Source of the DNA: Octopus sinensis
Taxonomy: Eukaryota
Reading direction: 5' to 3'
DNA length: 64,000 nt
Assembly: GCF_006345805.1 (NCBI RefSeq)
Contig: NW_021832223.1
Coordinates: 248,001-312,000 of the forward strand
Shown: positions 1 to 64,000 of the stretch, one piece after another
How the letters are laid out: each line of letters starts with the position of its first letter
Numbering within the stretch: the stretch's first letter is position 1
The notes under the pieces: model-generated
Told to the model about the DNA's origin: nothing
Databases searched by the model: none
Seen by the model: only the letters and a program-made list of their open reading frames with translations
Program-made: the position numbers and the translations under genes

Positions 1-2
1 CG

Positions 3-479
3 AAACACGCTGGCCTGAACCACGTCGTTAAACAGGCCCTCAATGCCGCAGGCTTCCCTTCTGTTCTGGAGCCTGCCGGCCTCGACCGTGGCGACGGCAA
101 GCGTCCAGACGGAATGACGGTCTTTCCATTCTCGGAGGGGAAATGTCTCGTTTGGGATGTTACCTGCGCGGACACCTTTGCCCCCGGAACCGTTGCTCAG
201 TCTGCGTCCTCCCCCGGCTTCGCTTCCCGTCGGGCTGAGGAGACGAAGCGGAAGAAATACGCCTCTCTCCCACCAAATTACCACTTTGTCCCGATTGCTG
301 TGGAGACAAGTGGAGTGATAGGGACGGCCGGAGTGTCGCTTCTGACCGAAATCGGGAAGTGCATCCACAAGTGCACGAAGGACCACCGCCAAATCGGCTG
401 GCTGTACCAGAGGATATCGATCGCAATCTTGCGAGGTAACTCGCTTGCAATCCGAGGTGCAGCCACTGGTGACACTTAA
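3..479 (+). mobile_element. CRE-like non-LTR retrotransposon, 3' end (restriction-like endonuclease domain)
   Basis: Frame reads KHAGLNHVVKQAL..GDGKRPDGMTVFPF..LVWDVTCAD..PIAVETSG..LYQRISIAILRGN, typical of the CRE-clade RLE C-terminus; runs off the window start. Confidence 0.85.
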
Positions 480-989
480 TTAGCTATTGTGTAACATATT
501 ATTTAAAAACTAAAAAAATAATGCCTGTCATGGTGACTGTCAAATTTAATAATTAATTTAATTGCATTGATTTCTAATCAATAATCGTTTCAACAATAAA
601 AATTTATTAAAATAAAGCGTCTACGTTTTTTTAACTTGATTCATATTAACTATTTTAGACTTCCCTGAACTTGTTTTAATCTGTTAAATAAAATAATAAT
701 AAAATAGACCTCTAGTCGATTGTTTGACAAAATTTGAACAACTTCAGCAGGTTCTCCATATGGGGATTCAAATCGGTTTAGCCTTATGGAAGGATTTGTC
801 CCAAAATCCTTTAGAACTCTAACCTAACAATTATTCACTAAAAATACTCCGCTCCCAATTGAAAAATCGTATTTCGATTGATGAACATTCATTTTTTTAT
901 TCATGCGTTTAAAATATGGTGAATTTAAATTAGGTGGAGAAAAATTCAATATAAAATCACTAGCATCCAAGTTGTCTAGCATATGTTAT

Positions 990-1700
990 TCAAAATTTAC
1001 CTGAAACATCTAAAATATTTTCTACATCCATATCCTCTGATGATACATGATAAAAATCATCCGAACACTCACTTTCTTTGAAATTAAAAAAATTAAAAAA
1101 ACTTTTATCATCATGAATGACGGTGTTTATACCAGAAACTCCTCTTAATTTTTTAAATGGTGTTTCATTTATAGAAGAATGAATAGTCGTGTTATATGTA
1201 AAAGTGCATCGTTTAATAAATTGGATCCAGTTTTTAGTTGATTCTTCAGTCATCAGCTTTGAAAGATTTCGTGTTAAAGTTTGATTAAATCTTTCCACGA
1301 TACCCTGAAACAGATAAATATTGTGTCATTACTTGTGATTGAGGATGATTTGGTCTTCCGTAAATATGTTGGATTTTGTTTTTCGTGCAAAAAGAATCGA
1401 GATATTTATTCCTAAACTCAGTTCCATTATCTGTTTGTAGAATCTCGCAAAAGCCGATTTCTGAACAAATTTCTTCGAAAGCCTCACAAATATCTAAATT
1501 CCAATATAAAACATAAATATACTTATTGCAGATTTATTTTTAACTCCTTTACAAATGGCATACTTACTGTAAACATCAATGACGGTAAATATCCATTTGT
1601 AGCCATCGTTCGAATCGTTAAATTTTTTAACGTCTATAAGGTCTGCTTGGAATCGTTCATTTGGTCTTTTGGCAATCACATGGTACTTAGAATCTGAAAC
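990..1700 (-). mobile_element. Retroviral-type (Ginger2/KRBA2-like) DDE integrase, degenerate, with a 28-nt intron
   Basis: ERFQADLIDV..YKWIFTVIDVYSKY, LQTDNGTEF and HPQSQ|GIVERFNQT; GT-AG intron 1305-1332 splits the HPQSQG motif. Confidence 0.75.
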
Positions 1701-2436
1701 CTGCTATATAAGTTTTTTATTTTATACTTTAAGTGGGATGGAAAACTTGCATAGTGAGCACTCTTTGAATAATAACGCTAAAAATATTAAATATGCCCAC
1801 ACGAGTAACGAATGATTAAACCACATTAATTATGACATCTGACAGCCAATGACCTCGTAAAAATGATTGATTGACAGGTGACATGTAGCCAGCATGGGAT
1901 GCGTAACCACCATGGGACGCGACATATTCCCTTTGCAGCCCATCACAAAGGTTATGCCAACAAACGGATTTTTTAAAGATTTTAATAATATAGAATGAAG
2001 AGATTTACTCTTAATTTTTATCAATAACCATTTAATTTGAACTTTTTCAGTTTTTGTACGTTATTTTGTTTTCTGTTGCAGATTTCTTCAAATGTATTCC
2101 CAATATTATTCTGAAATTGTACTTTTAAAGCATCGGGAAACAAACGGTGAATATTATCTTCAAAGTCATTGCTGTTATCATGTCCAAGTGTGAACAGTTG
2201 CATTTATTTTGGTCATATATTGACTCATCATCATTTCCTTTTTCATTTTCAGAAATTACGTCTGCAATTATCGTGTCCAAATTTTCAGTTTTTCTGATGG
2301 CTACTGAAAATTTATAAATTATGTTTTCATGTTATTTGATTAAAATAAAGATAATTAATTGTTTATTCAAAATGACTAAATATTTGATGATACCACTATT
2401 AAAATAGATAATTAGTTCAGGCTGTAGTACTACTAA

Positions 2437-4141
2437 ATGGGCGATTGGCGTAACTATGATTCATCTCAGCAAGGGAACTCCAACCAGAGATACCCCAATC
2501 AAGGATATCCCCCACAGCAGGGATATCCTCCTCAACAACAAGGATACCCAAACCAAGGATACCCGCAACAGCAGGGATATCCTCCTCAACAACAAGGATA
2601 TCCAAATCAAGGATATCCCAATCAAGGATATCCGCCACAGCAGGGATATCAACAACAAGGATACCCAAATCAAAACTACCCTCCGCAAAGTGGTACAAAT
2701 TACCATCAAGGATTCCCAAATTGCCCCACCGAACAATATAATTCATCTCAAATCGGATTTGCTCAGAATCCACAATTTCCACACAATCAACCACAATTCA
2801 CACAACCTCAGAATTATATGGGATTTGAGGCAAACCAGCCTCTCCAAACCTCCCAATACCAACAACAGCCTCCAACCGCTCCCACTTTTCAACAACAGTG
2901 GGGAACTCCACCTCAGCAGAACATCCAAGGTCGTTTATTGTCAATTATTTCAGGTCAGGCATCGAGACCGTCCATCTTTCCCTGCAGATCTTTCTCTGCG
3001 GAATCAGACGCGAACAGTCTCCGGAAGGCCATGAAGGGATTGGGTATTGTATTAATTGGATGGATAGGCACTACCGAGTCGGTGATTATCGAGATCACGG
3101 GAAACAGAAACAATGCTCAACGTCTCCTAATTCGAGAGGCTTTCCGCAAAATCCATGGACGGGTATTTATGGTTTTGACACCTCAAAGGACTTGCTTAAA
3201 GATCTTGAAGGAGAACTGTCTCGTAGTTTCAAACATCTGGTGGTTAATTGCTACAGATCTCCGGTGGAATTTGACGTGGAGAGCATCAACTGGGCTATAA
3301 AAGTGAGAGAATCGTGTCATTGAAGGGGGCAGGGACCAACGAGGAAATGCTCAATTTGATAATGGTGAGTCGGTCGGCCATCGAATTGCGAGAACTTAAA
3401 AATTTGTATCAAAAAAGTATGAAACATGCAAAAGTGGTAGGATTTAACAGATCGATCGAATCTGACATAAGCAATGACACACTCGGCCACTACACTCGAT
3501 TACTCCTAGAACTGGCCAAGGTGTGCTTGTTTGTTGACGGATTAAGGGCAACCGAGATTGTTCTACCTCAGTGGACATGGATATGGCCCAGGCTGACGCA
3601 AATGAGCTTTATTCTGCCGGGGTTGGACGTTGGGGCACCAACGAGCGTGTTTTCCATCAGATTTTTGCTTCGAGGAGTTTTGTACAATTAAGACAGACCT
3701 TTAAAGAGTATGCCAGGGTTACATTCCTCATTTAGTGGATATTTATAGATGGCGGGTCACTCGATTAACCAAGCTATCAGCAGGGAAATGTCTGGGGATG
3801 TCAAGAACTTGTACGAAGCACTGGGTAATGCATTTGCGTCACATTTACGCATTTTATTAATCAAATCTATTTTTTAGTCGACTACATTATCGACCCGATT
3901 ACTTTCTTTGCTCATTATTTGAACAAATCTGTGAAAGGGCTGGGCACTAATGACCATTTGCTGTGCTATATTATCATTTCCAGATCTGAGGTTTGGGGTT
4001 TAAAGAATGGCGTAGATCGATTTAGGGGATATTTCAGACGTCTTTTTGAATCGCTACAGAGTTCCTTTGGCTCGGTCTGTGAAGCAAGACACTTCCGGAG
4101 ATTATAAGAAACTCCTACTGTTGCTATTGGGAGGACAATAA
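2437..4141 (+). CDS. Annexin A7/A11-like, with GYP(P/Q)Q-rich N-terminus; multi-exon
   Basis: Annexin repeats (LRKAMKGLG|[37 protein letters not shown]) join after removing 23-31 nt introns (e.g. 3044-3067, 3417-3440) and one ~53-nt intron. Confidence 0.92.
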
Positions 4142-4414
4142 TCTAAAATAACACTTACTATAATCTAACACGGCTTTTGATTCGTTACCAATTCAGTTCT
4201 TCAAATTGAGGGAGACTTGGGGAGATCTCCAACAAAGTGGATGATAGGAATGAGAGAAGTAGGCATGTCAAAGAGATTCCGACTGCCGAGGGAATAAACA
4301 CCTGGCCATCCCCGACTCATCAAAATAGCGACTTTTCATAAGGGATTTTAAAGTTATGTTTTATTTTGTATAAATCTTTAATTAATATTATCTATTTTAT
4401 TTTCTTTGTGTGAC

Positions 4415-4960
4415 ATGAGCGTTAAAAGAAAGAAGAGTATAAATGTCATGTCAAAACAAGAGGAAAGTCTAATCGTAGACAAGTATTAGAAAATTAAGTA
4501 ATATTAAGTACTCCCTACCGTTTCTCAAACATGAGTAATTACTTTATATGTCCAATTTGCCAAGACGTCATGAGGAACCCTATGAGGTGTCCATGTGGTC
4601 ATTCTTTCTGCAGTTCTGTAATTCTCAAATGATTAACCCTTTAGTGCATTGCTGAATGGCTCAAGATCAATTCGACATGTCCTATTGACAGGTCGAAAAT
4701 GGCCAAGAAATCTCTGCACAAAGATTTCATTTTAGAAAATATAATAAAGGAGCAAAACGTGATGTGTATTCACCGGGGATGTAAGTCTGTGGCCAATCCG
4801 TATGAAATATCCGCCCACATTTCTGCATGCAAATTCTCTCCTGATAATATGCCTCAAGTAATCAAGAATGAGATGAGTTGTTGTGTTCTGATCACGCTCA
4901 GGTGCATCTGAGGACGAATCCCACTCTCTTAAGCTCCGATTATATTCCAACTGTCAAACC
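4415..4960 (+). CDS. C3HC4 RING-finger protein with a following zinc finger (3' end unresolved)
   Basis: Spliced FICPICQDVMRNPMRCPCGHSFCSS|CIAEWLKINSTCPIDR, then CIHRGC..HISAC. Confidence 0.8.
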
Positions 4961-5164
4961 AGAGATGTCCTTTGTGATTTTTTAAAATTTACGAGTGATT
5001 CCCCTTGATTACTTTTTTATGTCTCTTTATATAATCTGTTGTTCATTTGCTAGATATGTCCAATCTGTCAACAAATAGTCGAGTGAGTAGGTTTATTATG
5101 CTTCTCCTGGAATATTTATTTGGTTTCTTTCAATATATGTCTCCCGGAGTCGGGCTGTTCGAGT

Positions 5165-5590
5165 TCAGGCGTTCCTGTCCCCGCCATTGATGCACATGTA
5201 GGAAGAATTTAGGTTTTTGTATAAATCTGTGAGGGTGGAGTAAAATTCATAAAGTTCTTCCGGGTTTAAAATGTGTAAATGCATAAGTCGGAACACTGCT
5301 GTCATGTCCGAGACGGACCACACCCGGTATACGTGCTTTTCCAATTCCAGGTGGAAGCAAATCCCAGATTGTGGTGACGACAGGTCGATGGGATGGTAGT
5401 GAGTGTGTGATTTGATATCGTGGATATTGCATGCTCTGTTATTTGTCTTTTGCAGACAACAGATGGGCACTTTGCTTCGTAGCAGATATCTAGCAAGTTG
5501 AAGCCTTTTTTATATGAGATTGATTCCTCTAACGTTTTGGGTGCTGATTGAAAACGGGCTATTAGATACCAAGCGTGAGAAATTTTTCGA
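5165..5590 (-). mobile_element. RTE-like LINE, APE endonuclease N-terminal fragment
   Basis: FSISTQNVRGIN..RLQLARYL..ICCLQKT with in-frame stop; resembles 59139-59400. Confidence 0.65.
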
Positions 5591-5609
5591 GTTAAACGTA
5601 CTTATGATG

Positions 5610-5900
5610 AATCCTTGAGTTAGTATAAAAAAGTTGGATCACTGCTGGGTGACTCTGAAGATGTCACTCGTAGAAAAGCCGCGTATAATAAACTTGTAAA
5701 CATCTGGCGTCTAAGAAAGCTAAATACAAACACAAAACTAAAGATCTATAACACGTTTGTTGTCTCTGTCCTGACGTATAACGGATTGACATGGGAAATA
5801 ACCAAACATGAAATGAACAAATTTGTACCGAAACCAACTGAGAAGAATATAAACATACAATTCTTAAGAAAAACATAAAACTCAGCAACCACAATTCGAC
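5610..5900 (+). mobile_element. RTE-like LINE, post-RT C-terminal fragment
   Basis: KKLGSLLGDSEDVTRRK..KLKIYNTFVVSVLTYNGLTW. Confidence 0.7.
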
Positions 5901-6529
5901 TAACATCGTAATAACGCATTTTGTTGTAATTGAGCTTAAAATTCGTCAGCTTTCCATTTTGATTAAGAGAAAAAGTCAATTCCATCAGCACTGATCAAGT
6001 GTTACTTAAATTAGCTCCCGAATATGAACAATAATTTTGTCTGACGATAATAGAGTATATTCCAGGAATACGTCGGAGAAAGATAACTGGTTAATGCCTA
6101 GTTATTTATTCATATCCAATGCTTTTAAATCTCTGGGTCAAACATCTGGTTTTGTAAGGCTTGGAAAATTAAATACATTACGCAGTGAGCGATGTAAAGT
6201 TGGCAATCTGTAGCGGTGGGTTCGAAAAGGCGATGAGGAGAAAGTACACTTGTTACAACGCCTTTAAGTGAGACCAGGTCTCTTGTCTGAGATGTTACAT
6301 GACATCTATTCAAAATTTCTCTCAACATCACTTCGAGATGACCATTTTCAGTTCAATTCTGACATTTTTGACAGATTAATATTCAATTTTGACACTTTTT
6401 TCATCAATTTTGTTTGTATTTTTTGTGTTAATTTTGACTTTTGACCATTTGTCATTTATTTTATATTTTCTGATTCCCCGTTCTTGTACGAATTTTATGT
6501 CAAGAAAAAATTCAAGAATATCAGAAGAT

Positions 6530-7050
6530 ATAAGATGAGGACTTATAAATAAGGATGAAGAGGGTGGCGATTATATACAGCTTTCTCTGGATTTTGGTGT
6601 AGGAGGACAACAGCTATAGGCATTGTAAAAAGTGGAAATACTTGTAATCGTGGAGGTAGATGGGATGCTACGATTAAACTTACGGATGATGATATGAATT
6701 TTTGTAATTGAAAAAATTGAGAATAATCCATCGATAACATTGAAGGAAATACGAAGTTTGGTAAATAATAAAATTTGTATCGTGACGATATATAAACGAC
6801 TTGATGGCCGATTGATTACCTACAAAATGCTGCGAAAAGAACCAATTTCGAGTAATAGTCTGGAAAATATAAAAAAAAAAACCCTGACTGAATTTCGAGC
6901 ACTATTGTTACAAAATGCATAAGAATATTCTCTGACAAATCTAACTTGGGAGAAAATACGGAGTTTCTACAGAAATGGAAAAAAATCATTGCAAATTGTA
7001 CGATTGGGATTCCATTAATCTGATTAATAAAATTATCTTTATTAACTCTC
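6530..7050 (+). mobile_element. IS630/Tc1-like transposase N-terminal remnant
   Basis: Degenerate IKLTDDDM..IENNPSITLKEIRSL..IYKRLDGRLITYKML HTH region. Confidence 0.5.
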
Positions 7051-7249
7051 ATCTTGATTTAGCCGATTAGAAAAAGTCCTTATGTGTGTCCGTTATAAAA
7101 ATATTTGTCAAAATATACGCACTAAAATAATTATAATTTGTTACATAGGAAATGAGACAGTTTCTAATTAATCGAACATCAGACAAAACCGGCTCGCAAG
7201 ATTGAGAGACAACGAAATGTGCACAAACGGCCAATTTTGTCAAAATTAA

Positions 7250-7620
7250 TGTAAAAAATGTTAAAATCGAATCTGTATTCCAGGCTTAGGACTAGTTCAA
7301 TACTTTTTTTGAAGAAAACAACATAGAATGGATCAATTGTGTTGGACTTTGTACAGACGGAGCACAGTCAATGTCAGGACATAATCTGGTCTTCAAGCTT
7401 TTGTAAATTATCTGGACGCACTGGATGCTGCAGAGATCAGCAATTGTCTCAAAGAATATGAGTCCAGAACTGAACGATATTTTTGCGCAAATTACAAAAG
7501 TTATAAACTACATAAAACACAGTCCTTTAAAAGCTAAGCTTTTTGCAAAGCTGTGTGAAGATATGGATTCAAAATATACATCGCTTTTATTCTATTGTGA
7601 CAGACTAATAACAGACTAAC
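7250..7620 (+). mobile_element. hAT (ZBED/FAM200-like) transposase fragment
   Basis: CVGLCTDGAQSMSG..SPELNDIFAQITKVINYIKHSPLKAKLFAKLCEDM. Confidence 0.8.
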
Positions 7621-7629
7621 AGACTTATA

Positions 7630-8500
7630 TGTACTAAAAGAGTCGACGCTAGCTTCAATTTTGTCGATGATGTAATTAAACTTTAAGTTGTTAAAAGTTC
7701 CTTTAAAACATTTGATGATTCCTTGGTGTAGTGGCTGCAAAAGGCTCTGTTTGAATTTGTGTATTTGAAATCATTTTCAATATTATTTCCTTTGAAACAT
7801 TTAAGTTTTTTGTATTTCCCTATCGTTAATGGCACTTTTTTGTCGAATCCGTCTGCAATAGTGCATATGATAATTAAAACATTTTGAAACCATTTTTGGC
7901 TTTGTGCATACACTTTTTGATGGAATTTTTGTGTAAAAAATTCCTGTTTCATCAGCGTTGTATACATTTTCAATTCTGTATTTTAAGATTTTATCTTTTA
8001 TCAAAGAAAGAAAATCATTGATACATTTTTCATTCAGTTCATTACATAATGAAATTTCACAGTGCAATTTTCTTAATTTTAGACAATTCCGTTGTTTAAA
8101 TTATTCAAACCAGCCTTCCAATGAGACAAAAAAATAAAACAGCCTGCACTTGTTTTAAACCTAGATAATTCCTCTATTTCTGCAATCTTTTTAGCTTTCG
8201 ATAATATGATATTGTCATTTAGCATAAGTCAATCCATCCAGTCAATCAATCCTAATGTCATTTTGTCGATTGAGTCGTATTTTAAGAAGGAAAATCTAGT
8301 TTCATTAAATTGGGAAACTCCAATAGATTCCCATAAAATGTTATTTTTCTCAAGATCGTTAATCGCTCTTCGGGGAATATTCTTTTTTAAAGACGTTGAG
8401 AAAATTCTTGCAATTCTGCTTGCAAGTAGATTCGGATTATTATTGATAAATGTCAAAATTCTGATCTTCTCATTAATCGATAATATGGTACAACTTCCCG
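7630..8500 (-). mobile_element. pogo/Tigger-like transposase remnant
   Basis: YNADETGIFY..PSKS and QPLHQGIIKCFK DDE_1 motifs, with frameshifts. Confidence 0.75.
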
Positions 8501-8529
8501 AAATAACAGGAAAGATAAAATCACACCGT

Positions 8530-9232
8530 TTTTGAGAATTTCAAATATTTTTGTGTCATTGGATGCTAGTACTTACAGAAGAGATACTTCTCAACTTGTC
8601 GTATTTGTTCTAGGGATAACTGAAACATTCCAAATTTTTGAAGAATTTATCAAAGTCATTCCAATGATGGGTACAGTGACAGGAACCGACGTTTTCCTGC
8701 AGTTAATGCAACTTTTAACAGAATCAAATCTCCCGCTTTTAAAATTAGTTGGAATTACAACAGATGGGGCTCCATCTATGGTGAGAACAAAAAGGGAACA
8801 ATTACATTACTCTAAAATGAAATGGAAAAACTTGGAATTGAGGACAATTTGGTCGAAATTCACTGTTTTTTATTCATCAAGAGGCGTTAGTTTCCAAATC
8901 AGTCAAATTACGCGAGACAATTGATGCTGTTGTTAATGCAGTAAATTTTATTTCATCCCGTGGCTTGAATCATGGGCAGTTCAGGCAATTTTTAATTGAC
9001 GCAGAAGCAGAATATGGGGATCTTATATATTTTTGTTATGTCAGATGGCTTATTAGAGGATCAATACTCAAAGGCTTTTTCAAATACGGGAAGATGCCAT
9101 AATTTTTTTGAGGAAAAGAATTATGATGCTTCATATTTTTCTGAATTAGATATTTTGAGCTTCTACAAAAATTTTTTATGTGTCAAAAAATATCCACAAT
9201 TAACCGACAATGCTAAGAAAATGCAAAAATAA
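8530..9232 (+). mobile_element. hAT (GTF2IRD2-like) transposase fragment
   Basis: SLDASTYRRDTSQLVVFV..GTVTGTD..GITTDGAPSMV; broken by frameshifts. Confidence 0.8.
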
Positions 9233-10479
9233 AATTTTGGCCCGCGAAGACAAAAATCCTGCCGAATCTTTATGTAGAGATTAAGCTACATCTCAGTTTC
9301 ATTGTCCAAAGTAAAGTCGAGTTTTGGATTGTCAGAACTGCGCATTAATCGTAAATCTGGATTATTCTAAAATTCTCTATCTTTTTTGCAAGTCTATATT
9401 TTGCTTGCTTAGACAAATCCTCAGGATATTTATTTTCTAAAGCATTTTTTTAAATTCAAAACTCCGAAGAATCTTTGACATATCCTTTATAAAAACCATT
9501 ACAAGAAACAAATCTAGCAATCTAAAAATTTTAAAATAAGTTTAGGTTTACCAACATTAAAAAATAACTTTTTAAAATTATCTAAGTACATGAACAAAAA
9601 CTAATTCAATCAATACAAGTCATACTTAGACTTTATAATTGTTGCATAAAAATAATATTTGTGATAATCAAAAGCTTTTATTTTGATGTCTAAAACGTCA
9701 AAAAATTTAACTCAGGCGTAGGCCCATGTCACATATTAATCAATCGAATACATTTCGAATATCGACAATCCAATACTGACATAAATACGTTTATATACGA
9801 GGACACGACGATATGAATTCTTGTCAGTCACAAAGCCATGTCACCCAGTCTTGTCTATCGTTCCCATGCCTTGTTCACTTGTCGTGCCAAAAGTCTCAGC
9901 AACGTCTTGTTAAACTTGTTAGTGTTTCTGCACCGGAGAGAAATGCTGTTGGAACAAACTTGAGAGTTTTGCGTGTCGCTGAATTGGACCAAATAGTATG
10001 TCTTAAAGGTGGAGATTGGTAGAGTTGTTAATTTAGCTGAATTGAGATGTTCAAAAAAGAAACCAACTTTCCCTCGCTCAAATATAACTAATAATTTGAC
10101 AAGACTATTCGAAACTATCCCTGTTTCCCTGATAATGGATCAAAGCAAAACGCATTGTGACAATTGTTCGGTGGCCTATCCACAGAGGAGGTCAAAAATC
10201 ATGCTATTAAAAAGTCCCATACAGGGTTGTGAATAATTAATGTTGTAGACACGATAAAGAGAACTCCCAGAAGGCTGCAGGGCAACACTTTTCTCGCAAA
10301 ATAATAATTCTAACGAAGCAAAAGTCTGTATTAATTTTTTATATCGAAGCTGAATACAAGAAATCTTTGACAGATTTCCATTAATTTTACTGTTTCACTT
10401 TTTCGTTATAAGTAAATTCAGTCTCGAAGTGGTTTTTATTTCATCTTGTCCAATCATTCCCATTATTCGTACCAAATTC

Positions 10480-11910
10480 ATTCCCCCGCATGCCTGTCTC
10501 TCATCCTGCCCCCATTGCCGTCCCCTGTGCAGATCCTGCAACGTGGTTAACAAAAGATAGAGGGGTCGATCTTGTTATTCCTGTTCTCTGTTTTTTCTCC
10601 TTCCCTCGTCGCACTTAGGAACGTATTCCATCGTGGGTGTGTCCCTTTAGTCTCTCTGGTACCTCCTTATTTTTATCCCCTCATTTTCCACTACGATCCC
10701 TGGCGTTTGCCACTCCCTGGATTCTTTCCCGTTCTCTGAGTCTATTTCTGGGACCCATTCTATCCCTTTCGTTCTCAAATCCACCAAACTTTTTCGCTGT
10801 CTCCGGGAAATTTTGTGAAGAATCCCTGAAGCTGCTCGTATCGCAAAGCTGCTTGTCCACTGCAATTGATGATGCTTTAGTTCCATCCAGAGTCTGTAAC
10901 AAAACTTCTTCCTCCTCGCTTGTTACGATCGTCAAACAAGAATTGGCCTCGTACGACGAATGCTATTTTTATCTTTGCTAGTTTCATGCTTATTTCGCCA
11001 ATTCAGAGACTCCCTCTGATCCAACCTCCCATAAAGCGCCTCCTGCCGCGAATGATGACAACTACCTCTACAGAAAGATAAACAGCAAATTTATGGACGG
11101 CGATATTCGTGAAGCTGTCAGGCTTGTTGCCTCGACGAGTTCCATTTTGTACCAAACACCAGTCGTCTTGAATTCTGTCAGGGAGAAACATCCCTCTCAG
11201 CCCCAGAACTTCAGACCTCAGCCTTCTCCTCCACACTCGCTTTCAATCCGTTTGTGGTCTCGGAAGATTTCGCACTGAAACCCCTGACGAACTTTTCCCT
11301 AGGAAGCAATGGTGGAGTAGATGGCTTGAGACTCGGTCATCTAAAAGACTTGACTTCTCTCATCACTGCTGAAGCTGGACGGAGATTACTACATTTCTGT
11401 GCAACCTGATTTTGCACGCAGAATCTTCTTTTCTGCTAACCTTACTGCCCTCGGGAAAAAGGACAACGACGTGGGAAATATTTTCCGGAGGCTCTCTGCT
11501 AAGCTTTTGTGTCATGCCATTGTCCCCTACTTGTCCTCGGAGTTTCTACCTGTCAAATTAGGTGTTGATTTTCAAAATGACTGCAAAGCGGCTGTTCAAT
11601 CAATTCGTGAATTAATGGAATCGTCCGAGGAGTTAATCATGGTTAAACTCGACGTTTCGAGGGCTTTCAATTCCATCAGACGTGATCACCTGTAGGAGTG
11701 CTGCCGCGAACTAGTTCCTTTTCCATATCCTCTTGTGCATCTCTCATATGCTTCCCAAGCATCCTTATGTTCGACGAAGTTCATATCTCTTTGTCCACGG
11801 GGTTCAGCAGGGTGATTCTTTGGGCCCTGTTCTTTTTGCTCTGGGAGTTAATAGTATCGCCCAATCTGCCCAATCCTCTATTAACATTTGGTACCTGGAT
11901 GCTGCCTTCA
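10480..11910 (+). mobile_element. CRE-like non-LTR retrotransposon, N-terminal/RT region, degenerate
   Basis: DGDIREAVRL, GGVDGLRLGHLKDL, NLTALGKKD..GNIFRRLSAK, KLDVSRAFNSIRRD, GVQQGDSLGPVLFALG, WYLD. Confidence 0.8.
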
Positions 11911-12404
11911 ATTCACTGCAGATTTTTTGGTTTTCTTTTTCTGTCGCATCATGAGAAATTTTTTCAAATTCCAATAAAACATTTTCAAAAATTCTCAAAT
12001 TGACCATAAATTTTAAATATTTTTATATAATTTGCAAATTAATAAAATTTCAGTTATTTTATGTCTTCGAACAATTCTCGTGGTATTATACTCGTCTCAC
12101 TTTTTATCAAAAAATACAGATTTTAACTTTTAAAAATCAAAATGAAGATGTTCATGTCAGTATTTGGCTGATAGATTTTCCCATTTGTTTAAAAAGAAGA
12201 TTTCCAGAAAACAATTAATAATATTATTTGAAAAAAGATTTTTTTCTCAAAGTGTGTAAAAACAAAGGTACTTTTGTCGAAGTGGTCGCAGTTTTTTTAG
12301 AAGATAATTAAAATTAATTAATTTTTTTAGTGAAAAATAGATTATTAATTTATAACCTCTATCATAATTTAAATGGTTATTAAATTATTTAAAAATTTAT
12401 TTAA

Positions 12405-12812
12405 CCATTTAGTCATTTTTAGTACGCGGCATCAAATTTCAGGACTGTAGAAGGATTATGTCTTTTACAATCTTGCAAAACATTCCTTATAGTTCTGTAT
12501 TTGTTTTCGCCCAATAAATTGAAATAATAACTAAAAAAAACCTCGAATAAGATCCCAGATGATGTCTACAGCTCCTCTTTGAGCTTTATTCTTGCATTTT
12601 GCACATTTAGTCATTTTTAGTACGCGGCATCCAAATTCCAGGACTGTAGAAGGAATTTATGTCTTTTACAATCTGTGCAAAAGATTCCTTATAGTTCTGT
12701 ATTTGTTTTCGCCACATAAATTCTGAAAAAATAACTAACTAAAAAACCTGCGAAATAAGATCCCAGATGATGTCTTACAGCTCCTCTTTGAGCTTTATTC
12801 TTGCATTTTGCA
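12405..12812. repeat. About 200-bp tandem duplication of the Merlin transposase 3' end
   Basis: ATTTAGTCATTTTTAGTACGCGGCATC...TTTTGCAC occurs twice; the left copy differs mainly by single-base deletions. Confidence 0.85.
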
Positions 12813-13658
12813 CTTCCCCACATTCGTTCTACTGTCTGGGTGTGCACTCCCGTCGTTGGATCCACAAAGAATTTTCTGAATATATTATATTTCCTTACTT
12901 ATGGTTAACGGTTTCGTGTGTGTAGCCGTTTTCAACCAATTGATCAGTTGAATACCCTAAATGTTAATCAAATAATGCTAACCTTTCCAGCAGTCACTAT
13001 AAATAATGCTTCCCACCTCGACATATCGAATTACTAGACTGAGCAGTGTTTCTCTGCTCCTATCCGCGACTGGTTGCAGAAACACTGTTTGGTGGCTCGA
13101 CAAATACCACCGAAGACCCACTGTTTTGGTAAAACTCTTCCAGAGTTTTTTTCCGTTTGGAAAACATACTCTCGTCTACCTCCACAATCATACCAGGACC
13201 ACCTGAAATAAACATTAATAATACCAATTTTGCCGTCAGATCTTTTAACAAGTGCGTCCACACAGACTTCACGTAAAAACATAGCCCAATCGACATATGT
13301 ATGTTCACCCCAATTGTATTCGTGATGAAGCCATTTGAAGGTATGCCTATCGTAACTCCATAAGTATATGTAGGCGATGACATCCTCAAATGGCAATCTA
13401 CAATTCTCTAACCAGGTATCTAGAATTATTTGAGAGAATTATACCTTTTTTAATAGAACATTGGACTCTACAACCAACTCTTGAGCATTTCCAATTGAGC
13501 TTCGGTCCCAAGACTAATTCCATCTGATGTCCCTTCGGACATATACGTGATTTTGAAAGGATATCCACATTTTGCAGAAAATGCACTGCATCCTCCTCCT
13601 TACTTATTGGGAGCTGTCGGAATTTGATGTTGCATAAGTCCACAACAGAATTTTCCAT
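12607..13658 (-). CDS. Merlin transposase, six exons, about 310 aa after correcting two 1-nt homopolymer deletions
   Basis: Introns 13420-13444, 13203-13224, 12957-12982, 12876-12898 and 12723-12747 restore KIG|GPGMIVEVDES, SDCWK|GY, VNHK|KFFVDPTTGVHTQTVERMW and SYFAE|FMWRK. Confidence 0.85.
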
Positions 13659-13862
13659 GTGACCTATAGTGCCAGTTTATATCAATATTAGGTACATGCT
13701 CGCCATAATATTAAAAAAATTAGAAAATAAATTAGTAAAAAATTTAATAATATTTTAAATTATTGATAGAGCCACTTAAAAAAATATAATATATTCCACC
13801 TCAAAAATTATTAGATTTTTTAAAAGGCCTAAAAAAACTGCGACCACTTCGACAAAAGTACC

Positions 13863-14958
13863 AAAACAAAATCTATCTTCAAAAAATGCGCATAGACTTA
13901 AGTTCCCACAGCTTGATGCTACGTTAGTTGAATGGATGGATTCGATTGAGTCTAAAGGTAATTTGTACTAATTTATGATTAAGGTGGCTTTCTAATGATG
14001 CTTTAATTTCAATAAGGCTAATTTATTCGCAGCTGAATTAAAACTGGATAATTTTAAAAACTCAAATGGATACCTTCATAATTCAAAAAAAGAGACATGG
14101 TTTTCGAATGACCAAGTTACATGGAGAAATGAGAACTAATGATCCAGTAGATGTCGACTTATTTATCGAAAAATTCATAGAAATATCAAAGAGTTATAAT
14201 GCCGATCAAATTTATAACTTGGACGAAACGGGATTGTATTACAAGCTGATTCCTTCGAAGAGTATTTGTAGAAACAGATTTCAAGGATATAAAAATTTCA
14301 AAGATCGTGTTTCTATTATGCTATGTTCAAATATGAGTGGAAGTCATAAATTGAAACCTGTGATGATCTCGAAACCTAAAATGCCAAGATGTTTTAAATC
14401 TTATGACTATAAATGTTTCATTGATTATTATAGCTCAAAACGAGCTTGGATGACAGGAACAATTTTTACTAACTGGCTATTAAACTTTGATTACCATCTC
14501 AAAAATGAAAAAAAGCAAATTTTACTTCTCATGGACAATTGTCCTTCACATTGTGTTCCATCAAATTTGGATAACATAAAAATATTGTTTTTTCCTCCAA
14601 ATAGTACTGGTCTTATTCAACCTATGGATTTGGGTATAATAAAAACATTTAAAACACATTTCAAAATTGAAAACGACCTCCTAAAAAACATTGAGAACGA
14701 ACATTAAGTTCAATTGATTACATCCATAAGGCGCTATAAGGAAAATGTCATTAAAACTCAAAAAAAGCAGATGGGCATCCAATTCTACTTTAAGAACATT
14801 AATAATGCTTAATTACTTAAAATTTTCTGGATAAAAGTTGTTCTTATTCAAAATTTAATTTACACAAAAGATTGATTTTATTTCTCAAATTGGCCATTTC
14901 TCGAATTGACCACAAAAACACGTGGAACCAAAAATGGCCAATTTCAGAGGAGTCACTG
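13863..14958 (+). mobile_element. pogo/Tigger-like transposon (CENP-B HTH plus DDE_1), interrupted at the 5' end by Merlin
   Basis: KFPQLDATLVEW..ESKG|G with 26-nt intron 13958-13983; YNLDETGLYY, LLMDNCPSH, IQPMDLGIIK; ends ...GAGGAGTCACTG|TA. Confidence 0.85.
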
Positions 14959-15049
14959 TATTTGATTAAAATAGGTTGTTTGGAGCATCATCTCAAGCAA
15001 CAGCTGTTCCTACAGAATGTCGATCGCCGTGATCCGTGGGAATGGCTTT

Positions 15050-16200
15050 GCTATTTGCAAGGCTGGCCGAGCGTCTAGTGAGGCCATTAACTAATTTTTA
15101 ATTTTCTTTCTTTGCTTTTTATATGTTCTATTTTAATAAATTTGATGACATGTTCAATATACCGGGCTTCTCTCTACACCGGATAATTTTGTCGGTTCCT
15201 AAAGGAATCGAATTAAATTGGTATGACTTTACTTGGATTAGAATTTATCCAGCATTGAAAAGGATGGCCCTTGATTGTATTCGAGATGACATCCCAATGT
15301 CTGTGTATCAACATGCGTTTAGAGAAAATTATTCAACTTCAATTTACCTGACAACGTTTTCTTAATTTATTTCTGAAGCATTCAACGCCCAGAAACCTCA
15401 CTTAAAGACTGTTCTTGTTTCCCTGAATATTACAAAAGCATTTGATTCAGTTTAAAGAAGGTCCCTAACAAAGAAAATTTTTGATTTGAACATTCACTCC
15501 AATCTAAAGAGAAGGCTTGCTAACTGCCTAAGCGGAAGACGCGAACAGGGCATCGACAACAACGTGAAATTGAAGATACGCCTCCTACCGAATGGAGTCC
15601 CTCAGGGCTCCCTTCTATCTTCCACATTATTCAACTTATATGTACACGAGAGTGAACTAACGACAACTGTCTTCTCCTTTCTTTAAGAAAACGCATCCAA
15701 ACGGATACAAGGAATATTTAATTCATTAACTGTTTGGCTTAAACAACTACTATGGAAGAATCGCCCACAAAGTTTTTGGTAAACTTATTCACCTCTTGCA
15801 AATAACATTCGAGAAGATCTTTAATCATAATTAACAAAAAGACAATACCTTTTACGGCCACGCCAACGATCATTGAAGTGACCTTGGATCAAGTACTCAA
15901 ATTCGCAAAACATTTCGAAAACCGGGTCACGCTCATGAAAACGAGAATCCTGAAGTTGATCTCAAAACCCATTGGCAGGAACGCGCAAGACTCTATCAAC
16001 TGTATATACCAATTCATACAACTAACTTTAACCTACGCAAGAGAATCGTGGTCGATGGCCATCTCACGCTCCCCCCTAATGAAATTATCCACAATATATG
16101 AAGCCGCCAAAATATTGATTGGCCTGAATCTTTTATCAAACACCCTGGAAACAGTTCTCATCAAAAAGCAAGAAAAAATAGGACTTTTCTTTTTTTCTTT
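15050..16200 (+). mobile_element. Degenerate LINE reverse transcriptase
   Basis: PNGVPQGSLLSSTLFNLYV and downstream DQVLKFAKH..LTYARESW; similar to 50355-51785. Confidence 0.7.
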
Positions 16201-16366
16201 ATAAACCGGTGATCATGGGGTAGAAAATGGTATATTTAATACTAACGACATTTTCAACGCATTAGACAAGCTTGCAAAAAACCATAAATAACAATTTAAT
16301 GTTGGGTTAGGAAGTCCTTGTTGAGTTTGTTAGCAAAACGGATTAATTGCAAGTTAGTATGAATAA

Positions 16367-19300
16367 TTAAGAACGATTTCTGTAAATAGAAGACCGTTCG
16401 TGTCGACAGAAAGATTTAAGTACTCCAAAAATGACTGTTATGACCATAATACCATAGAATGCAGCAATGGAAATGTAGGCCAGTTTAATGAAATGAGAAT
16501 GTGTGAAGATTGATTTTTCGACAATTGTTTTACCATTCTGAGGGTGAGTCAAAGTTGTATCAGAAGTTACAACTAAATCAGCATCAAAGTTTGAATTGTT
16601 GGCACCAATAGTAGAAGTGGTAACACCAATTTTTGAAGAATCAGCATCAATGTTTGAATTGTTGGAACCAATAGTAGAAGTGGTAACACGAATTTTTGAA
16701 GAATCAGCATCAATGTTTGAATTGTTGGAACCAATAGTAGAAGTGGTAACACGAATTTTTGAAGAATCAGCATCAATGTTTGAATTGTTGGCACCAATAG
16801 TAGAAGTGGTAACACGAATTTTTGAAGAATCAGCATCAATGTTTGAATTGTTGGCACCAATAGTAGAAGTGGTAACACGAATTTTTGAAGAATCAGCATC
16901 AATGTTTGAATTGTTGGAACCAATAGTAGAAGTGGTAACACGAATTTTTGAAGAATCAGCATCAATGTTTGAATTGTTGGCACCAATAGTAGAAGTGGTA
17001 ACACGAATTTTTGAAGAATCAGCATCAATGTTTGAATTGTTGGAACCAATAGTAGAAGTGGTAACACGAATTTTTGAAGAATCAGCATCAATGTTTGAAT
17101 TGTTGGAACCAATAGTAGAACTGGTAACACGAATTTTTGAAGAATCAGCATCAATGTTTGAATTGTTGGAACCAATAGTAGAAGTGGTAACACGAATTTT
17201 TGAAGAATCAGCATCAATGTTTGAATTGTCGGAACCAATAGTAGAAGTGGTAACACGAATTTTTGAAGAATCAGCATCAATGTTTGAATTGTTGACACCA
17301 ATAGTAGAAGTGGTAACACCAATTTTTGAAGAATCAGCATCAATGTTTGAATTGTTGTCACCAATAGTAGAAGTGGTAAAACCAATTTTTGAAGAATCAG
17401 CATCAATGTTTGTATTGTTAGCAACAATAGTAGAAGTGGTAAGACGTATTTTTGAAAAATCAGTATCAATGTTTGAATAGTTGGGACCAATAGTAGAAGA
17501 TGTAAAACGAATTTTTGAAGAACCAGCATCAATGTTTGAATTGTTGGCACTAATAGTAGAAGTGGTAACACCAATTTTTGAAGAATCAGCATCAATGTTT
17601 GAATTATTGGCACCAATAGTAGAAGTGTCTACAACAATTTTTGAAGAATCAGCATCAATGTTTGGATTGTTGTCACCAAAAGTAGAAGTGGTTACAACAA
17701 TTTTTGAAGAATCAACATCAATGTTTGTATTGTTGGCACCAATAGTAGAAGTGGTAAAACGAATTTTTGAAGAACCAGCATCAATGTTTGAATTGTTGAC
17801 ACCAATAGTAGAAGTGGTAACACCAATTTTTGAAGAATCAGCATCAATGTTTGAATTGTTGGCATTAATAGTAGAAGTGGTAACATCAATATTTGAAGAA
17901 TCAGCATCAATGTTTGAATTGTTGACACCAATAGTAGAAGTGGTAACACCAATTTTTGAAGAATCAGCATCAATGTTTGAATTATTGGCACCAATAGTAG
18001 AAGTGTCTACAACAATTTTTGAAGAATCAGCATCAATGTTTGAATTGTTGTCACCAATAGTAGAAGTGGTAACACCAATTTTTGAAGAATCAGCATCAAT
18101 GTTTGAATTGATGACACCAATAGTAGAAGTGGTAACACCAATTTTTGAAGAATCAGCATCAATGTTTGAATTGTTGTCACCAATACTAGAAGTGGTAAAA
18201 CGAATTTTTGAAGAATCAGCATCAATGTTTGAATTGTTGAAACCAATAGTAGAAGTGGTAAAACGAATTTTTGAAGAATCAGCATCAATGTTAGAATTGT
18301 TGGCATTAATAGTAGAAGTGGTAACACCAATTTTTGAAGAATCAGAATCAATGTTTGAATTGTTAACACCAATAGTAGAAGTGGTAACACCAATTTTTGA
18401 AGAATCAGCATCAATGTTTGAATTATTGGCACCAATAGTAGAAGTGTCTACAACAATTTTTGAAGAATCAGCATCAATGTTTGAATTGTTGTCACCAATA
18501 GTAGAAGTGGTAACACCAATTTTTGAAGAATCAGCATCAATGTTTGAATTGTTGACACCAATAGTAGAAGTAGTAACACCAATTTTTGAAGAATCAGAAT
18601 CAATGTTTGAATTGTTAACACCAATAGTAGAAGTGGTAACACCAATTATTGAAGAATCAGCATCAATGTTTGAATTATTGGCACCAATAGTAGAAGTGTC
18701 TACAACAATTTTTGAAGAATCAGCATCAATGTTTGAATTGTTGTCACCAATAGTAGAAGTGGTAACACCAATTTTTGAAGAATCAGCATCAATGTTTGAA
18801 TTGTTGACACCAATAGTAGAAGTAGTAACACCAATTTTTGAAGAATCAGCATCAATGTTGAATTGTTGTCACCAATAGTAGAAGTGGTAACACCAATTTT
18901 TGAAGAATCAGCATCAATGTTTGAATTGTTGACACCAATAGTAGAAGTAGTAACACCAATTTTTGAAGAATCAGCATCAATGTTTGAATTGTTGTCACCA
19001 ATAGTAGAAGTGGTAACACCAATTATTGAAGAATCAGCATCAATGTTTGAATTGTTGGCACCAATAGTAGAAGTGGTTACAACTATTTTTGAAGAATCAG
19101 CATCAATGTTTGAATTGTTGTCACCAATAGTAGAAGTGGTAACACCAATTTTTGAAGAATCAGCATCAATGTTTGAATTGTTGACACCAATAGTAGAAGT
19201 GGTAACACCAATTTTTGAAGAATCAGCATCAATGTTTGAATTGTTGTCACCAATAGTAGAAGTGGTAACACCAATTTTTGAAGAATCAGCATCAATGTTT

Positions 19301-22300
19301 GAATTGTTGTCACCAATAATAGAAGTGGTAACACCAATTTTTGAAGAATCAGCATCAATGTTTGAATAGTTGGCACCAATAGTAGAAGATGTAAAACGAA
19401 TTTTTGAAGAACCAGCATCAATGTTTGAATTGTTGGCACTAATAGTAGAAGTGGTAACACCAATTTTTGAAGAATCAGCATCAATGTTTGAATTATTGGC
19501 ACCAATAGTAGAAGTGTCTACAACAATTTTTGAAGAATCAGCATCAATGTTTGAATTGTTGTCACCAAAAGTAGAAGTGGTTACAACAATTTTTGAAGAA
19601 TCAACATCAATGTTTGTATTGTTGGCACCAATAGTAGAAGTGGTAAAACGAATTTTTGAAGAACCAGCATCAATGTTTGAATTGTTGGCACCAATAGTAG
19701 AAGTGGTAACACCAATTTTTGAAGAATCAGCATCAATGTTTGAATTGTTGGCTTTAATAGTAGAAGTGGTAACATCAATATTTGAAGAATCAGCATCAAT
19801 GTTTGAATTGTTGGCACCAATAGTGGAAGTGGTAACACCAATTTTTGAAGAATCAGCATCAATGTTTGAATTGTTGGAACCAATAGTAGAAGTGGCAACA
19901 CCAATTTTTGAAGAATCAGCATCAATGTTTGAATTGTTGGCATTAATAGTAGAAGTGGTAACATCAATATTTGAAGAATCAGTATCAATGTTTGAATTGT
20001 TGGCACCAATAGTAGAAATGGTAACACCAATTTTTGAAGAATCAGCATCAATGTTTGAATTGTTGGAACCAATAGTAGAAGTGGTAACATCAATTTTTGA
20101 AGAATCAGCATCAATGTTTGAATTGTTGGTACCAATAGTAAAAGTGGTAACATCAATTTTTGAAGAATCAGCATCAATGTTTGAATTGTTGGTACCAATA
20201 GTAAAAGTGGTAACATCAATTTTTGAAGAATCAGCATCAATGTTTGAATTGTTGCCACCAATAGTAGAAGTGGTAACATCAATTTTTGAAGAATCAGCAT
20301 CAATGTTTGAATTGTTGGCACCAATAGTGGAAGTGGTAACACCAATTTTTGAAGAATCAGCATCAATGTTTGAATTGTTGGAACCAATAGTAGAAGTGGT
20401 AACATCAATTTTTGAAGAATCAGCATCAATGTTTGAATTGTTGGCACCAATAGTAGAAGTGGTAACATCAATTTTTGAAGAATCAGCATCAATGTTTGAA
20501 TTGTTGGCACCAATAGTAGAAGTGGTAACATCAATTTTTGAAGAATCAGCATCAACGTTTGAATTGTTGGAAGCAAAAGTAGAAGTGGTAACGCCAATTT
20601 TTGAAGAATCAGCATTAATGTTTGAATTGTTGGCACCAATAGTAGAAGTGGTAACCTCAATTTTAGAAGAATCAGCATCAATGTTTGAATTGTTGGCACC
20701 AATAGTAGAAGTAGTAGCACGAATTTTTGAAGAATCAGCATCAATGTTTGAATTGTTCGCACCAATATTAGAAGTGGTTACAATAATTTTGTAAGAATCA
20801 GCATCAATGTTTGTATTGTTGGCACCAATAGTAGAATTGGTAAAAGTAATTTTTGAAGAATCAGCATCAATGTTTGTATTTTTGGCACCAATAGTAGAAG
20901 TGGTAAAACTAATTTTTGAAGAATCAGCATCAATGTTTGAATTGTTGGCACCAATAGTTGAAGTGGTTACAACAATTTTTGAAGAAACAGCATCAATTTT
21001 TGAATAGTTGACACCAATAGTAGAAGTGGTAAAACGAATTTTTGAAGAATCAGCATCAATGTTTGAATTGTTGTCACCAATAGTAGAAGTGGTGAAACGA
21101 ATTTTTGAAGAATCGGCTTCAATGTTTGAATTGTTGGCACCAATAGTAGAAGTGGTTACAACAATTTTTGAAGAATCAGTATCAATGTTTGTATTGTTGG
21201 CACCAATTGTAGAAGTGGTAAAACGTATTTTTGAAGAATCAGCATCAATGTTTGAATTGTTGGCACCAATAGTAGAAGTGTTAAAACGTATTTTTGAAGA
21301 ATCAGTATCAATGTTTGAATTGTTGGAACCAATAGTAGAAGTGGTAACATGAGTGCTTGAAGAATTAACACGAATTTTGGAAGGAATTTGGGTTGTTGGC
21401 ATGTTTTGTGTGGTGATTTCCTTTTTCTTTTCTTTATTTACGTGAACAAGGCAGTGAATATTTTTAAAAAGATGTTGAGGGCCAGAATCAGTGGCTCTAA
21501 CTTGTATGAGATAGTATGCGGGTTTGAGTTGTCCTCTCGCATATATATTTCCGTTGTTGTCAATCAAAAATAAACTTTTGTGGTCGTTTGGTGTTTTGCA
21601 GGAATTCAATTCTTCACTCATGTCAATCGCCGAATCAATGCTGTAGCCTATTTTTCCATTCAGTTCGGAGTCTTCGTCAATGGCAAAAACAGTCGTCAAA
21701 TATTGACTCTTTTCCTTTTTCAAAACAGTTTTGGCATAGCAGCCGTGGCCAGCAAATTCTGGGGAATTGTCGTTCACGTCGACAATATAAAATGTAGCTG
21801 TATAATCAATGTTTGGTACTACTTCATTAATGATATACACATCGTATTGTTTTTGTTTTTCATAATCCGCTGATAATTTAATCGTGACATCTTTTGCTTG
21901 AGTATCGAAAATATTTTCCACACCTTTAGAAGGCATGACTTTATAAGGAAACGTGAACGGCAAATAAATCTCATGTTCTGGAAGGTTTTCACAGACCTTG
22001 GAAAATTGTTGGGTCCTGGCGGTGTAGAAATTGACGTTCTATCAAATAATTTTCCGGACACTACCTTTAGTGTTAAACTAGATCTGACTTGGTTTGGATA
22101 CCATCTTTCAAAACAGGAATCTGTTTCCACTGCAATGCAGGTCACGTTTGAAAATGCCATTGGAATGCTGACATTATAGTCCAGTAAGATCACGTCATAA
22201 ATATAATTCGACGTGGGAACAAGGACGATCTCATCCGTGTTCAGGGTACACTTCACGACGATAGACGTGTCAGACGTTTGTACTCTTATCGTATTGAAGT

Positions 22301-25300
22301 TGAGATAATCAAACGAATCGATGATTTCAGGCATGTTTTTGTCTGCAGTGATGCTTATGCTTACAGGGTCGTAAATTTGGATCTTTACATTAATTAGTTC
22401 GACTTGGGAAGTGAGGGGAGAGTAACATTGAATGATAAATTGATCACTGACGAGGGATCCTGCATTTGCTTGATATATCATTCCTGTATTTTTGTCAATT
22501 TTGTAATTAACGTTTGTCATCTGCATTTTATATTGCGGCATTCCAAATTTGGTAACATAATCCTCGGTGCTCTTCACAGTGACCAACGAGGCCCCGTTTA
22601 TTGGTTGCGCTAAAAATACCACATCGTGTAATTGTGCTGATTTTTTCAAAGCAGAGTTGGAATGCAATGTTATGTCCATATAAGTCCACAAATTTCTATT
22701 TTGACGGTCGAAAGCAAAAAGTCTCAAGTTTATCACCTGAGAAAAAACACTCTCACTCTGGTTATATATAAGAACTGGCGATTCGTTTGTCATTAATCTG
22801 AAATACTTATTCTCAATCAGTTCGTAGTTCATTAGTGCCTTGTCACCTCTAACCTCCCCCACTGCTTTCGGGAGATGCAACATAAATCCGCGGAAAAGTA
22901 CAGGCAATTGGATTACTCGATGATTCCTGGGGAATACCGGGGGTCTTTTTCGAGTTCAAGAACCAAGAAATTAGTATAAAAATATATTTACTTTTATTGT
23001 CATATTATATTGAACTCCATTCACTGCTATTTCGACATTCAAATCAAAAGAGGTTGTCGTCGATTTAGCAATTTGATCAAAAAATATATATTTGGCAACC
23101 TATACAAGTAATAACTTGAATGATAACTTTAACATTTCCTGAATTGTTGCAGGATATGTACTGCTCGGCGTTTAGGACATTGCAAACCACGTTTCCGTCG
23201 CATTTTGAAATGGATAAATTTTTGCAAATGTTGCCAATTACTTGCCCGACTGATGACTGTTCATAGATTGTGTAAGTGATGTCATGGTTGACACCAATAG
23301 TTGAAGTGGTAACACGAGTGCTTGAAGAATTAACACGAATTTTGGAAGGAATTTGGGTTGTTGGCATGTTTTGTGTGGTGATTTCCTTTTTCTTTTCTTT
23401 ATTTACGTGAACAAGGCAGTGAATATTTTTAAAAAGATGTTGAGGGCCAGAATCAGTGGCTCTAACTTGTATGAGATAGTATGCGGGTTTGAGTTGTCCT
23501 CTCGCATATATATTTCCGTTGTTGTCAATCAAAAATAAACTTTTGTGGTCGTTTGGTGTTTTGCAGGAATTCAATTCTTCACTCATGTCAATCGCCGAAT
23601 CAATGCTGTAGCCTATTTTTCCATTCAGTTCGGAGTCTTCGTCAATGGCAAAAACAGTCGTCAAATATTGACTCTTTTCCTTTTTCAAAACAGTTTTGGC
23701 ATAGCAGCCGTGGCCAGCAAATTCTGGGGAATTGTCGTTCACGTCGACAATATAAAATGTAGCTGTATAATCAATGTTTGGTACTACTTCATTAATGATA
23801 TACACATCGTATTGTTTTTGTTTTTCATAATCCGCTGATAATTTAATCGTGACATCTTTTGCTTGAGTATCGAAAATATTTTCCACACCTTTAGAAGGCA
23901 TGACTTTATAAGGAAACGTGAACGGCAAATAAATCTCATGTTCTGGAAGGTTTTCACAGACCTTGGAAAATTGTTGGGTCCTGGCGGTGTAGAAATTGAC
24001 GTTCTATCAAATAATTTTCCGGACACTACCTTTAGTGTTAAACTAGATCTGACTTGGTTTGGATACCATCTTTCAAAACAGGAATCTGTTTCCACTGCAA
24101 TGCAGGTCACGTTTGAAAATGCCATTGGAATGCTGACATTATAGTCCAGTAAGATCACGTCATAAATATAATTCGACGTGGGAACAAGGACGATCTCATC
24201 CGTGTTCAGGGTACACTTCACGACGATAGACGTGTCAGACGTTTGTACTCTTATCGTATTGAAGTTGAGATAATCAAACGAATCGATGATTTCAGGCATG
24301 TTTTTGTCTGCAGTGATGCTTATGCTTACAGGGTCGTAAATTTGGATCTTTACATTAATTAGTTCGACTTGGGAAGTGAGGGGAGAGTAACATTGAATGA
24401 TAAATTGATCACTGACGAGGGATCCTGCATTTGCTTGATATATCATTCCTGTATTTTTGTCAATTTTGTAATTAACGTTTGTCATCTGCATTTTATATTG
24501 CGGCATTCCAAATTTGGTAACATAATCCTCGGTGCTCTTCACAGTGACCAACGAGGCCCCGTTTATTGGTTGCGCTAAAAATACCACATCGTGTAATTGT
24601 GCTGATTTTTTCAAAGCAGAGTTGGAATGCAATGTTATGTCCATATAAGTCCACAAATTTCTATTTTGACGGTCGAAAGCAAAAAGTCTCAAGTTTATCA
24701 CCTGAGAAAAAACACTCTCACTCTGGTTATATATAAGAACTGGCGATTCGTTTGTCATTAATCTGAAATACTTATTCTCAATCAGTTCGTAGTTCATTAG
24801 TGCCTTGTCACCTCTAACCTCCCCCACTGCTTTCGGGAGATGCAACATAAATCCGCGGAAAAGTACAGGCAATTGGATTACTCGATGATTCCTGGGGAAT
24901 ACCGGGGGGTCTTTTTCGAGTTCAAGAACCAAGAAATTAGTATAAAAATATATTTACTTTTATTGTCATATTATATTGAACTCCATTCACTGCTATTTCG
25001 ACATTCAAATCAAAAGAGGTTGTCGTCGATTTAGCAATTTGATCAAAAAATATATATTTGGCAACCTATACAAGTAATAACTTGAATGATAACTTTAACA
25101 TTTCCTGAATTGTTGCAGGATATGTACTGCTCGGCGTTTAGGACATTGCAAACCACGTTTCCGTCGCATTTTGAAATGGATAAATTTTTGCAAATGTTGC
25201 CAATTACTTGCCCGACTGATGACTGTTCATAGATTGTGTAAGTGATTTCCACACTGGCAATAAAAGCCAGTAAACATAGAGTAATCATTGCGGCAGAAAA

Positions 25301-25315
25301 AGCCCTCATTATCAC
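16367..25315 (-). CDS. Giant cadherin-mucin type I membrane protein (signal peptide, two duplicated cadherin blocks, ~75 x 21-aa stalk, TM, short tail)
   Basis: Signal MIMRAFSAAMITLCLLAFIAS; cadherin motifs DYE, DVNDNSPEF, AIDEDSELNG, VRATDSG; TM LAYISIAAFYGIMVITVIFGVL; 1-nt frameshifts near 22940 and 18860. Confidence 0.8.
16580..21345 (-). repeat. Coding 63-bp tandem array (TTSTIGANNSNIDADSSKIxV), about 75 units
   Basis: Directly visible periodic sequence GAAGAATCAGCATCAATGTTTGAATTGTTGGCACCAATAGTAGAAGTGG. Confidence 0.97.
21335..25248. repeat. Near-identical tandem duplication, period 1965/1966 bp, of the cadherin exon block
   Basis: Identical ORFs offset by 1965-1966 (21388/23353; 23077/25043); junction near 23280 reads STIGVN-HD-ITYTIYE in frame. 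Confidence 0.95.
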
Positions 25316-25671
25316 TTTAAGTAGTACTTTTAAGCCTCTTTTAGTAATCTTATTAGCTTCTTAATTTACAGCTCAAGTTAATCAAATTTATCAAATAAGG
25401 CATTCTATCAGCGTCTCACAGAATTCTGTGACTCGGCATCTTTTCATAACTCCCTTATCTTTAAGACTAGTAAAGGATTTCTGTATTGTTCGGGAAGATT
25501 CCTCTTAATATGAGCCATAAAACATGACGAAAGCAAAGGACCTTTAACAAAAATGTGGAATTAGCAGCCAACATTAAGTATGTGGTGAACATATGGACTC
25601 TCACATATGTGCTATAATAATTATGAGATTTATAAATAATAAGTAATTAAGCTAATCAGATTTATCAATTA

Positions 25672-27643
25672 ATGAGTTACAAAGACTTGGTTGACAGCAA
25701 AAAGGCCAAACTCGAAGCACTCAAATCGTCGCGTCTACAAAGAGAAGCCAGGAAAAAACATCAGGAGGTTTGTGAGCACAAATATGTCAGTCCTCAGCCT
25801 CCCTATCTACCCTCTCTGACACTCGGGAAGTGAGGTCGGAGGCTCACAAACTCTTGTCCGAACTAGGCCTGACAGTGACCCAGTCAAATGAAGCCAAAAT
25901 GGCACACTCCCTCTCTAATCTTTCACTGAAGGACTCATTTCTCGATGCACAAACATCGTATTCTATTTTCCCTAATCTCAGTTCTCCACTGCCACGGACT
26001 AACAACGCCGACAAGTCCACAGAATGTCTGCTAATAACCGTTCCCACTGCGACCTACCAAAAGTCCACACAAACCGCAGAATTGACTACACATTCGACTC
26101 CAAAGCCAATTATCAGCCATGCCACGGAAATTGTAGAGTCGGAGACCTGTTCGGAGACCTCCGTCGTCAGTGATGAAGTGTCCCCGGTGTTGGGAGACCA
26201 GGAGATCGAGGAAATCGTGAATTGTCCGGATTTTACTCATTTTTTATTTCACGGACTCAACGTTGCGGAAAGATTGCTTGGGGAGGACGACAAAGACATT
26301 TTTATGGACTATTCCGCCGATTTAACAGTTGTGGAAGACAAGACGAGTGCTGACCATCTCACTCTGCGGAGGGTTTTCTCAGACCCCAAAACCAAGGCAG
26401 TCACCACGGCCATGGACTGGGCTCACAATGTTGTCCATTTTTTACTATTTTAGTACCCCGAACTGCTGATTTGTGCCTACGGAAACGAAAGAAATTCTGC
26501 GGTGGTGTGGAATCTCAACTACAGCAAGCAAACCCCCGAATTTGTTTTGACATCATCGGTGGGGTGATTACGTAATGGATAGTCCCCAGTCACGGCGATA
26601 TGTTCCCCGAAATACAACCCCAATTATATTGTGGGTGGCACTTGTTCTGGACAGGTTATTTTGTGGGACAAACGAGTGCACAAACGGACGCCCAGTATGA
26701 GGACACAAATCTGTCCACGAGCACATGCTGTTTGGGCAATAATGATTATTACAGCACAGAGTGCACTACGTGGCAATAACAGGGACCAGTAATGCCCACA
26801 ACCTCGTCACTGCTTCCAATGATGGACGGGTGTGCTGGTGGTCGATGGATATGCTTACTCAGCCAATTGTTAAATGTACTTTTCTGACTTTAGGAGTCAC
26901 ATGACCTCGCTGTGTCCTCTAACAAGTTAATGGTCAGTTCAATGACCTTCCTTCCGTCTGATATCTCCAATTTTCTGACGGGGACTATAGATGGGTCACT
27001 CCATGCGCACGTGAGGGATGGGAGGTGGTCTATTCTGAATATGACAGCTCGATAACTTCGGGATTCAAGTATGAGGGACATTCCAGTCTGGTCACGTGCA
27101 TATCTCCCAATCACACTCGAGGACATGTCGACTTGTCGTCCTTCTTTATCACGTCCTCGATGGACTGGACGGTCAAGTTGTGGAAACTTAATGTGAGTGG
27201 TTTGTGTCTTCATTGCAGGAGAGGAAGGCACTCCACACCTTCGAGAACGGAGTGGACAACATTTATGGAGTCCAGTGGTCTCCCACCCATCCGGCACTCT
27301 TCTCTTCAGTCGATGGGGAAGGAAGGATCAGCTTGTGGAATGTCCTTAAAGACGTGGAGGTGGGTTTCCGTTGAGTGTTGCAGTTTCCTGTTACATGTGC
27401 GGCGAGTTCAGCAGGTGCAATGTCGTGTTGTCGGTGGCATCCCTCAGGGGGAGTATTGGCTGGGGCGGATTCGTTGGGGCGGGCGTATATTTATGATGTG
27501 GCTGAGGTAGTCCCGTCTGTGAGTGGTAGTCTCAGCCTGCTGTGGAGGACTGGCAGGAAGTGGGTGGATTGTTTAGTCAGATGTTGTCTTCGGAGGACGA
27601 GTATGTGTCAGATAGGTCTACTATTCTTCGCTCGTTTTCTTGA
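25672..27643 (+). CDS. DYNC1I: Cytoplasmic dynein-1 intermediate chain
   Basis: N-terminal coiled coil MSYKDLVDSKKAKLEALK; WD40 motifs WAHN|YPELL, YEGHSSLVT, SSMDWTVKLW, WSPTHPALF; 23-26 nt introns. Confidence 0.9.
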
Positions 27644-28133
27644 TTGCTTTAAATATTCTTAAATATGCTGTTTCTTTGCTTGCATTAGTCAATGTGACTC
27701 GAATAAGGCACATCGAGCAATCTCGTGTTTGTTGGTGAATTTGACAAATATGCCCCAATAAAACTATTTTGAGAAAAAACCGGATATGTCAAATTGAGCA
27801 GATTATATACCTCGCTTAACCACATTTTCCAACTTTTTTCATTTATTCTTCAAGTGCTCATCTCGTCCCAAAAAATATTCAAAACTATCTCATTAGCGTA
27901 ATCCTTGGACTGCTCTCATCCTGAATGAAAAAGTTTTATTGTATGCTAAAAGAGAACACGAAACGACTGCTTTCATTATATGCTTTCCCTTATTAATTTA
28001 GTCCTATGCTTTTTGTGGTTGATGTTAATCTTTACAGCTGGTTGTCTCAAGTGGAAAGGAAGTAACCTCATTAGTCGGACGTTTATGTTAATAGGCAGAC
28101 ATATAAACACAGAATTTAGACACGATATTCCAA

Positions 28134-29700
28134 ATGACAATTCTCAGGATATCAAAAAATAATCGTAAAGTAAGGGCACCACTTCACACCCAGACTCACT
28201 TGAAGGACATAATCCAGGAAAATAGGGCGAGGGGAAACAAGGAGAGGTGTCTGTCACGTGTCATTTCTTCAAAAGAGTTAGAAAGGAGAAATGTAGGAGC
28301 ATATATTAATCCCTAAGGTAGTGAACGAGTTGGTAAAGGGAGAAAGGACCCTCATCGCTGACTTGGAAAACCTCGAAGCGGTAAGACGGGAGTACCACAA
28401 TTGTAGTTTGGCACAAAAATGATGTACTCGTTCACTGGGGAGGTATGCAAAGGGATTGACATGATGTTTCGCTTTACTCGTAGTCTGAGACCTCTCCACG
28501 AAGGTTTCCATTACAGTGGGTAGTGCAGATTTGGCTAGTCGGTTGGAATCGAGACACGAAAGAGTGAGTCAGATATTTAAAAACTGGGTACCACGTTTGA
28601 TGAAATAGGGTCAGCTGAACACGTTGGGGGCCTACGAATCCTACTGCCGGGATTTAGTAGAAGCCCGAATATACTACAATATGTTCAAAGAGCATTCCAA
28701 GACATCCTCTTTTATAAACGGGTGGTTCAAAACACCCCAAAGTCGGCGACTTGATTTGTGGTCCTTCATCGGTTGTGGGTTTGGAGTATATCCGCAGATG
28801 CCCCCCGAGCAGAATGATGAAGTACACTCTCCTTTTGGAACGTCTTGGGGAAATGGTGAGAAGACTTGATTGAGTGGTAGTCTGCTTCCCAATTCGAGAA
28901 GAACGAGCTGCATCAAGTCATACAACACATCAAAGTATTTTTACACAAGTTGGACGTGGTTGGAGGACAACAGACGGCCCAGTCGATCATGTCTCGACTA
29001 ATAGTCACCAATAAACACGTTTTCCTTAGTTTCATGGATAGAACGTAGACGACCTTCTCAATGCCAACACACTGGTGATGAGTGACCAGTTCAGCGACCT
29101 AAAAGGAAATGTTTAATTATGCTTCCTTATTTAAAGAAAATTACCACGTTTCTATTTGACAATGTACTTCTGCTCACCAAGAAACTCACGTGCCCATTTC
29201 AAACTAATTATCAACTCAAGTCGTCCATTCTCATCTCCAACCTCAAAGTCCAGGATGTCCCTGACTCGAGAATTGGCGGAGTGTTCGGTAACAAGGGTAG
29301 GGAGACCACTTACTATTTGTAGTGCAGCATGCATTCCGAGTCGAAGATAACATCAAATCCTACGTTCTCCAGGCCAGAAGTGAGGAACAGAAATCATCAT
29401 GGCTTGATTGCTTGACGGTGATATGATTGGGTTATCCACCTACTAACACGGATTTTTGATGTTTTAACAATTGTCGGTTAACTAAACCAGAAGATATGTG
29501 TAAAAAATACTGATTGGTCAGCATATAGGTCAAATTAGGTCAATCAAACATGGAAGTGAAATTATTTTCTCCAACGAGTGATGGAGGCGTCATCAGTCAC
29601 TTCAAAGTTGCTTTTGTTGATGGATGTCGTCAGCAATATTCAGATTGTCGAGACTCGGACAGTTAGAAACGGAACAGATTGACTTGGTCTTTGCTTAAGA
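28134..29700 (+). CDS. RhoGEF (DH-PH), NET1/ARHGEF3-like; ends uncertain
   Basis: ERRN|VVNELVKGERTLIADLE, SRRLDLWSF, PH end YVLQARSEEQKSSWLDCL. Confidence 0.75.
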
Positions 29701-29749
29701 ACTATTAGGTTGATTTTGAACTTTAATAGTTTGAGGAAATATACTTATA

Positions 29750-30100
29750 AACTGTACAATCTTGTTCAAATGGTGTCGTGATTTCCCAGATTGAACAAAT
29801 CTAAAAAATTGTAATCAAAAGTTCGCTAAAATGTGTATAGAATACCCACTTGATGACTACTGATCGACTTTATTAAAGGCTTTTAATCATTTTAAGTCAA
29901 TATAAGTTTTATCTGTGAACAAATCTGACTCAGTATCTCTCTTTTATTCAAACAATGTGACATTCCAATAGTAGAAATATTATCATAAAGCGTTTTTGCT
30001 GAAACAATCTGTGTCGGTTCCTGACTAAAAATACCTCCTAGTGATATAGACAAGTAGATATCCAATGTGATTTGGAAAAAAGACTGTTGTCCTAAAACTC
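29750..30100 (-). mobile_element. Highly decayed LINE RT remnant
   Basis: YIDLK*LKAFNKV-like RT motif only. Confidence 0.35.
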
Positions 30101-30862
30101 TTTTAATGTGAAAAGACGAACATTTTTATCCACCACAAACGAAGGCTGAGAATGCAAGAGGAGAGAAAAAGAAACGAAAACATTAGTTTGTGTTAAATAA
30201 ATCGAACGAAATTAATCTGTCTGTTCTTTAAAAGGGAAAAAGCAAGCCGAATAGGAATCAAAAAATGTTGATGGCTAGCGGGAATCGGCCTTGGATCTCA
30301 TAAATTTATAGATCGGAAAAAAACAAATTTTATTTAAAAGTATTTTGGCAGAAAAAACTTTGATAAACAATAATTTTTATCGAAAAGGGACATTTCTGTA
30401 GATCTATGTCAGTATTCGTGAATTAATGACCCTGGTCTAATTCCATTTTTTATTAATTAGCATTATTTGAGATTTATGTCCCTCTTAGTAAGAATATTTT
30501 GCAGCAGTCCAAAAAGTCATTACTCGGTAATTTTAATCTGTGCGAAAACTGCATAATAGTACATTCCAGTGAAGTATAATTATTTAAAAGATTAAATTAG
30601 CTGGGATTGTCTCCACATTTTTCAACCTTCTTAAAAATGTGTTATATTCAAACAGGAGCTTTAAAGATAAAATTTTAGTGGAACATGGATTAAAGAGATT
30701 CTTAGAAAACGGAGACTAATTAACAATTAAAAAAAACAAAAAGTTTCTTAATTAACAAGATTAGTTATTTATTCCGAATAGTATCAACTTTTTTCAATTC
30801 TAAAGCAATTACAAGCAGTAAAATACTGCTAAGAGCAGACTCGATTGCATCTCCGCTCACCT

Positions 30863-33800
30863 TCAAACTGTAAATATTCTTTTTAGTCGACTTATCAAGA
30901 CTATTCTACAACATTAGTGTGGAATGTGCCTTAAAACTGGTCGCGAATAAACTGATGTCGGCCAGTAGAATAGTAATGAACGAATTCTTGTGGTCCTCCC
31001 CAAAATATTCGAGACAGTTTTTTGCCTTTTGCTTTAAATGTTGAAATACGTGTAACCACAATCCTGGTCCTCTGTGCTGCTATTTGTTCCAAACTGACTT
31101 TATTTTGATTAACAAAGTCCATCAAGCTGGCAGACTCGTTCTGTTTGGCCTGGATTTGTTGGAAAGTGTTTTCAAATTCAGCCAACTCCACGTCCAGGTC
31201 CTCCAAATGATCTGAAATGGCACAAATCCAACAAACCACAGTCATTCACCACCGACCTGAGGGTGGGAAAGTCCTTGTAAAAGTCCTCGATTTCTGGGAA
31301 GGAGGTGTGGATTGTGGCTGCTATGTAATTTATTAACTTGTCCTTTCCGTTGTTGCTGGGGATGTTGCAGATCTGCTTTTAATTAACAGTTTTACTTTCT
31401 CGATAGAACTCATTCTGAATCCGACGGCAGGGGCCCTCCGTCCGTAGTTCATGTAATTCCCAATGGCCAGGATTACCTAGGTCTAAAACTTGGCCTTACT
31501 TCAATGACTTGGGTCAGTTTTTTGGAGTTCATTACACTGTCAATGGTGGATTCGATGGCACTATAGCCCTACCAACATTACACCCACAACGCCAAACATT
31601 TTCAAATTTTCCCGCGTTTTTAGGGTAGTTGACCATAAATGTCACATAATCTATTTTCAGTTTTATATTTTTTACGGAAATTATCTGAAAACAGGCATAT
31701 AATTATACTTTAATAAAAAACTGGTCTTCTTTAGGAAGGTCGGCTGCCGACTCCTTACCACTGATGTACTTCTTAAAAGTTTCGATCTTTCAAAAATAGT
31801 CAATATATTCACCTCCTCCTTGCTGGGAGTGATTTGGCGGAGAATTTCAAGACTTTCCATCTCCTGAAGATGTTTCTCATATCTGAGTGTCTCATTTCTC
31901 GACAACCTGTCCAAGGATTGGGTGATCTCGTCGATTCTGTTCCCAATAGTCCGAATTGCGATTGCTTACTATAGTGGGGTGGTCTACCAATGTTTCGTTG
32001 TCGGTCGGAGGAAAGAAGACTCATGTTCGGCAACTGTTGGCTCTTGATTGAGGGCATTCGTTTCTTCTTCCCTTTTTCGATAAAAAATTTGTTTTCGATT
32101 TCTTCCAGGTCGAGGTGCTGGATTGAGTTTTCTAGTTTGTTACCTCGTACACTTCTTCGTCGTTTATGCCATCAAAAATTGTGTTTTTTATGTTTTTCTG
32201 GTTGATTGCATTCCAGTGGATGTTCGGCAAAGGTTTCCTCGCCGTGGGAATATTTTTTGTCTTCATGCCTGCAATAATCACTCATAAATAACTCTTCCGC
32301 AATGACCCCGGGGGAGGAGGAGGCGGGGGAGCCACCCCAGTCTGCATAAAACCACGTGAATATACCTTATTCGGCGGTGGAGGAGGGGTCACATCAGTCT
32401 GCATAAAACCACGTGAATATACCTTATTCGGCGGCGGAGGAGGGGTCACATCAGGCTGCATAAAACCACGTGAATATACTTTATTCGGAGAGTGAGGAGT
32501 AACTGGACATTGTATCTCTTCCTTTGGGGAAGAAGGGACTGAAAATTGAAGGCTCGGGAGGGACTTCTTGGGAGAGTCTGGATCTTTCATAATGGATGTC
32601 TAAAATGGGTTGTTTTGGAGTACTCGGGTCTTGTGGAATGGTTTGAGGGAGTCCTAAGAATTACTATTTTTGGGGGACCTCTTTGATAAGACATGGCTTT
32701 ATTGACTTATAATCCATATAGCGTGCCTTTGTGGGTAATGTGAGGAATACTCGTTCCATCTCCGGCTTCAGTTCTTCAATTAATTTTTTGACTTTTTTGC
32801 ATTGATCGAACTTGTCCAGTATGCTTTGAAAATTAAGTTTGTTGTCCTGGTAGTGCTGGATGGCCTTGGTCAGAGACTTGCTATGAGCCAAGGAGAGTTG
32901 CTGGAATATGAGAGTGACCTACGTGGAGTGTGTTGTCAAAATTGTGTGTTTGGAGAGTGTATTGAAGGGCCAGTGCTTTGTGATTGTTGTCCAGTAGTGA
33001 GTTGGTGTAGTTGTCGATGAAGGAAATGATCACAATCTACCAATTAGACAATACCTACTCTCAAGTCGAGGTCATCCGTCCATTCCAACATTTTGCAAAT
33101 CAACTCGAAATTGTACTTTTCCATATATGCCTGCAATATAACTAATCAGAAACGTGAGTAAACGACTCGACAGCATCCACCACTTCCATTTTCCCGCCAT
33201 AAAATGCGACAATATTGAGGATATTGAGGATCTGGAATGTCGTCCTTGTGAGTGAAAGAGGAGGATTTACCCTTCGTGTCTCGTCACAACGCAAGAGTAG
33301 ACCGTTTTGACCAACGTATGATTGTTTATTACAATTTTGTTGTACCCGATCTGTCTGTTTAGGAATTGCTACTTTTTTGTTGATTATGTCTTTGATGCAC
33401 AAAATTGAATAGTAAATAGTCTTTTTGATTATTCGAATATCTTCGCTGTCCTCCAAGAAGGAGTCCTCTCCCCTCCCATTCTCCACTCGTTGATGTTTCT
33501 TGTCCACTTTTTTGATAAAACTGTGAATGGGGTATTACTCCGACCTCTCTAGCAGTCTCTCAATCAAGTTGTGGAGCACGGAGATTCCTGCATTTTCGTC
33601 CGATATGAACTGTTCCAGGAATCTACACTGTCACCACGAGAGGGCACGAAATTGGCTGCGTTCGGAGAGAGGCGTCCAAATGGATTATCACTTTGGTCAG
33701 TTTTTTGGATTTGAGGTTCTACGTTGTCATGTTAGCAGCTACATTTTGAAGGTTTTTTATTTTGCTGATAAATACTCGCGGATTTTTCACGTTTTCCACC

Positions 33801-33979
33801 AATTTCTTGGATGAGGTGAACACATGTACCTGCAAAATAATCAAATCCAGTTTTTTAAGTTCTGAGAAACTTTCCGCCTCTCTTTTCAAGTCCGTGTCGA
33901 GGTCCAATCCTTCTAAGATTTGTTCAAAATCTTTAATTATCTGCTCGCTCTCAGGGATGTTGTTGACCATCGACGACAT
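30863..33979 (-). CDS. Formin (GBD/FH3-FH1-FH2, DAAM/Diaphanous-like)
   Basis: GBD-like IIKDFEQILEGLDL, LSSDRQRNI, GNYMNYG..GFRMSS, LEYFGED; start and last exon uncertain. Confidence 0.8.
32310..32490 (-). repeat. 3 x 57-bp coding repeat forming the formin FH1 (PNKVYSRGFMQTDVTPPPP)
   Basis: CATAAAACCACGTGAATA at 32345, 32402 and 32459. Confidence 0.9.
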
Positions 33980-34115
33980 TGCGACAATCACGGCAATCTG
34001 GACTTATGAATATTCTAATTAATGAATTTAATTCGTCCTAATTAGAAGCCGCTGCCGCCCAAACAGTCACAAACAGTAAAATATATTTTGACAATATTAT
34101 CAACAAATTGAGCAA

Positions 34116-34888
34116 TTAATAATTCCCTTTTCGAGCTTTGCTTGCATCGTAATATTTCCTGACTGGTCTCTGTGGCTTTGGGGGCACCTCCTCGACAGGC
34201 TTCCGCAGGATGGTGGGCGTTTCAGCCTTATTGCGGAGACTTTGAGTGAAATTCGCTCTTTTCTCTCTCTTATTAAGAATATGGTCGATCAAAGGTGTGG
34301 AGGACTTCATTAACTCTACAAATAAACCCACCACCCACCATGTTTCTTTTTTTCCTTGGCCTCAATGCCCTCTAACATTGTCTCGATCGACATGTTGCCT
34401 TTCTTCGTGTTCATTTCGGCTATGAATTTCTGGTAGTCCTCATCTACAGAAAATAAAGCCACTCAACCCTCCTCGATGGTCTCCTCTGTGCACTGTCCTT
34501 CCCCTTCTGGGATATTTTGAGACATGGAGAACTCCACCAGACATTTGTACTCGAATCCTTCAGTCAAAACACGTTTCTAACCATTCTCGTCTAAAATGAC
34601 TTTCCCGCTGAATTGGCTGAATTCGTAGACGCTCTTATAATCCTCAAAGCTTATGTAGGCAGTGGTATAGCTCGAACGGTGGTTCCTTGAGGTGATCAAG
34701 AATGACCCCACTTTACTAATGGGGGGGATAAGTAGAAATATTTGTGTGGCGCAATTGGCCCGAAATGGCTCAGGAATTCTTCCTTGTTTATATTTGGGGG
34801 AAGTTTTCTGACAGTTATCTTTTGGAGTTATCAAATATTTTAATGCCTTTAGAAACTTCTCAGTGTTGCCAGGTTCCATAAGCACCAT
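34116..34888 (-). CDS. UPF3: Nonsense-mediated decay factor UPF3-like (5' end uncertain)
   Basis: SYTTAYISFEDYKSVYEF..GKVILDENG|FEYKCLVEF..DDYQKF..STPLIDHI match the Smg4/UPF3 pattern. Confidence 0.7.
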
Positions 34889-35174
34889 AAAGTTCTAAAT
34901 ATATATTTATTCAAAATATATCAATTTTTTTAACTTTCCAACTTTATTATATTAGTTTCTTCTGGCTGTTTGGATGAGGTAAAATTCGTGACGACATATA
35001 AGCAAGTGGTAGCCGAGTTTATCGGTCTGTACGCAGCATTAGTGTTTGGCCAATACTAGTAGACATAGGCAGATTCGTCGTCCAGGAAGCATAAGTTGAC
35101 TCACAAGGCTAATAGTTCAGCAAAGCCCAGTCAGAGGCTGGCTACTCATTTTTAATCATGCCAATTGTCAATCC

Positions 35175-35345
35175 GTTCGTTATTATTATTATTTAAGCCA
35201 AACAAAATCACCGTCTTAACCATTAACTAACACGTTCAGGTGATTCCGACACTTCTCAACAGTCGAGCCATCTTTTCACGATGTTCCGACCGTGACCCCA
35301 CACACTTTCACGAGCCATCTTTCGTTCGATTCTTCGGCATAACAA
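35175..35345 (-). mobile_element. LINE 3'-terminal fragment with (TAA)n tail
   Basis: CVGSRSEHREKMARLLRSVGIT* then GACGGTGATTTTG..(TAA)n, matching the 3' end of 50355-51785. Confidence 0.75.
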
Positions 35346-35611
35346 TTACTACTAATATAACAATAATTTTGCAGAATAACATTAATTAAAATTTCCAGCA
35401 AAACCAACTACAGTAAACTCGAGAAATTTTAGAAATGGGCAGATTCGATAATTTCCCTAAGAAATTTATATTTTGCTTAAATAATTGCGGATTCAAGAGA
35501 GCTTACAGTACTAACATCACAAATATGTTCGAATGACCTAACCTTACGACTCAATCTGTCAACAGAAAGCAGATTACTTTTCCCTAGTCTATGCATCTCA
35601 GAATAGTAAAA

Positions 35612-37716
35612 TTAGTTGGAATACGTATTACGAATGAGGATATTGTACTTGGCGTCAATATCCCCCCAAATTTGGTTAAATGTCAAGTCGTCCTCATTAG
35701 TGAAATAAAGAATGAACAAAATTCGTTTGTTCACGTCCCCCTCAAAGTATAAATTTGCACCACTAAACAAGACCGGCTCAATCCTCGTTGCCAAAAAGTA
35801 TTTATCGTGTTCACTCCAACCACGACTAATGAAGCGGAAGAACGACATCAAATAAAGCAGAACCCGTCGACAGTGAGAAGACATTAACTCAATCACCTCC
35901 CTTTAACCCCCAACCATACCTTCACCACCGACGAGACCGACGGATTCTCAAAGTACTCCATTAGATCAGGACTCACCAACGACTCAGGAAGGCAGCTTAG
36001 AATCACGAGGATTGTCTGCAGTGTGGCCGGGGCTGAGGCTACAAATATTAATAAATGATCACCCTCGAGAGTGGCAGGAGTACAGCACTGACAATACCCG
36101 TCCATACACTTGACAATATGACAGATCTCACTTTGACGATCCTCCTCCAAACAAGTGTGGATGTCCTCCTGTCTTTGACGCAGAAAACAGTCAATCAGAA
36201 AATATAGTTCTTTGGGGACTGGCAATTCCCTCTGACAACCATCCACTTCACTCCGTGTCTGACAGGCAATTGGCTCCACGAGAGAACACGTATACTTGAG
36301 CTCCTGTCCGACGGAGGTGGGAGGGAAGAATCCTTCAACCGAGACGAAATAATGTGACCCTCCGTTGACCTTGATGATCAACATGTGGTCTATCTTTCCT
36401 TTCTTTTCACGGAAGTACTCCAATTCGAGACTGGTGATGTGGATAGACACGTGCACGGTAACCGACGTCCCGCGGTGAAGGAGGTGACTCCGCGGCTCCA
36501 CGGTGACCCACGTTTTTCTCAGTCCATTCTCAGAATCAGCCACCTCAATGTCAAAAAGGGCTTCCGTGGACCCGACGTTGCTCACGGAAAATGTGCGTTC
36601 GACAATTTCCATGAAAAAGACCTCACCAAAGCGAAGTTCGTTGCTAGAAATGAGGACCTTCGGCTGGAGGTGCATTTCCTTCCTGGAATTCTCTTCATAA
36701 AAATATTTCGTCGTCTTCTCCTTCTTCCGTTGGTCAACGGTCCCCACTTGCACGGAAAACAGTCCCCTAACAGGTCGGTGGTCACTAAAACGGATATTCG
36801 GAAGGCTTTGATAGACAAGACACTGGACGGGATTGGCAGGACAGTGGAAATAGAGGACACGGTCAGTCCAGGCGGGGACTCTGCCCTTCCCACTCGAGTC
36901 GTACTGGTCAGTCCCACTGTCGAATTTGTAGGTCGGCGGGAACGTGATTGGGGCCTCCTCGTAGTCCACAAACACCTCCCCTTCCCGTCGCCCGACAGAC
37001 AGTTGGTCGGCCGCAAGGAGGTCGGAAAGACGGCCGTTTTTGACTTTCCAACGGACATGGTCGTTTGGGATATTGGTCAGTCGGTAATTGAGATCCCCCA
37101 ACCAAAAAACCACGTCTTGTCTGTCTTGGAGAAACGTATTTGCCATATCTCGAAAGTTTTGATTTCTTTCAGCAACATTCTCGTCATAGGCAGGAAAGTG
37201 TGACCCCACAAACGTGATTTGTGAGTCACGGAAACGAAGTGTGGCAGCCAATCCCCCTTTATTGCCAATCAGTCCCATCAGCCCAGTGGCCAAATACTGT
37301 TCCCTGACCAACGAAATGTCCCCCTGGCAGTGATTTGCCGTGTAAATGAAAAGTGTGATGCCAAAAAGTCGCTGTCGGGATGTCCTCACGAATCCTCCAT
37401 TCATGTATCGGTCGATGAGGGACAACCACTCTTGTTCGCGGACGGTGATCCCCGACGACCTCAGAAAGGCCTCTGTGCCCAAATCCATTTCCTGGAGGGA
37501 CACTGCGTATATTTCTGGGAGGGGATATTCGGGAGGAGGAAGGAATAATTCTCGCAGTGATTCCTTTGGCAGTCGGGAGTTGACGTTGAAGGTTATGCAC
37601 ATTATGTTGATGGACGAGTATGTCGTGTATTCCTTTTGGTGTTCGTTCAAGTAGTAGGCCAGTTCGAGTTTTGTCTGGACTGGTTGGGACATTTTATTAC
37701 CGTCCAACTGAGACAT
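35612..37716 (-). CDS. OCRL: Inositol polyphosphate 5-phosphatase OCRL/INPP5B (5-phosphatase, ASH, RhoGAP-like)
   Basis: GNKGG, WLGDLNYRL, PPTYKF, PAWTDRVL, SDHRPV, then FGEV (ASH) and VPKELYFLID. Confidence 0.92.
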
Positions 37717-38344
37717 TGTGATGCCTGTTTTATGTCCAGATTTCACCAGATTAATTATTAATATTCAAACATCTGAATAATATATTAATTATATTCTAAT
37801 TAAATTATTTATTATCCAAAGCAATCCTTAAGTTAATGCCAGTGTTATGTTCTAAATGAGCTTATTTAGTTAAAAGATTAGGCGTGTTTGGTGTCGGAAT
37901 TTGCTCTTATCTTTTTATACGTGTCTGTTTATACTCTCAATTGGACATTTTATAGGTTGGCGTGATATCTCTAGTTATACAATGTATCTTTGACTTTAGA
38001 CATGTTTTCCAACATTACTTTATTGTTTTATTAAATAGTGGCATTGCGTTTCCAATGCCTAATTGCGATCTCTGGCTGAATATGTATAACTAGAATACGA
38101 TCTTTGAGAAATACCCCAGTCGTCCTCAAGCCCGACTTGACTAAATAGGACAGACATCACCAAGCCAGGCATCAGAATGGGCCTAGCAAGGCAGTTTAGT
38201 CCGTAAAAAACCATTGAGCGTAATTAGCTGTTCATTGGGTACGGCAATAAAATTCACATTGTTAGTTAGGCCTACAATTTGTTAATAACAATCTAATTCA
38301 CAAAGCTCTGGGAAAAGCTGGTTTTCCTTAAATTCTGGAAACCG

Positions 38345-38721
38345 ACGGGCCTTCTTTTTGAAGATGCAAAACGTCCAGATGGCTGTACACTTTTCGCTTA
38401 TAAATCCGGGAAGCAGTCGTTTGGGACGTCACCTGTGCCGACTTTTTCGCCACGACTTGTCGACCCGGTTCGTCGGCGGAGAATGCCGAATTCGCGAAAC
38501 TAACGAAATACGAGGATTTACGCGATCGATTTTGCTTTTGGGAAATTGCCGTCGAGACTTCCTGTGCTTTTGGGGACAAGACGTTTACTCATCTTAAGAA
38601 ACTTGGCCGCCTGTGCACTTACCGCTCCAGAGATCCCAAAGAATTTATATTCCTTATTCAGAGGATCTCGCTGGCTGTTTTACGCGGGAATTGTCTTTCA
38701 ATCCTGCGAGCCAGTACTTAA
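38345..38721 (+). mobile_element. CRE-like retrotransposon 3' fragment
   Basis: VVWDVTCAD..AENAEFAKLTKY..IAVETS..IQRISLAVLRGNC. Confidence 0.8.
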
Positions 38722-38751
38722 TAGCTAGATTTTTTTTAACAATTTCCAATT

Positions 38752-39065
38752 TTAATATATAATGAGGAAAAGTGTTGAAAGATTAATCGAAGGGAGAACG
38801 AGCAGCCTGACGGATAGCCAAACTGTTCCCCCGGATAACGGCGATCGAGAACCGCTGGAAAAGCCAGTCCACCTCCCGAGGATCGTGAGTGCGCATTTCG
38901 CCCCAAGCTTGCGGAGGAATTTTTTCGTCATTGGACCAAGAGCACCCGACGTCGCCACCGCTATCGGCATCACGAAAAACTCATCCGAAAGGGCAGAATA
39001 TTTGGTTAGCTTTAAATCCTCAGCCTTCTTAGCAGCAGATTTAGCTTCCAGAGCACACAAAGTTA
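38752..39065 (-). mobile_element. CRE-like retrotransposon 3' fragment, tail-to-tail with the previous copy
   Basis: AAKKAEDLKLTKYSAL..PIAVATSGALGP..QRFSIAVIRGN. Confidence 0.8.
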
Positions 39066-39174
39066 GGTGTGAAGCAGAAGAATCAATAAACACAGTCTAG
39101 TACTCACAAACATAAAACAGTCCCTACTTTGCTACTATATTGTCTAACCCACCACCAAAAGTCGAAAAGAATAA

Positions 39175-40382
39175 TTATTCAAACAATTGGCTGTTACCCC
39201 AGCGCGAATATTTTGCAATAAAATCGTCTGCCTTCTCTTTTTGAACTGAATATTCCTCCACCAACGGGTTTCTCCACCGGTCATAATCAACGTCCACAAT
39301 TCCTGCCACCACCTCCTTCCCAAAAAAACGCGGAAACGTCCTCTCATCCTCAATCAAATGTGCATACCCCCCGTCCATCCCCAATTCGACAGCAAAGTAC
39401 GGAAAACCAGACGGAATCTACAATCACCCCACAAAATACAGCAGTTCGGAGAGTCTTTCCTCGAAAATCGACAACTTTCCTGTTCATAGCCCACTCACCC
39501 TCGCACTCCATCAACGCCTTCTTGAAGTACAGAAGTGGGGCCAGTCCTTCCTCTATCGGAATGCACTCCACGACCATGTGAGGAGCACTGCTCAAGTTCT
39601 TGACTGTCTCCATAAACAGAAGGCTTTGTCCCGTCGTGTTCTGAAAGAATTGGACGAGCCTTCCCTTGAGTGTCTGCAACTCCTCGAAAGTACTCTCCAA
39701 ACACCCCCTGGACGACCCCTCATGCTCGACTGCCACCAAAAGACAATGTCCGTCCACCAGTGACTGCACTGAGGGCACACTCACATACACAAACTGTCCT
39801 ACTAACACCTGCAAGTGAATATTCGACTTGCCCAGACATAACTGACAGTCCTCCATTGCTTGGAGTGCACGTTTATGGTCTACTATCACCCAATCAGACT
39901 ACTCTTTATGGCCACTGTTATGTCCTGTCGTCCACTGTCCTCAAATACACTCAATTTGCCCACTCCTCTCTTCTGTCCGTAGTCGAATGAACTGTGCTTC
40001 TCGTCGTACACCAGTTCTCGCAGGTCCTTCATATTTTCATTTTCGCCCTTCCGCTTGACTGAACACACGTGCTGGACACTCCCATCCCTGTCCACGTGTT
40101 GTAGCACTTGGGGTTTCCTTAGACTAGCCATTTCTGACTCAATTTCCTTAGCTAGTTCCTGTCTTGTTATAAATATGATTATACTTTATTTCCCGTCAGT
40201 TCAGCCTTTATTAGTCTTGCTCCTAACTTGTTTAGTCTGTTTTCTAAAGACGTGTCTTCCTCTGTTTTTCTGCCTTTTTTCCAACTTTTTCTGGTGGTTG
40301 GATCGGGTTTGGAAGGTTCTTGATCAGTGGGTTTGAGGAATTGTCTTTTCGAATGCGAATTTCCGCCATCCATGTGCGACAT
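39175..40382 (-). CDS. CWF19L2: CWF19-like protein 2 (CwfJ domains)
   Basis: RLNKLGARLIKAELTG, CQLCL, SLVDGHCLL, PHMVVECIP, YFKKALMECEGEWAMNRK, FPRFFGKEV. Confidence 0.88.
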
Positions 40383-40836
40383 TGAGACTGCACCACGACA
40401 ACTTGTATTTCAAATATATTATTACAATTAATAATTCCAAATTATTTAATACAACCTTAATACATCATAATTTAATTCATAAATTAAACTCATTCGTAAA
40501 AAAATATTTTATAAGGATCCCTTTGTATTTTAAATATAATGATCTACTCACACATACATTGTGTCAGTGAATAAATATTTGTTTGGACGAGAGGACAGTG
40601 AATTGTGACAAAGTGAGATTGATGTGAACATTAACCTGAAGACCAGCTATTTAAAATGTGCAGTTTAAAAGACAAGTACATGTCACTTAATCAGATTGTG
40701 CAGCACAATGAATTGAATTTGTCGTCCACTGTGATTGATTGACGGGAGTGCCGGCAGCAGTCATTTTTAGCTCGATTCCTCTCAAAGTCACGCAAAGTGC
40801 GAAATGTATGCCGACTGTGTCTAACATGTAGATATT

Positions 40837-42045
40837 ATGCCTGAAGGAAGACTAGTCGTCAATAGATTCTGTCCGATGCTTGTTTTAAGTTTAGGCCGTC
40901 TTCGCCTGGGGGTATTTTGTGTGGTTTGTGGGGACAATTCGTCGGGAAAACACTACGGAATATTCACCTGCGATGGGTAATGCCACAAATTGTATTGTAG
41001 ATGTGCCGGGTTCTTCAAGGTACGGATTGTTTCTAACATGAAGCGGTCCATCAGGAAGAGGTGCAAATATTCGTGTCGAAACAACAAACAGGAATGTCTG
41101 GTCGACAAGTCCAATCGAAATCATTGCCGATCGTGCAGATTACAACGTTGTCTTGTAGCGGGAATGAATGTGGAAGGTCAGTGTGCCTAATTGAGTGAGA
41201 GAGATGCGCAAAAGAGCCGGAAATATCACGCTGCTGTAGTTAGTTAAGTAGGATTAGTTGACATGGAGAACACTGATTGTGGTTTATCAGATTCCACAAG
41301 TGTGACCTCATTTCTCGATCATTATGTGTTGTAGCCGTCCAAAATGAGCGAGGTCCGCGGATGGGAAATTCGTGGAAAAATCAGGAACAACTCGACAGGC
41401 TGAGTGACTCCACCAACTCCATGGAAAGTCTCGACTATTCATCCCTCGAGTCAGAATTTGATAAAAAAATTAAATTACTGACAGTAAGACTCCCTCATTA
41501 GACAGGTCTTGTATACTTCTCTGGAATCCGGGAACGATTCTAACAGAAGCACAGTCCTCCTATTCATCTACCAGTTCTATCGGACCACCTTGATCCCTAC
41601 ATTTTTACGACTGGGAGAGAATGACCAGAAACAGCTAATTCAGTGCAGATCTTTGATTGTCTTTATTTTATGTGCTGCCGAAAAAGGACAACTTTACGTC
41701 AGAGGTTAGCACATCTCAGAATCTTAGACTCTGTTCTGGACGACTTGGATGTGAGCAAAATAAACATTCCTATAAGACGTGTCATTGACCTCAACTTGTC
41801 GCCCTCTGAGTTCAATTTTATATACCCCATCGCCTTCTACAACATTGGTTTGCCACACAATGTGTCAATTTAAAGCAGTGGGTGAGACCGTCAATGCTCT
41901 CTCCGGCCGCGAGTGTGTGGAGTCTCTGTATTGGTCTCTCATCAGAGAATTCACCAAATATTTAAGCTCGGACTATCAGGACGTCTCCGCAGACTGGCAC
42001 AAATACTGGACTGCGTGTCCCAGAGTACAAAGTTGTAGTTACTGA
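40837..42045 (+). CDS. Nuclear receptor, NR2E class (tailless/TLX-like), divergent short LBD
   Basis: [20 protein letters not shown]|CAGFFK|[18 protein letters not shown]|AVQNERGPR. Confidence 0.85.
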
Positions 42046-42289
42046 CATTAATATTAACTTTCCTAAATATATTTTCCTTCATTCACAAATCAATCATCAA
42101 ATCGATGAATACTGACCCACTTTTTGCACTTTTCAATCTTTTTGTGTGCACTTTATGGCACGTGTAAAAGATACGGGTTAATCGCTTAAGGGAATATTCT
42201 TGACTTGTTTGAATTGGATGCTCCTCCCGGCCACAAAAAGTGTCCCAGCTGATTCTTGTAATAGACCGGGGATTCTGGTTCTGACATTA

Positions 42290-44884
42290 TCAGTTTGTAT
42301 ATTTTCTAACAATGAGGCCATCGACTACCTGACTGCTAAAGTGCATGCGAGAACTCTTCCAAATGCTAGTTGATTGGAGACGACGGAACAAGGCGATCAA
42401 ATACTTGTGAATATATATTTCACAAACACACAGCACACAGGAGATCAGAGTGAACAAACCCAATGCAATGAAGGAGCCGATATGATGACTCGGAGTGATC
42501 ATGTTCGCCATCATGTTCATGTCTACGTGGCAAATATCGTCAATGAAATATTTGTCGGTCAAAGTCGGCAGTGTCTTGATTTGTACAAGTTTGTTTATTT
42601 TATTCTGCATGTCCTCCTATTAATGTAGTGGACAGGTTTACCCTGTAGACTGAGTCTTTGGGTATTCCGAACCCGTAGGGACTTTTCCCGAACTGTCCCG
42701 TCACCACCAGGTCACATGCTGAGTTATATTTGGGGATTTTCGTATAAATTTCTTCATTCAGAAAAAAGTGGATGTCTCCATTTCTGAGGTCGTGGAAGGC
42801 CTGTTCATTGGACGTGTATTCTACAAATTTGTCGGCCTCAAACTCATTTTGAAATTTGGAGGCGAGGACTGAGCCTTTCAGTACCCCGATTTTAGTCCAA
42901 TGATTGTTCTATAATATTTTGAGTGAAATACAAAAATGTCATCCAAGTCGACCTGCATTCCGTCGTCCGTCGATATCAGGGTGGCCAGGAATGCGGTGTA
43001 GTACGCCATGATAATGAAGGCAGCAAATGCCCAAAACGATTGGAGGAATCTGGCCGAGACCGACTTGGGGTTTTTGGCTTGCAGGGAATTCATGGTCAGG
43101 ACAGAAATGACGGTGGTGAATCCTGACCCTGCCAGTGAGTGAGATGGGAGGAACCAATGGCATACACCTTCTCCTTGGCACTGCTGGTGTTCCGACCAAA
43201 AGGACTCAACCATTCGCACGTGGCTGTGATCAAAACCAGCATAAAAATGAGAGTCAGAATGATCATCCACACGTCCGTTTGGAAGGGCAAAAATATAATA
43301 TCCAGTGAAGGTCTTTGTTTTTTGTACACGAATATTAACGAATTGACTGTCATCTTTCTTATCGACACAAAGTCCACGTACTGCAAAGTAGGGACATAAC
43401 CCACCTCCAATCTTTGGCTGGAAATGGTCAGAGATGCCACTGCCAAGTCGGCACGTGCCTCGACCACCTCACCAATAAGTCCATTCCAAGTGCCATTGGA
43501 CAGCACCCCATAACTTGTGTCTTTAAGGATGTACATCTCAATGTTTCTAAAAGGAATGGAAAGGCTAAACGTGAGATATTCAGGAATCAGTTCCAGGAAA
43601 ATTTGAATCAGAAAACCATGGCAGCAGTAAACGTCGTACAGTCCCCCCATGAGCACTTGGAGGGTCCGGAAATCGGCAAAGGACTTGTCGATCCACTTTG
43701 AGTCTTCGCGGAGTATTTGCAGACACACAACCCCCGCCTGGCACACCTCAATGCCTGAGGTGGCCATCACGAAAGGCTCGTCCAGGCGCACAACCACACG
43801 GAAGGCAGAGGACGAGAAGACAAATCAGAAAGACTGGTAGTCGTCCGTTCAATTCGCGGTCTGTCGGAAATGTCCATCAGACTGTAAAGAACAGTCTCCA
43901 CACGTTCGAATTTGAACAAATATAGAAAGACTCCCAGTTTGTGTTGTTGCTTGTATTTGACGACTGTTCTGTGTACGTCGATGGGTGTCCCGGAAAACTC
44001 TTCAATGAAATGATTCATAAGGGTGTCTGGGAAGATAGTGGAATTGAAATAATCGACCGAAACAACTTTTTGGTAGCAGTATTTTTCCGAGGAAGTCAAA
44101 TTTCCCTTAGCAGTCACATACAGGATGTCTCGATTGTGGTACTTGTTCTGAATATGACAGAGGATTGTGGGGATGTGGGGGTCGTCCACGTACAACACGA
44201 CTACTGGCTGTATGATATCCACCACAATTTCGAACGTGAGTTTGTCAGTTCTCGTCATTTCCTCCATGTCGTGGAGGCGGATGACGTGGAAGAAAACGTG
44301 ATTTTTTTGACAATAGTCCAGAATAGAAGACATAAAGCCGTCGAGTTCAAGTTGTGTACTGATCAGTAGAATCACTTGGAGGGAGTTGTGCTGGCCAATC
44401 AATCGTTGCACGAGCAGCACGTGATGGGCGACCTCCGAATTAATGACCGTCTCTCCCTAAAATCAGTAATGAGCAATCTCGAGGGACACAACACAATCTA
44501 GTCAATATACATTAATTCCACGACGGATTTGTCTCCATAAACATCACTTATGAATTTGGAGTTGCAGCCAGTTCTCAGTGGCAGTTGGAGAACGGGGATG
44601 TTGGCCAGCCCCCCGAAGTAAAAGACTGGAATGCAAAGACCGTTGTATATGAGTCCATCCAATCTGTGGGCGGCTACTGTTATGGTGTTCAGATTGACGT
44701 TCGAAAGTCGAAGTTTCACAATGTTTATAGAAGAATGGTTAGCCAGAATGCAGTCGATTGATGAACAGGGCACAGAATTATCGAGTATATACACAATCGT
44801 GGTGTTTGTCTGATGAGTGGAATAAGTACTAATAATAAAAAATGTCACGATCATCGACATGCGGCTATAATTCATTAATAACAT
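42290..44884 (-). CDS. Ionotropic glutamate receptor subunit, NMDA GluN2-like, divergent
   Basis: CCHG, GTWNGLIGEV..ADLAVASLTISSQR, EWLSPFG, M2 VLTMNSL..NPKSVSAR, M3 YYTAFLATL, PYGFGIPKDS. Confidence 0.8.
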
Positions 44885-45178
44885 CTCTTCCTCGTAATAT
44901 TCGATCCATCCTATCTTAATTAGTTGATCACTGCTCCTTATTCCGATGCACCCATCCGACACTGACAATTCTCTTTATATGACCCCACTGTTCACACCTT
45001 TTTCACTAAACTGGTCAGTCTCCAAAATAGATCAGAATTTTAGAGCTAATTTCTCGGTAGATTCCCATTTATTCTTAACAAATGACCAATTTTTATATGC
45101 TATATTTTCGGTGCACATTAATCCAGGGATTAGTCTCAGAAGACAAGTTAATAATAATTGACAGAAGACTACCATAAT

Positions 45179-46100
45179 ATGTATAAATACTATTTCCATA
45201 GTGAAGGTGGTCATGGCACGTCTGCTTGAGGAGAACCCCTACAGTAACACCAAGACTGGACTACTGGGAGACCAGCGGGACACAATGTTGATCAATGAAG
45301 TTCTCAGAAAAGTGAAATAATCTCCACAATACGACTTAGGACAAAATGGGCTGCGGATTCGTTCGGGGTCATGCAATTCCCGAAGACTTTGTGTACGGAA
45401 TCCCTCCAATCAAGCAAAGATTCGGCGTCTCTGATGGTTTGGTAGGAATAGTGACTCTCAGCTATGCGCGGATGGCCAGACATTCAACTTGGTAAACAAA
45501 AAAGCAAATCAGCCCCCCGCGAGAGGGACTTTATAGCAATGAACACAGCGGCCACTCAGTCCGGGATTGTCACTGCCAAGGAAGTCAACAGTTTCTTCAA
45601 GATGCACGACATCCGAAAGAAGGTCCCCAAAAAATCCACGACAAAATCGAAATCCTTTGAGTCGATGGTGCACGGAGTGAAATCCCGGTGCCTTTTTTTG
45701 ATGTCATTTAGTCCGTCGACTCCGATAAGTTACGTGATCGAACACAAATACCAAACTGACTACATCAACGAAATGTACAACAAAAAACATGACAAAGACG
45801 GACTCCTCAAAAAAGTAATCCGTTCGATTTAAATTTAGAAACGTAGCCAAGACGAAGTATACATGACTAAGACCAGTCTTTCTCGCCATTTTGCGCCGCC
45901 GGAAGAGCCGAGGGAGTTGTGGCAAATGAGGCAATTCCGAGACAAGGTTCCCCAAGTCTCTCATTGAAAAGGCGACTCCCCACCTCGAAACTTTCCGAAA
46001 CACAGAATCGCGGGAGCGAGCATTCAAGAAATACCAGAACGAGAAAATAATAAACAGTGGACCTCTACAAATGGGCATTGGCAAACTCCCAACTCATTAA
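45179..46100 (+). CDS. CFAP77: Cilia- and flagella-associated protein 77
   Basis: Spliced LGDQRDTML..FVYGI..RDFIAMN..GIVTAKE..HDIR..R|PSTPISYVIEHKY..LWQMRQF..HLETF. Confidence 0.8.
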
Positions 46101-46284
46101 CGTCGCTTACAGACATTAATACACTCACTTAGTATGCTCACAAACTAGCCATTTGTATAAAACTCAACATTTGATGCCAGTCACTCAATTAAATGTCCCC
46201 TTCCAAGACCAACACAGCAGAAATGGCCTACTTCTGTCCCTCAAATCATAGTTTGAACACCCTAGTGATCTCCGTCAAAGACGA

Positions 46285-47027
46285 CTAGCACAAATAAAGA
46301 GTAGAAAATAAAGACAAATCATCGAATGAGTGAAATACGCGTAAAGGGGGAATAATCCAAGTCCAAATCTGCTTCGAAGACAGGACTAGAGTGAGACAGA
46401 ACAACAACTCCGTGGCCGATCGCACTTTTAACAGCAAATGCATTTTCCCAGTACGCTCATCGACACAGCCATAAAAAACCCCCACAAGAAAGTCGACGAC
46501 AGGCGCAGTCTTCCTCTCGGGGGACAACCAGTCTATGTGGTGCATGTTCTACGTAGTGCCGGCGGGTACCTTCAGACGGAAGAACACTGCACCCACCTCA
46601 GCCAGCGTATTAAAGTCGAACTGAGGCGACAACCAGCCTTGATTGACTTTAAAAAGAGGAAATTTGGACTGTCTGGTGAGGAATACAATACCCAGCACTC
46701 CACGTCGGTCATTTCGTCAGAATCCCACTTTCTCGTCTGGAAGGGGTACTGCTTGGACACGACTTCCCCCACGCCCACGAAGACCAGTCCGTTTAACACT
46801 GAGAGTTCGTATGTGAATGTTTTGGTGGAGGAATCGAAGGTCTGGTTGTCTGAAGGGCTGTACCTTTATCACTAGTCGGGTTTTTTCTGAATTCTTGTCA
46901 ACAAATATGGCGTTGGAAAACAAATGGCTGTCCTTGTGGGAGGGCAGGAAAACATTTTCGTGGTTATTTCCGTTGGTCAGTCTTTGATAACTTATAATCA
47001 TTACGTTAGAAAATTGTCGTGTATCAT
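46285..47027 (-). CDS. GID4: GID4/VID24-like subunit of the GID/CTLH ligase, divergent
   Basis: GEVVSKQYPFQTRKWDSDEMTDVECW|SKF..FDF..VFFRLK|..GVFYGCV. Confidence 0.75.
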
Positions 47028-47329
47028 TTTGTCATACATCCGCCAGATGTAACTCATTTTGTAATATATCAACATTTATTTTATTATAATATTAATAGCT
47101 TGTAAATTAAAAAAACATAATTTAAAAGTCCAGATAAAATTGATTTTTAATTGTTTCTGCTTTCAGTCAATTCTCCTCCTCTTCGAGCCCGAGCTAATAT
47201 CTTCGACGGGTACATTTATACATTTTACAGGGCAGGCCACTTTTGTGGTTGTACTCGAGTCTGATGGTCTCACTCGGGGATGCACTAATCCGATGTAGGA
47301 AGGAGTTTGTACTTCGGGCGCATGCTCTC

Positions 47330-47720
47330 CAGTGTTTTCTTGATTACGATTGTTTGAACATAGAGTCATGAACTGGTAGAGAGTTCTGGTAGTGCTTATA
47401 GAATTTGGATATTATTCCATCCCAAGTGAGAACCGACGGTACGACATTCACATTTGCATTATAGATTAACCTCAATTGCCAAAAGGTCGTATTTATGTAA
47501 TTTCTCAACTTCCATATGTCAGCGTAATGATGTTCAGAACTTTTTCGTAGACAAAAATGTCCGGTTTATTATTATTGACTATAGTATCCGTCTTGATCGT
47601 CGTGTCCACACGTATTTCGACCACCTCATTAGAGACAGTCGACTGAACAGAGTGGGTCTTCAACTTCCGAGACTGTTTTATCCCATATTTTCGGCAGATG
47701 TGCAAGTAAATGCACCTTAC
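47330..47720 (-). mobile_element. R4/Dong-like non-LTR retrotransposon RLE fragment
   Basis: VEIRVDTTIKTD..NKPDIFVY..VLTWDGII. Confidence 0.7.
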
Positions 47721-48764
47721 AAACTCACGTATGTAAATTTAATAATTTATCACCATTTGACTGACTAAAGCTCTAATTATTCATTTACCTAACATAATTT
47801 CATCGAATAAACCTATTCCTTTAAATAGCTTTGTCAGAACTTGTGGCGGACAAACTAATAAAATTCACTGAATATACCGATAAATTTAATTTATACATAG
47901 ACTTGAGCATTCATCAAAATCTTCATCTTTAATTCTATTTTCTGAACTGAAATCTCGTCTGGTCCAAAGAATGCATTTGTCTGATCTTCAGTTGAATTTT
48001 TAGTTTTTTTTATCGTTTTATTTTTTTACCGTTAATCAAAAATTACAGTGACTTTCAAGTGACGTGATAATTTATTCTCCCTATTTATGAAATTAATAAC
48101 TGAGCAAAATTTTGTTTCAGAATAAGAAAAAAATCAGAGAGGAAGCGTTTGTAGAAGACGGGTTATCATCAGCTCTGGGCAGTCTTGGGATCCATGATAA
48201 AATTAGAAATGAAATCGCAAGACAAAACAATGATGTTAAAAATTAAAAAATTGTTTATGTATTCAGTGCAGAACAAAGAAAAAAATATGTTACAAAAAAA
48301 TAATTGAATAAGATTGATGAAGTTTATCTATCTTTATTCATACTTTAATGTAACAAAAAATAATTATGAAAAAGGAAAAGAAACTAAAAAAACATTTTAG
48401 AATTTGATAAATATTGTATAGTTCAATCCAACGCTGATCGTGTTTTTCTTGACGCTTTGATTATATTCGGCGTTCTCTTCTGATTTTTATCTTTGACTTT
48501 TTATGAACAAAATTCGGGATCGGTCCTCACTTTAGTTGAGATCTTGTAAGTATAGTAATTGTAACGTAATATTAGTCCGCTTGTTTGACAGCAGATTCAA
48601 AACAGATCGGAATTTTTATATAAAATAAAACTGTCTATATCTTTTCAAAATTTCAAAATTCATTTTAAATTTGTTGATTATTTTCATAAATATTTTGAAT
48701 CTGGGACGATAACCTATTTTATTCAATAAAATAAAATATTTTCGATTATACTAACCCAATTAGA

Positions 48765-49793
48765 ATGAATCTCCTTACTTTATTGCTGATGCGTACCATC
48801 GTAATCTCCCAAGACACAACTCTTTCTTCCTCTTCATCTGTTACTGTTAACAATAATCCCACCACAACTACACCTTTGGCCAACACAAGTACTCCGTTTA
48901 CCAGCCCAACTACACCTTTGCCAACTACACTGAGTACTTCAAACAGCACATTTACACGTTTGCCGACTACACTGAGTACTTCAAACAGCACATTTACACG
49001 TTTGCCAACTACACCGAGTACTTCAAACAGCACATTTACACGTTTACCAACTACACCGAGTACTTCAAACAGCACAAATACACGTTTGCCGACTACACTG
49101 AGTACTTCAAACAGCACAACTACACGTTTGCCGACTACATCGAGTATTTCAAACACCACAACTACACGTTTGCCGACTACATCGAGTATTTCAAACACCA
49201 CAACTACACGTTTGCCGACTACACTGAGTACTTCAAACACCACAACTACACCTTTGGCCAACACAAGTACTCAGTTTACCAGCCCAACTACACTGAGTAC
49301 TTCAAACAGCACAACTACACGTTTGCCGACTACACCGAGTATTTCAAACACCACAACTACACGTTTGCCGACTACACTGAGTACTTCAAACAGCACAACT
49401 ACACGTTTGCCGACTACACTGAGTACTTCAAACAGCACATTTACACGTTTGCCGACTACACTGAGTACTTCAAACAGCACAACTACGCCTTTACCAACTC
49501 GTTCGAACACGAGTAAAAGTACAATTTTTACTTATGCTACGGAAAAACGACCAACTAAAACTTCAACAAAATCCACTACAACTTCTTCGACAATATCAAC
49601 TTTCCCTGCCACGACGAAAAAATTTGTAGACAAATTGTCTCTTGAAAAGAATAAACTTCATGAAAAAGAATTGAAAAATAAGAACATTGTCATTTTTGTT
49701 CTTTCCGGATTTATCGCTCTAATCGTGATCCTCCAAGTTTCTCTCATTCTCATCCGCAAAATAAGACGCCAGAACTACCAAGAACTTTATTAG
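48765..49793 (+). CDS. Intronless membrane mucin (signal peptide, ~14 x 14-aa S/T repeats, TM, YQEL tail)
   Basis: 42-bp unit TTLSTSNSTxTRLP; TM IVIFVLSGFIALIVILQVSLILI; ends NYQELY. Confidence 0.85.
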   Translation: MNLLTLLLMRTIVISQDTTLSSSSSVTVNNNPTTTTPLANTSTPFTSPTTPLPTTLSTSNSTFTRLPTTLSTSNSTFTRLPTTPSTSNSTFTRLPTTPSTSNSTNTRLPTTLSTSNSTTTRLPTTSSISNTTTTRLPTTSSISNTTTTRLPTTLSTSNTTTTPLANTSTQFTSPTTLSTSNSTTTRLPTTPSISNTTTTRLPTTLSTSNSTTTRLPTTLSTSNSTFTRLPTTLSTSNSTTTPLPTRSNTSKSTIFTYATEKRPTKTSTKSTTTSSTISTFPATTKKFVDKLSLEKNKLHEKELKNKNIVIFVLSGFIALIVILQVSLILIRKIRRQNYQELY

Positions 49794-50354
49794 TAATATA
49801 TTTAGTACATTATTAACAAATTCTGTTTTTGTTATTCATCCTACCTTTTTGATTATTATTAAGCCACAAAGTGCGAAAGTATCCTTTACCGTGATTACAT
49901 ATGGAGACATAACAAGGTTTTAAAGTCTTCATTGTTTGCTCTCCAGCAAATATGGCTTAGTATATTGTTTATCACATTGTTTCACTTACAGGCATCTCTT
50001 TAGGATTAATAAAGAAATTATGTCACATTATCATTATTGTAATGATGTCATTCTATTTTATTCGGAAAATCCAGGAGCCCAAATTTAACCTGGATCGGAT
50101 CAACCCCTGCATAGTCATCTACGTCCGTTTTAATATCTGATAAGATTTCGTTTTTTCTGCTCTTCATAAAGACAGTCGCTTTTTTTACTCTTTATCAGTG
50201 CATCGTGATCACGTAGCTAATTTGTTCGGTTTCTACTGTTGTCCTGATGAATAAATAAAGTAAGTTTTACCGCCGCTTGTGCAGTACCCCAGGCACCTCC
50301 ACCCTTCACCTATGATGTAAATTTGTAGGAGGTCATTAACAGTTTCTATTAGTC

Positions 50355-51785
50355 TGTCATTCATTTATTATTATTATTATTAGAACCAAGATCACCGTCC
50401 AAAACATAAAACTAATTAATCAGGTGATCCCGGCTTCTCTGAGGAGGGTCCTCAACTTTGCCCGGTGCTCCTCCCTTGTCCCGGCACAATTTCTGTGAGG
50501 GCGCGGTGGTGGTGTTTTAGGCCCTGTAGCCCCGAGGTTTCTTCTCAAGATTTCATTAAAGATTGGGGCGATGAGTAGATGTTCGTTCGGTCCCTGTAGT
50601 GCTTTTCGCAAGCGATCTTGAGTTTTCTCGATTTTAGCGCGGTTCTTTCCACTGATAAACCCTCCCCACGCCTCACAAGCATAGCTAAGGGAGGGTTCGA
50701 TGAATTGCCGGTATAAGGCTTGTCGTGCGGGGAAGCTGATACACTGTCTGCATTTACGAAGAAACACTTTCAAGATGTTCAGTTTCTTCATGCACCTCGT
50801 AGTAATATTATCGACTTGTTGAGAGAAACACATATGACTGTCGTAAGTCACCCCGAGGATTTTCTGAGATTTTTGAAACGGGATTTCCATGTTATTTAGG
50901 TACAGGTTCACCACCGTTTTCCCAAGCTTCCTTGCTGAGGTCATAAGCGTGGTGACCGATTTTTCCGGACTCGTTGATAGTCGGTTTAGCGAGAGCCAAC
51001 TTTCGAGATTGTTAAGGTGGTTCTGCAGTTTTGTACTCGCCGTGTTCACCTCACAGCTCCGGGTAGCAATTACGATATCGTCAGCGTATGATAAAATGAT
51101 TGAGTCTTTGTCGTTTGGTAGCGGTAGATCCGATAAGAATAAGTTGAACAGGGCTGGTGAAAGGGGGGAGCCTTGAGGGACCCCGTTTGGAAAGTATCGA
51201 GACATCGATCTTGTATTGTTTTGTGGATTCTGCCTCTTCGGCCGCTGAGGAAGTTAGCTAGCCACATTTTCAGTCTTGGGTGAATTCCACTAAGGTATAT
51301 TTTCCTGGTCAGTATTTTTCTGGGAACGAGTCAAAAGCCTTATGGATATCCACTGAGCACATAACCGTTTTTTGGTTATACGGTTTGGTAGATAGTCCAT
51401 CTGAGATGAAGTTCGTCAAAGTGACAAGGTGCGAGGTGGTTGATTTACCACATTTAAATCCATGTTGAAAGTCCAAATCGGGGAGATATTGTTTGGTGTG
51501 GTGAGTATAAGTTTTTCCAGAACTTGGAAAGACGCAGAGGAGAGATATTGGCCTGTAGGACGCCGGGTTGTCTTTTGGTCTCCCTGGTTTCAGAATAGGG
51601 CGAATGTGTGCCATTTTCCATATTGTGGGTATTGCGTTGTTGTTTATAGAAAAGTTGTAAATTTGACAGAGAGCTGATATTGCCACCGGTCCTAGGTTTT
51701 TCATCAGGATAGTAGGAATTCCGTCAGGTCCACAAGAGCCAGTGCTTCTTAAATTTCTGATGGTCTGAGACACCTCCTCTGTCAT
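50355..51785 (-). mobile_element. 5'-truncated LINE (RT, I/Jockey-group-like) with (TAA)n tail
   Basis: YRPISLLC, VDIHKAFDS, GVPQGSPLSPALFNLFL, YADDI; frameshifts; tail near 50365-50380. Confidence 0.9.
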
Positions 51786-51949
51786 TCATTTATGTGGTCC
51801 AAACACATTATATTGACTTTGTAATAATTAAAATGATATTCCACGAGGGTTTAACATTGGTTGTTGGGATTAAGTTAAGAGAAATTGAGGAATATAATTA
51901 AAATAATAAAAACTAGGCTTTGTCTCAAACTCTTATTGACAAGGCAGCT

Positions 51950-53095
51950 GTTCTGTCATGCATTATTCAAAGACTCCTCATCGAGCTCATGTCGGGTTCT
52001 TTCTTCTCCGTATTATTTTTCAACTCGAAGCTACTATATACATTAAGAGCTCTCCGTGTTTCACGAACAAATCTCCTTCCGTTATTGAAAATATTCTGAA
52101 GTCCGGAGCAGAGTCGCTATCACGTACGTCGACCCTCTTGGTGGATTCAATCCACCCTGCCTGTAAGCCGCGGTGGGATTGGACTCGTTCTCCGTGTCTA
52201 TCGTCTTCCTGCTTCCTTTCGTCAACGGCATCATCCAGTGTTCACTGACATTGGTCTTATCAGAAACTACCCGAACGAAAAATGTCAGTGATCACGTGGC
52301 CGCTTTGGACCTGTGGGATTCATTGTACAACAAAGACCCAGTGACCCGGGTATCCAAGCTCAATGGGATGCCATTCTTGTGAAGCTCTTGACTACATCTA
52401 CGCAAAAATTTCGATCAGCACAGACTTGCATGTCTCCGCGCAGGCTGTGCACAGGGAGTGGGGCTGGCTGGATGCTCTACTGTCCTTCCACGGTAACCTA
52501 TTAGACAAAGATTGCCTCAATTGGTTTATCATTGCGTCTTGGATTGGAAATTGCGAAATACACAAATGTCGTTGTGGTGCTGTCAAAACCGTTTTGGTCT
52601 ACTCCCCTTTCTGTCGTCGCAGTGCAGGGCGCGCACCACGCCATGCAGCACTTACGACGTTATCAGAGGGGGCTCACGGCCGCTGGGATCCATCAACCTC
52701 GAACCCGTCGGGCTGGCGAGGGGAGACGGAAAAAGACCGACGGCCTATCGACTTTCCCGTTTGAGTTCGGCAAGTCTCTGTTATGGGATGCGAGTGTTCA
52801 GACACTTTTCGGAGCTCAACCTTCCTTCTTCAGCTGTCGAGCCTGGCTCAGTCTCTCGCAAAACCGAGAAGATGAAGATTGGAAAGTACAAGGAGCTCTC
52901 TGAACGGTATCTTTCACTCCAATTGCCGTCGAGACTTCCGGCGTCATCGGCGAAAAGTCTCTTTCCTTTCAAAAAAAGCTTGGCCGCATGATCTCCCATA
53001 ACCGGGAGACACGCGAGTCCAAGTGGCTTTTCGAAAGGATTTCCTTGGCCATAGTACGTGGAAACGTGTTTCCATTTACGATGCCGGAATTAGTT
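51950..53095 (+). mobile_element. CRE-like retrotransposon, post-RT region plus zinc knuckle and RLE, degenerate
   Basis: WIQSTLPVSRGGIGL, CRCGA, GLARGDGKRP, LLWDAS, FERISLAIVRGN. Confidence 0.8.
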
Positions 53096-53165
53096 AGTTA
53101 TAATATTTGTTCTTACTTAAAAATGAATTTAAATAATTGAAAAAATAAAAACTATGCATAATTAA

Positions 53166-54461
53166 ATGTGGATACCTACGTTGTGCACAGTGACATATTT
53201 CACGGCCCTGGTGGCCTATATAGTAGAAAGACTGTCCTATGTGCTGGGAATAGTCTGGGGGTCTGTCTTGTAGTACTCACCTCAACAGATACCTTCGATT
53301 CTACCGGAACAACTCAGCACAGAAAGTGGGACTGGGAATAACCATCATTAAACCACTGAAAGGTATGGAAATAGGCCTAATGGATAACTTGAAAAGTCAC
53401 TTTGTGCTCACCAACCCCAACGTAGAATGCTCTCTCACATTCTAAGCTCCAAATACTCATGTGCTTCGAGTCTGCCGACGATCCTGGAGTGACAGTGTGT
53501 CGACAGGTGATGAAGAACTTTCCTGAGGTGGATGCCCAGATTGTGATAACCGGGGGACAGTCCAAGAGCATAAACCCCCTGGTGGCCAACGTGTTCCCCG
53601 CCTTCGCCTACGCCAAGCACAGTGTGGTGTGGGTCACCACTAGTCGAATCATCGGTATGTCCCCATTCCCCTCCTCCAGTGACTGACGCCATAATGGAGG
53701 ACCTTTCCTCACGTGTTTTGGACCCCTCTGTGGGGATTGTCCACCAAATGGCTTACACCACGGGGGATATTTCCTCCCTGTCTTCCGCAGTATCCACAAT
53801 CTATTTCGGCTGTTTCTTCGCCCGATGGTTTATCTTTTGTCAAACTGTGGGAATCAACATGTTTGTGGGCATGTCCTACATGTTTGAGCGACACAAACTG
53901 GAGAGGATCTGCTCATTCGACGACTTCGGGGACCATCTTAACGAAGATCTTGCTTTCAGTGAGTGTCTCCTCTCCCAGTATTCACTCACTTTACTTTCAG
54001 TGGCTATCGACATGTACATTCTGTTTTTCCTGCTCTCCAAAACATATCCCACTTCACGTTGGCCGACAATCTAAACAGACATGTTCGCTGGAATAAAATG
54101 CGGCTTCATTCACATTTTATTGTCGCGGGTTTGCTCGAGGTACTCGACTTGGCGGTCCCCATGTCCCTCGTCGTCTCCTATTTGTCCCCTCCCGGCTATG
54201 CACTCTTCTTTGTGGTGGGCAGTCTTTCGTTTAACCTCATTTGCGACTATCTGCTTCTTTCTGTGCTCGAAGTAGTTCCTTTCTTTATTTTAGAAAGGGC
54301 GACCACGTCTTTCTATGGCGAAATATTTATGTGGGTGGATTGCCAAGGAGATCTGGTCAGTGGTGGTTGTCTTGACTTCCCTGGTGGACCCTACGCTTGT
54401 GGAGTGGGGAGGACGAGCATATCGACTGCACGGAAGGGGGACTGTCCGTCGTATTAGGTGA
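53166..54461 (+). CDS. UGCG: Ceramide glucosyltransferase-like (GT21), with motif substitutions
   Basis: IIKPLKG, DDPGV, INPLVAN, GMSY, NEDL, RHVRW, DPTLVEWGGRAYRL. Confidence 0.85.
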
Positions 54462-54540
54462 TTGTGCTTTTTTACGTTCACTTTTTACTTCAGTGCTTAT
54501 AATAGTTTTGCTTTTTATTTTTTTTGTAAAAACTGATTTA

Positions 54541-55496
54541 TAGAGTTTTCTGAGCTTTAGCGTCGAAAGCGCAAGCATTAGTACTAGTTCTCGCATATAA
54601 GTAAGAATTAACGTTTTTCGGGAAATTCTGTGTTAAAGTAAGAGCTATAAATACTATATTTTTTAACCAAAAAACTGATTGTTGAACATTCAATTAATGG
54701 AAAATCTAACAAAGAAGTAAATGACTATCTAAATATGCCTCAATCCTCCATAAGCCGAATACTTTGTCGATGGAGAAAATCTGGAGGTATTAAAAGCCTA
54801 TCTCGTGGTGGAGATTATTCTTCCAAATTGAATGATTTACAAAAGCAATACATTCTTGGTTTGGTCGATGATAGTCCATTATCCATTATTAAATCCATTA
54901 TTGACACACACTGAAACAAATTGTGAAAATATTAGTGATGATACTACCATTGAACTTGGGAAAAAATATGCAGATAATTTTCGACTCTTACAGATTGAAA
55001 TCGAAGATAAGAGCATCATTTTTCTGGATGAAATAGGATTTTCAGTTTGTACGCGTGCGAAAAAGGGAGAGCAAGTCTGGAAACTCACCCTATTTGACGG
55101 TTACCCAAGTAAAAAGCAGAAACATATATGAACAAATATGGAATCATATTCATTTATCTTTAAATGGGGAAACTCCAAATTTTAATATTGAATATTTATT
55201 ACCATACTTCGCTTTAATGAATCCCATAGAGAGTATATTCTCTGTATGGAAGCGGCTTGTAATTTCTGAGAAATTTATCAGCGAAATAGAGTTGAAAAAT
55301 GTCATTAATGAAAAATGAATAAAATAACGATTGAACACTGTGACTCTTTTCATCAAAAAATGGTCAAATATGTTTCCCTTGCCGAGCAAAAAATAACAAT
55401 TAATAAATAAAACTGATTTTTTAGACCTTCGGCATTAATGCTTGATGCGTCAACACTAATGGTTGCGCTTTTGACGATAAAGCTCAGAAAACCCAA
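54541..55496 (+). mobile_element. Internally deleted IS630/Tc1-like element
   Basis: 42-bp TIRs with 5 mismatches (TAGAGTTTTCTGAGC...), TA on both sides; IFLDEIGF and YLLPYFALMNPIE motifs. Confidence 0.85.
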
Positions 55497-55571
55497 TATA
55501 AGCTTCTCAAAGTGTTCATGTATTGGATTAATAGAGAAAATTACTCAAAAATAGATTGATCACATAACTAT

Positions 55572-56371
55572 TTATTTGCGTATAAAAAGTGCGAGGTCTG
55601 AGGGAGTGAAATAGGCAGGGGGGAGACAGAGCGGGTTGAGTGTGAATAATATCGACTTGATCATGTCAGTGGACCGAATGTATGGATTAGATTTGTTAAG
55701 CCCCTTGATCTGGTCCAAGAACTCAGTGTTCTCCGACTCGTCCTGATTGTATTTATTGTTGTGGAGGACATTGAGTGCGTCCACTCCACTGATCAAAGTC
55801 CTCGACCTCTCCTCCAATGCCTCCTTCAATGTCCCATGCGAGGACAGACAACTTTCGAGACTTTGAATCAAACTGAGGACCAATCCAGCCTCTTTGGGGG
55901 GCAGTTGGGGGAGAAGCTGACCAGAGAAGAGTGCATGGATATACTTGTAGACAAGTTGGTAGGGGGAGTCCTCCCTTCCCGCGGAAATCAGTCCAACCAC
56001 CTACAGTCACCAGGGGACCTCACCGGAGTGACATAAGAGGACAAGTCGTTGTGCTTTTTGGTGATGTTTTGGATAAAATTGAGCCACGTCTCAATGGGTG
56101 CTCTGTCCTTCTCCTCGATCTTGAACCTCTCCCTCTCCCGGTCGTGTTCTATCATTGAGGTGGTGAAATTTTTGACATCTTCGGGTGACTTGCCTACCAT
56201 CTTTGCTAGGGATTCGTAGTCGAATTTGTGGAATCTACAACTCCGGGGGTTGACTAACTTGTGTAGGGCGATTGCCAGGTTTTCCTTGTCTTGGTTAGTC
56301 CAGCTTTTTGTTGTGTACTTTTCTGGTATCTGCTTAAGACTCGTTCTGGTCTTTCTGACTGGTCTCGGCAT
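55572..56371 (-). CDS. SNAPC2: snRNA-activating protein complex subunit 2 (SNAP45)-like
   Basis: SWTNQDKENL..APIETWLNF..VYKYIHALFSG..PQLPPKEAGLVLSLIQSL. Confidence 0.7.
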
Positions 56372-56411
56372 GGCACCACAAGGCAACAAATTATATTAAT
56401 GTGAAAATATA

Positions 56412-57280
56412 TTAATTATAGTTAGTTTCTACTACAAGAGGGGCGATGTAAGGAGAGTGTCGAATACCAAAACTAATTTGTGGGGCTGCCCTCTTCACCG
56501 AGTTCATCTGAGTAGGCCACAGCCGAGTACCTTATTCGGGTAGTAAGTGGCCGGACTGGGGTTATCCGTCGAGGCCAGTTGTCTTTGAATGCGACTGGTC
56601 AGGCTGTAGAGGGGTGCTCGGTGCTTGTAGACGTTGCTCTCGGTTGTTTGATATGATCCCGGTCCCGGAGTCTACAGTCCACTAATTTGATCACCTTCTG
56701 GTAGTCGTAGTGGAATCCTGCACACTTACTTCGTGAAGTGAACGAATATGAGGGAGCCTGCTTGTACTTGCTTTCGTAGCTCCTTCCCAAAATCGAAGCC
56801 AATTTGTACGTGTTGGAGGCTTCAAATACTCAACGACAAATACCGGGAGTGCTGCTCGATATTTTATTGCTCGTTCTGACTCCGAACGAATAGGAGGGGA
56901 CCGAGTTGTATAACGTGTTGTTGATAGTAGGGTAGTATTCGTTTGGTCCTGGATATTTATAGAAAAGGTGTTTGTCTTTGGCACGTGGGTAAAGTGTAAA
57001 TTTTGGTGACCCGTCTTTCCCAGTGTTGGAAACGGTGGGACTAGGGTAGTAACATGGACCGGGGCTATAGACAGAAGATGTTTGTTTAGGTCTAATCCCA
57101 AAACTGTAGCTGGGACCTTTCTTGTGACTGCTGCGAATATCGTGGCCTTGTGCCCCTAAAAGAGCGGGAAGTTGGTATTTAGGTCCCGGGTTGGAATAGA
57201 AGGCACTAATGACCCCCCTTGGCTTTGCATTCTTTACGGCCGATTCCTAGGCATGCAATAATAATGACAACATTCAGCAT
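56412..57280 (-). CDS. ODF3/SHIPPO1 (CIMAP1) sperm-tail PG-rich repeat ciliary protein
   Basis: Repeats NPGPKY, SPGPCY, YPGPNEY, TPGPGSY with PSYSFG; ends FGIRHSPYIAPLVV; four 23-25 nt introns. Confidence 0.88.
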
Positions 57281-58599
57281 AGTTTGTTAGTTGCAAAGTT
57301 CGTCAGTCAATCTTATAAATGAAAAATTCCTTGGAGACGAATAAAAGTCATCTTAATACGCTGAGTGTTAATCCAATTTGAATAGTGTGATTGTTTGCTG
57401 ATGATTCGCAATTTTAATCAATACAGGCAGAACTCACCTGTTAGGCAGTCGTCAATTAGACTTGTCATGTCAATTCATCACGCGATTGTTTTTGGTAGTC
57501 CACGTTGAATCATCACAATCAAATTATATTTTCAATTGAGACATGCAATATTTTGGCTGTGCGTGTTTGATTGACATGATTTTTCAATTACTCCACGCGA
57601 AAGTCAGCTTTGTTATTTCACAAAAAATAAAGAATCAACCAAACACGAAATTTATCATCCTAATTTTTAACTGGTGAGTGTTGTTAAAATTGAAATAAAA
57701 AGCAACTGGGAACAGTTAATATTGAACAAGGTATACTCCAATGTGACTCACGTTTGTCACATTTATTTTTATTGGGCTTGGATCTATTAAGCAAGCTTTT
57801 ATTATGAAAATATCCGAACATGTCAATCAATACTAATGAAGCTAATTTCTTAAGCTTTTCAACAAATCATTTCTATTCATCCACAATTCGAAGCTTTTTG
57901 GAATAGAGGAGATGAAATTGGCATTCATGATGGCGAATGTGAACATTTACTTTCAACTGGCTGGTTTGGAGAAGAATTAGATAGGCTAAATATCTTCCTT
58001 ATTTGGAGTTCTAGACGATAGATGAAGCTAGCTTGTAAAGAAAAAAACGTGTATCAGTTACTTCAAAAATGTTGTTAGACTCCAATTTTGCGACCGAACA
58101 AAAAAAAACAACGTGATTTGCTGATAGAATCATTGCTGACAAGTATCATAGTGAAAAGATTGCAGGTATTTGAATAGCTGAAAATAAAAAGTTTGATATT
58201 TAAAAATTCTCTACATGGCTAAAAAAGCGAATATATTTCTTGTATTTGAAAAGTCTCCTATTTCATAAGAGAATTACGTTGACACAAGTAACAGAATTTA
58301 CTGAATATTAAAATCGCGTATACTGAGTTTTGGACTCAGAAGCATTTTTTAGAATGCTTGTCAAAATTGTTCAATTAAACTTAGACTTTTAGAAAACTCA
58401 TGTCTACTAACACATTGATTAGATAATATTAAGTCATATGTTTAAAAATCAAAAGTATATACAGTTTAACCCATGCCTTAAAAGGCAGAGATGCCCAAGG
58501 ATTTTGAGATTGTTGCATTAAAAGTTTTTTTTATTTTTTATCATATTTGAGTAGAAATTTCTAAACTACTGGGTCGGGGAGAATTTAGTAAAGTTATCT

Positions 58600-59100
58600 C
58601 GCTTGTGCCACCCTCTCCTGGATGCGTTTTGTTAATCGCTTCCAAGTCCCTCTATTCATCGATAGTTCCCTTAGGTGCTCAAGATCGTTTGCTGATTTCA
58701 ACCCTTTTCCAATCAAAGTTAGGTCTTGATGCAGGAGGGTTGCTAGAGTAATTCGTGGTCTTCCTCGGAAGGTCGTTCCCGGATGAGGAGCGTAGTTCCA
58801 TTGAGAGATTTGCGGGAGTTTTCCTGTCTATTCTTAGGATGTGACCGAATAAGCCCCATCTATTACTTCTTATTTCTCCGTCCAACGGATATACATTGTA
58901 ATTGGAGTAGAGATGTTTGTTTGATATGCGTTTTGGCCAAAAAATTCTTAGGATGTATTTCAGCTGCATTCTATGGAAGGAATTCAGATTTTCCATTTCG
59001 TGCACTGTGAGTGTCCAAGAGGAGGAGTTGTACAATAAGACTGGTTTTACGAACATATTGTATAGTTTGATTTTTAAAGACGCAGAAATTTGTTTACCTT
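58600..59100 (-). mobile_element. RTE-like LINE 3' segment
   Basis: GKQISASLKIKLYNMFVKPVLLYN..HRMQLKYILRIFWP..RWGLFGHILR. Confidence 0.85.
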
Positions 59101-60429
59101 TTTCGGTTGAGGTTGGTGACGAATCTCAAATTGCACTAATGTCTTTTTCACCTTTTTCAAACTCTCTGTTCACGCTAGCATCCTTCAACGTTCGAGGGCT
59201 AAAGTCGTCGGTCAAAAGGAAGTCACTCTGCCAGGATCTGAAACGATACAACATCACTATCTGCTGCCTGCAAAAGACCAAAGTCAAAAAAGGACTTAAC
59301 GAACAAAATGCTGACCATGAGCTTATTTTGCTTTGCTCGGACTGTCACCACTATGGAATGGGGTTTGCGGTGGGTATCAGACTTCGGGAATATATAAAAC
59401 TAGCTCGGCAGCTCGCTTCGCTCACCGCGACCTAGCCTCCGCGGAGGGCCTGTTTCATCAAACAACTATAAGTTATGTAGATGTATAAAACTACCTGTTT
59501 AATGTAACCCTATTCTATCGCCTGTTGATAAACGATGTTTGTCGTCCGTCCTTCCTTGGCATATTGAATAAATTTTCTCTTCTGCCTACCTCGAGCATCC
59601 ACATACACCTGTCCATGTGAAAGCACTCACTCTCTAAAAATAACCCAACTACCTTTATGACTGTCCCTGGGCCTTGTTTATTGTCATTGCAAACTTTTTT
59701 TTCATTTTTTGTGGTTTATTTTTTTTTATAATTAATTTTTTCATTTTTCCTTTGTAATTTCCTTTTTTTTTCTTTTTTATTTTTTACTGGGGAAATGGGG
59801 CAGGGGGAGATACGGCAGGCGGAAATGCGGCAGGCAAGAAAGCGACACACAAAAAAGATTAATTAATTACCTTATAAGCTGACCGTTTTTTTCTTCAGCT
59901 TCGTTTTTCCTCCTTCGGTTATCTATTAAAAAATTATTTTTGAATAATAAAAAAGTTTAGGAAAGAGGCATACGAAAATAAATTCTATCTTTACGAAAAA
60001 CTCAAGTAAATAGTTAATATTTTTACGCAAATTCTTCTGATTGCGCTGTCAATTGGTGGTAAATTGTGTTAATGGTTGTGCTAATGTGGTTTCAACTATC
60101 AAAGTGTTTTTCAAAATCTGTTAATTGCACACTCTATTCAAGGTCGTGCGTCAATTTGTGGTAATTGTGTTAATGATTGTGCTAATGTGGTTTCAACTAT
60201 CAAAGTGGTTTTTCAAAATCTTAATTGCACACTCTATGATAATAGCTTTAATTTTGATTCATGGTCGTTAATGATATATGCATTTAATTTTAAAGAGAAA
60301 ACATAGGATGAATTGAATTTCTTTATCGCGAATAATTGGGAGTTCAATCATTGTTAATATTCTCGCTGTCGTTTTCATCAAGGATATTCTTAATACGTGA
60401 GATTTTTGCCTGGAATTTTAAATGCACCT

Positions 60430-61020
60430 CATCATCATGAATGTCGAGGACATTCGCGTTGTTCATTTTAATCAAAATGCAGAAATATTTTTTGATTTTT
60501 TGGCGGAGGTTTTAAGGACTCATCATGTAAGTCGAGGACATCGTAGTTGTTCATTTTAACCAAAATGCAGAAAAATTTTTTTTTAATTTTTTTGGGGGGG
60601 AAGGTTTTAAGGACCTCATCATGTAAGTCGAGGACATCGTAGTTGTTCATTTTAACCAAAATGCAGAAAATTTTTTTTTAATTTTTTTGGGGGGGAAGGT
60701 TTTAAGGACCTCATCATGTAAGTCGAGGACATCGTAGTTATTCATTTTAACAAAATGCAGAAAATTTTTTTTTAATTTTTTTGGGGGGGGAAGGTTTTAA
60801 GGACTCATCATGTAAGTCGAGGACATCGTAGTTGTTCATTTTAACCAAAATGCAGAAAATTTTTTTTAATTTTTTTTTGGGGGGAAGGTTTTAAGGACCT
60901 CATCATGTAAGTCGAGGACATCGTAGTTGTTCATTTTGACCAAACGCAGAAAAATTTTTTTGTAATTTTTTTTTGGGGGGAAGGTTTTAAGGACCTCATC
61001 ATGTAGTCGAGACATCGTAT
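60430..61020. repeat. About 95-bp tandem array (~6 units) inside the Helitron-like element
   Basis: GTCGAG anchor at 60443, 60531, 60627, 60722, 60816, 60911 and 61006. Confidence 0.95.
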
Positions 61021-61041
61021 TGCCAATTTGAAGTTGGTGTG

Positions 61042-61100
61042 CACACACAGACAGACAACAGACACACAGACAGACACACAGACAGACAGACAGACACACA
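61042..61100. repeat. (GACA)n/(CA)n microsatellite
   Basis: CACACACAGACAGACAACAGACACACAGACAG... Confidence 0.95.
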
Positions 61101-62701
61101 CCTACCATTTTTATTATTATAAATATGGAAATGAATGACAGAATCTCGTATTCAATTGGAAACTGGATCTAAATCGACAATTACAGTTATAAATGTATAT
61201 GCGCCTACTTCTCCAAAAGCCTTTAAAAACCCAACGGAACTGGATGACTTTTATAGTTCACTATCTACGACCCTTATGGAAATATCCACGAGATATCTAC
61301 TTTACATAAGTGAAGATTGGAATGCGAAGATCGGAAAAAGGACCAAAGAACTGAGCTTCATGGGTACCCATGGGAGAGGTTGGAGGAACATGTCTGGAGC
61401 AACTATGGCCAACTTCGTGATCAATAAACAATTATTCATTTGCAACACAGCATTCCAACATATCACGACCTGGGTTGGAGAGCGCAGAAACTCAGATGGA
61501 CATTCAATAAAAATATATAACCAAATTGACTACATTCTGTGCCGACAATCACAGAAAGCTTTACTCTGTGACGCCAGAACATATGGAGGAACGCTAACAT
61601 CGAGTGACCATAAACTATTGGTAATTAAACTTCTCCTAAAGAGAAGATTTTGGATTAACATAATCAAAAACAGACACAGAGAAGCCAGATTTGCTGTCGA
61701 ACTCTTAAGAAACAATCCTGTCTACAGAAATAACTACTCAGCTAAAATATCACAAACCATAGAATCAATCAATCTCAATTTACCTGCTGGAAGTTTATGG
61801 AATAAACCCGCAAACAAAATAAAATCAGTGGCTAAACATAGGATGATGACAATTCCCAAAACCTTCAAAGAAATAAATGACCCGCATATAGATTACCTTT
61901 CTCATTTACAAAGGGATCTAGGTATCAATTACATAAACACCCACAACGAAGTGTAAAAGCAACTGAGTTCAAAATCCAAAGAAACAAAATCATGCGAGAA
62001 ATCAAGAAAAAATGTCAGAAAAATTACGAAAAAAGCTACAAAACCTTGCAAATGAAGTGGAAAAGTACAAAAACAAAGCGAAAATGTATGTATATGTAAA
62101 GATGCTAGCGCGAAAAAAGAAATCTGAAAACCTAACAGTTCATGATGAACTCGAAAGAACTATTTAACAACAACCAGAACGCACAGACACATTTGAACAA
62201 ACAAAGGCACCCACCAAGGAGACGCCCTATCCCCGGTCTTACGACCCTACGAGATGCCAGGAATAATATCCCAGACATATTACAGAAGTCATCTTCGCAG
62301 ATGACATAGATCTCAGGCAGCAGACTACCATTAGAAGGTATTATGGACAAATTGGGCCAACACATTTGAAAAATCATTCCTAAAATTAACACTGAGAAAA
62401 CAATACACTATAGTGAGGCGATGTGAACAACGACACGAGAAAATGGAGGCATACAAAGAAACATGGCACTTCTTAGGAGATACAGAAGACATGATACGAA
62501 GAAAATCACTAACAACTTTGCGCTTAAAAAAATTAAACAACGTATGGTTGAGAGGTAAACAAATTTCTGAGTCTATAAGATAAGTCTCAATATTTATTTT
62601 AAAGAAATAATCAGTTAATTTTGATAAAGAATAATCAGCAGTTTTCAATTAAAAAAAATTTTGCGGCAAAGAGATATTAATTATTTTAATAAGATGGAAA
62701 T

Positions 62702-62862
62702 TAGGATTCGCTAGTGGCCGCACCGCCGATAGCAAGCGACTTACCTCGCAATGTTGCTATAGATACCCTCTGGTACAGCCAGCTGGTTTCCCAGTGGTCA
62801 TTGGTCTTCCTCCCAATGAGCTTCCCAATGACCGAAAGAATCCTCTTCCCCGCAGGACAATT
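62702..62862 (-). mobile_element. CRE-like 3'-terminal fragment, same family as 3-479
   Basis: TSWLYQRVSIATLRGKSLAIGGAATSES* versus IGWLYQRISIAILRGNSLAIRGAATGDT*. Confidence 0.85.
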
Positions 62863-63789
62863 ATAAAAAAAATTTTGGACTTTTCATTTTAAATTGAATA
62901 AATTGTAGATGTCATTTTCCTGTATAAGTCAACGAAGTGTTTATGAAAACCATGTTGTAGCCAAAGAAAAGACAAAACTTTCCAAACGGAATTCAGCAGA
63001 GAAAATCATTTGAAAATTGAATTTTTTTTAGTGATTAGGCCTCACTTATTCTATTAAAAACAAAAAATTAACAACTATATATTTTGAAGAACCGCTTAAT
63101 CAATTATTGTCAGGTTTTCGACTATCGCAAATTTTTTCTAAAACTTTGAAATCATTTTAAAAAACCAAATGATTAGTTTAGTTGTGACTGTTTGTGCTGG
63201 GCTTGCCATGTTGTGCAAGCTTGGGGGTTATAAATAAATAATAATAATAATAAATAATAATAAATAAAAAACCAAAGTGAAAAATGATAAAATCTGCATA
63301 GATTTGGAAATTCGGAACTGTTTTGTATTTTTGTGTCCAAATTGAGGTCAAATTATTGATGGTATGAAAAATATATTTTACGCTGTCATTGTGAGCCAAA
63401 AATGGAATTTTTAGGAAAATCTGACTTTGGTAGAGCAAGGAAACAAATTGAAATGTTTAGACAAGATTAGCAATTGAGAATTAAAAATAAAAGAAATTAA
63501 AAAAGAAAAGCACCGTTTATATTTTCTTGAATTAATAATTTGAATGCTTTTATCAATTTATCTAGACATGACAATTTAGGTTCCTATAAATTAGATTTGA
63601 CACAAGTATAATTGTAGGGGGAAATGTAACATTATCCAATGAATTTGTTTAAAATTCAAAAGGTTTTTAAACTTAAAAAGAATTTCATTTTTAAATAAAT
63701 AACACACCGCTCCAAATTATTCAACAAATTTCTCGATGTAATCTGCCCTTGTAGTTATAATTTTTCTATGGATTGGAAAACGGTTTTTG

Positions 63790-64000
63790 TATTCTCTCCG
63801 CAAAGCATCCTCTTATCCATTTATTTAACCCCATTCCCCCTGAAATTGAGAGGAATGTAACACGAAGAAAACCGATAGACTTCTTAGGGTCACACCATAA
63901 GTTAAGGAGGGAGTTAATCTTATATGATCTTCTTATAGCGGTGAGGTTTTTGTGTTTCTGTGTGTCGTCCGTCATGGCAGATTGGACAGGACGGATCGAC
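63790..64000 (-). mobile_element. LINE C-terminal zinc-finger remnant
   Basis: VDPSCPICHDGRHT; runs off the window end. Confidence 0.4.

Follow-up and report, generated by a model that had tools for sequence, protein, structure and literature searches.

The Merlin superfamily of eukaryotic DNA transposons reportedly goes back to Feschotte (2004). In a survey of the superfamily (PMC8101967), terminal inverted repeats (TIRs) range from 24 to 462 bp and about 50-70 aa separate the first two blocks of the D-D-E signature. The bacterial IS1595 family (IS1016/ISXO2 group) has the same PF12762 catalytic domain, 8-bp target-site duplication (TSD) and single transposase gene. The element described here, found in a 64-kb window (the whole stretch of DNA that was analysed), resembles other Merlins in its ~300-aa DDE_Tnp_IS1595 transposase, D/D/E blocks, TIRs beginning with 5′-GG, 8-bp TSD, single gene and length of ~1.6 kb. 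It departs from them in carrying five introns of 22-26 nt within that gene, whereas most homologous genes examined are uninterrupted. The IS1595 elements, for their part, are prokaryotic and intronless, share similarity with this transposase in the catalytic half only, and stand apart from the animal Merlins with which it groups. The account that best joins our observations, and that we consider likely to be correct, is that the locus contains one autonomous-type Merlin copy with five host-type micro-introns, nested in a pogo-like HTH region, in DNA that most likely comes from a dicyemid contaminant.

The Merlin element occupies 1,596 bp (12267-13862). Perfect 34-bp TIRs and an exact 8-bp TSD had been reported in a previous reading made from the sequence alone (hereafter the sequence-only reading), and both were reproduced. 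The ends and non-coding parts are as follows.

12267..12300, plus strand: left TIR (3′ end of the gene), 34 nt, reading 5′-GGTACTTTTGTCGAAGTGGTCGCAGTTTTTTTAG, 100% complementary to 13829-13862
13829..13862, minus strand: right TIR, at the gene's 5′ end; all 34 nt complementary to 12267-12300
12259..12266, no strand: left copy of the TSD, AAAACAAA, identical to 13863-13870
13863..13870, no strand: right copy of the TSD, AAAACAAA, identical to 12259-12266
12267..12402, no strand: left arm of an imperfect subterminal inverted repeat, 76% over 140 nt by blastn against 13725-13862 in reverse orientation
12405..12602, minus strand: 198-bp degenerate duplicate of the gene's 3′ end, in tandem and distal, beyond the stop codon

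The TIRs start with 5′-GG (GGTAC) and fall within the published length range, and the exact 8-bp duplication (AAAACAAA) agrees with the 8 or 9 bp that define Merlin insertions. A 25-nt TIR probe, allowing up to three mismatches, found both element ends and nothing else in the 64-kb window, with no match expected by chance. Beyond the perfect outer 34 nt the ends still resemble each other in inverted orientation, with 76% identity out to ~136-140 nt. That both TIRs and TSD are intact suggests a recent insertion. The tandem copy at 12405-12602 corresponds to the final 209 bp of the gene region (12603-12811); in a global alignment it differs from the proximal copy by 11 deleted bases, in one- or two-base deletions, and six mismatches, with no insertions, and within it lies a decayed intron 5 whose acceptor is gone. 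This duplicate refutes the claim that two single-base deletions are the only lesions of the element. The sequence-only reading had passed over it, along with the ~136-nt extended TIRs, the pogo-like nesting and the probable dicyemid host. We found no second Merlin copy in the 64-kb window or in one overlapping locus, and no MITEs or empty paralogous site within the window, in which Rfam and tRNA scans also gave no matches.

Outside its TSD, the element is surrounded by a nest of transposons, with one older copy providing the insertion site.

11990..14950 (approximate), plus strand: older decayed pogo/Tigger-like transposon, the insertion site of the Merlin element and context outside it

An ORF at 14042-14704 in this pogo-like element carries a DDE_1 domain, and when the flanks are joined the pogo-like frame is restored and runs through the insertion site uninterrupted, with the HTH-like translation '...NLSSKNAHRLKFPQLDATLVEWMDSIESKG'. 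The pogo-like element itself also looks frameshifted.

The transposase gene lies on the minus strand, from 13658 to 12607, and consists of six exons and five introns. A 32-nt GT..AG candidate farther upstream, which would join an ATG at 13706 to the ORF, was seen by eye to run into a stop, and the start was therefore placed at 13658.

13445..13658, minus strand: exon 1, with the ATG at 13656-13658 and an N-terminal conserved C..H...C...C motif
13225..13419, minus strand: exon 2 of the spliced gene model
12983..13202, minus strand: exon 3, containing the codons for D146 (13174-13176) and D208 (12993-12995) as well as the two frameshift sites
12899..12956, minus strand: exon 4 of the spliced gene model
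12748..12875, minus strand: exon 5, with catalytic E247 (codon 12827-12829) in TVERMWG
12607..12722, minus strand: exon 6, with the stop TAA at 12607-12609

Removal of the five intervening segments yields a 931-nt CDS that requires two +1 corrections and encodes a conceptual transposase of 311 aa. As had been claimed, taking out the introns restores the Merlin motifs and the D-D-E residues, in the form of IVEVDESMF, IYSDCWKG and TVERMWG, and D146, D208 and E247 occupy invariant columns in an alignment of 16 sequences (15 homologues and the query). The two aspartates are 62 aa apart, within the spacing that the survey gives for blocks 1 and 2, and the C-terminus aligns within a few residues of the ends of the homologues. 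PF12762 (DDE_Tnp_IS1595) matches residues 151-278 with E=2.3e-17 and 63.8 bits, the cut-off being 27. A protein search returned 194 homologues; among the 120 matches listed, nearly every one carries PF12762. The best are ~50% identical over 90-95% of the query, and the protein database holds no near-identical protein. The homologues include proteins of spider, scorpion, aphid, oyster and sea urchin, and animal Merlin transposases among them are ~290 aa long. Every defining feature that can be tested is present, which supports the assignment of the element as a complete Merlin-type (IS1595-like DDE) transposon.

All five GT-AG introns proposed from the sequence, of 25, 22, 26, 23 and 25 nt, were found as described.

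13420..13444, minus strand: intron 1, 25 nt, GTATAA...TCTAG; junction SIKK/DTWLEN colinear with homologues
13203..13224, minus strand: intron 2, 22 nt, GTATTA...TTCAG; junction GKIG/GPGMIV colinear with homologues
12957..12982, minus strand: intron 3, 26 nt, GTTAGC...TTTAG; junction DCWKG/YSTDQ colinear with homologues
12876..12898, minus strand: intron 4, 23 nt, GTAAGG...TTCAG; junction VNHK/KFFVDP colinear with homologues
12723..12747, minus strand: intron 5, 25 nt, GTTTTT...TTCAG; junction SYFA/EFMWR colinear with homologues

The comparison with other Merlins that the sequence-only reading had suggested came out in its favour: the segments are absent from intronless homologues, and alignment to these leaves no gap at any of the five junctions. 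Because the segments have GT..AG ends and their removal restores gap-free colinearity, the data support the view that they behave as spliceosomal micro-introns, which would be spliced from the transcript. Each is single-copy in the element, none has a length divisible by three, and all five contain stop codons. An element with two frameshifts and a 3′ duplicate could, in principle, have collected five random small insertions as a dead transposase pseudogene. We regard this as extremely improbable: five random insertions would all read GT...AG with a chance of ~6e-13 at the given base composition, every segment measures 22-26 nt, the commonest length of host introns, all five are far more AT-rich than the exons (21.5% GC in introns versus 40.9% in exons), and the transposase gene contains no insertion of comparable size lacking GT..AG ends. 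The introns resemble neither one another nor other sites in the window nor the exons beside them, and with no introner-like or tandem-duplication signature in evidence an origin of either kind was rejected.

To compare these introns with those of the host we used two Pfam-checked gene models, an annexin and CFAP77, in place of a naive scan for GT..AG pairs bridging long ORFs, which over the whole window gave no length peak and too much noise. The annexin gene has nine introns (24, 24, 26, 23, 24, 26, 31, 53 and 25 nt), and its spliced model contains four annexin repeats at 257 bits. CFAP77 has three, of 28, 25 and 24 nt, in a model with 113 bits that spans positions 1-154 of the 157 in the Pfam profile; a scripted model with the fewest introns (three, of 43-53 nt) reached 73 bits and was rejected. 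The 12 host introns verified in this way have a median of 25 nt. The transposase introns likewise have a median of 25 nt, at a density of 5.4 per kb, matching both the window's host genes and published dicyemid figures; the proposal that the element has taken on the intron size and density of its host is supported to that extent. Host-like intron density is also what one would expect of a Merlin-derived gene co-opted by the host, and the bivalve TLEWI Tc1-like genes, intron-bearing and domesticated-looking, provide a precedent (10.1101/656579). A domesticated gene is nevertheless barely credible here: the perfect TIRs and TSD are retained, in contrast to TLEWI, the copy sits inside another transposon within a nest of transposons, and it is frameshifted.

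What is the host? An OCRL-like protein of the window maps to GCA_006345805.1, contig VCDQ01005863.1 (O. sinensis), and is only ~30% identical to any other database protein. The source genome uses the standard code, has ~25-nt introns and ~38% GC, and is rich in repeats. A ciliate with a reassigned code was excluded, since ORFs of 482-1112 aa in the window have none of the three standard stops inside and the verified genes end in TAA. Among animals, introns below 30 bp in length are reported only for dicyemids and myxobolid myxozoans (PMC13644364). The median intron of Dicyema sp. is 27 bp (PMC6543705), and D. japonicum, which lives in O. sinensis, has 36.7% GC, 48.9% repeats and 6.2 introns per 1,155-bp CDS (PMC6736024). 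The window agrees with what is expected of a dicyemid genome, namely the standard code, a median intron of ~25-27 nt, ~37% GC, about half repeats and an association with octopus. Because the standard code, micro-introns, GC content and repeat load all fit, we conclude on circumstantial grounds that the window is probably contaminant DNA of a dicyemid (Dicyema-type) renal parasite in the octopus assembly. The contig on which the window lies, 522 kb long and part of an octopus reference in wide use, would then probably be parasite DNA, and generic gene callers mis-splice genes in contigs of this kind. The literature searched contains no Merlin family from a host of this probable type.

The copy carries two frameshifts, one in an A7 run (13146-13152) and one at a run of only three T (~13078-13082). 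The claim of two single-base deletions in homopolymers therefore stands for the first site and fails for the second. With two frameshifts, the copy as assembled cannot yield a full-length transposase. It has probably become a pseudogene by now, unless both shifts are long-read errors in repeated sequence that escaped polishing; it could still move in trans by means of an intact copy. A programmed -1 shift within the A7 run, of the kind used by some bacterial insertion sequences, was rejected, since a second shift would be needed at a non-slippery site and the homologues read straight through. The suggestion that the element may be active is not supported, with two frameshifts in the copy and a single copy in view.

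An intact copy of a currently active family, in which the frameshifts, and perhaps the 3′ duplicate, are assembly or polishing errors, is possible, if somewhat unlikely. Such errors would have arisen in a long-read assembly of repeated, low-coverage contaminant DNA. Deletions are the typical residual error in long-read consensus, and the O. sinensis assembly was presumably built from PacBio reads. The frameshift in the A7 run, a distal duplicate that differs almost wholly by deletions and the flawless TIRs and TSD are consistent with this idea. However, the 931-nt Merlin CDS has two frameshifts, whereas the host CDS verified in the window, ~3.8 kb in all (1,824 nt of OCRL-like, 1,449 nt of annexin and 543 nt of CFAP77), has none, even though the OCRL-like gene alone has 11 homopolymer runs of at least five bases. 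In addition, the second site has just three T, and the apparent frameshifting of the pogo-like neighbour is what real transposon decay predicts.

Merlin genes had been taken to be usually intron-poor, and five of the six homologous genes checked are indeed single uninterrupted ORFs. The exception is a gene of the nematode Mesorhabditis spiculigera (P0106), in which at least three GT-AG introns, 38-45 nt long, follow residues 73, 156 and 246; none of them coincides with the five sites described here. We infer that the ancestral Merlin ORF was intronless and that the five micro-introns are insertions relative to it, gained after this lineage split from its intronless relatives. They would presumably be removed by the ordinary host spliceosome, like other introns in this genome. 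Since a DNA transposon copies itself as DNA, the introns would be carried along on moving.

We envision a scenario, tentative and on balance doubtful, in which an intronless Merlin entered the dicyemid lineage and the introns were then born de novo there, through a strong intron-generating process, past or present. The efficiency with which such minimal introns are spliced might, in this scenario, further limit the amount of transposase. Transposon-derived genes have served before as a tool for studying intron gain (PMC3369469). A decidedly unlikely alternative is that they were inherited, possibly horizontally, from an intron-bearing Merlin lineage and shrunk to host size by deletion bias. 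The nematode gene demonstrates that introns can occur in other Merlin genes, the nearest relatives in the search share just ~50% identity, leaving a long unsampled branch, and the deletions-only decay of the distal duplicate fits a deletion bias. On the other side, the mismatch of all nematode intron positions and the intronless state of the other five homologues argue against inheritance. If the introns did arise de novo, the process would bring any resident gene to the host level of ~5 introns per kb, and copies of the family, starting from zero introns, would record individual micro-intron births in an animal. Intron gain in animals is rare and hard to catch. The title of Ogino et al. 2010 (cited in PMC6543705) refers to conservative intron positions and shrinking introns in dicyemid genes. 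A clean zero-intron starting state is what Merlin offers; comparison of family copies could reveal when and how introns of 22-26 nt arise, together with the minimal signals for splicing them.

Could the introns also act as a regulatory gate? In the P element, the third intron is spliced germline-specifically. The sequence-only reading proposed that the Merlin transposase may be gated in the same manner. On the model of P-element IVS3, retention of one or more introns according to cell type or stage would yield a truncated DNA-binding protein that represses transposition, and complete removal, as might take place in germ-line axoblasts, would yield active transposase. Several features would permit this. 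The introns are not multiples of three and contain stops, so that retention would truncate the protein; retention of intron 1 would leave a 71-aa N-terminal Cys/His region intact; and, according to one paper, splicing is inefficient for the very short introns of microsporidia (PMC13644364). Yet in length and at their splice ends the introns look like any other intron of the host, ~5 per kb is the host norm and calls for no special role, and the copy is frameshifted. No hint of regulated rather than constitutive splicing was found in the element, the proposal drew no support from the sequence, and we consider a gate highly improbable.

Three described systems place the intron-bearing gene in context. 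The predicted Mesorhabditis gene model is likewise a Merlin-type transposase broken by several short GT-AG introns, which are longer than those described here and lie at other positions. TLEWI of pteriomorph bivalves similarly represents a normally intronless transposase that acquired spliceosomal introns; it is, however, low-copy, lacks TIRs and appears domesticated, whereas the Merlin element, with its perfect TIRs and TSD, looks mobile. The Drosophila P element is, again, a DNA transposon whose transposase requires intron removal and whose protein would be truncated by retention. It belongs to another superfamily, and its regulated splicing has been demonstrated, while the introns here appear indistinguishable from those of the host. 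Set beside these systems, the Merlin copy is a new member of a known superfamily, a mobile element that works like other Merlins and whose mechanistic novelty is small.

Our analysis confirms the observation made in the sequence-only reading and partly supports its interpretation. Window positions 12267-13862 hold a complete Merlin transposon, a new member of this superfamily, with the perfect 34-nt terminal inverted repeats (TIRs) and exact 8-bp target-site duplication (TSD) that the reading had described. A 25-nt end probe allowing ≤3 mismatches found two sites in the window, both of them element ends, with 0 expected by chance. Inverted similarity of the ends extends over ~136-140 nt at 76% identity (blastn), and thus the true TIR is long and imperfect, with only its outer 34 nt perfect.

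Features of the Merlin element, its target and two host genes (window coordinates)
12267-13862: Merlin element, 1,596 bp
12267-12300 and 13829-13862: TIR pair, 34 nt each, perfectly complementary
12259-12266 and 13863-13870: TSD AAAACAAA, 8 bases, same on both flanks
13420-13444, minus: intron 1, 25 nt, GT..AG
13203-13224, minus: intron 2, 22 nt, GT..AG
12957-12982, minus: intron 3, 26 nt, GT..AG
12876-12898, minus: intron 4, 23 nt, GT..AG
12723-12747, minus: intron 5, 25 nt, GT..AG
13146-13152: frameshift site 1, A7 run
about 13078-13082: frameshift site 2, TTT
12603-12811 (proximal) and 12405-12602 (distal): tandem duplicate of the gene's last ~209 bp, directly past the stop codon
~11990-14950, plus: decayed pogo/Tigger-like transposon carrying the Merlin insertion
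2437-4141: annexin gene, nine introns of 24, 24, 26, 23, 24, 26, 31, 53 and 25 nt
45213-45832, plus: CFAP77 gene, introns of 28, 25 and 24 nt, 180-aa protein

The transposase is encoded on the minus strand. Excising the five segments leaves a 931-nt coding sequence, from an ATG at 13658 to a TAA at 12607-12609, in which two frame changes require two added bases. The conceptual 311-aa protein matches the Pfam family DDE_Tnp_IS1595 (E=2e-17) and 194 database proteins, the best of which are ~290 aa long with ~50% identity over 90-95% of the query; those with a named source include proteins of spiders, a scorpion, an aphid, an oyster and a sea urchin. In an alignment with 15 homologues the five intron junctions are free of gaps and the residues D146, D208 and E247 do not vary; the earlier description, in which removal of five GT-AG segments restores a Merlin transposase, is therefore correct. 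Every segment contains a stop codon, none has a length that is a multiple of 3, and their GC content is 21.5% versus 40.9% in the exons. At the element's base composition, the probability that five random insertions would all start with GT and end with AG is ~6e-13. We infer from these sequence features that the segments are removed by splicing. Their splice sites show little consensus outside GT and AG, as is likewise reported for Dicyema japonicum (PMC13644364). The first exon (13445-13658, minus) encodes a C-x3-H ... W-x-C ... C pattern at residues ~40-63, where a Pfam search found no domain; C40, W56, C58 and C63 are almost invariant among animal Merlin homologues, and the pattern may be a zinc-binding DNA-recognition module.

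Host micro-introns were checked through Pfam-scored gene models of two genes in the window. The annexin model (482 aa) contains four annexin repeats and scores 257 bits, and the CFAP77 model obtains 113 bits, covering positions 1-154 of a 157-position profile. An alternative CFAP77 model with three longer introns reached 73 bits and was rejected. The database model of this gene (158 aa) is mis-spliced, the 180-aa model giving a much better, full-length Pfam match, and introns of this kind seem to defeat generic gene callers. The five Merlin introns (22-26 nt) and the 12 host introns verified in the window (23-53 nt) share a median of 25 nt, and their density in Merlin, 5.4 per kb of coding sequence, compares with 6.2 in annexin and 5.5 in CFAP77. 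The proposed host-like intron size and density are thus upheld, and the Merlin gene structure has come to match the extreme intron architecture of its host.

An OCRL-like open reading frame in the window matches exactly on contig VCDQ01005863.1 (522,133 bp) of GCA_006345805.1, the assembly of Octopus sinensis that Li et al. published in 2020, and the protein is only ~30% identical to its closest relative in the whole database. Judged by this divergence, a standard genetic code and their micro-introns, the genes in the window do not look like octopus genes. Among animals, introns <30 bp are reported for dicyemids and myxobolid myxozoans only (PMC13644364). Dicyema japonicum inhabits the renal sac of O. 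sinensis, and its genome has a GC content of 36.7% and a repeat content of 48.9%; its genes average 6.2 introns in a coding sequence of 1,155 bp (PMC6736024), figures that compute to 5.4 introns per kb; the median intron of Dicyema sp. is 27 bp (PMC6543705). The window is transposon-rich with 38.7% GC. From these gene and genome features, we consider the contig very probably dicyemid in origin and assembled together with the octopus DNA. Our literature search found no paper reporting dicyemid contamination of this octopus assembly and no report of a Merlin from a dicyemid-type host; the case flags probable parasite contamination in a reference assembly.

Merlin had been described as usually intron-poor, and five of six homologous genes checked agree, each being a single uninterrupted reading frame (scorpion P0008, oyster P0057, sea urchin P0074, spider P0020 and metagenomic P0005). 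The P0005 protein, counted among these, has a 13-aa in-frame insertion in the alignment exactly where intron 2 sits (KIG|GPG), which may be a retained intron. The exception is the Merlin-type gene for P0106 of the nematode Mesorhabditis spiculigera (GCA_958295435.1, L005:501-1593), which takes up 1,093 nt to encode 311 aa and is split by at least three GT-AG introns, each 38-45 nt long; an intron-bearing Merlin gene is thus not unique to this element. The comparison of positions across species that the sequence-only reading envisaged yields gap-free junctions on one side and, on the other, nematode introns that lie elsewhere (after residues 73, 156 and 246), none shared with the five described here, which indicates that Merlin genes in different hosts can gain short introns independently. 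Comparing the five introns with each other, with other sites in the window and with flanking exons revealed no similarity. With its clean zero-intron starting state, Merlin offers a useful case for micro-intron gain in an animal.

The reading had limited the lesions to two 1-nt deletions in homopolymer runs. This holds for the A7 site; the other lies at TTT, and the 3' tandem duplicate was overlooked. Compared with the proximal copy, the distal one has lost 11 bases and carries 6 substitutions and no insertions; it contains a decayed intron 5 copy without an acceptor. Such deletion-only decay reflects either a strong bias towards deletions, which would agree with shrinkage of introns in the host genome, or an unpolished assembly artefact. 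By contrast with this decay, the 84 nt of TIR plus TSD at the insertion show no change, and from these intact ends we conclude that the copy inserted recently. If real, the duplication would be later than the gain of intron 5 and much older than this insertion, and the family would therefore have had its introns for a long time; should the duplicate be an assembly artefact, this argument no longer stands. The suggestion that the copy may be active fares less well: as assembled, with two frameshifts, it is probably already non-autonomous, unless these are long-read errors. The host genes of the window show no frameshift over ~3.8 kb of coding sequence, but repeated sequence is harder to polish, and we regard such errors as possible but doubtful.

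Merlin is nested in an older pogo-like transposon. A reading frame at 14042-14704 encodes a DDE_1 (pogo/Tigger) transposase domain, and joining the Merlin flanks gives an uninterrupted HTH-like reading, '...KNAHRLKFPQLDATLVEWMDSIESKG', over the insertion point. This older element has several apparent 1-nt frameshifts, possible TIR-like ends near 11993 and 14930, and a candidate 26-nt GT..AG intron (13956-13981) directly past '...WMDSIESKG', whose removal does not cleanly restore the frame. It is surrounded by LINE reverse-transcriptase fragments. Non-LTR reverse-transcriptase fragments lie at 11200-11920, 15400-15800 and 50423-51253, marked for example by the motifs GVQQGDSLGPVLFAL and NGVPQGSLLSSTLFNLY and by an RVT_1 match, in agreement with published accounts of a LINE-rich dicyemid genome. 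A 63-bp tandem repeat (~76 copies, 92% matches, 16576-21349, minus), contained in 833- and 1112-aa reading frames, is translated into Ser/Thr-rich units of 21 aa (…SSKIRFTTSTIGANNSNIDAD…) that lie downstream from a cadherin-like domain, and looks like part of a mucin-like surface protein gene; GC skew is strongly positive across 16-22 kb, and Pfam 'HrpB7' matches in the repeat were rejected as low-complexity artefacts.

The transposition mechanism is most likely conventional. In ordinary cut-and-paste, the DDE transposase would bind the GG-initiated TIRs, excise the element and reinsert it, creating the 8-bp duplication, and reading its gene would need five constitutive splicing events. Since the element moves as DNA, any intron acquired by a master copy passes to all descendants. 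Regulated splicing of the P-element kind, proposed by analogy, could act through a retained intron, which would truncate the transposase (if intron 1 were kept, an N-terminal Cys/His region of 71 aa would remain), but nothing else sets these introns apart from those of ordinary host genes, and they are as dense as is normal for the host; we consider such control very improbable. The TLEWI Tc1-like elements of bivalves offer a parallel for introns in a DNA transposon that normally has none; these, however, lack TIRs and look domesticated (10.1101/656579), whereas the Merlin described here retains perfect TIRs and a TSD.

What the first reader, a model, noticed from the sequence alone, without database searches (positions are those of the whole stretch)
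16367..25315. Giant cadherin-mucin hybrid adhesin (~2,900 aa predicted)
Seen: signal peptide, two copies of a 628-codon block of roughly six cadherin-like folds, a ~75 x 21-aa Ser/Thr/Asn stalk with an N-x-S/T sequon in most units, one TM, and a ~15-aa tail with no catenin-binding domain. Known: cadherin repeats plus a mucin stalk is the layout of vertebrate CDHR5 (mu-protocadherin). Inference: an independently built, far-projecting surface adhesin, possibly for host attachment in a parasite.
Basis: partly seen in the sequence, partly recalled or inferred. Interest (0 to 1): 0.72.

Follow-up and report, generated by a model that had tools for sequence, protein, structure and literature searches.

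The report
Interrupted octopus cadherin with giant repeat stalk
On the minus strand of this Octopus sinensis window lies a very diverged protocadherin-type gene whose membrane-proximal linker has grown into 75 copies of a 21-residue Ser/Thr/Asn-rich repeat. The reading frame is interrupted about eight times in this assembly, so the 2,900-residue "giant adhesin" is a conceptual translation and not a demonstrated protein, and the host is a free-living octopus, not a parasite.

Summary
The features are real and sit at the stated coordinates, on the minus strand (25309 to 16367). They are:
- a signal peptide;
- two tandem copies of a 1,965/1,966-bp block, identical except for one C in a C-run;
- a 63-bp array of 75.8 copies;
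- one TM helix and a 16-residue tail.

It is not one ORF. Each block carries GT..AG segments of 16 and 26 nt at positions where paralogues have 388- and 60-nt introns, plus a frameshift at a T5 run. Copy B lacks one C. One array unit lacks one A.

Only the sixth EC domain of each block passes Pfam. EC1, EC2 and EC5 are supported by protocadherin matches. EC3 and EC4 rest on size and paralogue homology alone.

The stalk has 34% Ser+Thr, 73 N-x-S/T sequons and 0.1% Pro, so it is not a classical PTS mucin.

The contig is Octopus sinensis VCDQ01005863.1. The only relatives among 1.8 billion representatives are two fragmentary O. sinensis paralogues that evolve near-neutrally. No protein model covering the blocks or the stalk-TM-tail was found.

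My reading is a lineage-restricted protocadherin derivative with a coding minisatellite. It is probably recently disabled (~0.5). A live gene obscured by assembly indels and shifted splice sites remains possible (~0.37).

The parts
25253..25309 (-). Start codon (25309-25307) and signal peptide MRAFSAAMITLCLLAFIAS
   Evidence: Sequence and translation. It is one of only two 19-residue windows with Kyte-Doolittle hydropathy above 1.8 in the conceptual protein.
23284..25249 (-). Block A: a six-unit (EC1-EC6) protocadherin-like ectodomain. It ends in a partial stalk unit (KIRVNSSSTRVTTSTIGVN) that joins in frame to EC1 of block B.
   Evidence: Direct repeat with 1,965/1,966 bp spacing. Base-by-base comparison. 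Residues 22-179 match protocadherin-10 and residues 457-617 match protocadherin gamma-A9.
21319..23283 (-). Block B: second copy of the ectodomain. It is identical to block A over about 1,930 bp except for one missing C.
25066..25081 (-). 16-nt GT..AG segment (gttattacttgtatag) inside EC1. Its twin in block B is at 23100-23115. It sits where paralogue L002 has a 388-nt intron.
   Evidence: Frame change seen. Paralogue exon map and junction sequences. Removing it gives an EC1 colinear with protocadherin-10 EC1.
24944..24948 (-). T5 run where the frame shifts by one base relative to the paralogue, which reads straight through. Its twin in block B is at 22978-22982.
   Evidence: The paralogue ORF is continuous here (YITVRTGELKWQVLDINDNPPIF).
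24904..24909 (-). C6 run in block A. The matching run in block B (22939-22943) has only five C. This is the only difference between the two blocks, and it breaks the frame of block B.
24004..24029 (-). 26-nt GT..AG segment (gtagtgtccggaaaattatttgatag) at the EC4/EC5 boundary. Its twin in block B is at 22039-22064. It sits where paralogue L003 has a 60-nt intron. An alternative 68-nt intron would end at 23962.
23404..23673 (-). EC6 of block A, the only domain of the block that passes the Pfam Cadherin threshold. The canonical VDVNDNSPEF, AIDEDSELNG and ATDSG motifs flank or lie within it.
   Evidence: PF00028, E 3.4e-8, 34.2 bits against a cut-off of 28.8.
21439..21708 (-). EC6 of block B.
   Evidence: PF00028, E 8.6e-8, 32.9 bits.
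16576..21349 (-). 63-bp tandem array of about 75 units encoding NIDADSSKIGVTTSTIGANNS, which is three heptads (IGVTTST, IGANNSN, IDADSSK). Units 25-35 are repeated almost exactly as units 55-65.
   Evidence: TRF gives period 63, 75.8 copies, 92% matches and 0% indels, with a 21-bp sub-period. Unit list. Composition, sequons and the 30-unit offset.
18854..18861 (-). Single-base deletion in one array unit (TCAAACATT becomes TCAACATT). It splits the stalk into a 906-codon and an 833-codon open frame.
16418..16492 (-). Transmembrane helix FIKLAYISIAAFYGIMVITVIFGVL.
   Evidence: Hydropathy scan and translation.
16367..16417 (-). Cytoplasmic tail KSFCRHERSSIYRNRS (16 residues) and the stop codon. 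ATTAAA signals follow at 16300 and 16240.

Best explanation
**What it is.** This is a lineage-restricted, very diverged protocadherin-type gene of Octopus sinensis, at VCDQ01005863.1:264367-273315 on the minus strand. Two things happened to it.
- A 63-bp in-frame minisatellite expanded between the last EC domain and the TM helix, to about 75 units (1,575 residues).
- The whole six-EC ectodomain plus the first stalk unit was tandemly duplicated very recently, with an in-frame junction.

**What it would make (inferred).** If translated in full, the product would be a type I membrane glycoprotein:
- 12 EC-sized domains, of which only the EC5-EC6 linker in each block keeps the canonical Ca2+-binding motifs;
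- a long, heavily N-glycosylated and probably O-glycosylated repeat spacer;
- one TM helix and a 16-residue tail with no signalling or catenin-binding region.

Such a protein would act as a passive, far-projecting surface or glycocalyx molecule, not a junctional cadherin.

**Its state in this assembly (shown).** The frame is broken in each block by a 16-nt and a 26-nt intron vestige and by a T-run frameshift. It is broken again by a missing C in block B and a missing A in the array.

**My commitment (inferred).** The copy in this genome is a recently disabled or decaying gene. It was under protein-level constraint until shortly before the duplication. I do not think it is a proven functional giant adhesin.
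For: **Organism and locus**
- The neighbouring protein P0003 maps to GCA_006345805.1, contig VCDQ01005863.1. That accession is O. sinensis. The paralogues are RefSeq O. sinensis proteins.

**Cadherin identity**
- Pfam Cadherin passes for EC6 of each block.
- The conceptual block hits protocadherin-10 (E 1.7e-12, residues 22-179 on chain 3-153) and protocadherin gamma-A9 (residues 457-617).
- A family profile hits protocadherin gamma-A9 at E 2e-12.

**Lineage restriction**
- There are only two hits among 1.84 billion representatives, both from O. sinensis.
- The stalk, TM and tail have no hit at all.

**The stalk is or was coding**
- EC6 runs in frame into the array. After one base is restored, the array runs in frame into the only TM helix and the stop, giving 1,669 codons without a stop.

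**Recent duplication**
- There are 0 substitutions and 1 indel over about 1,930 bp, and the junction is in frame.

**Evidence for disablement**
- No frame is open across the locus. Translation stops at codon 118 or 668 as assembled.
- The 16- and 26-nt segments and the T5 shift are shared by both copies. They lie where paralogues have real introns or continuous coding sequence.
- No protein model covering the blocks or the stalk-TM-tail came up as a self-hit, and two exact ORF look-ups found nothing.
- The two paralogues are fragmentary. One has in-frame stops, and they differ with dN/dS 0.81.
- The repeat units show no excess of synonymous change: 42 synonymous against 177 non-synonymous, where 48 against 136 are possible.
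Against: - There is not one nonsense substitution in about 2,950 conceptual codons of 33-38% GC DNA. Every break is a 1-nt run-length change or an intron vestige.
- The single difference between the two otherwise identical blocks is an indel in a homopolymer run. That is the signature of residual long-read consensus error in sequence that short reads cannot polish, so at least the C-run and A-run breaks may not be real.
- Two deletions confined to introns, with 1.9 kb of exon left open, are hard to explain by neutral decay.
- An alternative splice model with 161-nt and 68-nt introns puts all shared defects into introns and keeps block A fully in frame.
- The absence of a protein model could result from repeat masking and the lack of homologues to seed one.
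- No RNA or read data could be consulted.
Confidence: 0.5

Rival explanations
1. A live gene. Under this reading the locus is expressed, and the breaks are partly assembly errors and partly introns.
- Splicing from T|GTATAG (25071) to AAAAAG|AC (24910), 161 nt, and from AAG|GTAGTG (24029) to CCAAG|GTC (23962), 68 nt, in each block removes every defect the two copies share.
- Only a C in block B and an A in the array then need to be consensus errors.
For: - The model was tested in silico. Block A is in frame as assembled up to the C-run of block B. With two single-base additions the whole 2,828-codon frame is open.
- All shared defects fall inside the proposed introns, and all proposed exons are open.
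- A TACTAAT branch-point-like motif lies about 32 nt upstream of the first acceptor.
- Introns of 54-61 nt occur in neighbouring and paralogous genes.
- There are no nonsense codons, and the duplication junction is in frame.
- The copies differ only by a homopolymer indel, which suggests consensus error.
Against: - The proposed splice sites are weak: CTT|GTATAG as donor and AAAAAG| and CCAAG| as acceptors.
- The model deletes the half of EC1 that still aligns with protocadherin-10 and with the paralogue, and that is still a 42-codon open frame.
- It also removes the linker and first strand of EC5.
- No protein model covering the blocks or the stalk-TM-tail, and no transcript-derived protein, was found in the databases searched.
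Confidence: 0.37
2. The two-block structure is an assembly artefact, a falsely duplicated 1,965-bp segment. The true gene would have one six-EC block and about 2,300 codons.
For: - The copies are identical over about 1,930 bp apart from a homopolymer length.
- Long-read assemblers can mis-resolve short tandem duplications that lie next to a 4.8-kb minisatellite.
Against: - The junction is not a plain repeat of the block's end. The last 35 nt of block A differ at 5 positions from the same stretch of block B, and a new 'HD' codon pair joins it in frame to EC1.
- There is no gap or run of N.
Confidence: 0.1
3. The array is a non-coding minisatellite that happens to lie beside a cadherin relic. 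Its open frames would exist only because the unit lacks stop codons in several frames.
For: - Two frames on the minus strand and at least one on the plus strand are open for hundreds of codons.
- There is no synonymous bias among units.
Against: - The period is a multiple of three and the units show 0% indels.
- The Ser/Thr/Asn frame is the one that continues from EC6. After one base is restored, it leads into the only TM helix, a basic stop-transfer stretch and the stop.
- A cadherin ectodomain with a signal peptide needs that TM helix.
- Stop-creating changes are under-represented in that frame: 1 observed against about 6 expected.
Confidence: 0.03

Closest known systems
CDHR5 (mu-protocadherin, mucin-like protocadherin) of vertebrates
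   Same: It is a type I membrane protein with N-terminal EC repeats, a membrane-proximal tandem-repeat Ser/Thr-rich region, one TM helix and no catenin-binding domain. The repeat region also varies in length and sequence between species (PMC10916864).
   Different: - CDHR5 has a 4 x 31-residue Thr/Ser/Pro-rich repeat (PMC10916864) and, from my own knowledge, four EC domains. Here there are 6 (x2) EC-sized units and 75 x 21 residues with 0.1% Pro.
- There is no sequence relationship. The best matches are protocadherin-10 and gamma protocadherins, and no CDHR5 chain is among those listed.
- The tail is 16 residues and ends in -RNRS, which is not a class I PDZ-binding end of the kind CDHR5 uses.
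- CDHR5 is an expressed, studied protein. This locus is interrupted and was not found as a protein model.
Six-EC protocadherins (clustered alpha/beta/gamma and delta-2, e.g. protocadherin-10), including the expanded octopus protocadherin repertoire
   Same: - These are the best sequence matches.
- EC1 starts right after the signal peptide with I-x-Y-x-I-x-E...G-x-x-(I/V)-G-N-(I/L).
- From my own recollection of the family, a C-x5-C loop occurs in EC1 (here CDGNVVC). This was not tested.
- The block has the length of six EC domains.
- RefSeq names the paralogues 'protocadherin gamma-A4-like' and 'fat-like cadherin'.
   Different: - The paralogues are only 25-31% identical to the window's gene, and no other protein was found at E <= 0.001 among 1.84 billion representatives apart from these two.
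- Four of the five inter-domain linkers have lost the DxNDNxPxF and DxDxGxN calcium motifs. Examples are ELEKDPPVF and AVGEVRGDKA, where the paralogue has DINDNPPIF and AVDKDSGVNA.
- There is no protocadherin cytoplasmic domain.
- A 1,575-residue repeat stalk is inserted before the TM helix.
Membrane-tethered mucins and mucin-domain glycoproteins with VNTR-encoded stalks
   Same: A long, perfectly periodic, minisatellite-encoded extracellular repeat rich in Ser/Thr lies next to a TM helix. The array shows internal segmental duplication, which suggests length instability.
   Different: - It has no proline, 14% Ile, 14.5% Asn and 11% Asp, and a heptad substructure.
- It has one N-glycan sequon per unit, not a dense O-glycan PTS pattern.
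- AlphaFold models 18-residue helices with pLDDT 73 and not disorder.
- It has no SEA or other mucin-associated domain.
- A conventional small Pro/Thr/Ser mucin-like gene lies in the same window at 48765-49793, which makes the contrast clear.

Membership tests
Cadherin superfamily | At least one extracellular cadherin (EC) domain recognised by the family model (Pfam PF00028) above its curated threshold. | tested here: met
   EC6 of block A scores 34.2 bits and EC6 of block B scores 32.9 bits, against a cut-off of 28.8. The isolated 136-residue segment scores 28.0, just under the cut-off.
Cadherin superfamily | Tandem EC domains joined by Ca2+-binding linkers (DxNDNxPxF, DxD, DxxG). | tested here: inconclusive
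   Only the EC5-EC6 linker is canonical (VDVNDNSPEF, AIDEDSELNG, ATDSG). The other four linkers are degenerate in the window's gene, but the first is intact in the paralogues. EC1, EC2 and EC5 are supported by alignment to solved protocadherins. EC3 and EC4 are not independently supported, and their model had pLDDT 36.5.
Protocadherins (clustered / delta) | Six or seven EC domains, with the closest similarity to protocadherins and not to classical cadherins. | tested here: met
   Top solved-structure hits are protocadherin-10, gamma-A9 and alpha-7. N-cadherin appears only at E about 1e-2 to 4e-5. The block length of 641-655 codons fits six EC domains.
Protocadherins (clustered / delta) | A family-type cytoplasmic domain (constant-region exons or CM1/CM2 motifs). 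| tested here: not met
   The tail is 16 residues, KSFCRHERSSIYRNRS, followed by a stop. It has no Pfam hit (protein 5).
CDHR5 / mucin-like protocadherin | Orthology or detectable sequence relationship to CDHR5. | tested here: not met
   No CDHR5 chain is among the chains listed with E up to 1. The homologue searches return only gamma protocadherins and O. sinensis paralogues.
CDHR5 / mucin-like protocadherin | A Thr/Ser/Pro-rich membrane-proximal tandem repeat, and a cytoplasmic tail that binds PDZ scaffolds. | tested here: not met
   A repeat is present, but Pro is 0.1%. The C-terminus -RNRS is not an S/T-x-hydrophobic end. The CDHR5 features are taken from PMC10916864.
Mucin (PTS) domain | A long tandem-repeat region dominated by Pro, Thr and Ser, and extended because of dense O-glycosylation. 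| tested here: inconclusive
   Ser+Thr is 33.8% and there are 73 N-x-S/T sequons, but there is no Pro. No Pfam family matches. AlphaFold gives periodic helices at pLDDT 73 from a single sequence, which is weak evidence either way. Glycosylation cannot be tested here.
Functional protein-coding gene (as opposed to a pseudogene) | An uninterrupted reading frame after removal of spliceable introns, with transcript or protein support. | tested here: not met
   The frame is broken under every model as assembled. No protein model covering the blocks or the stalk-TM-tail was found. Transcripts and raw reads cannot be examined with these tools.

The most novel reading that the evidence does not exclude
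The locus is a live octopus gene, and the 16-nt and 26-nt GT..AG segments are genuine micro-introns that are spliced out. They sit exactly at ancestral intron positions and are flanked by exons that have stayed open. With homopolymer miscalls explaining the other breaks, the product would be a 12-EC cadherin of about 2,950 residues on a new, proline-free, heptad-based Ser/Thr/Asn/Ile stalk. These would be by far the shortest spliceosomal introns known in a bilaterian animal with otherwise long introns.
Probability: 0.04. Interest if true: 0.8.

Novelty: new variant of a known kind. Interest (0 to 1): 0.36.

Why it matters
**If the gene is live.** It would show that cephalopods have turned a member of their expanded protocadherin repertoire into something like a membrane mucin. 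That would be a convergent counterpart of vertebrate CDHR5, but with a stalk roughly ten times longer and chemically different: no proline, and one N-glycan site every 21 residues. It would be a candidate for epithelial surface, sucker or sensory-cell biology.

**If the gene is dead.** It is a snapshot of how a coding minisatellite and a whole-ectodomain duplication arise in a gene that is losing or has just lost function. It is also a caution that long conceptual ORFs in long-read assemblies of repeat-rich genomes should not be taken as proteins.

**In either case.** The intron vestiges are an unexplained detail of intron evolution that is worth one look with RNA data.

Tried and rejected
- **Plus-strand reading.** Reading the stated interval on the plus strand gives only repeat-derived frames. 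The gene is on the minus strand.
- **Single intronless ORF.** Rejected. No frame is continuous.
- **Ordinary introns at the three shared breaks.** Rejected for the first two. The only GT..AG solutions that keep the ancestral exons are 16 and 26 nt long, and the T5 break has no in-phase acceptor.
- **Structure of EC2-EC4.** The AlphaFold model, built with the two paralogues as alignment, had pLDDT 36.5 and was unusable, so no fold search was run.
- **Structure of 11 stalk units.** The model shows periodic helices at pLDDT 73 from a single sequence. I treat this as inconclusive. The beta-solenoid idea I had from the 3 x 7 periodicity got no support.
- **Selection test on the repeat units.** There is no synonymous excess, so the test is uninformative given array homogenisation.
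- **Retrocopy hypothesis for the intron vestiges.** No target-site duplication beyond chance was found: the longest shared word is 9 nt, which is the mode of the shuffles. Downstream there is only a short A-rich stretch.
- **Looking for a called gene or transcript.** Exact look-ups of two ORFs returned nothing. A search with stalk, TM and tail returned nothing.
- **Looking for the 63-bp array or the TM and tail next to the paralogues.** Absent from L002 and L003.
- **Literature search for assembly frameshift problems in O. sinensis.** Nothing relevant was found.
- **A correction to my own working.** I first thought the donor after EC1 exon 1 was identical over 9 nt between the window and L002. 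The sequence shows only 6 of 9 matches, so that argument is dropped.

Full report
**1. What is in the sequence**

The interval 16367-25315 reads sensibly only on the minus strand. An ATG at 25309 opens a hydrophobic signal sequence, MRAFSAAMITLCLLAFIAS. It is followed at once by ITYTIYEQSSVGQVIGNICKNL, the typical start of a protocadherin EC1.

Downstream lie two tandem copies of a 1,965/1,966-bp block. A base-by-base alignment shows them identical over about 1,930 bp, except for one C in a C-run. That C is present at 24909 and absent at the matching site near 22944.

Block A ends in a partial stalk unit (KIRVNSSSTRVTTSTIGVN). That unit is joined in frame, through two new codons (HD), to ITYTIYEQ of block B.

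Block B runs into a 63-bp tandem array at 21349-16576: 75.8 copies, 92% matches, 0% indels, score 7987. The array is followed by a unique 30-residue juxtamembrane stretch, one TM helix (FIKLAYISIAAFYGIMVITVIFGVL), a 16-residue basic tail and a stop at 16369-16367.

A hydropathy scan of the conceptual protein finds only these two hydrophobic segments. It is far beyond chance in DNA of 32-38% GC. Outside this locus the whole 64-kb window has only two ORFs longer than 300 codons.

**2. It is not one open reading frame**

No frame is open across the locus. The breaks are of two kinds.

*(a) Breaks shared by both blocks.*
- A 16-nt segment, gttattacttgtatag, at 25081-25066, with its twin at 23115-23100.
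- A one-base frame change at a T5 run, 24948-24944, with its twin at 22982-22978.
- A 26-nt segment, gtagtgtccggaaaattatttgatag, at 24029-24004, with its twin at 22064-22039.

*(b) Unique breaks.*
- Block B has C5 where block A has C6.
- One array unit reads TCAACATT instead of TCAAACATT near 18858. This splits the stalk into frames of 906 and 833 codons.

I tested several models in a script.

| Model | Result |
|---|---|
| Remove the four GT..AG segments and edit four single bases | open frame of 2,952 codons |
| Remove only the four segments | stop at codon 118 |
| Introns of 161 nt (T\|GTATAG at 25071 to AAAAAG\|AC at 24910) and 68 nt (AAG\|GTAGTG at 24029 to CCAAG\|GTC at 23962) in each block, as assembled | in frame to codon 668, the C-run of block B |
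| The same introns plus two single-base additions | open frame of 2,828 codons |

**3. Organism and relatives**

The neighbouring 607-residue 5-phosphatase ORF (35893-37716) is an exact match to a protein on contig VCDQ01005863.1 of GCA_006345805.1. That accession is the Octopus sinensis assembly. From the coordinates, the window is bases 248001-312000 of that contig, in the same orientation. The 'parasite' suggestion is therefore wrong.

A word-seeded search of 5.8 billion proteins with the conceptual block found only two weak gecko protocadherin-gamma hits (E 3e-4). It found no self-hit, so no protein model in that collection covers the blocks. A search with stalk, TM and tail found nothing at all.

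A full HMMER scan of 1.84 billion representatives with the 389-residue EC2-EC4 frame found just two proteins. They are XP_029655459.1 ('protocadherin gamma-A4-like') and XP_029655460.1 ('fat-like cadherin-related...'). Both come from O. sinensis contig VCDQ01002361.1, about 100 kb apart.

These paralogues are 25-31% identical to the window's gene, and they are incomplete.
- L003 has two in-frame stops before EC2 and ends without a TM helix.
- L002 diverges after EC4.
- Neither has the 63-bp array or the TM and tail.
- The two are 94.8% identical in DNA, with dN/dS 0.81, which is close to neutral.

**4. Cadherin content**

Pfam recognises one cadherin domain per block, EC6, at 34.2 and 32.9 bits against a cut-off of 28.8. 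Six segment-wise scans found nothing else.

Against solved structures, the conceptual block (16- and 26-nt segments removed, T-run corrected) aligns as follows.
- Residues 22-179 align with protocadherin-10 residues 3-153, that is EC1 into EC2.
- Residues 457-617 align with protocadherin gamma-A9 residues 362-520, that is EC5-EC6.

A profile of the window's EC2-EC4 plus the two paralogue translations hits protocadherin gamma-A9 at E 2e-12 over profile positions 5-171. Much of that signal comes from the paralogues' canonical DINDNPPIF and AVDKDSGVNA motifs, which in the window's gene read ELEKDPPVF and AVGEVRGDKA.

So EC1, EC2, EC5 and EC6 are supported. EC3 and EC4 are inferred from length and paralogue homology only, and AlphaFold gave no usable model (pLDDT 36.5).

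Only the EC5-EC6 linker keeps the Ca2+-binding motifs (VDVNDNSPEF, AIDEDSELNG, ATDSG). 'Six folds per block' matches the six-EC protocadherin plan but is not proven.

**5. The intron vestiges**

Mapping the RefSeq paralogues onto their loci shows two introns.
- A 388-nt intron lies inside EC1: L002 23154-23541, ...LAE | VVDRIDYDG...
- A 60-nt intron lies at the EC4/EC5 boundary: L003 10610-10668, ...TITVQ | IMPKDY...

The window's 16-nt and 26-nt GT..AG segments lie at exactly those two points (...VIIQ | VAKYIFFDQ... and ...LTLK | NVNFYT...). Removing them gives a protein colinear with the paralogues and with protocadherin-10. They are therefore shrunken introns, not sequencing noise.

From general knowledge of animal splicing they are too short to be removed. 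Retained, they shift the frame.

Two deletions that stay inside introns while 1.9 kb of exon remains open are unlikely under neutral decay. I could not explain this fully.
- The 161/68-nt splice model would make the old intron and adjoining exon pieces neutral, and so accounts for it best. Its splice sites are weak, however, and it discards half of EC1 and the first strand of EC5.
- A retrocopy origin finds no support. There is no target-site duplication beyond chance.

By contrast, the T5 break is a true frameshift relative to the paralogue, which is continuous there.

**6. The stalk**

The unit NIDADSSKIGVTTSTIGANNS is three heptads: IGVTTST, IGANNSN and IDADSSK. TRF also reports the 21-bp sub-period.

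The composition of the 1,575 residues is S 19.6, N 14.5, I 14.4, T 14.2, D 10.9, A 6.7, G 6.4 and P 0.1%. There are 73 N-x-S/T sequons, and 69 of the 75 units have exactly one.

Variation is concentrated at residues 10, 11 and 18 of the unit and is mostly non-synonymous: 42 synonymous against 177 non-synonymous changes. Stop-creating changes are rare, 1 observed against about 6 expected.

Units 25-35 recur almost exactly as units 55-65, which is an internal 1,890-bp duplication.

The array must be or have been coding. It is the only connection, in frame, between a signal-peptide-bearing ectodomain and the only TM helix.

It is not a classical Pro/Thr/Ser mucin domain. AlphaFold on 11 units predicts 18-residue helices separated by 3-residue breaks at pLDDT 73. 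From a single repetitive sequence, that is weak evidence. The physical nature of the stalk is open: extended glycopolymer or helical rod.

**7. Interpretation**

*Shown.* This is a protocadherin-derived, octopus-restricted gene locus with the architecture signal peptide, 2 x 6 EC, 75 x 21-residue repeat, TM and a 16-residue tail, and its frame is interrupted about eight times in this assembly.

*Inferred.* The expansion of the juxtamembrane linker and the ectodomain duplication are recent events mediated by unequal recombination. The intact protein would be a passive, heavily glycosylated, far-projecting surface molecule with mostly Ca2+-free EC linkers and no cytoplasmic signalling part.

*Functional status.*
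- For a dead or dying copy: the shared frame breaks, the absence of any protein model covering the blocks or the stalk-TM-tail, the near-neutral fragmentary paralogues, and neighbouring broken genes.
- For a live gene: no nonsense codon anywhere; the only difference between the blocks is a homopolymer indel, typical of consensus error in sequence that short reads cannot polish; the in-frame junction; and a splice model that hides all shared defects in introns.

I put a recently disabled gene at about 0.5, a live gene at about 0.37, a duplication artefact at about 0.1 and a non-coding array at about 0.03.

**8. Comparison and novelty**

The closest analogue in layout is vertebrate CDHR5, but every CDHR5-specific test failed: sequence relationship, Pro-rich repeat and PDZ-binding tail. 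The closest relatives in sequence are six-EC protocadherins, but the cytoplasmic domain test failed.

This is best described as a new, lineage-specific variant of the 'cadherin on a repeat stalk' design. Its status as a working gene is unproven. I rate the interest as moderate to low, and it would rise if transcripts show an intact message.

Noticed in passing
window 48765-49793 (+): A complete 342-codon ORF with a signal peptide, about 14 tandem 42-bp (14-residue) Thr/Ser/Pro-rich repeats (TRLPTTLSTSNST...), a TM helix and a short tail. It has a weak Pfam TMEM154-like hit (E 1.9e-4, below threshold). It is a conventional small membrane mucin-like gene, 23 kb from the cadherin locus.
   Followed up: partly
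window 42302-44974 (-): Ionotropic glutamate receptor-like coding sequence (NMDA-type best hits, E 1e-21) spread over at least six successive frames. One junction looks like a 54-nt GT..AG intron (about 44501-44457). Another, near 43800, has no intron signal and no homopolymer. No protein model is listed for it in the locus table. It may be another pseudogene.
   Followed up: partly
window 35893-37746 (-): An intronless OCRL/INPP5B-like inositol 5-phosphatase of 607 residues, with the 5-phosphatase and ASH domains on record but no RhoGAP domain on record. It is only about 31% identical to its nearest non-self relative (Lingula), and no closer orthologue from another species was listed. It looks like a fast-evolving, retrogene-like copy.
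   Followed up: partly
window 2437-3323 (+): An annexin-like sequence with a Gln/Pro/Tyr/Gly-rich N-terminal repeat (54-bp period). Its annexin repeat appears, by eye, to continue in a second overlapping frame ([18 protein letters not shown]..., then ...[19 protein letters not shown]...). It is again interrupted.
   Followed up: no
window 14066-14707 (+); 50420-51785 (-); 61135-61956 (+); 60432-61019: Mobile-element content around the locus. A pogo/Tigger-type DDE_1 transposase fragment (E 1.5e-32) lies 1.7 kb beyond the cadherin stop codon. LINE-type reverse-transcriptase-like and endonuclease-like ORFs are judged by eye only. A 95-bp satellite also occurs in paralogue locus L002 at 37406-38005.
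   Followed up: no
window 24813-24805 (block A), twin in block B: An RGD tripeptide (GEVRGDKAL) occupies the place of the lost DxDxGxN calcium-binding motif of EC2, where the paralogues have AVDKDSGVNA. It could be chance, since a tripeptide is short.
   Followed up: no
L003 11610-11759: The truncated paralogue XP_029655460.1 is followed within 300 bp by a 60-bp repeat made of telomere-like TAACCC motifs, which suggests a rearrangement breakpoint.
   Followed up: no
window 16596-20794 (+): The antisense strand of the array is also open for up to 474 codons (repeat ...PIVEVVTPIFEESASMFELL...). This is a by-product of a stop-free repeat unit and not evidence of a second gene.
   Followed up: yes
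window about 45213-45832 (+) and 39350-39889 (-): A called CFAP77 gene (158 residues) and an uncalled CwfJ C-terminal domain ORF (PF04677, E 5.8e-20) lie between the phosphatase and glutamate-receptor-like sequences.
   Followed up: no
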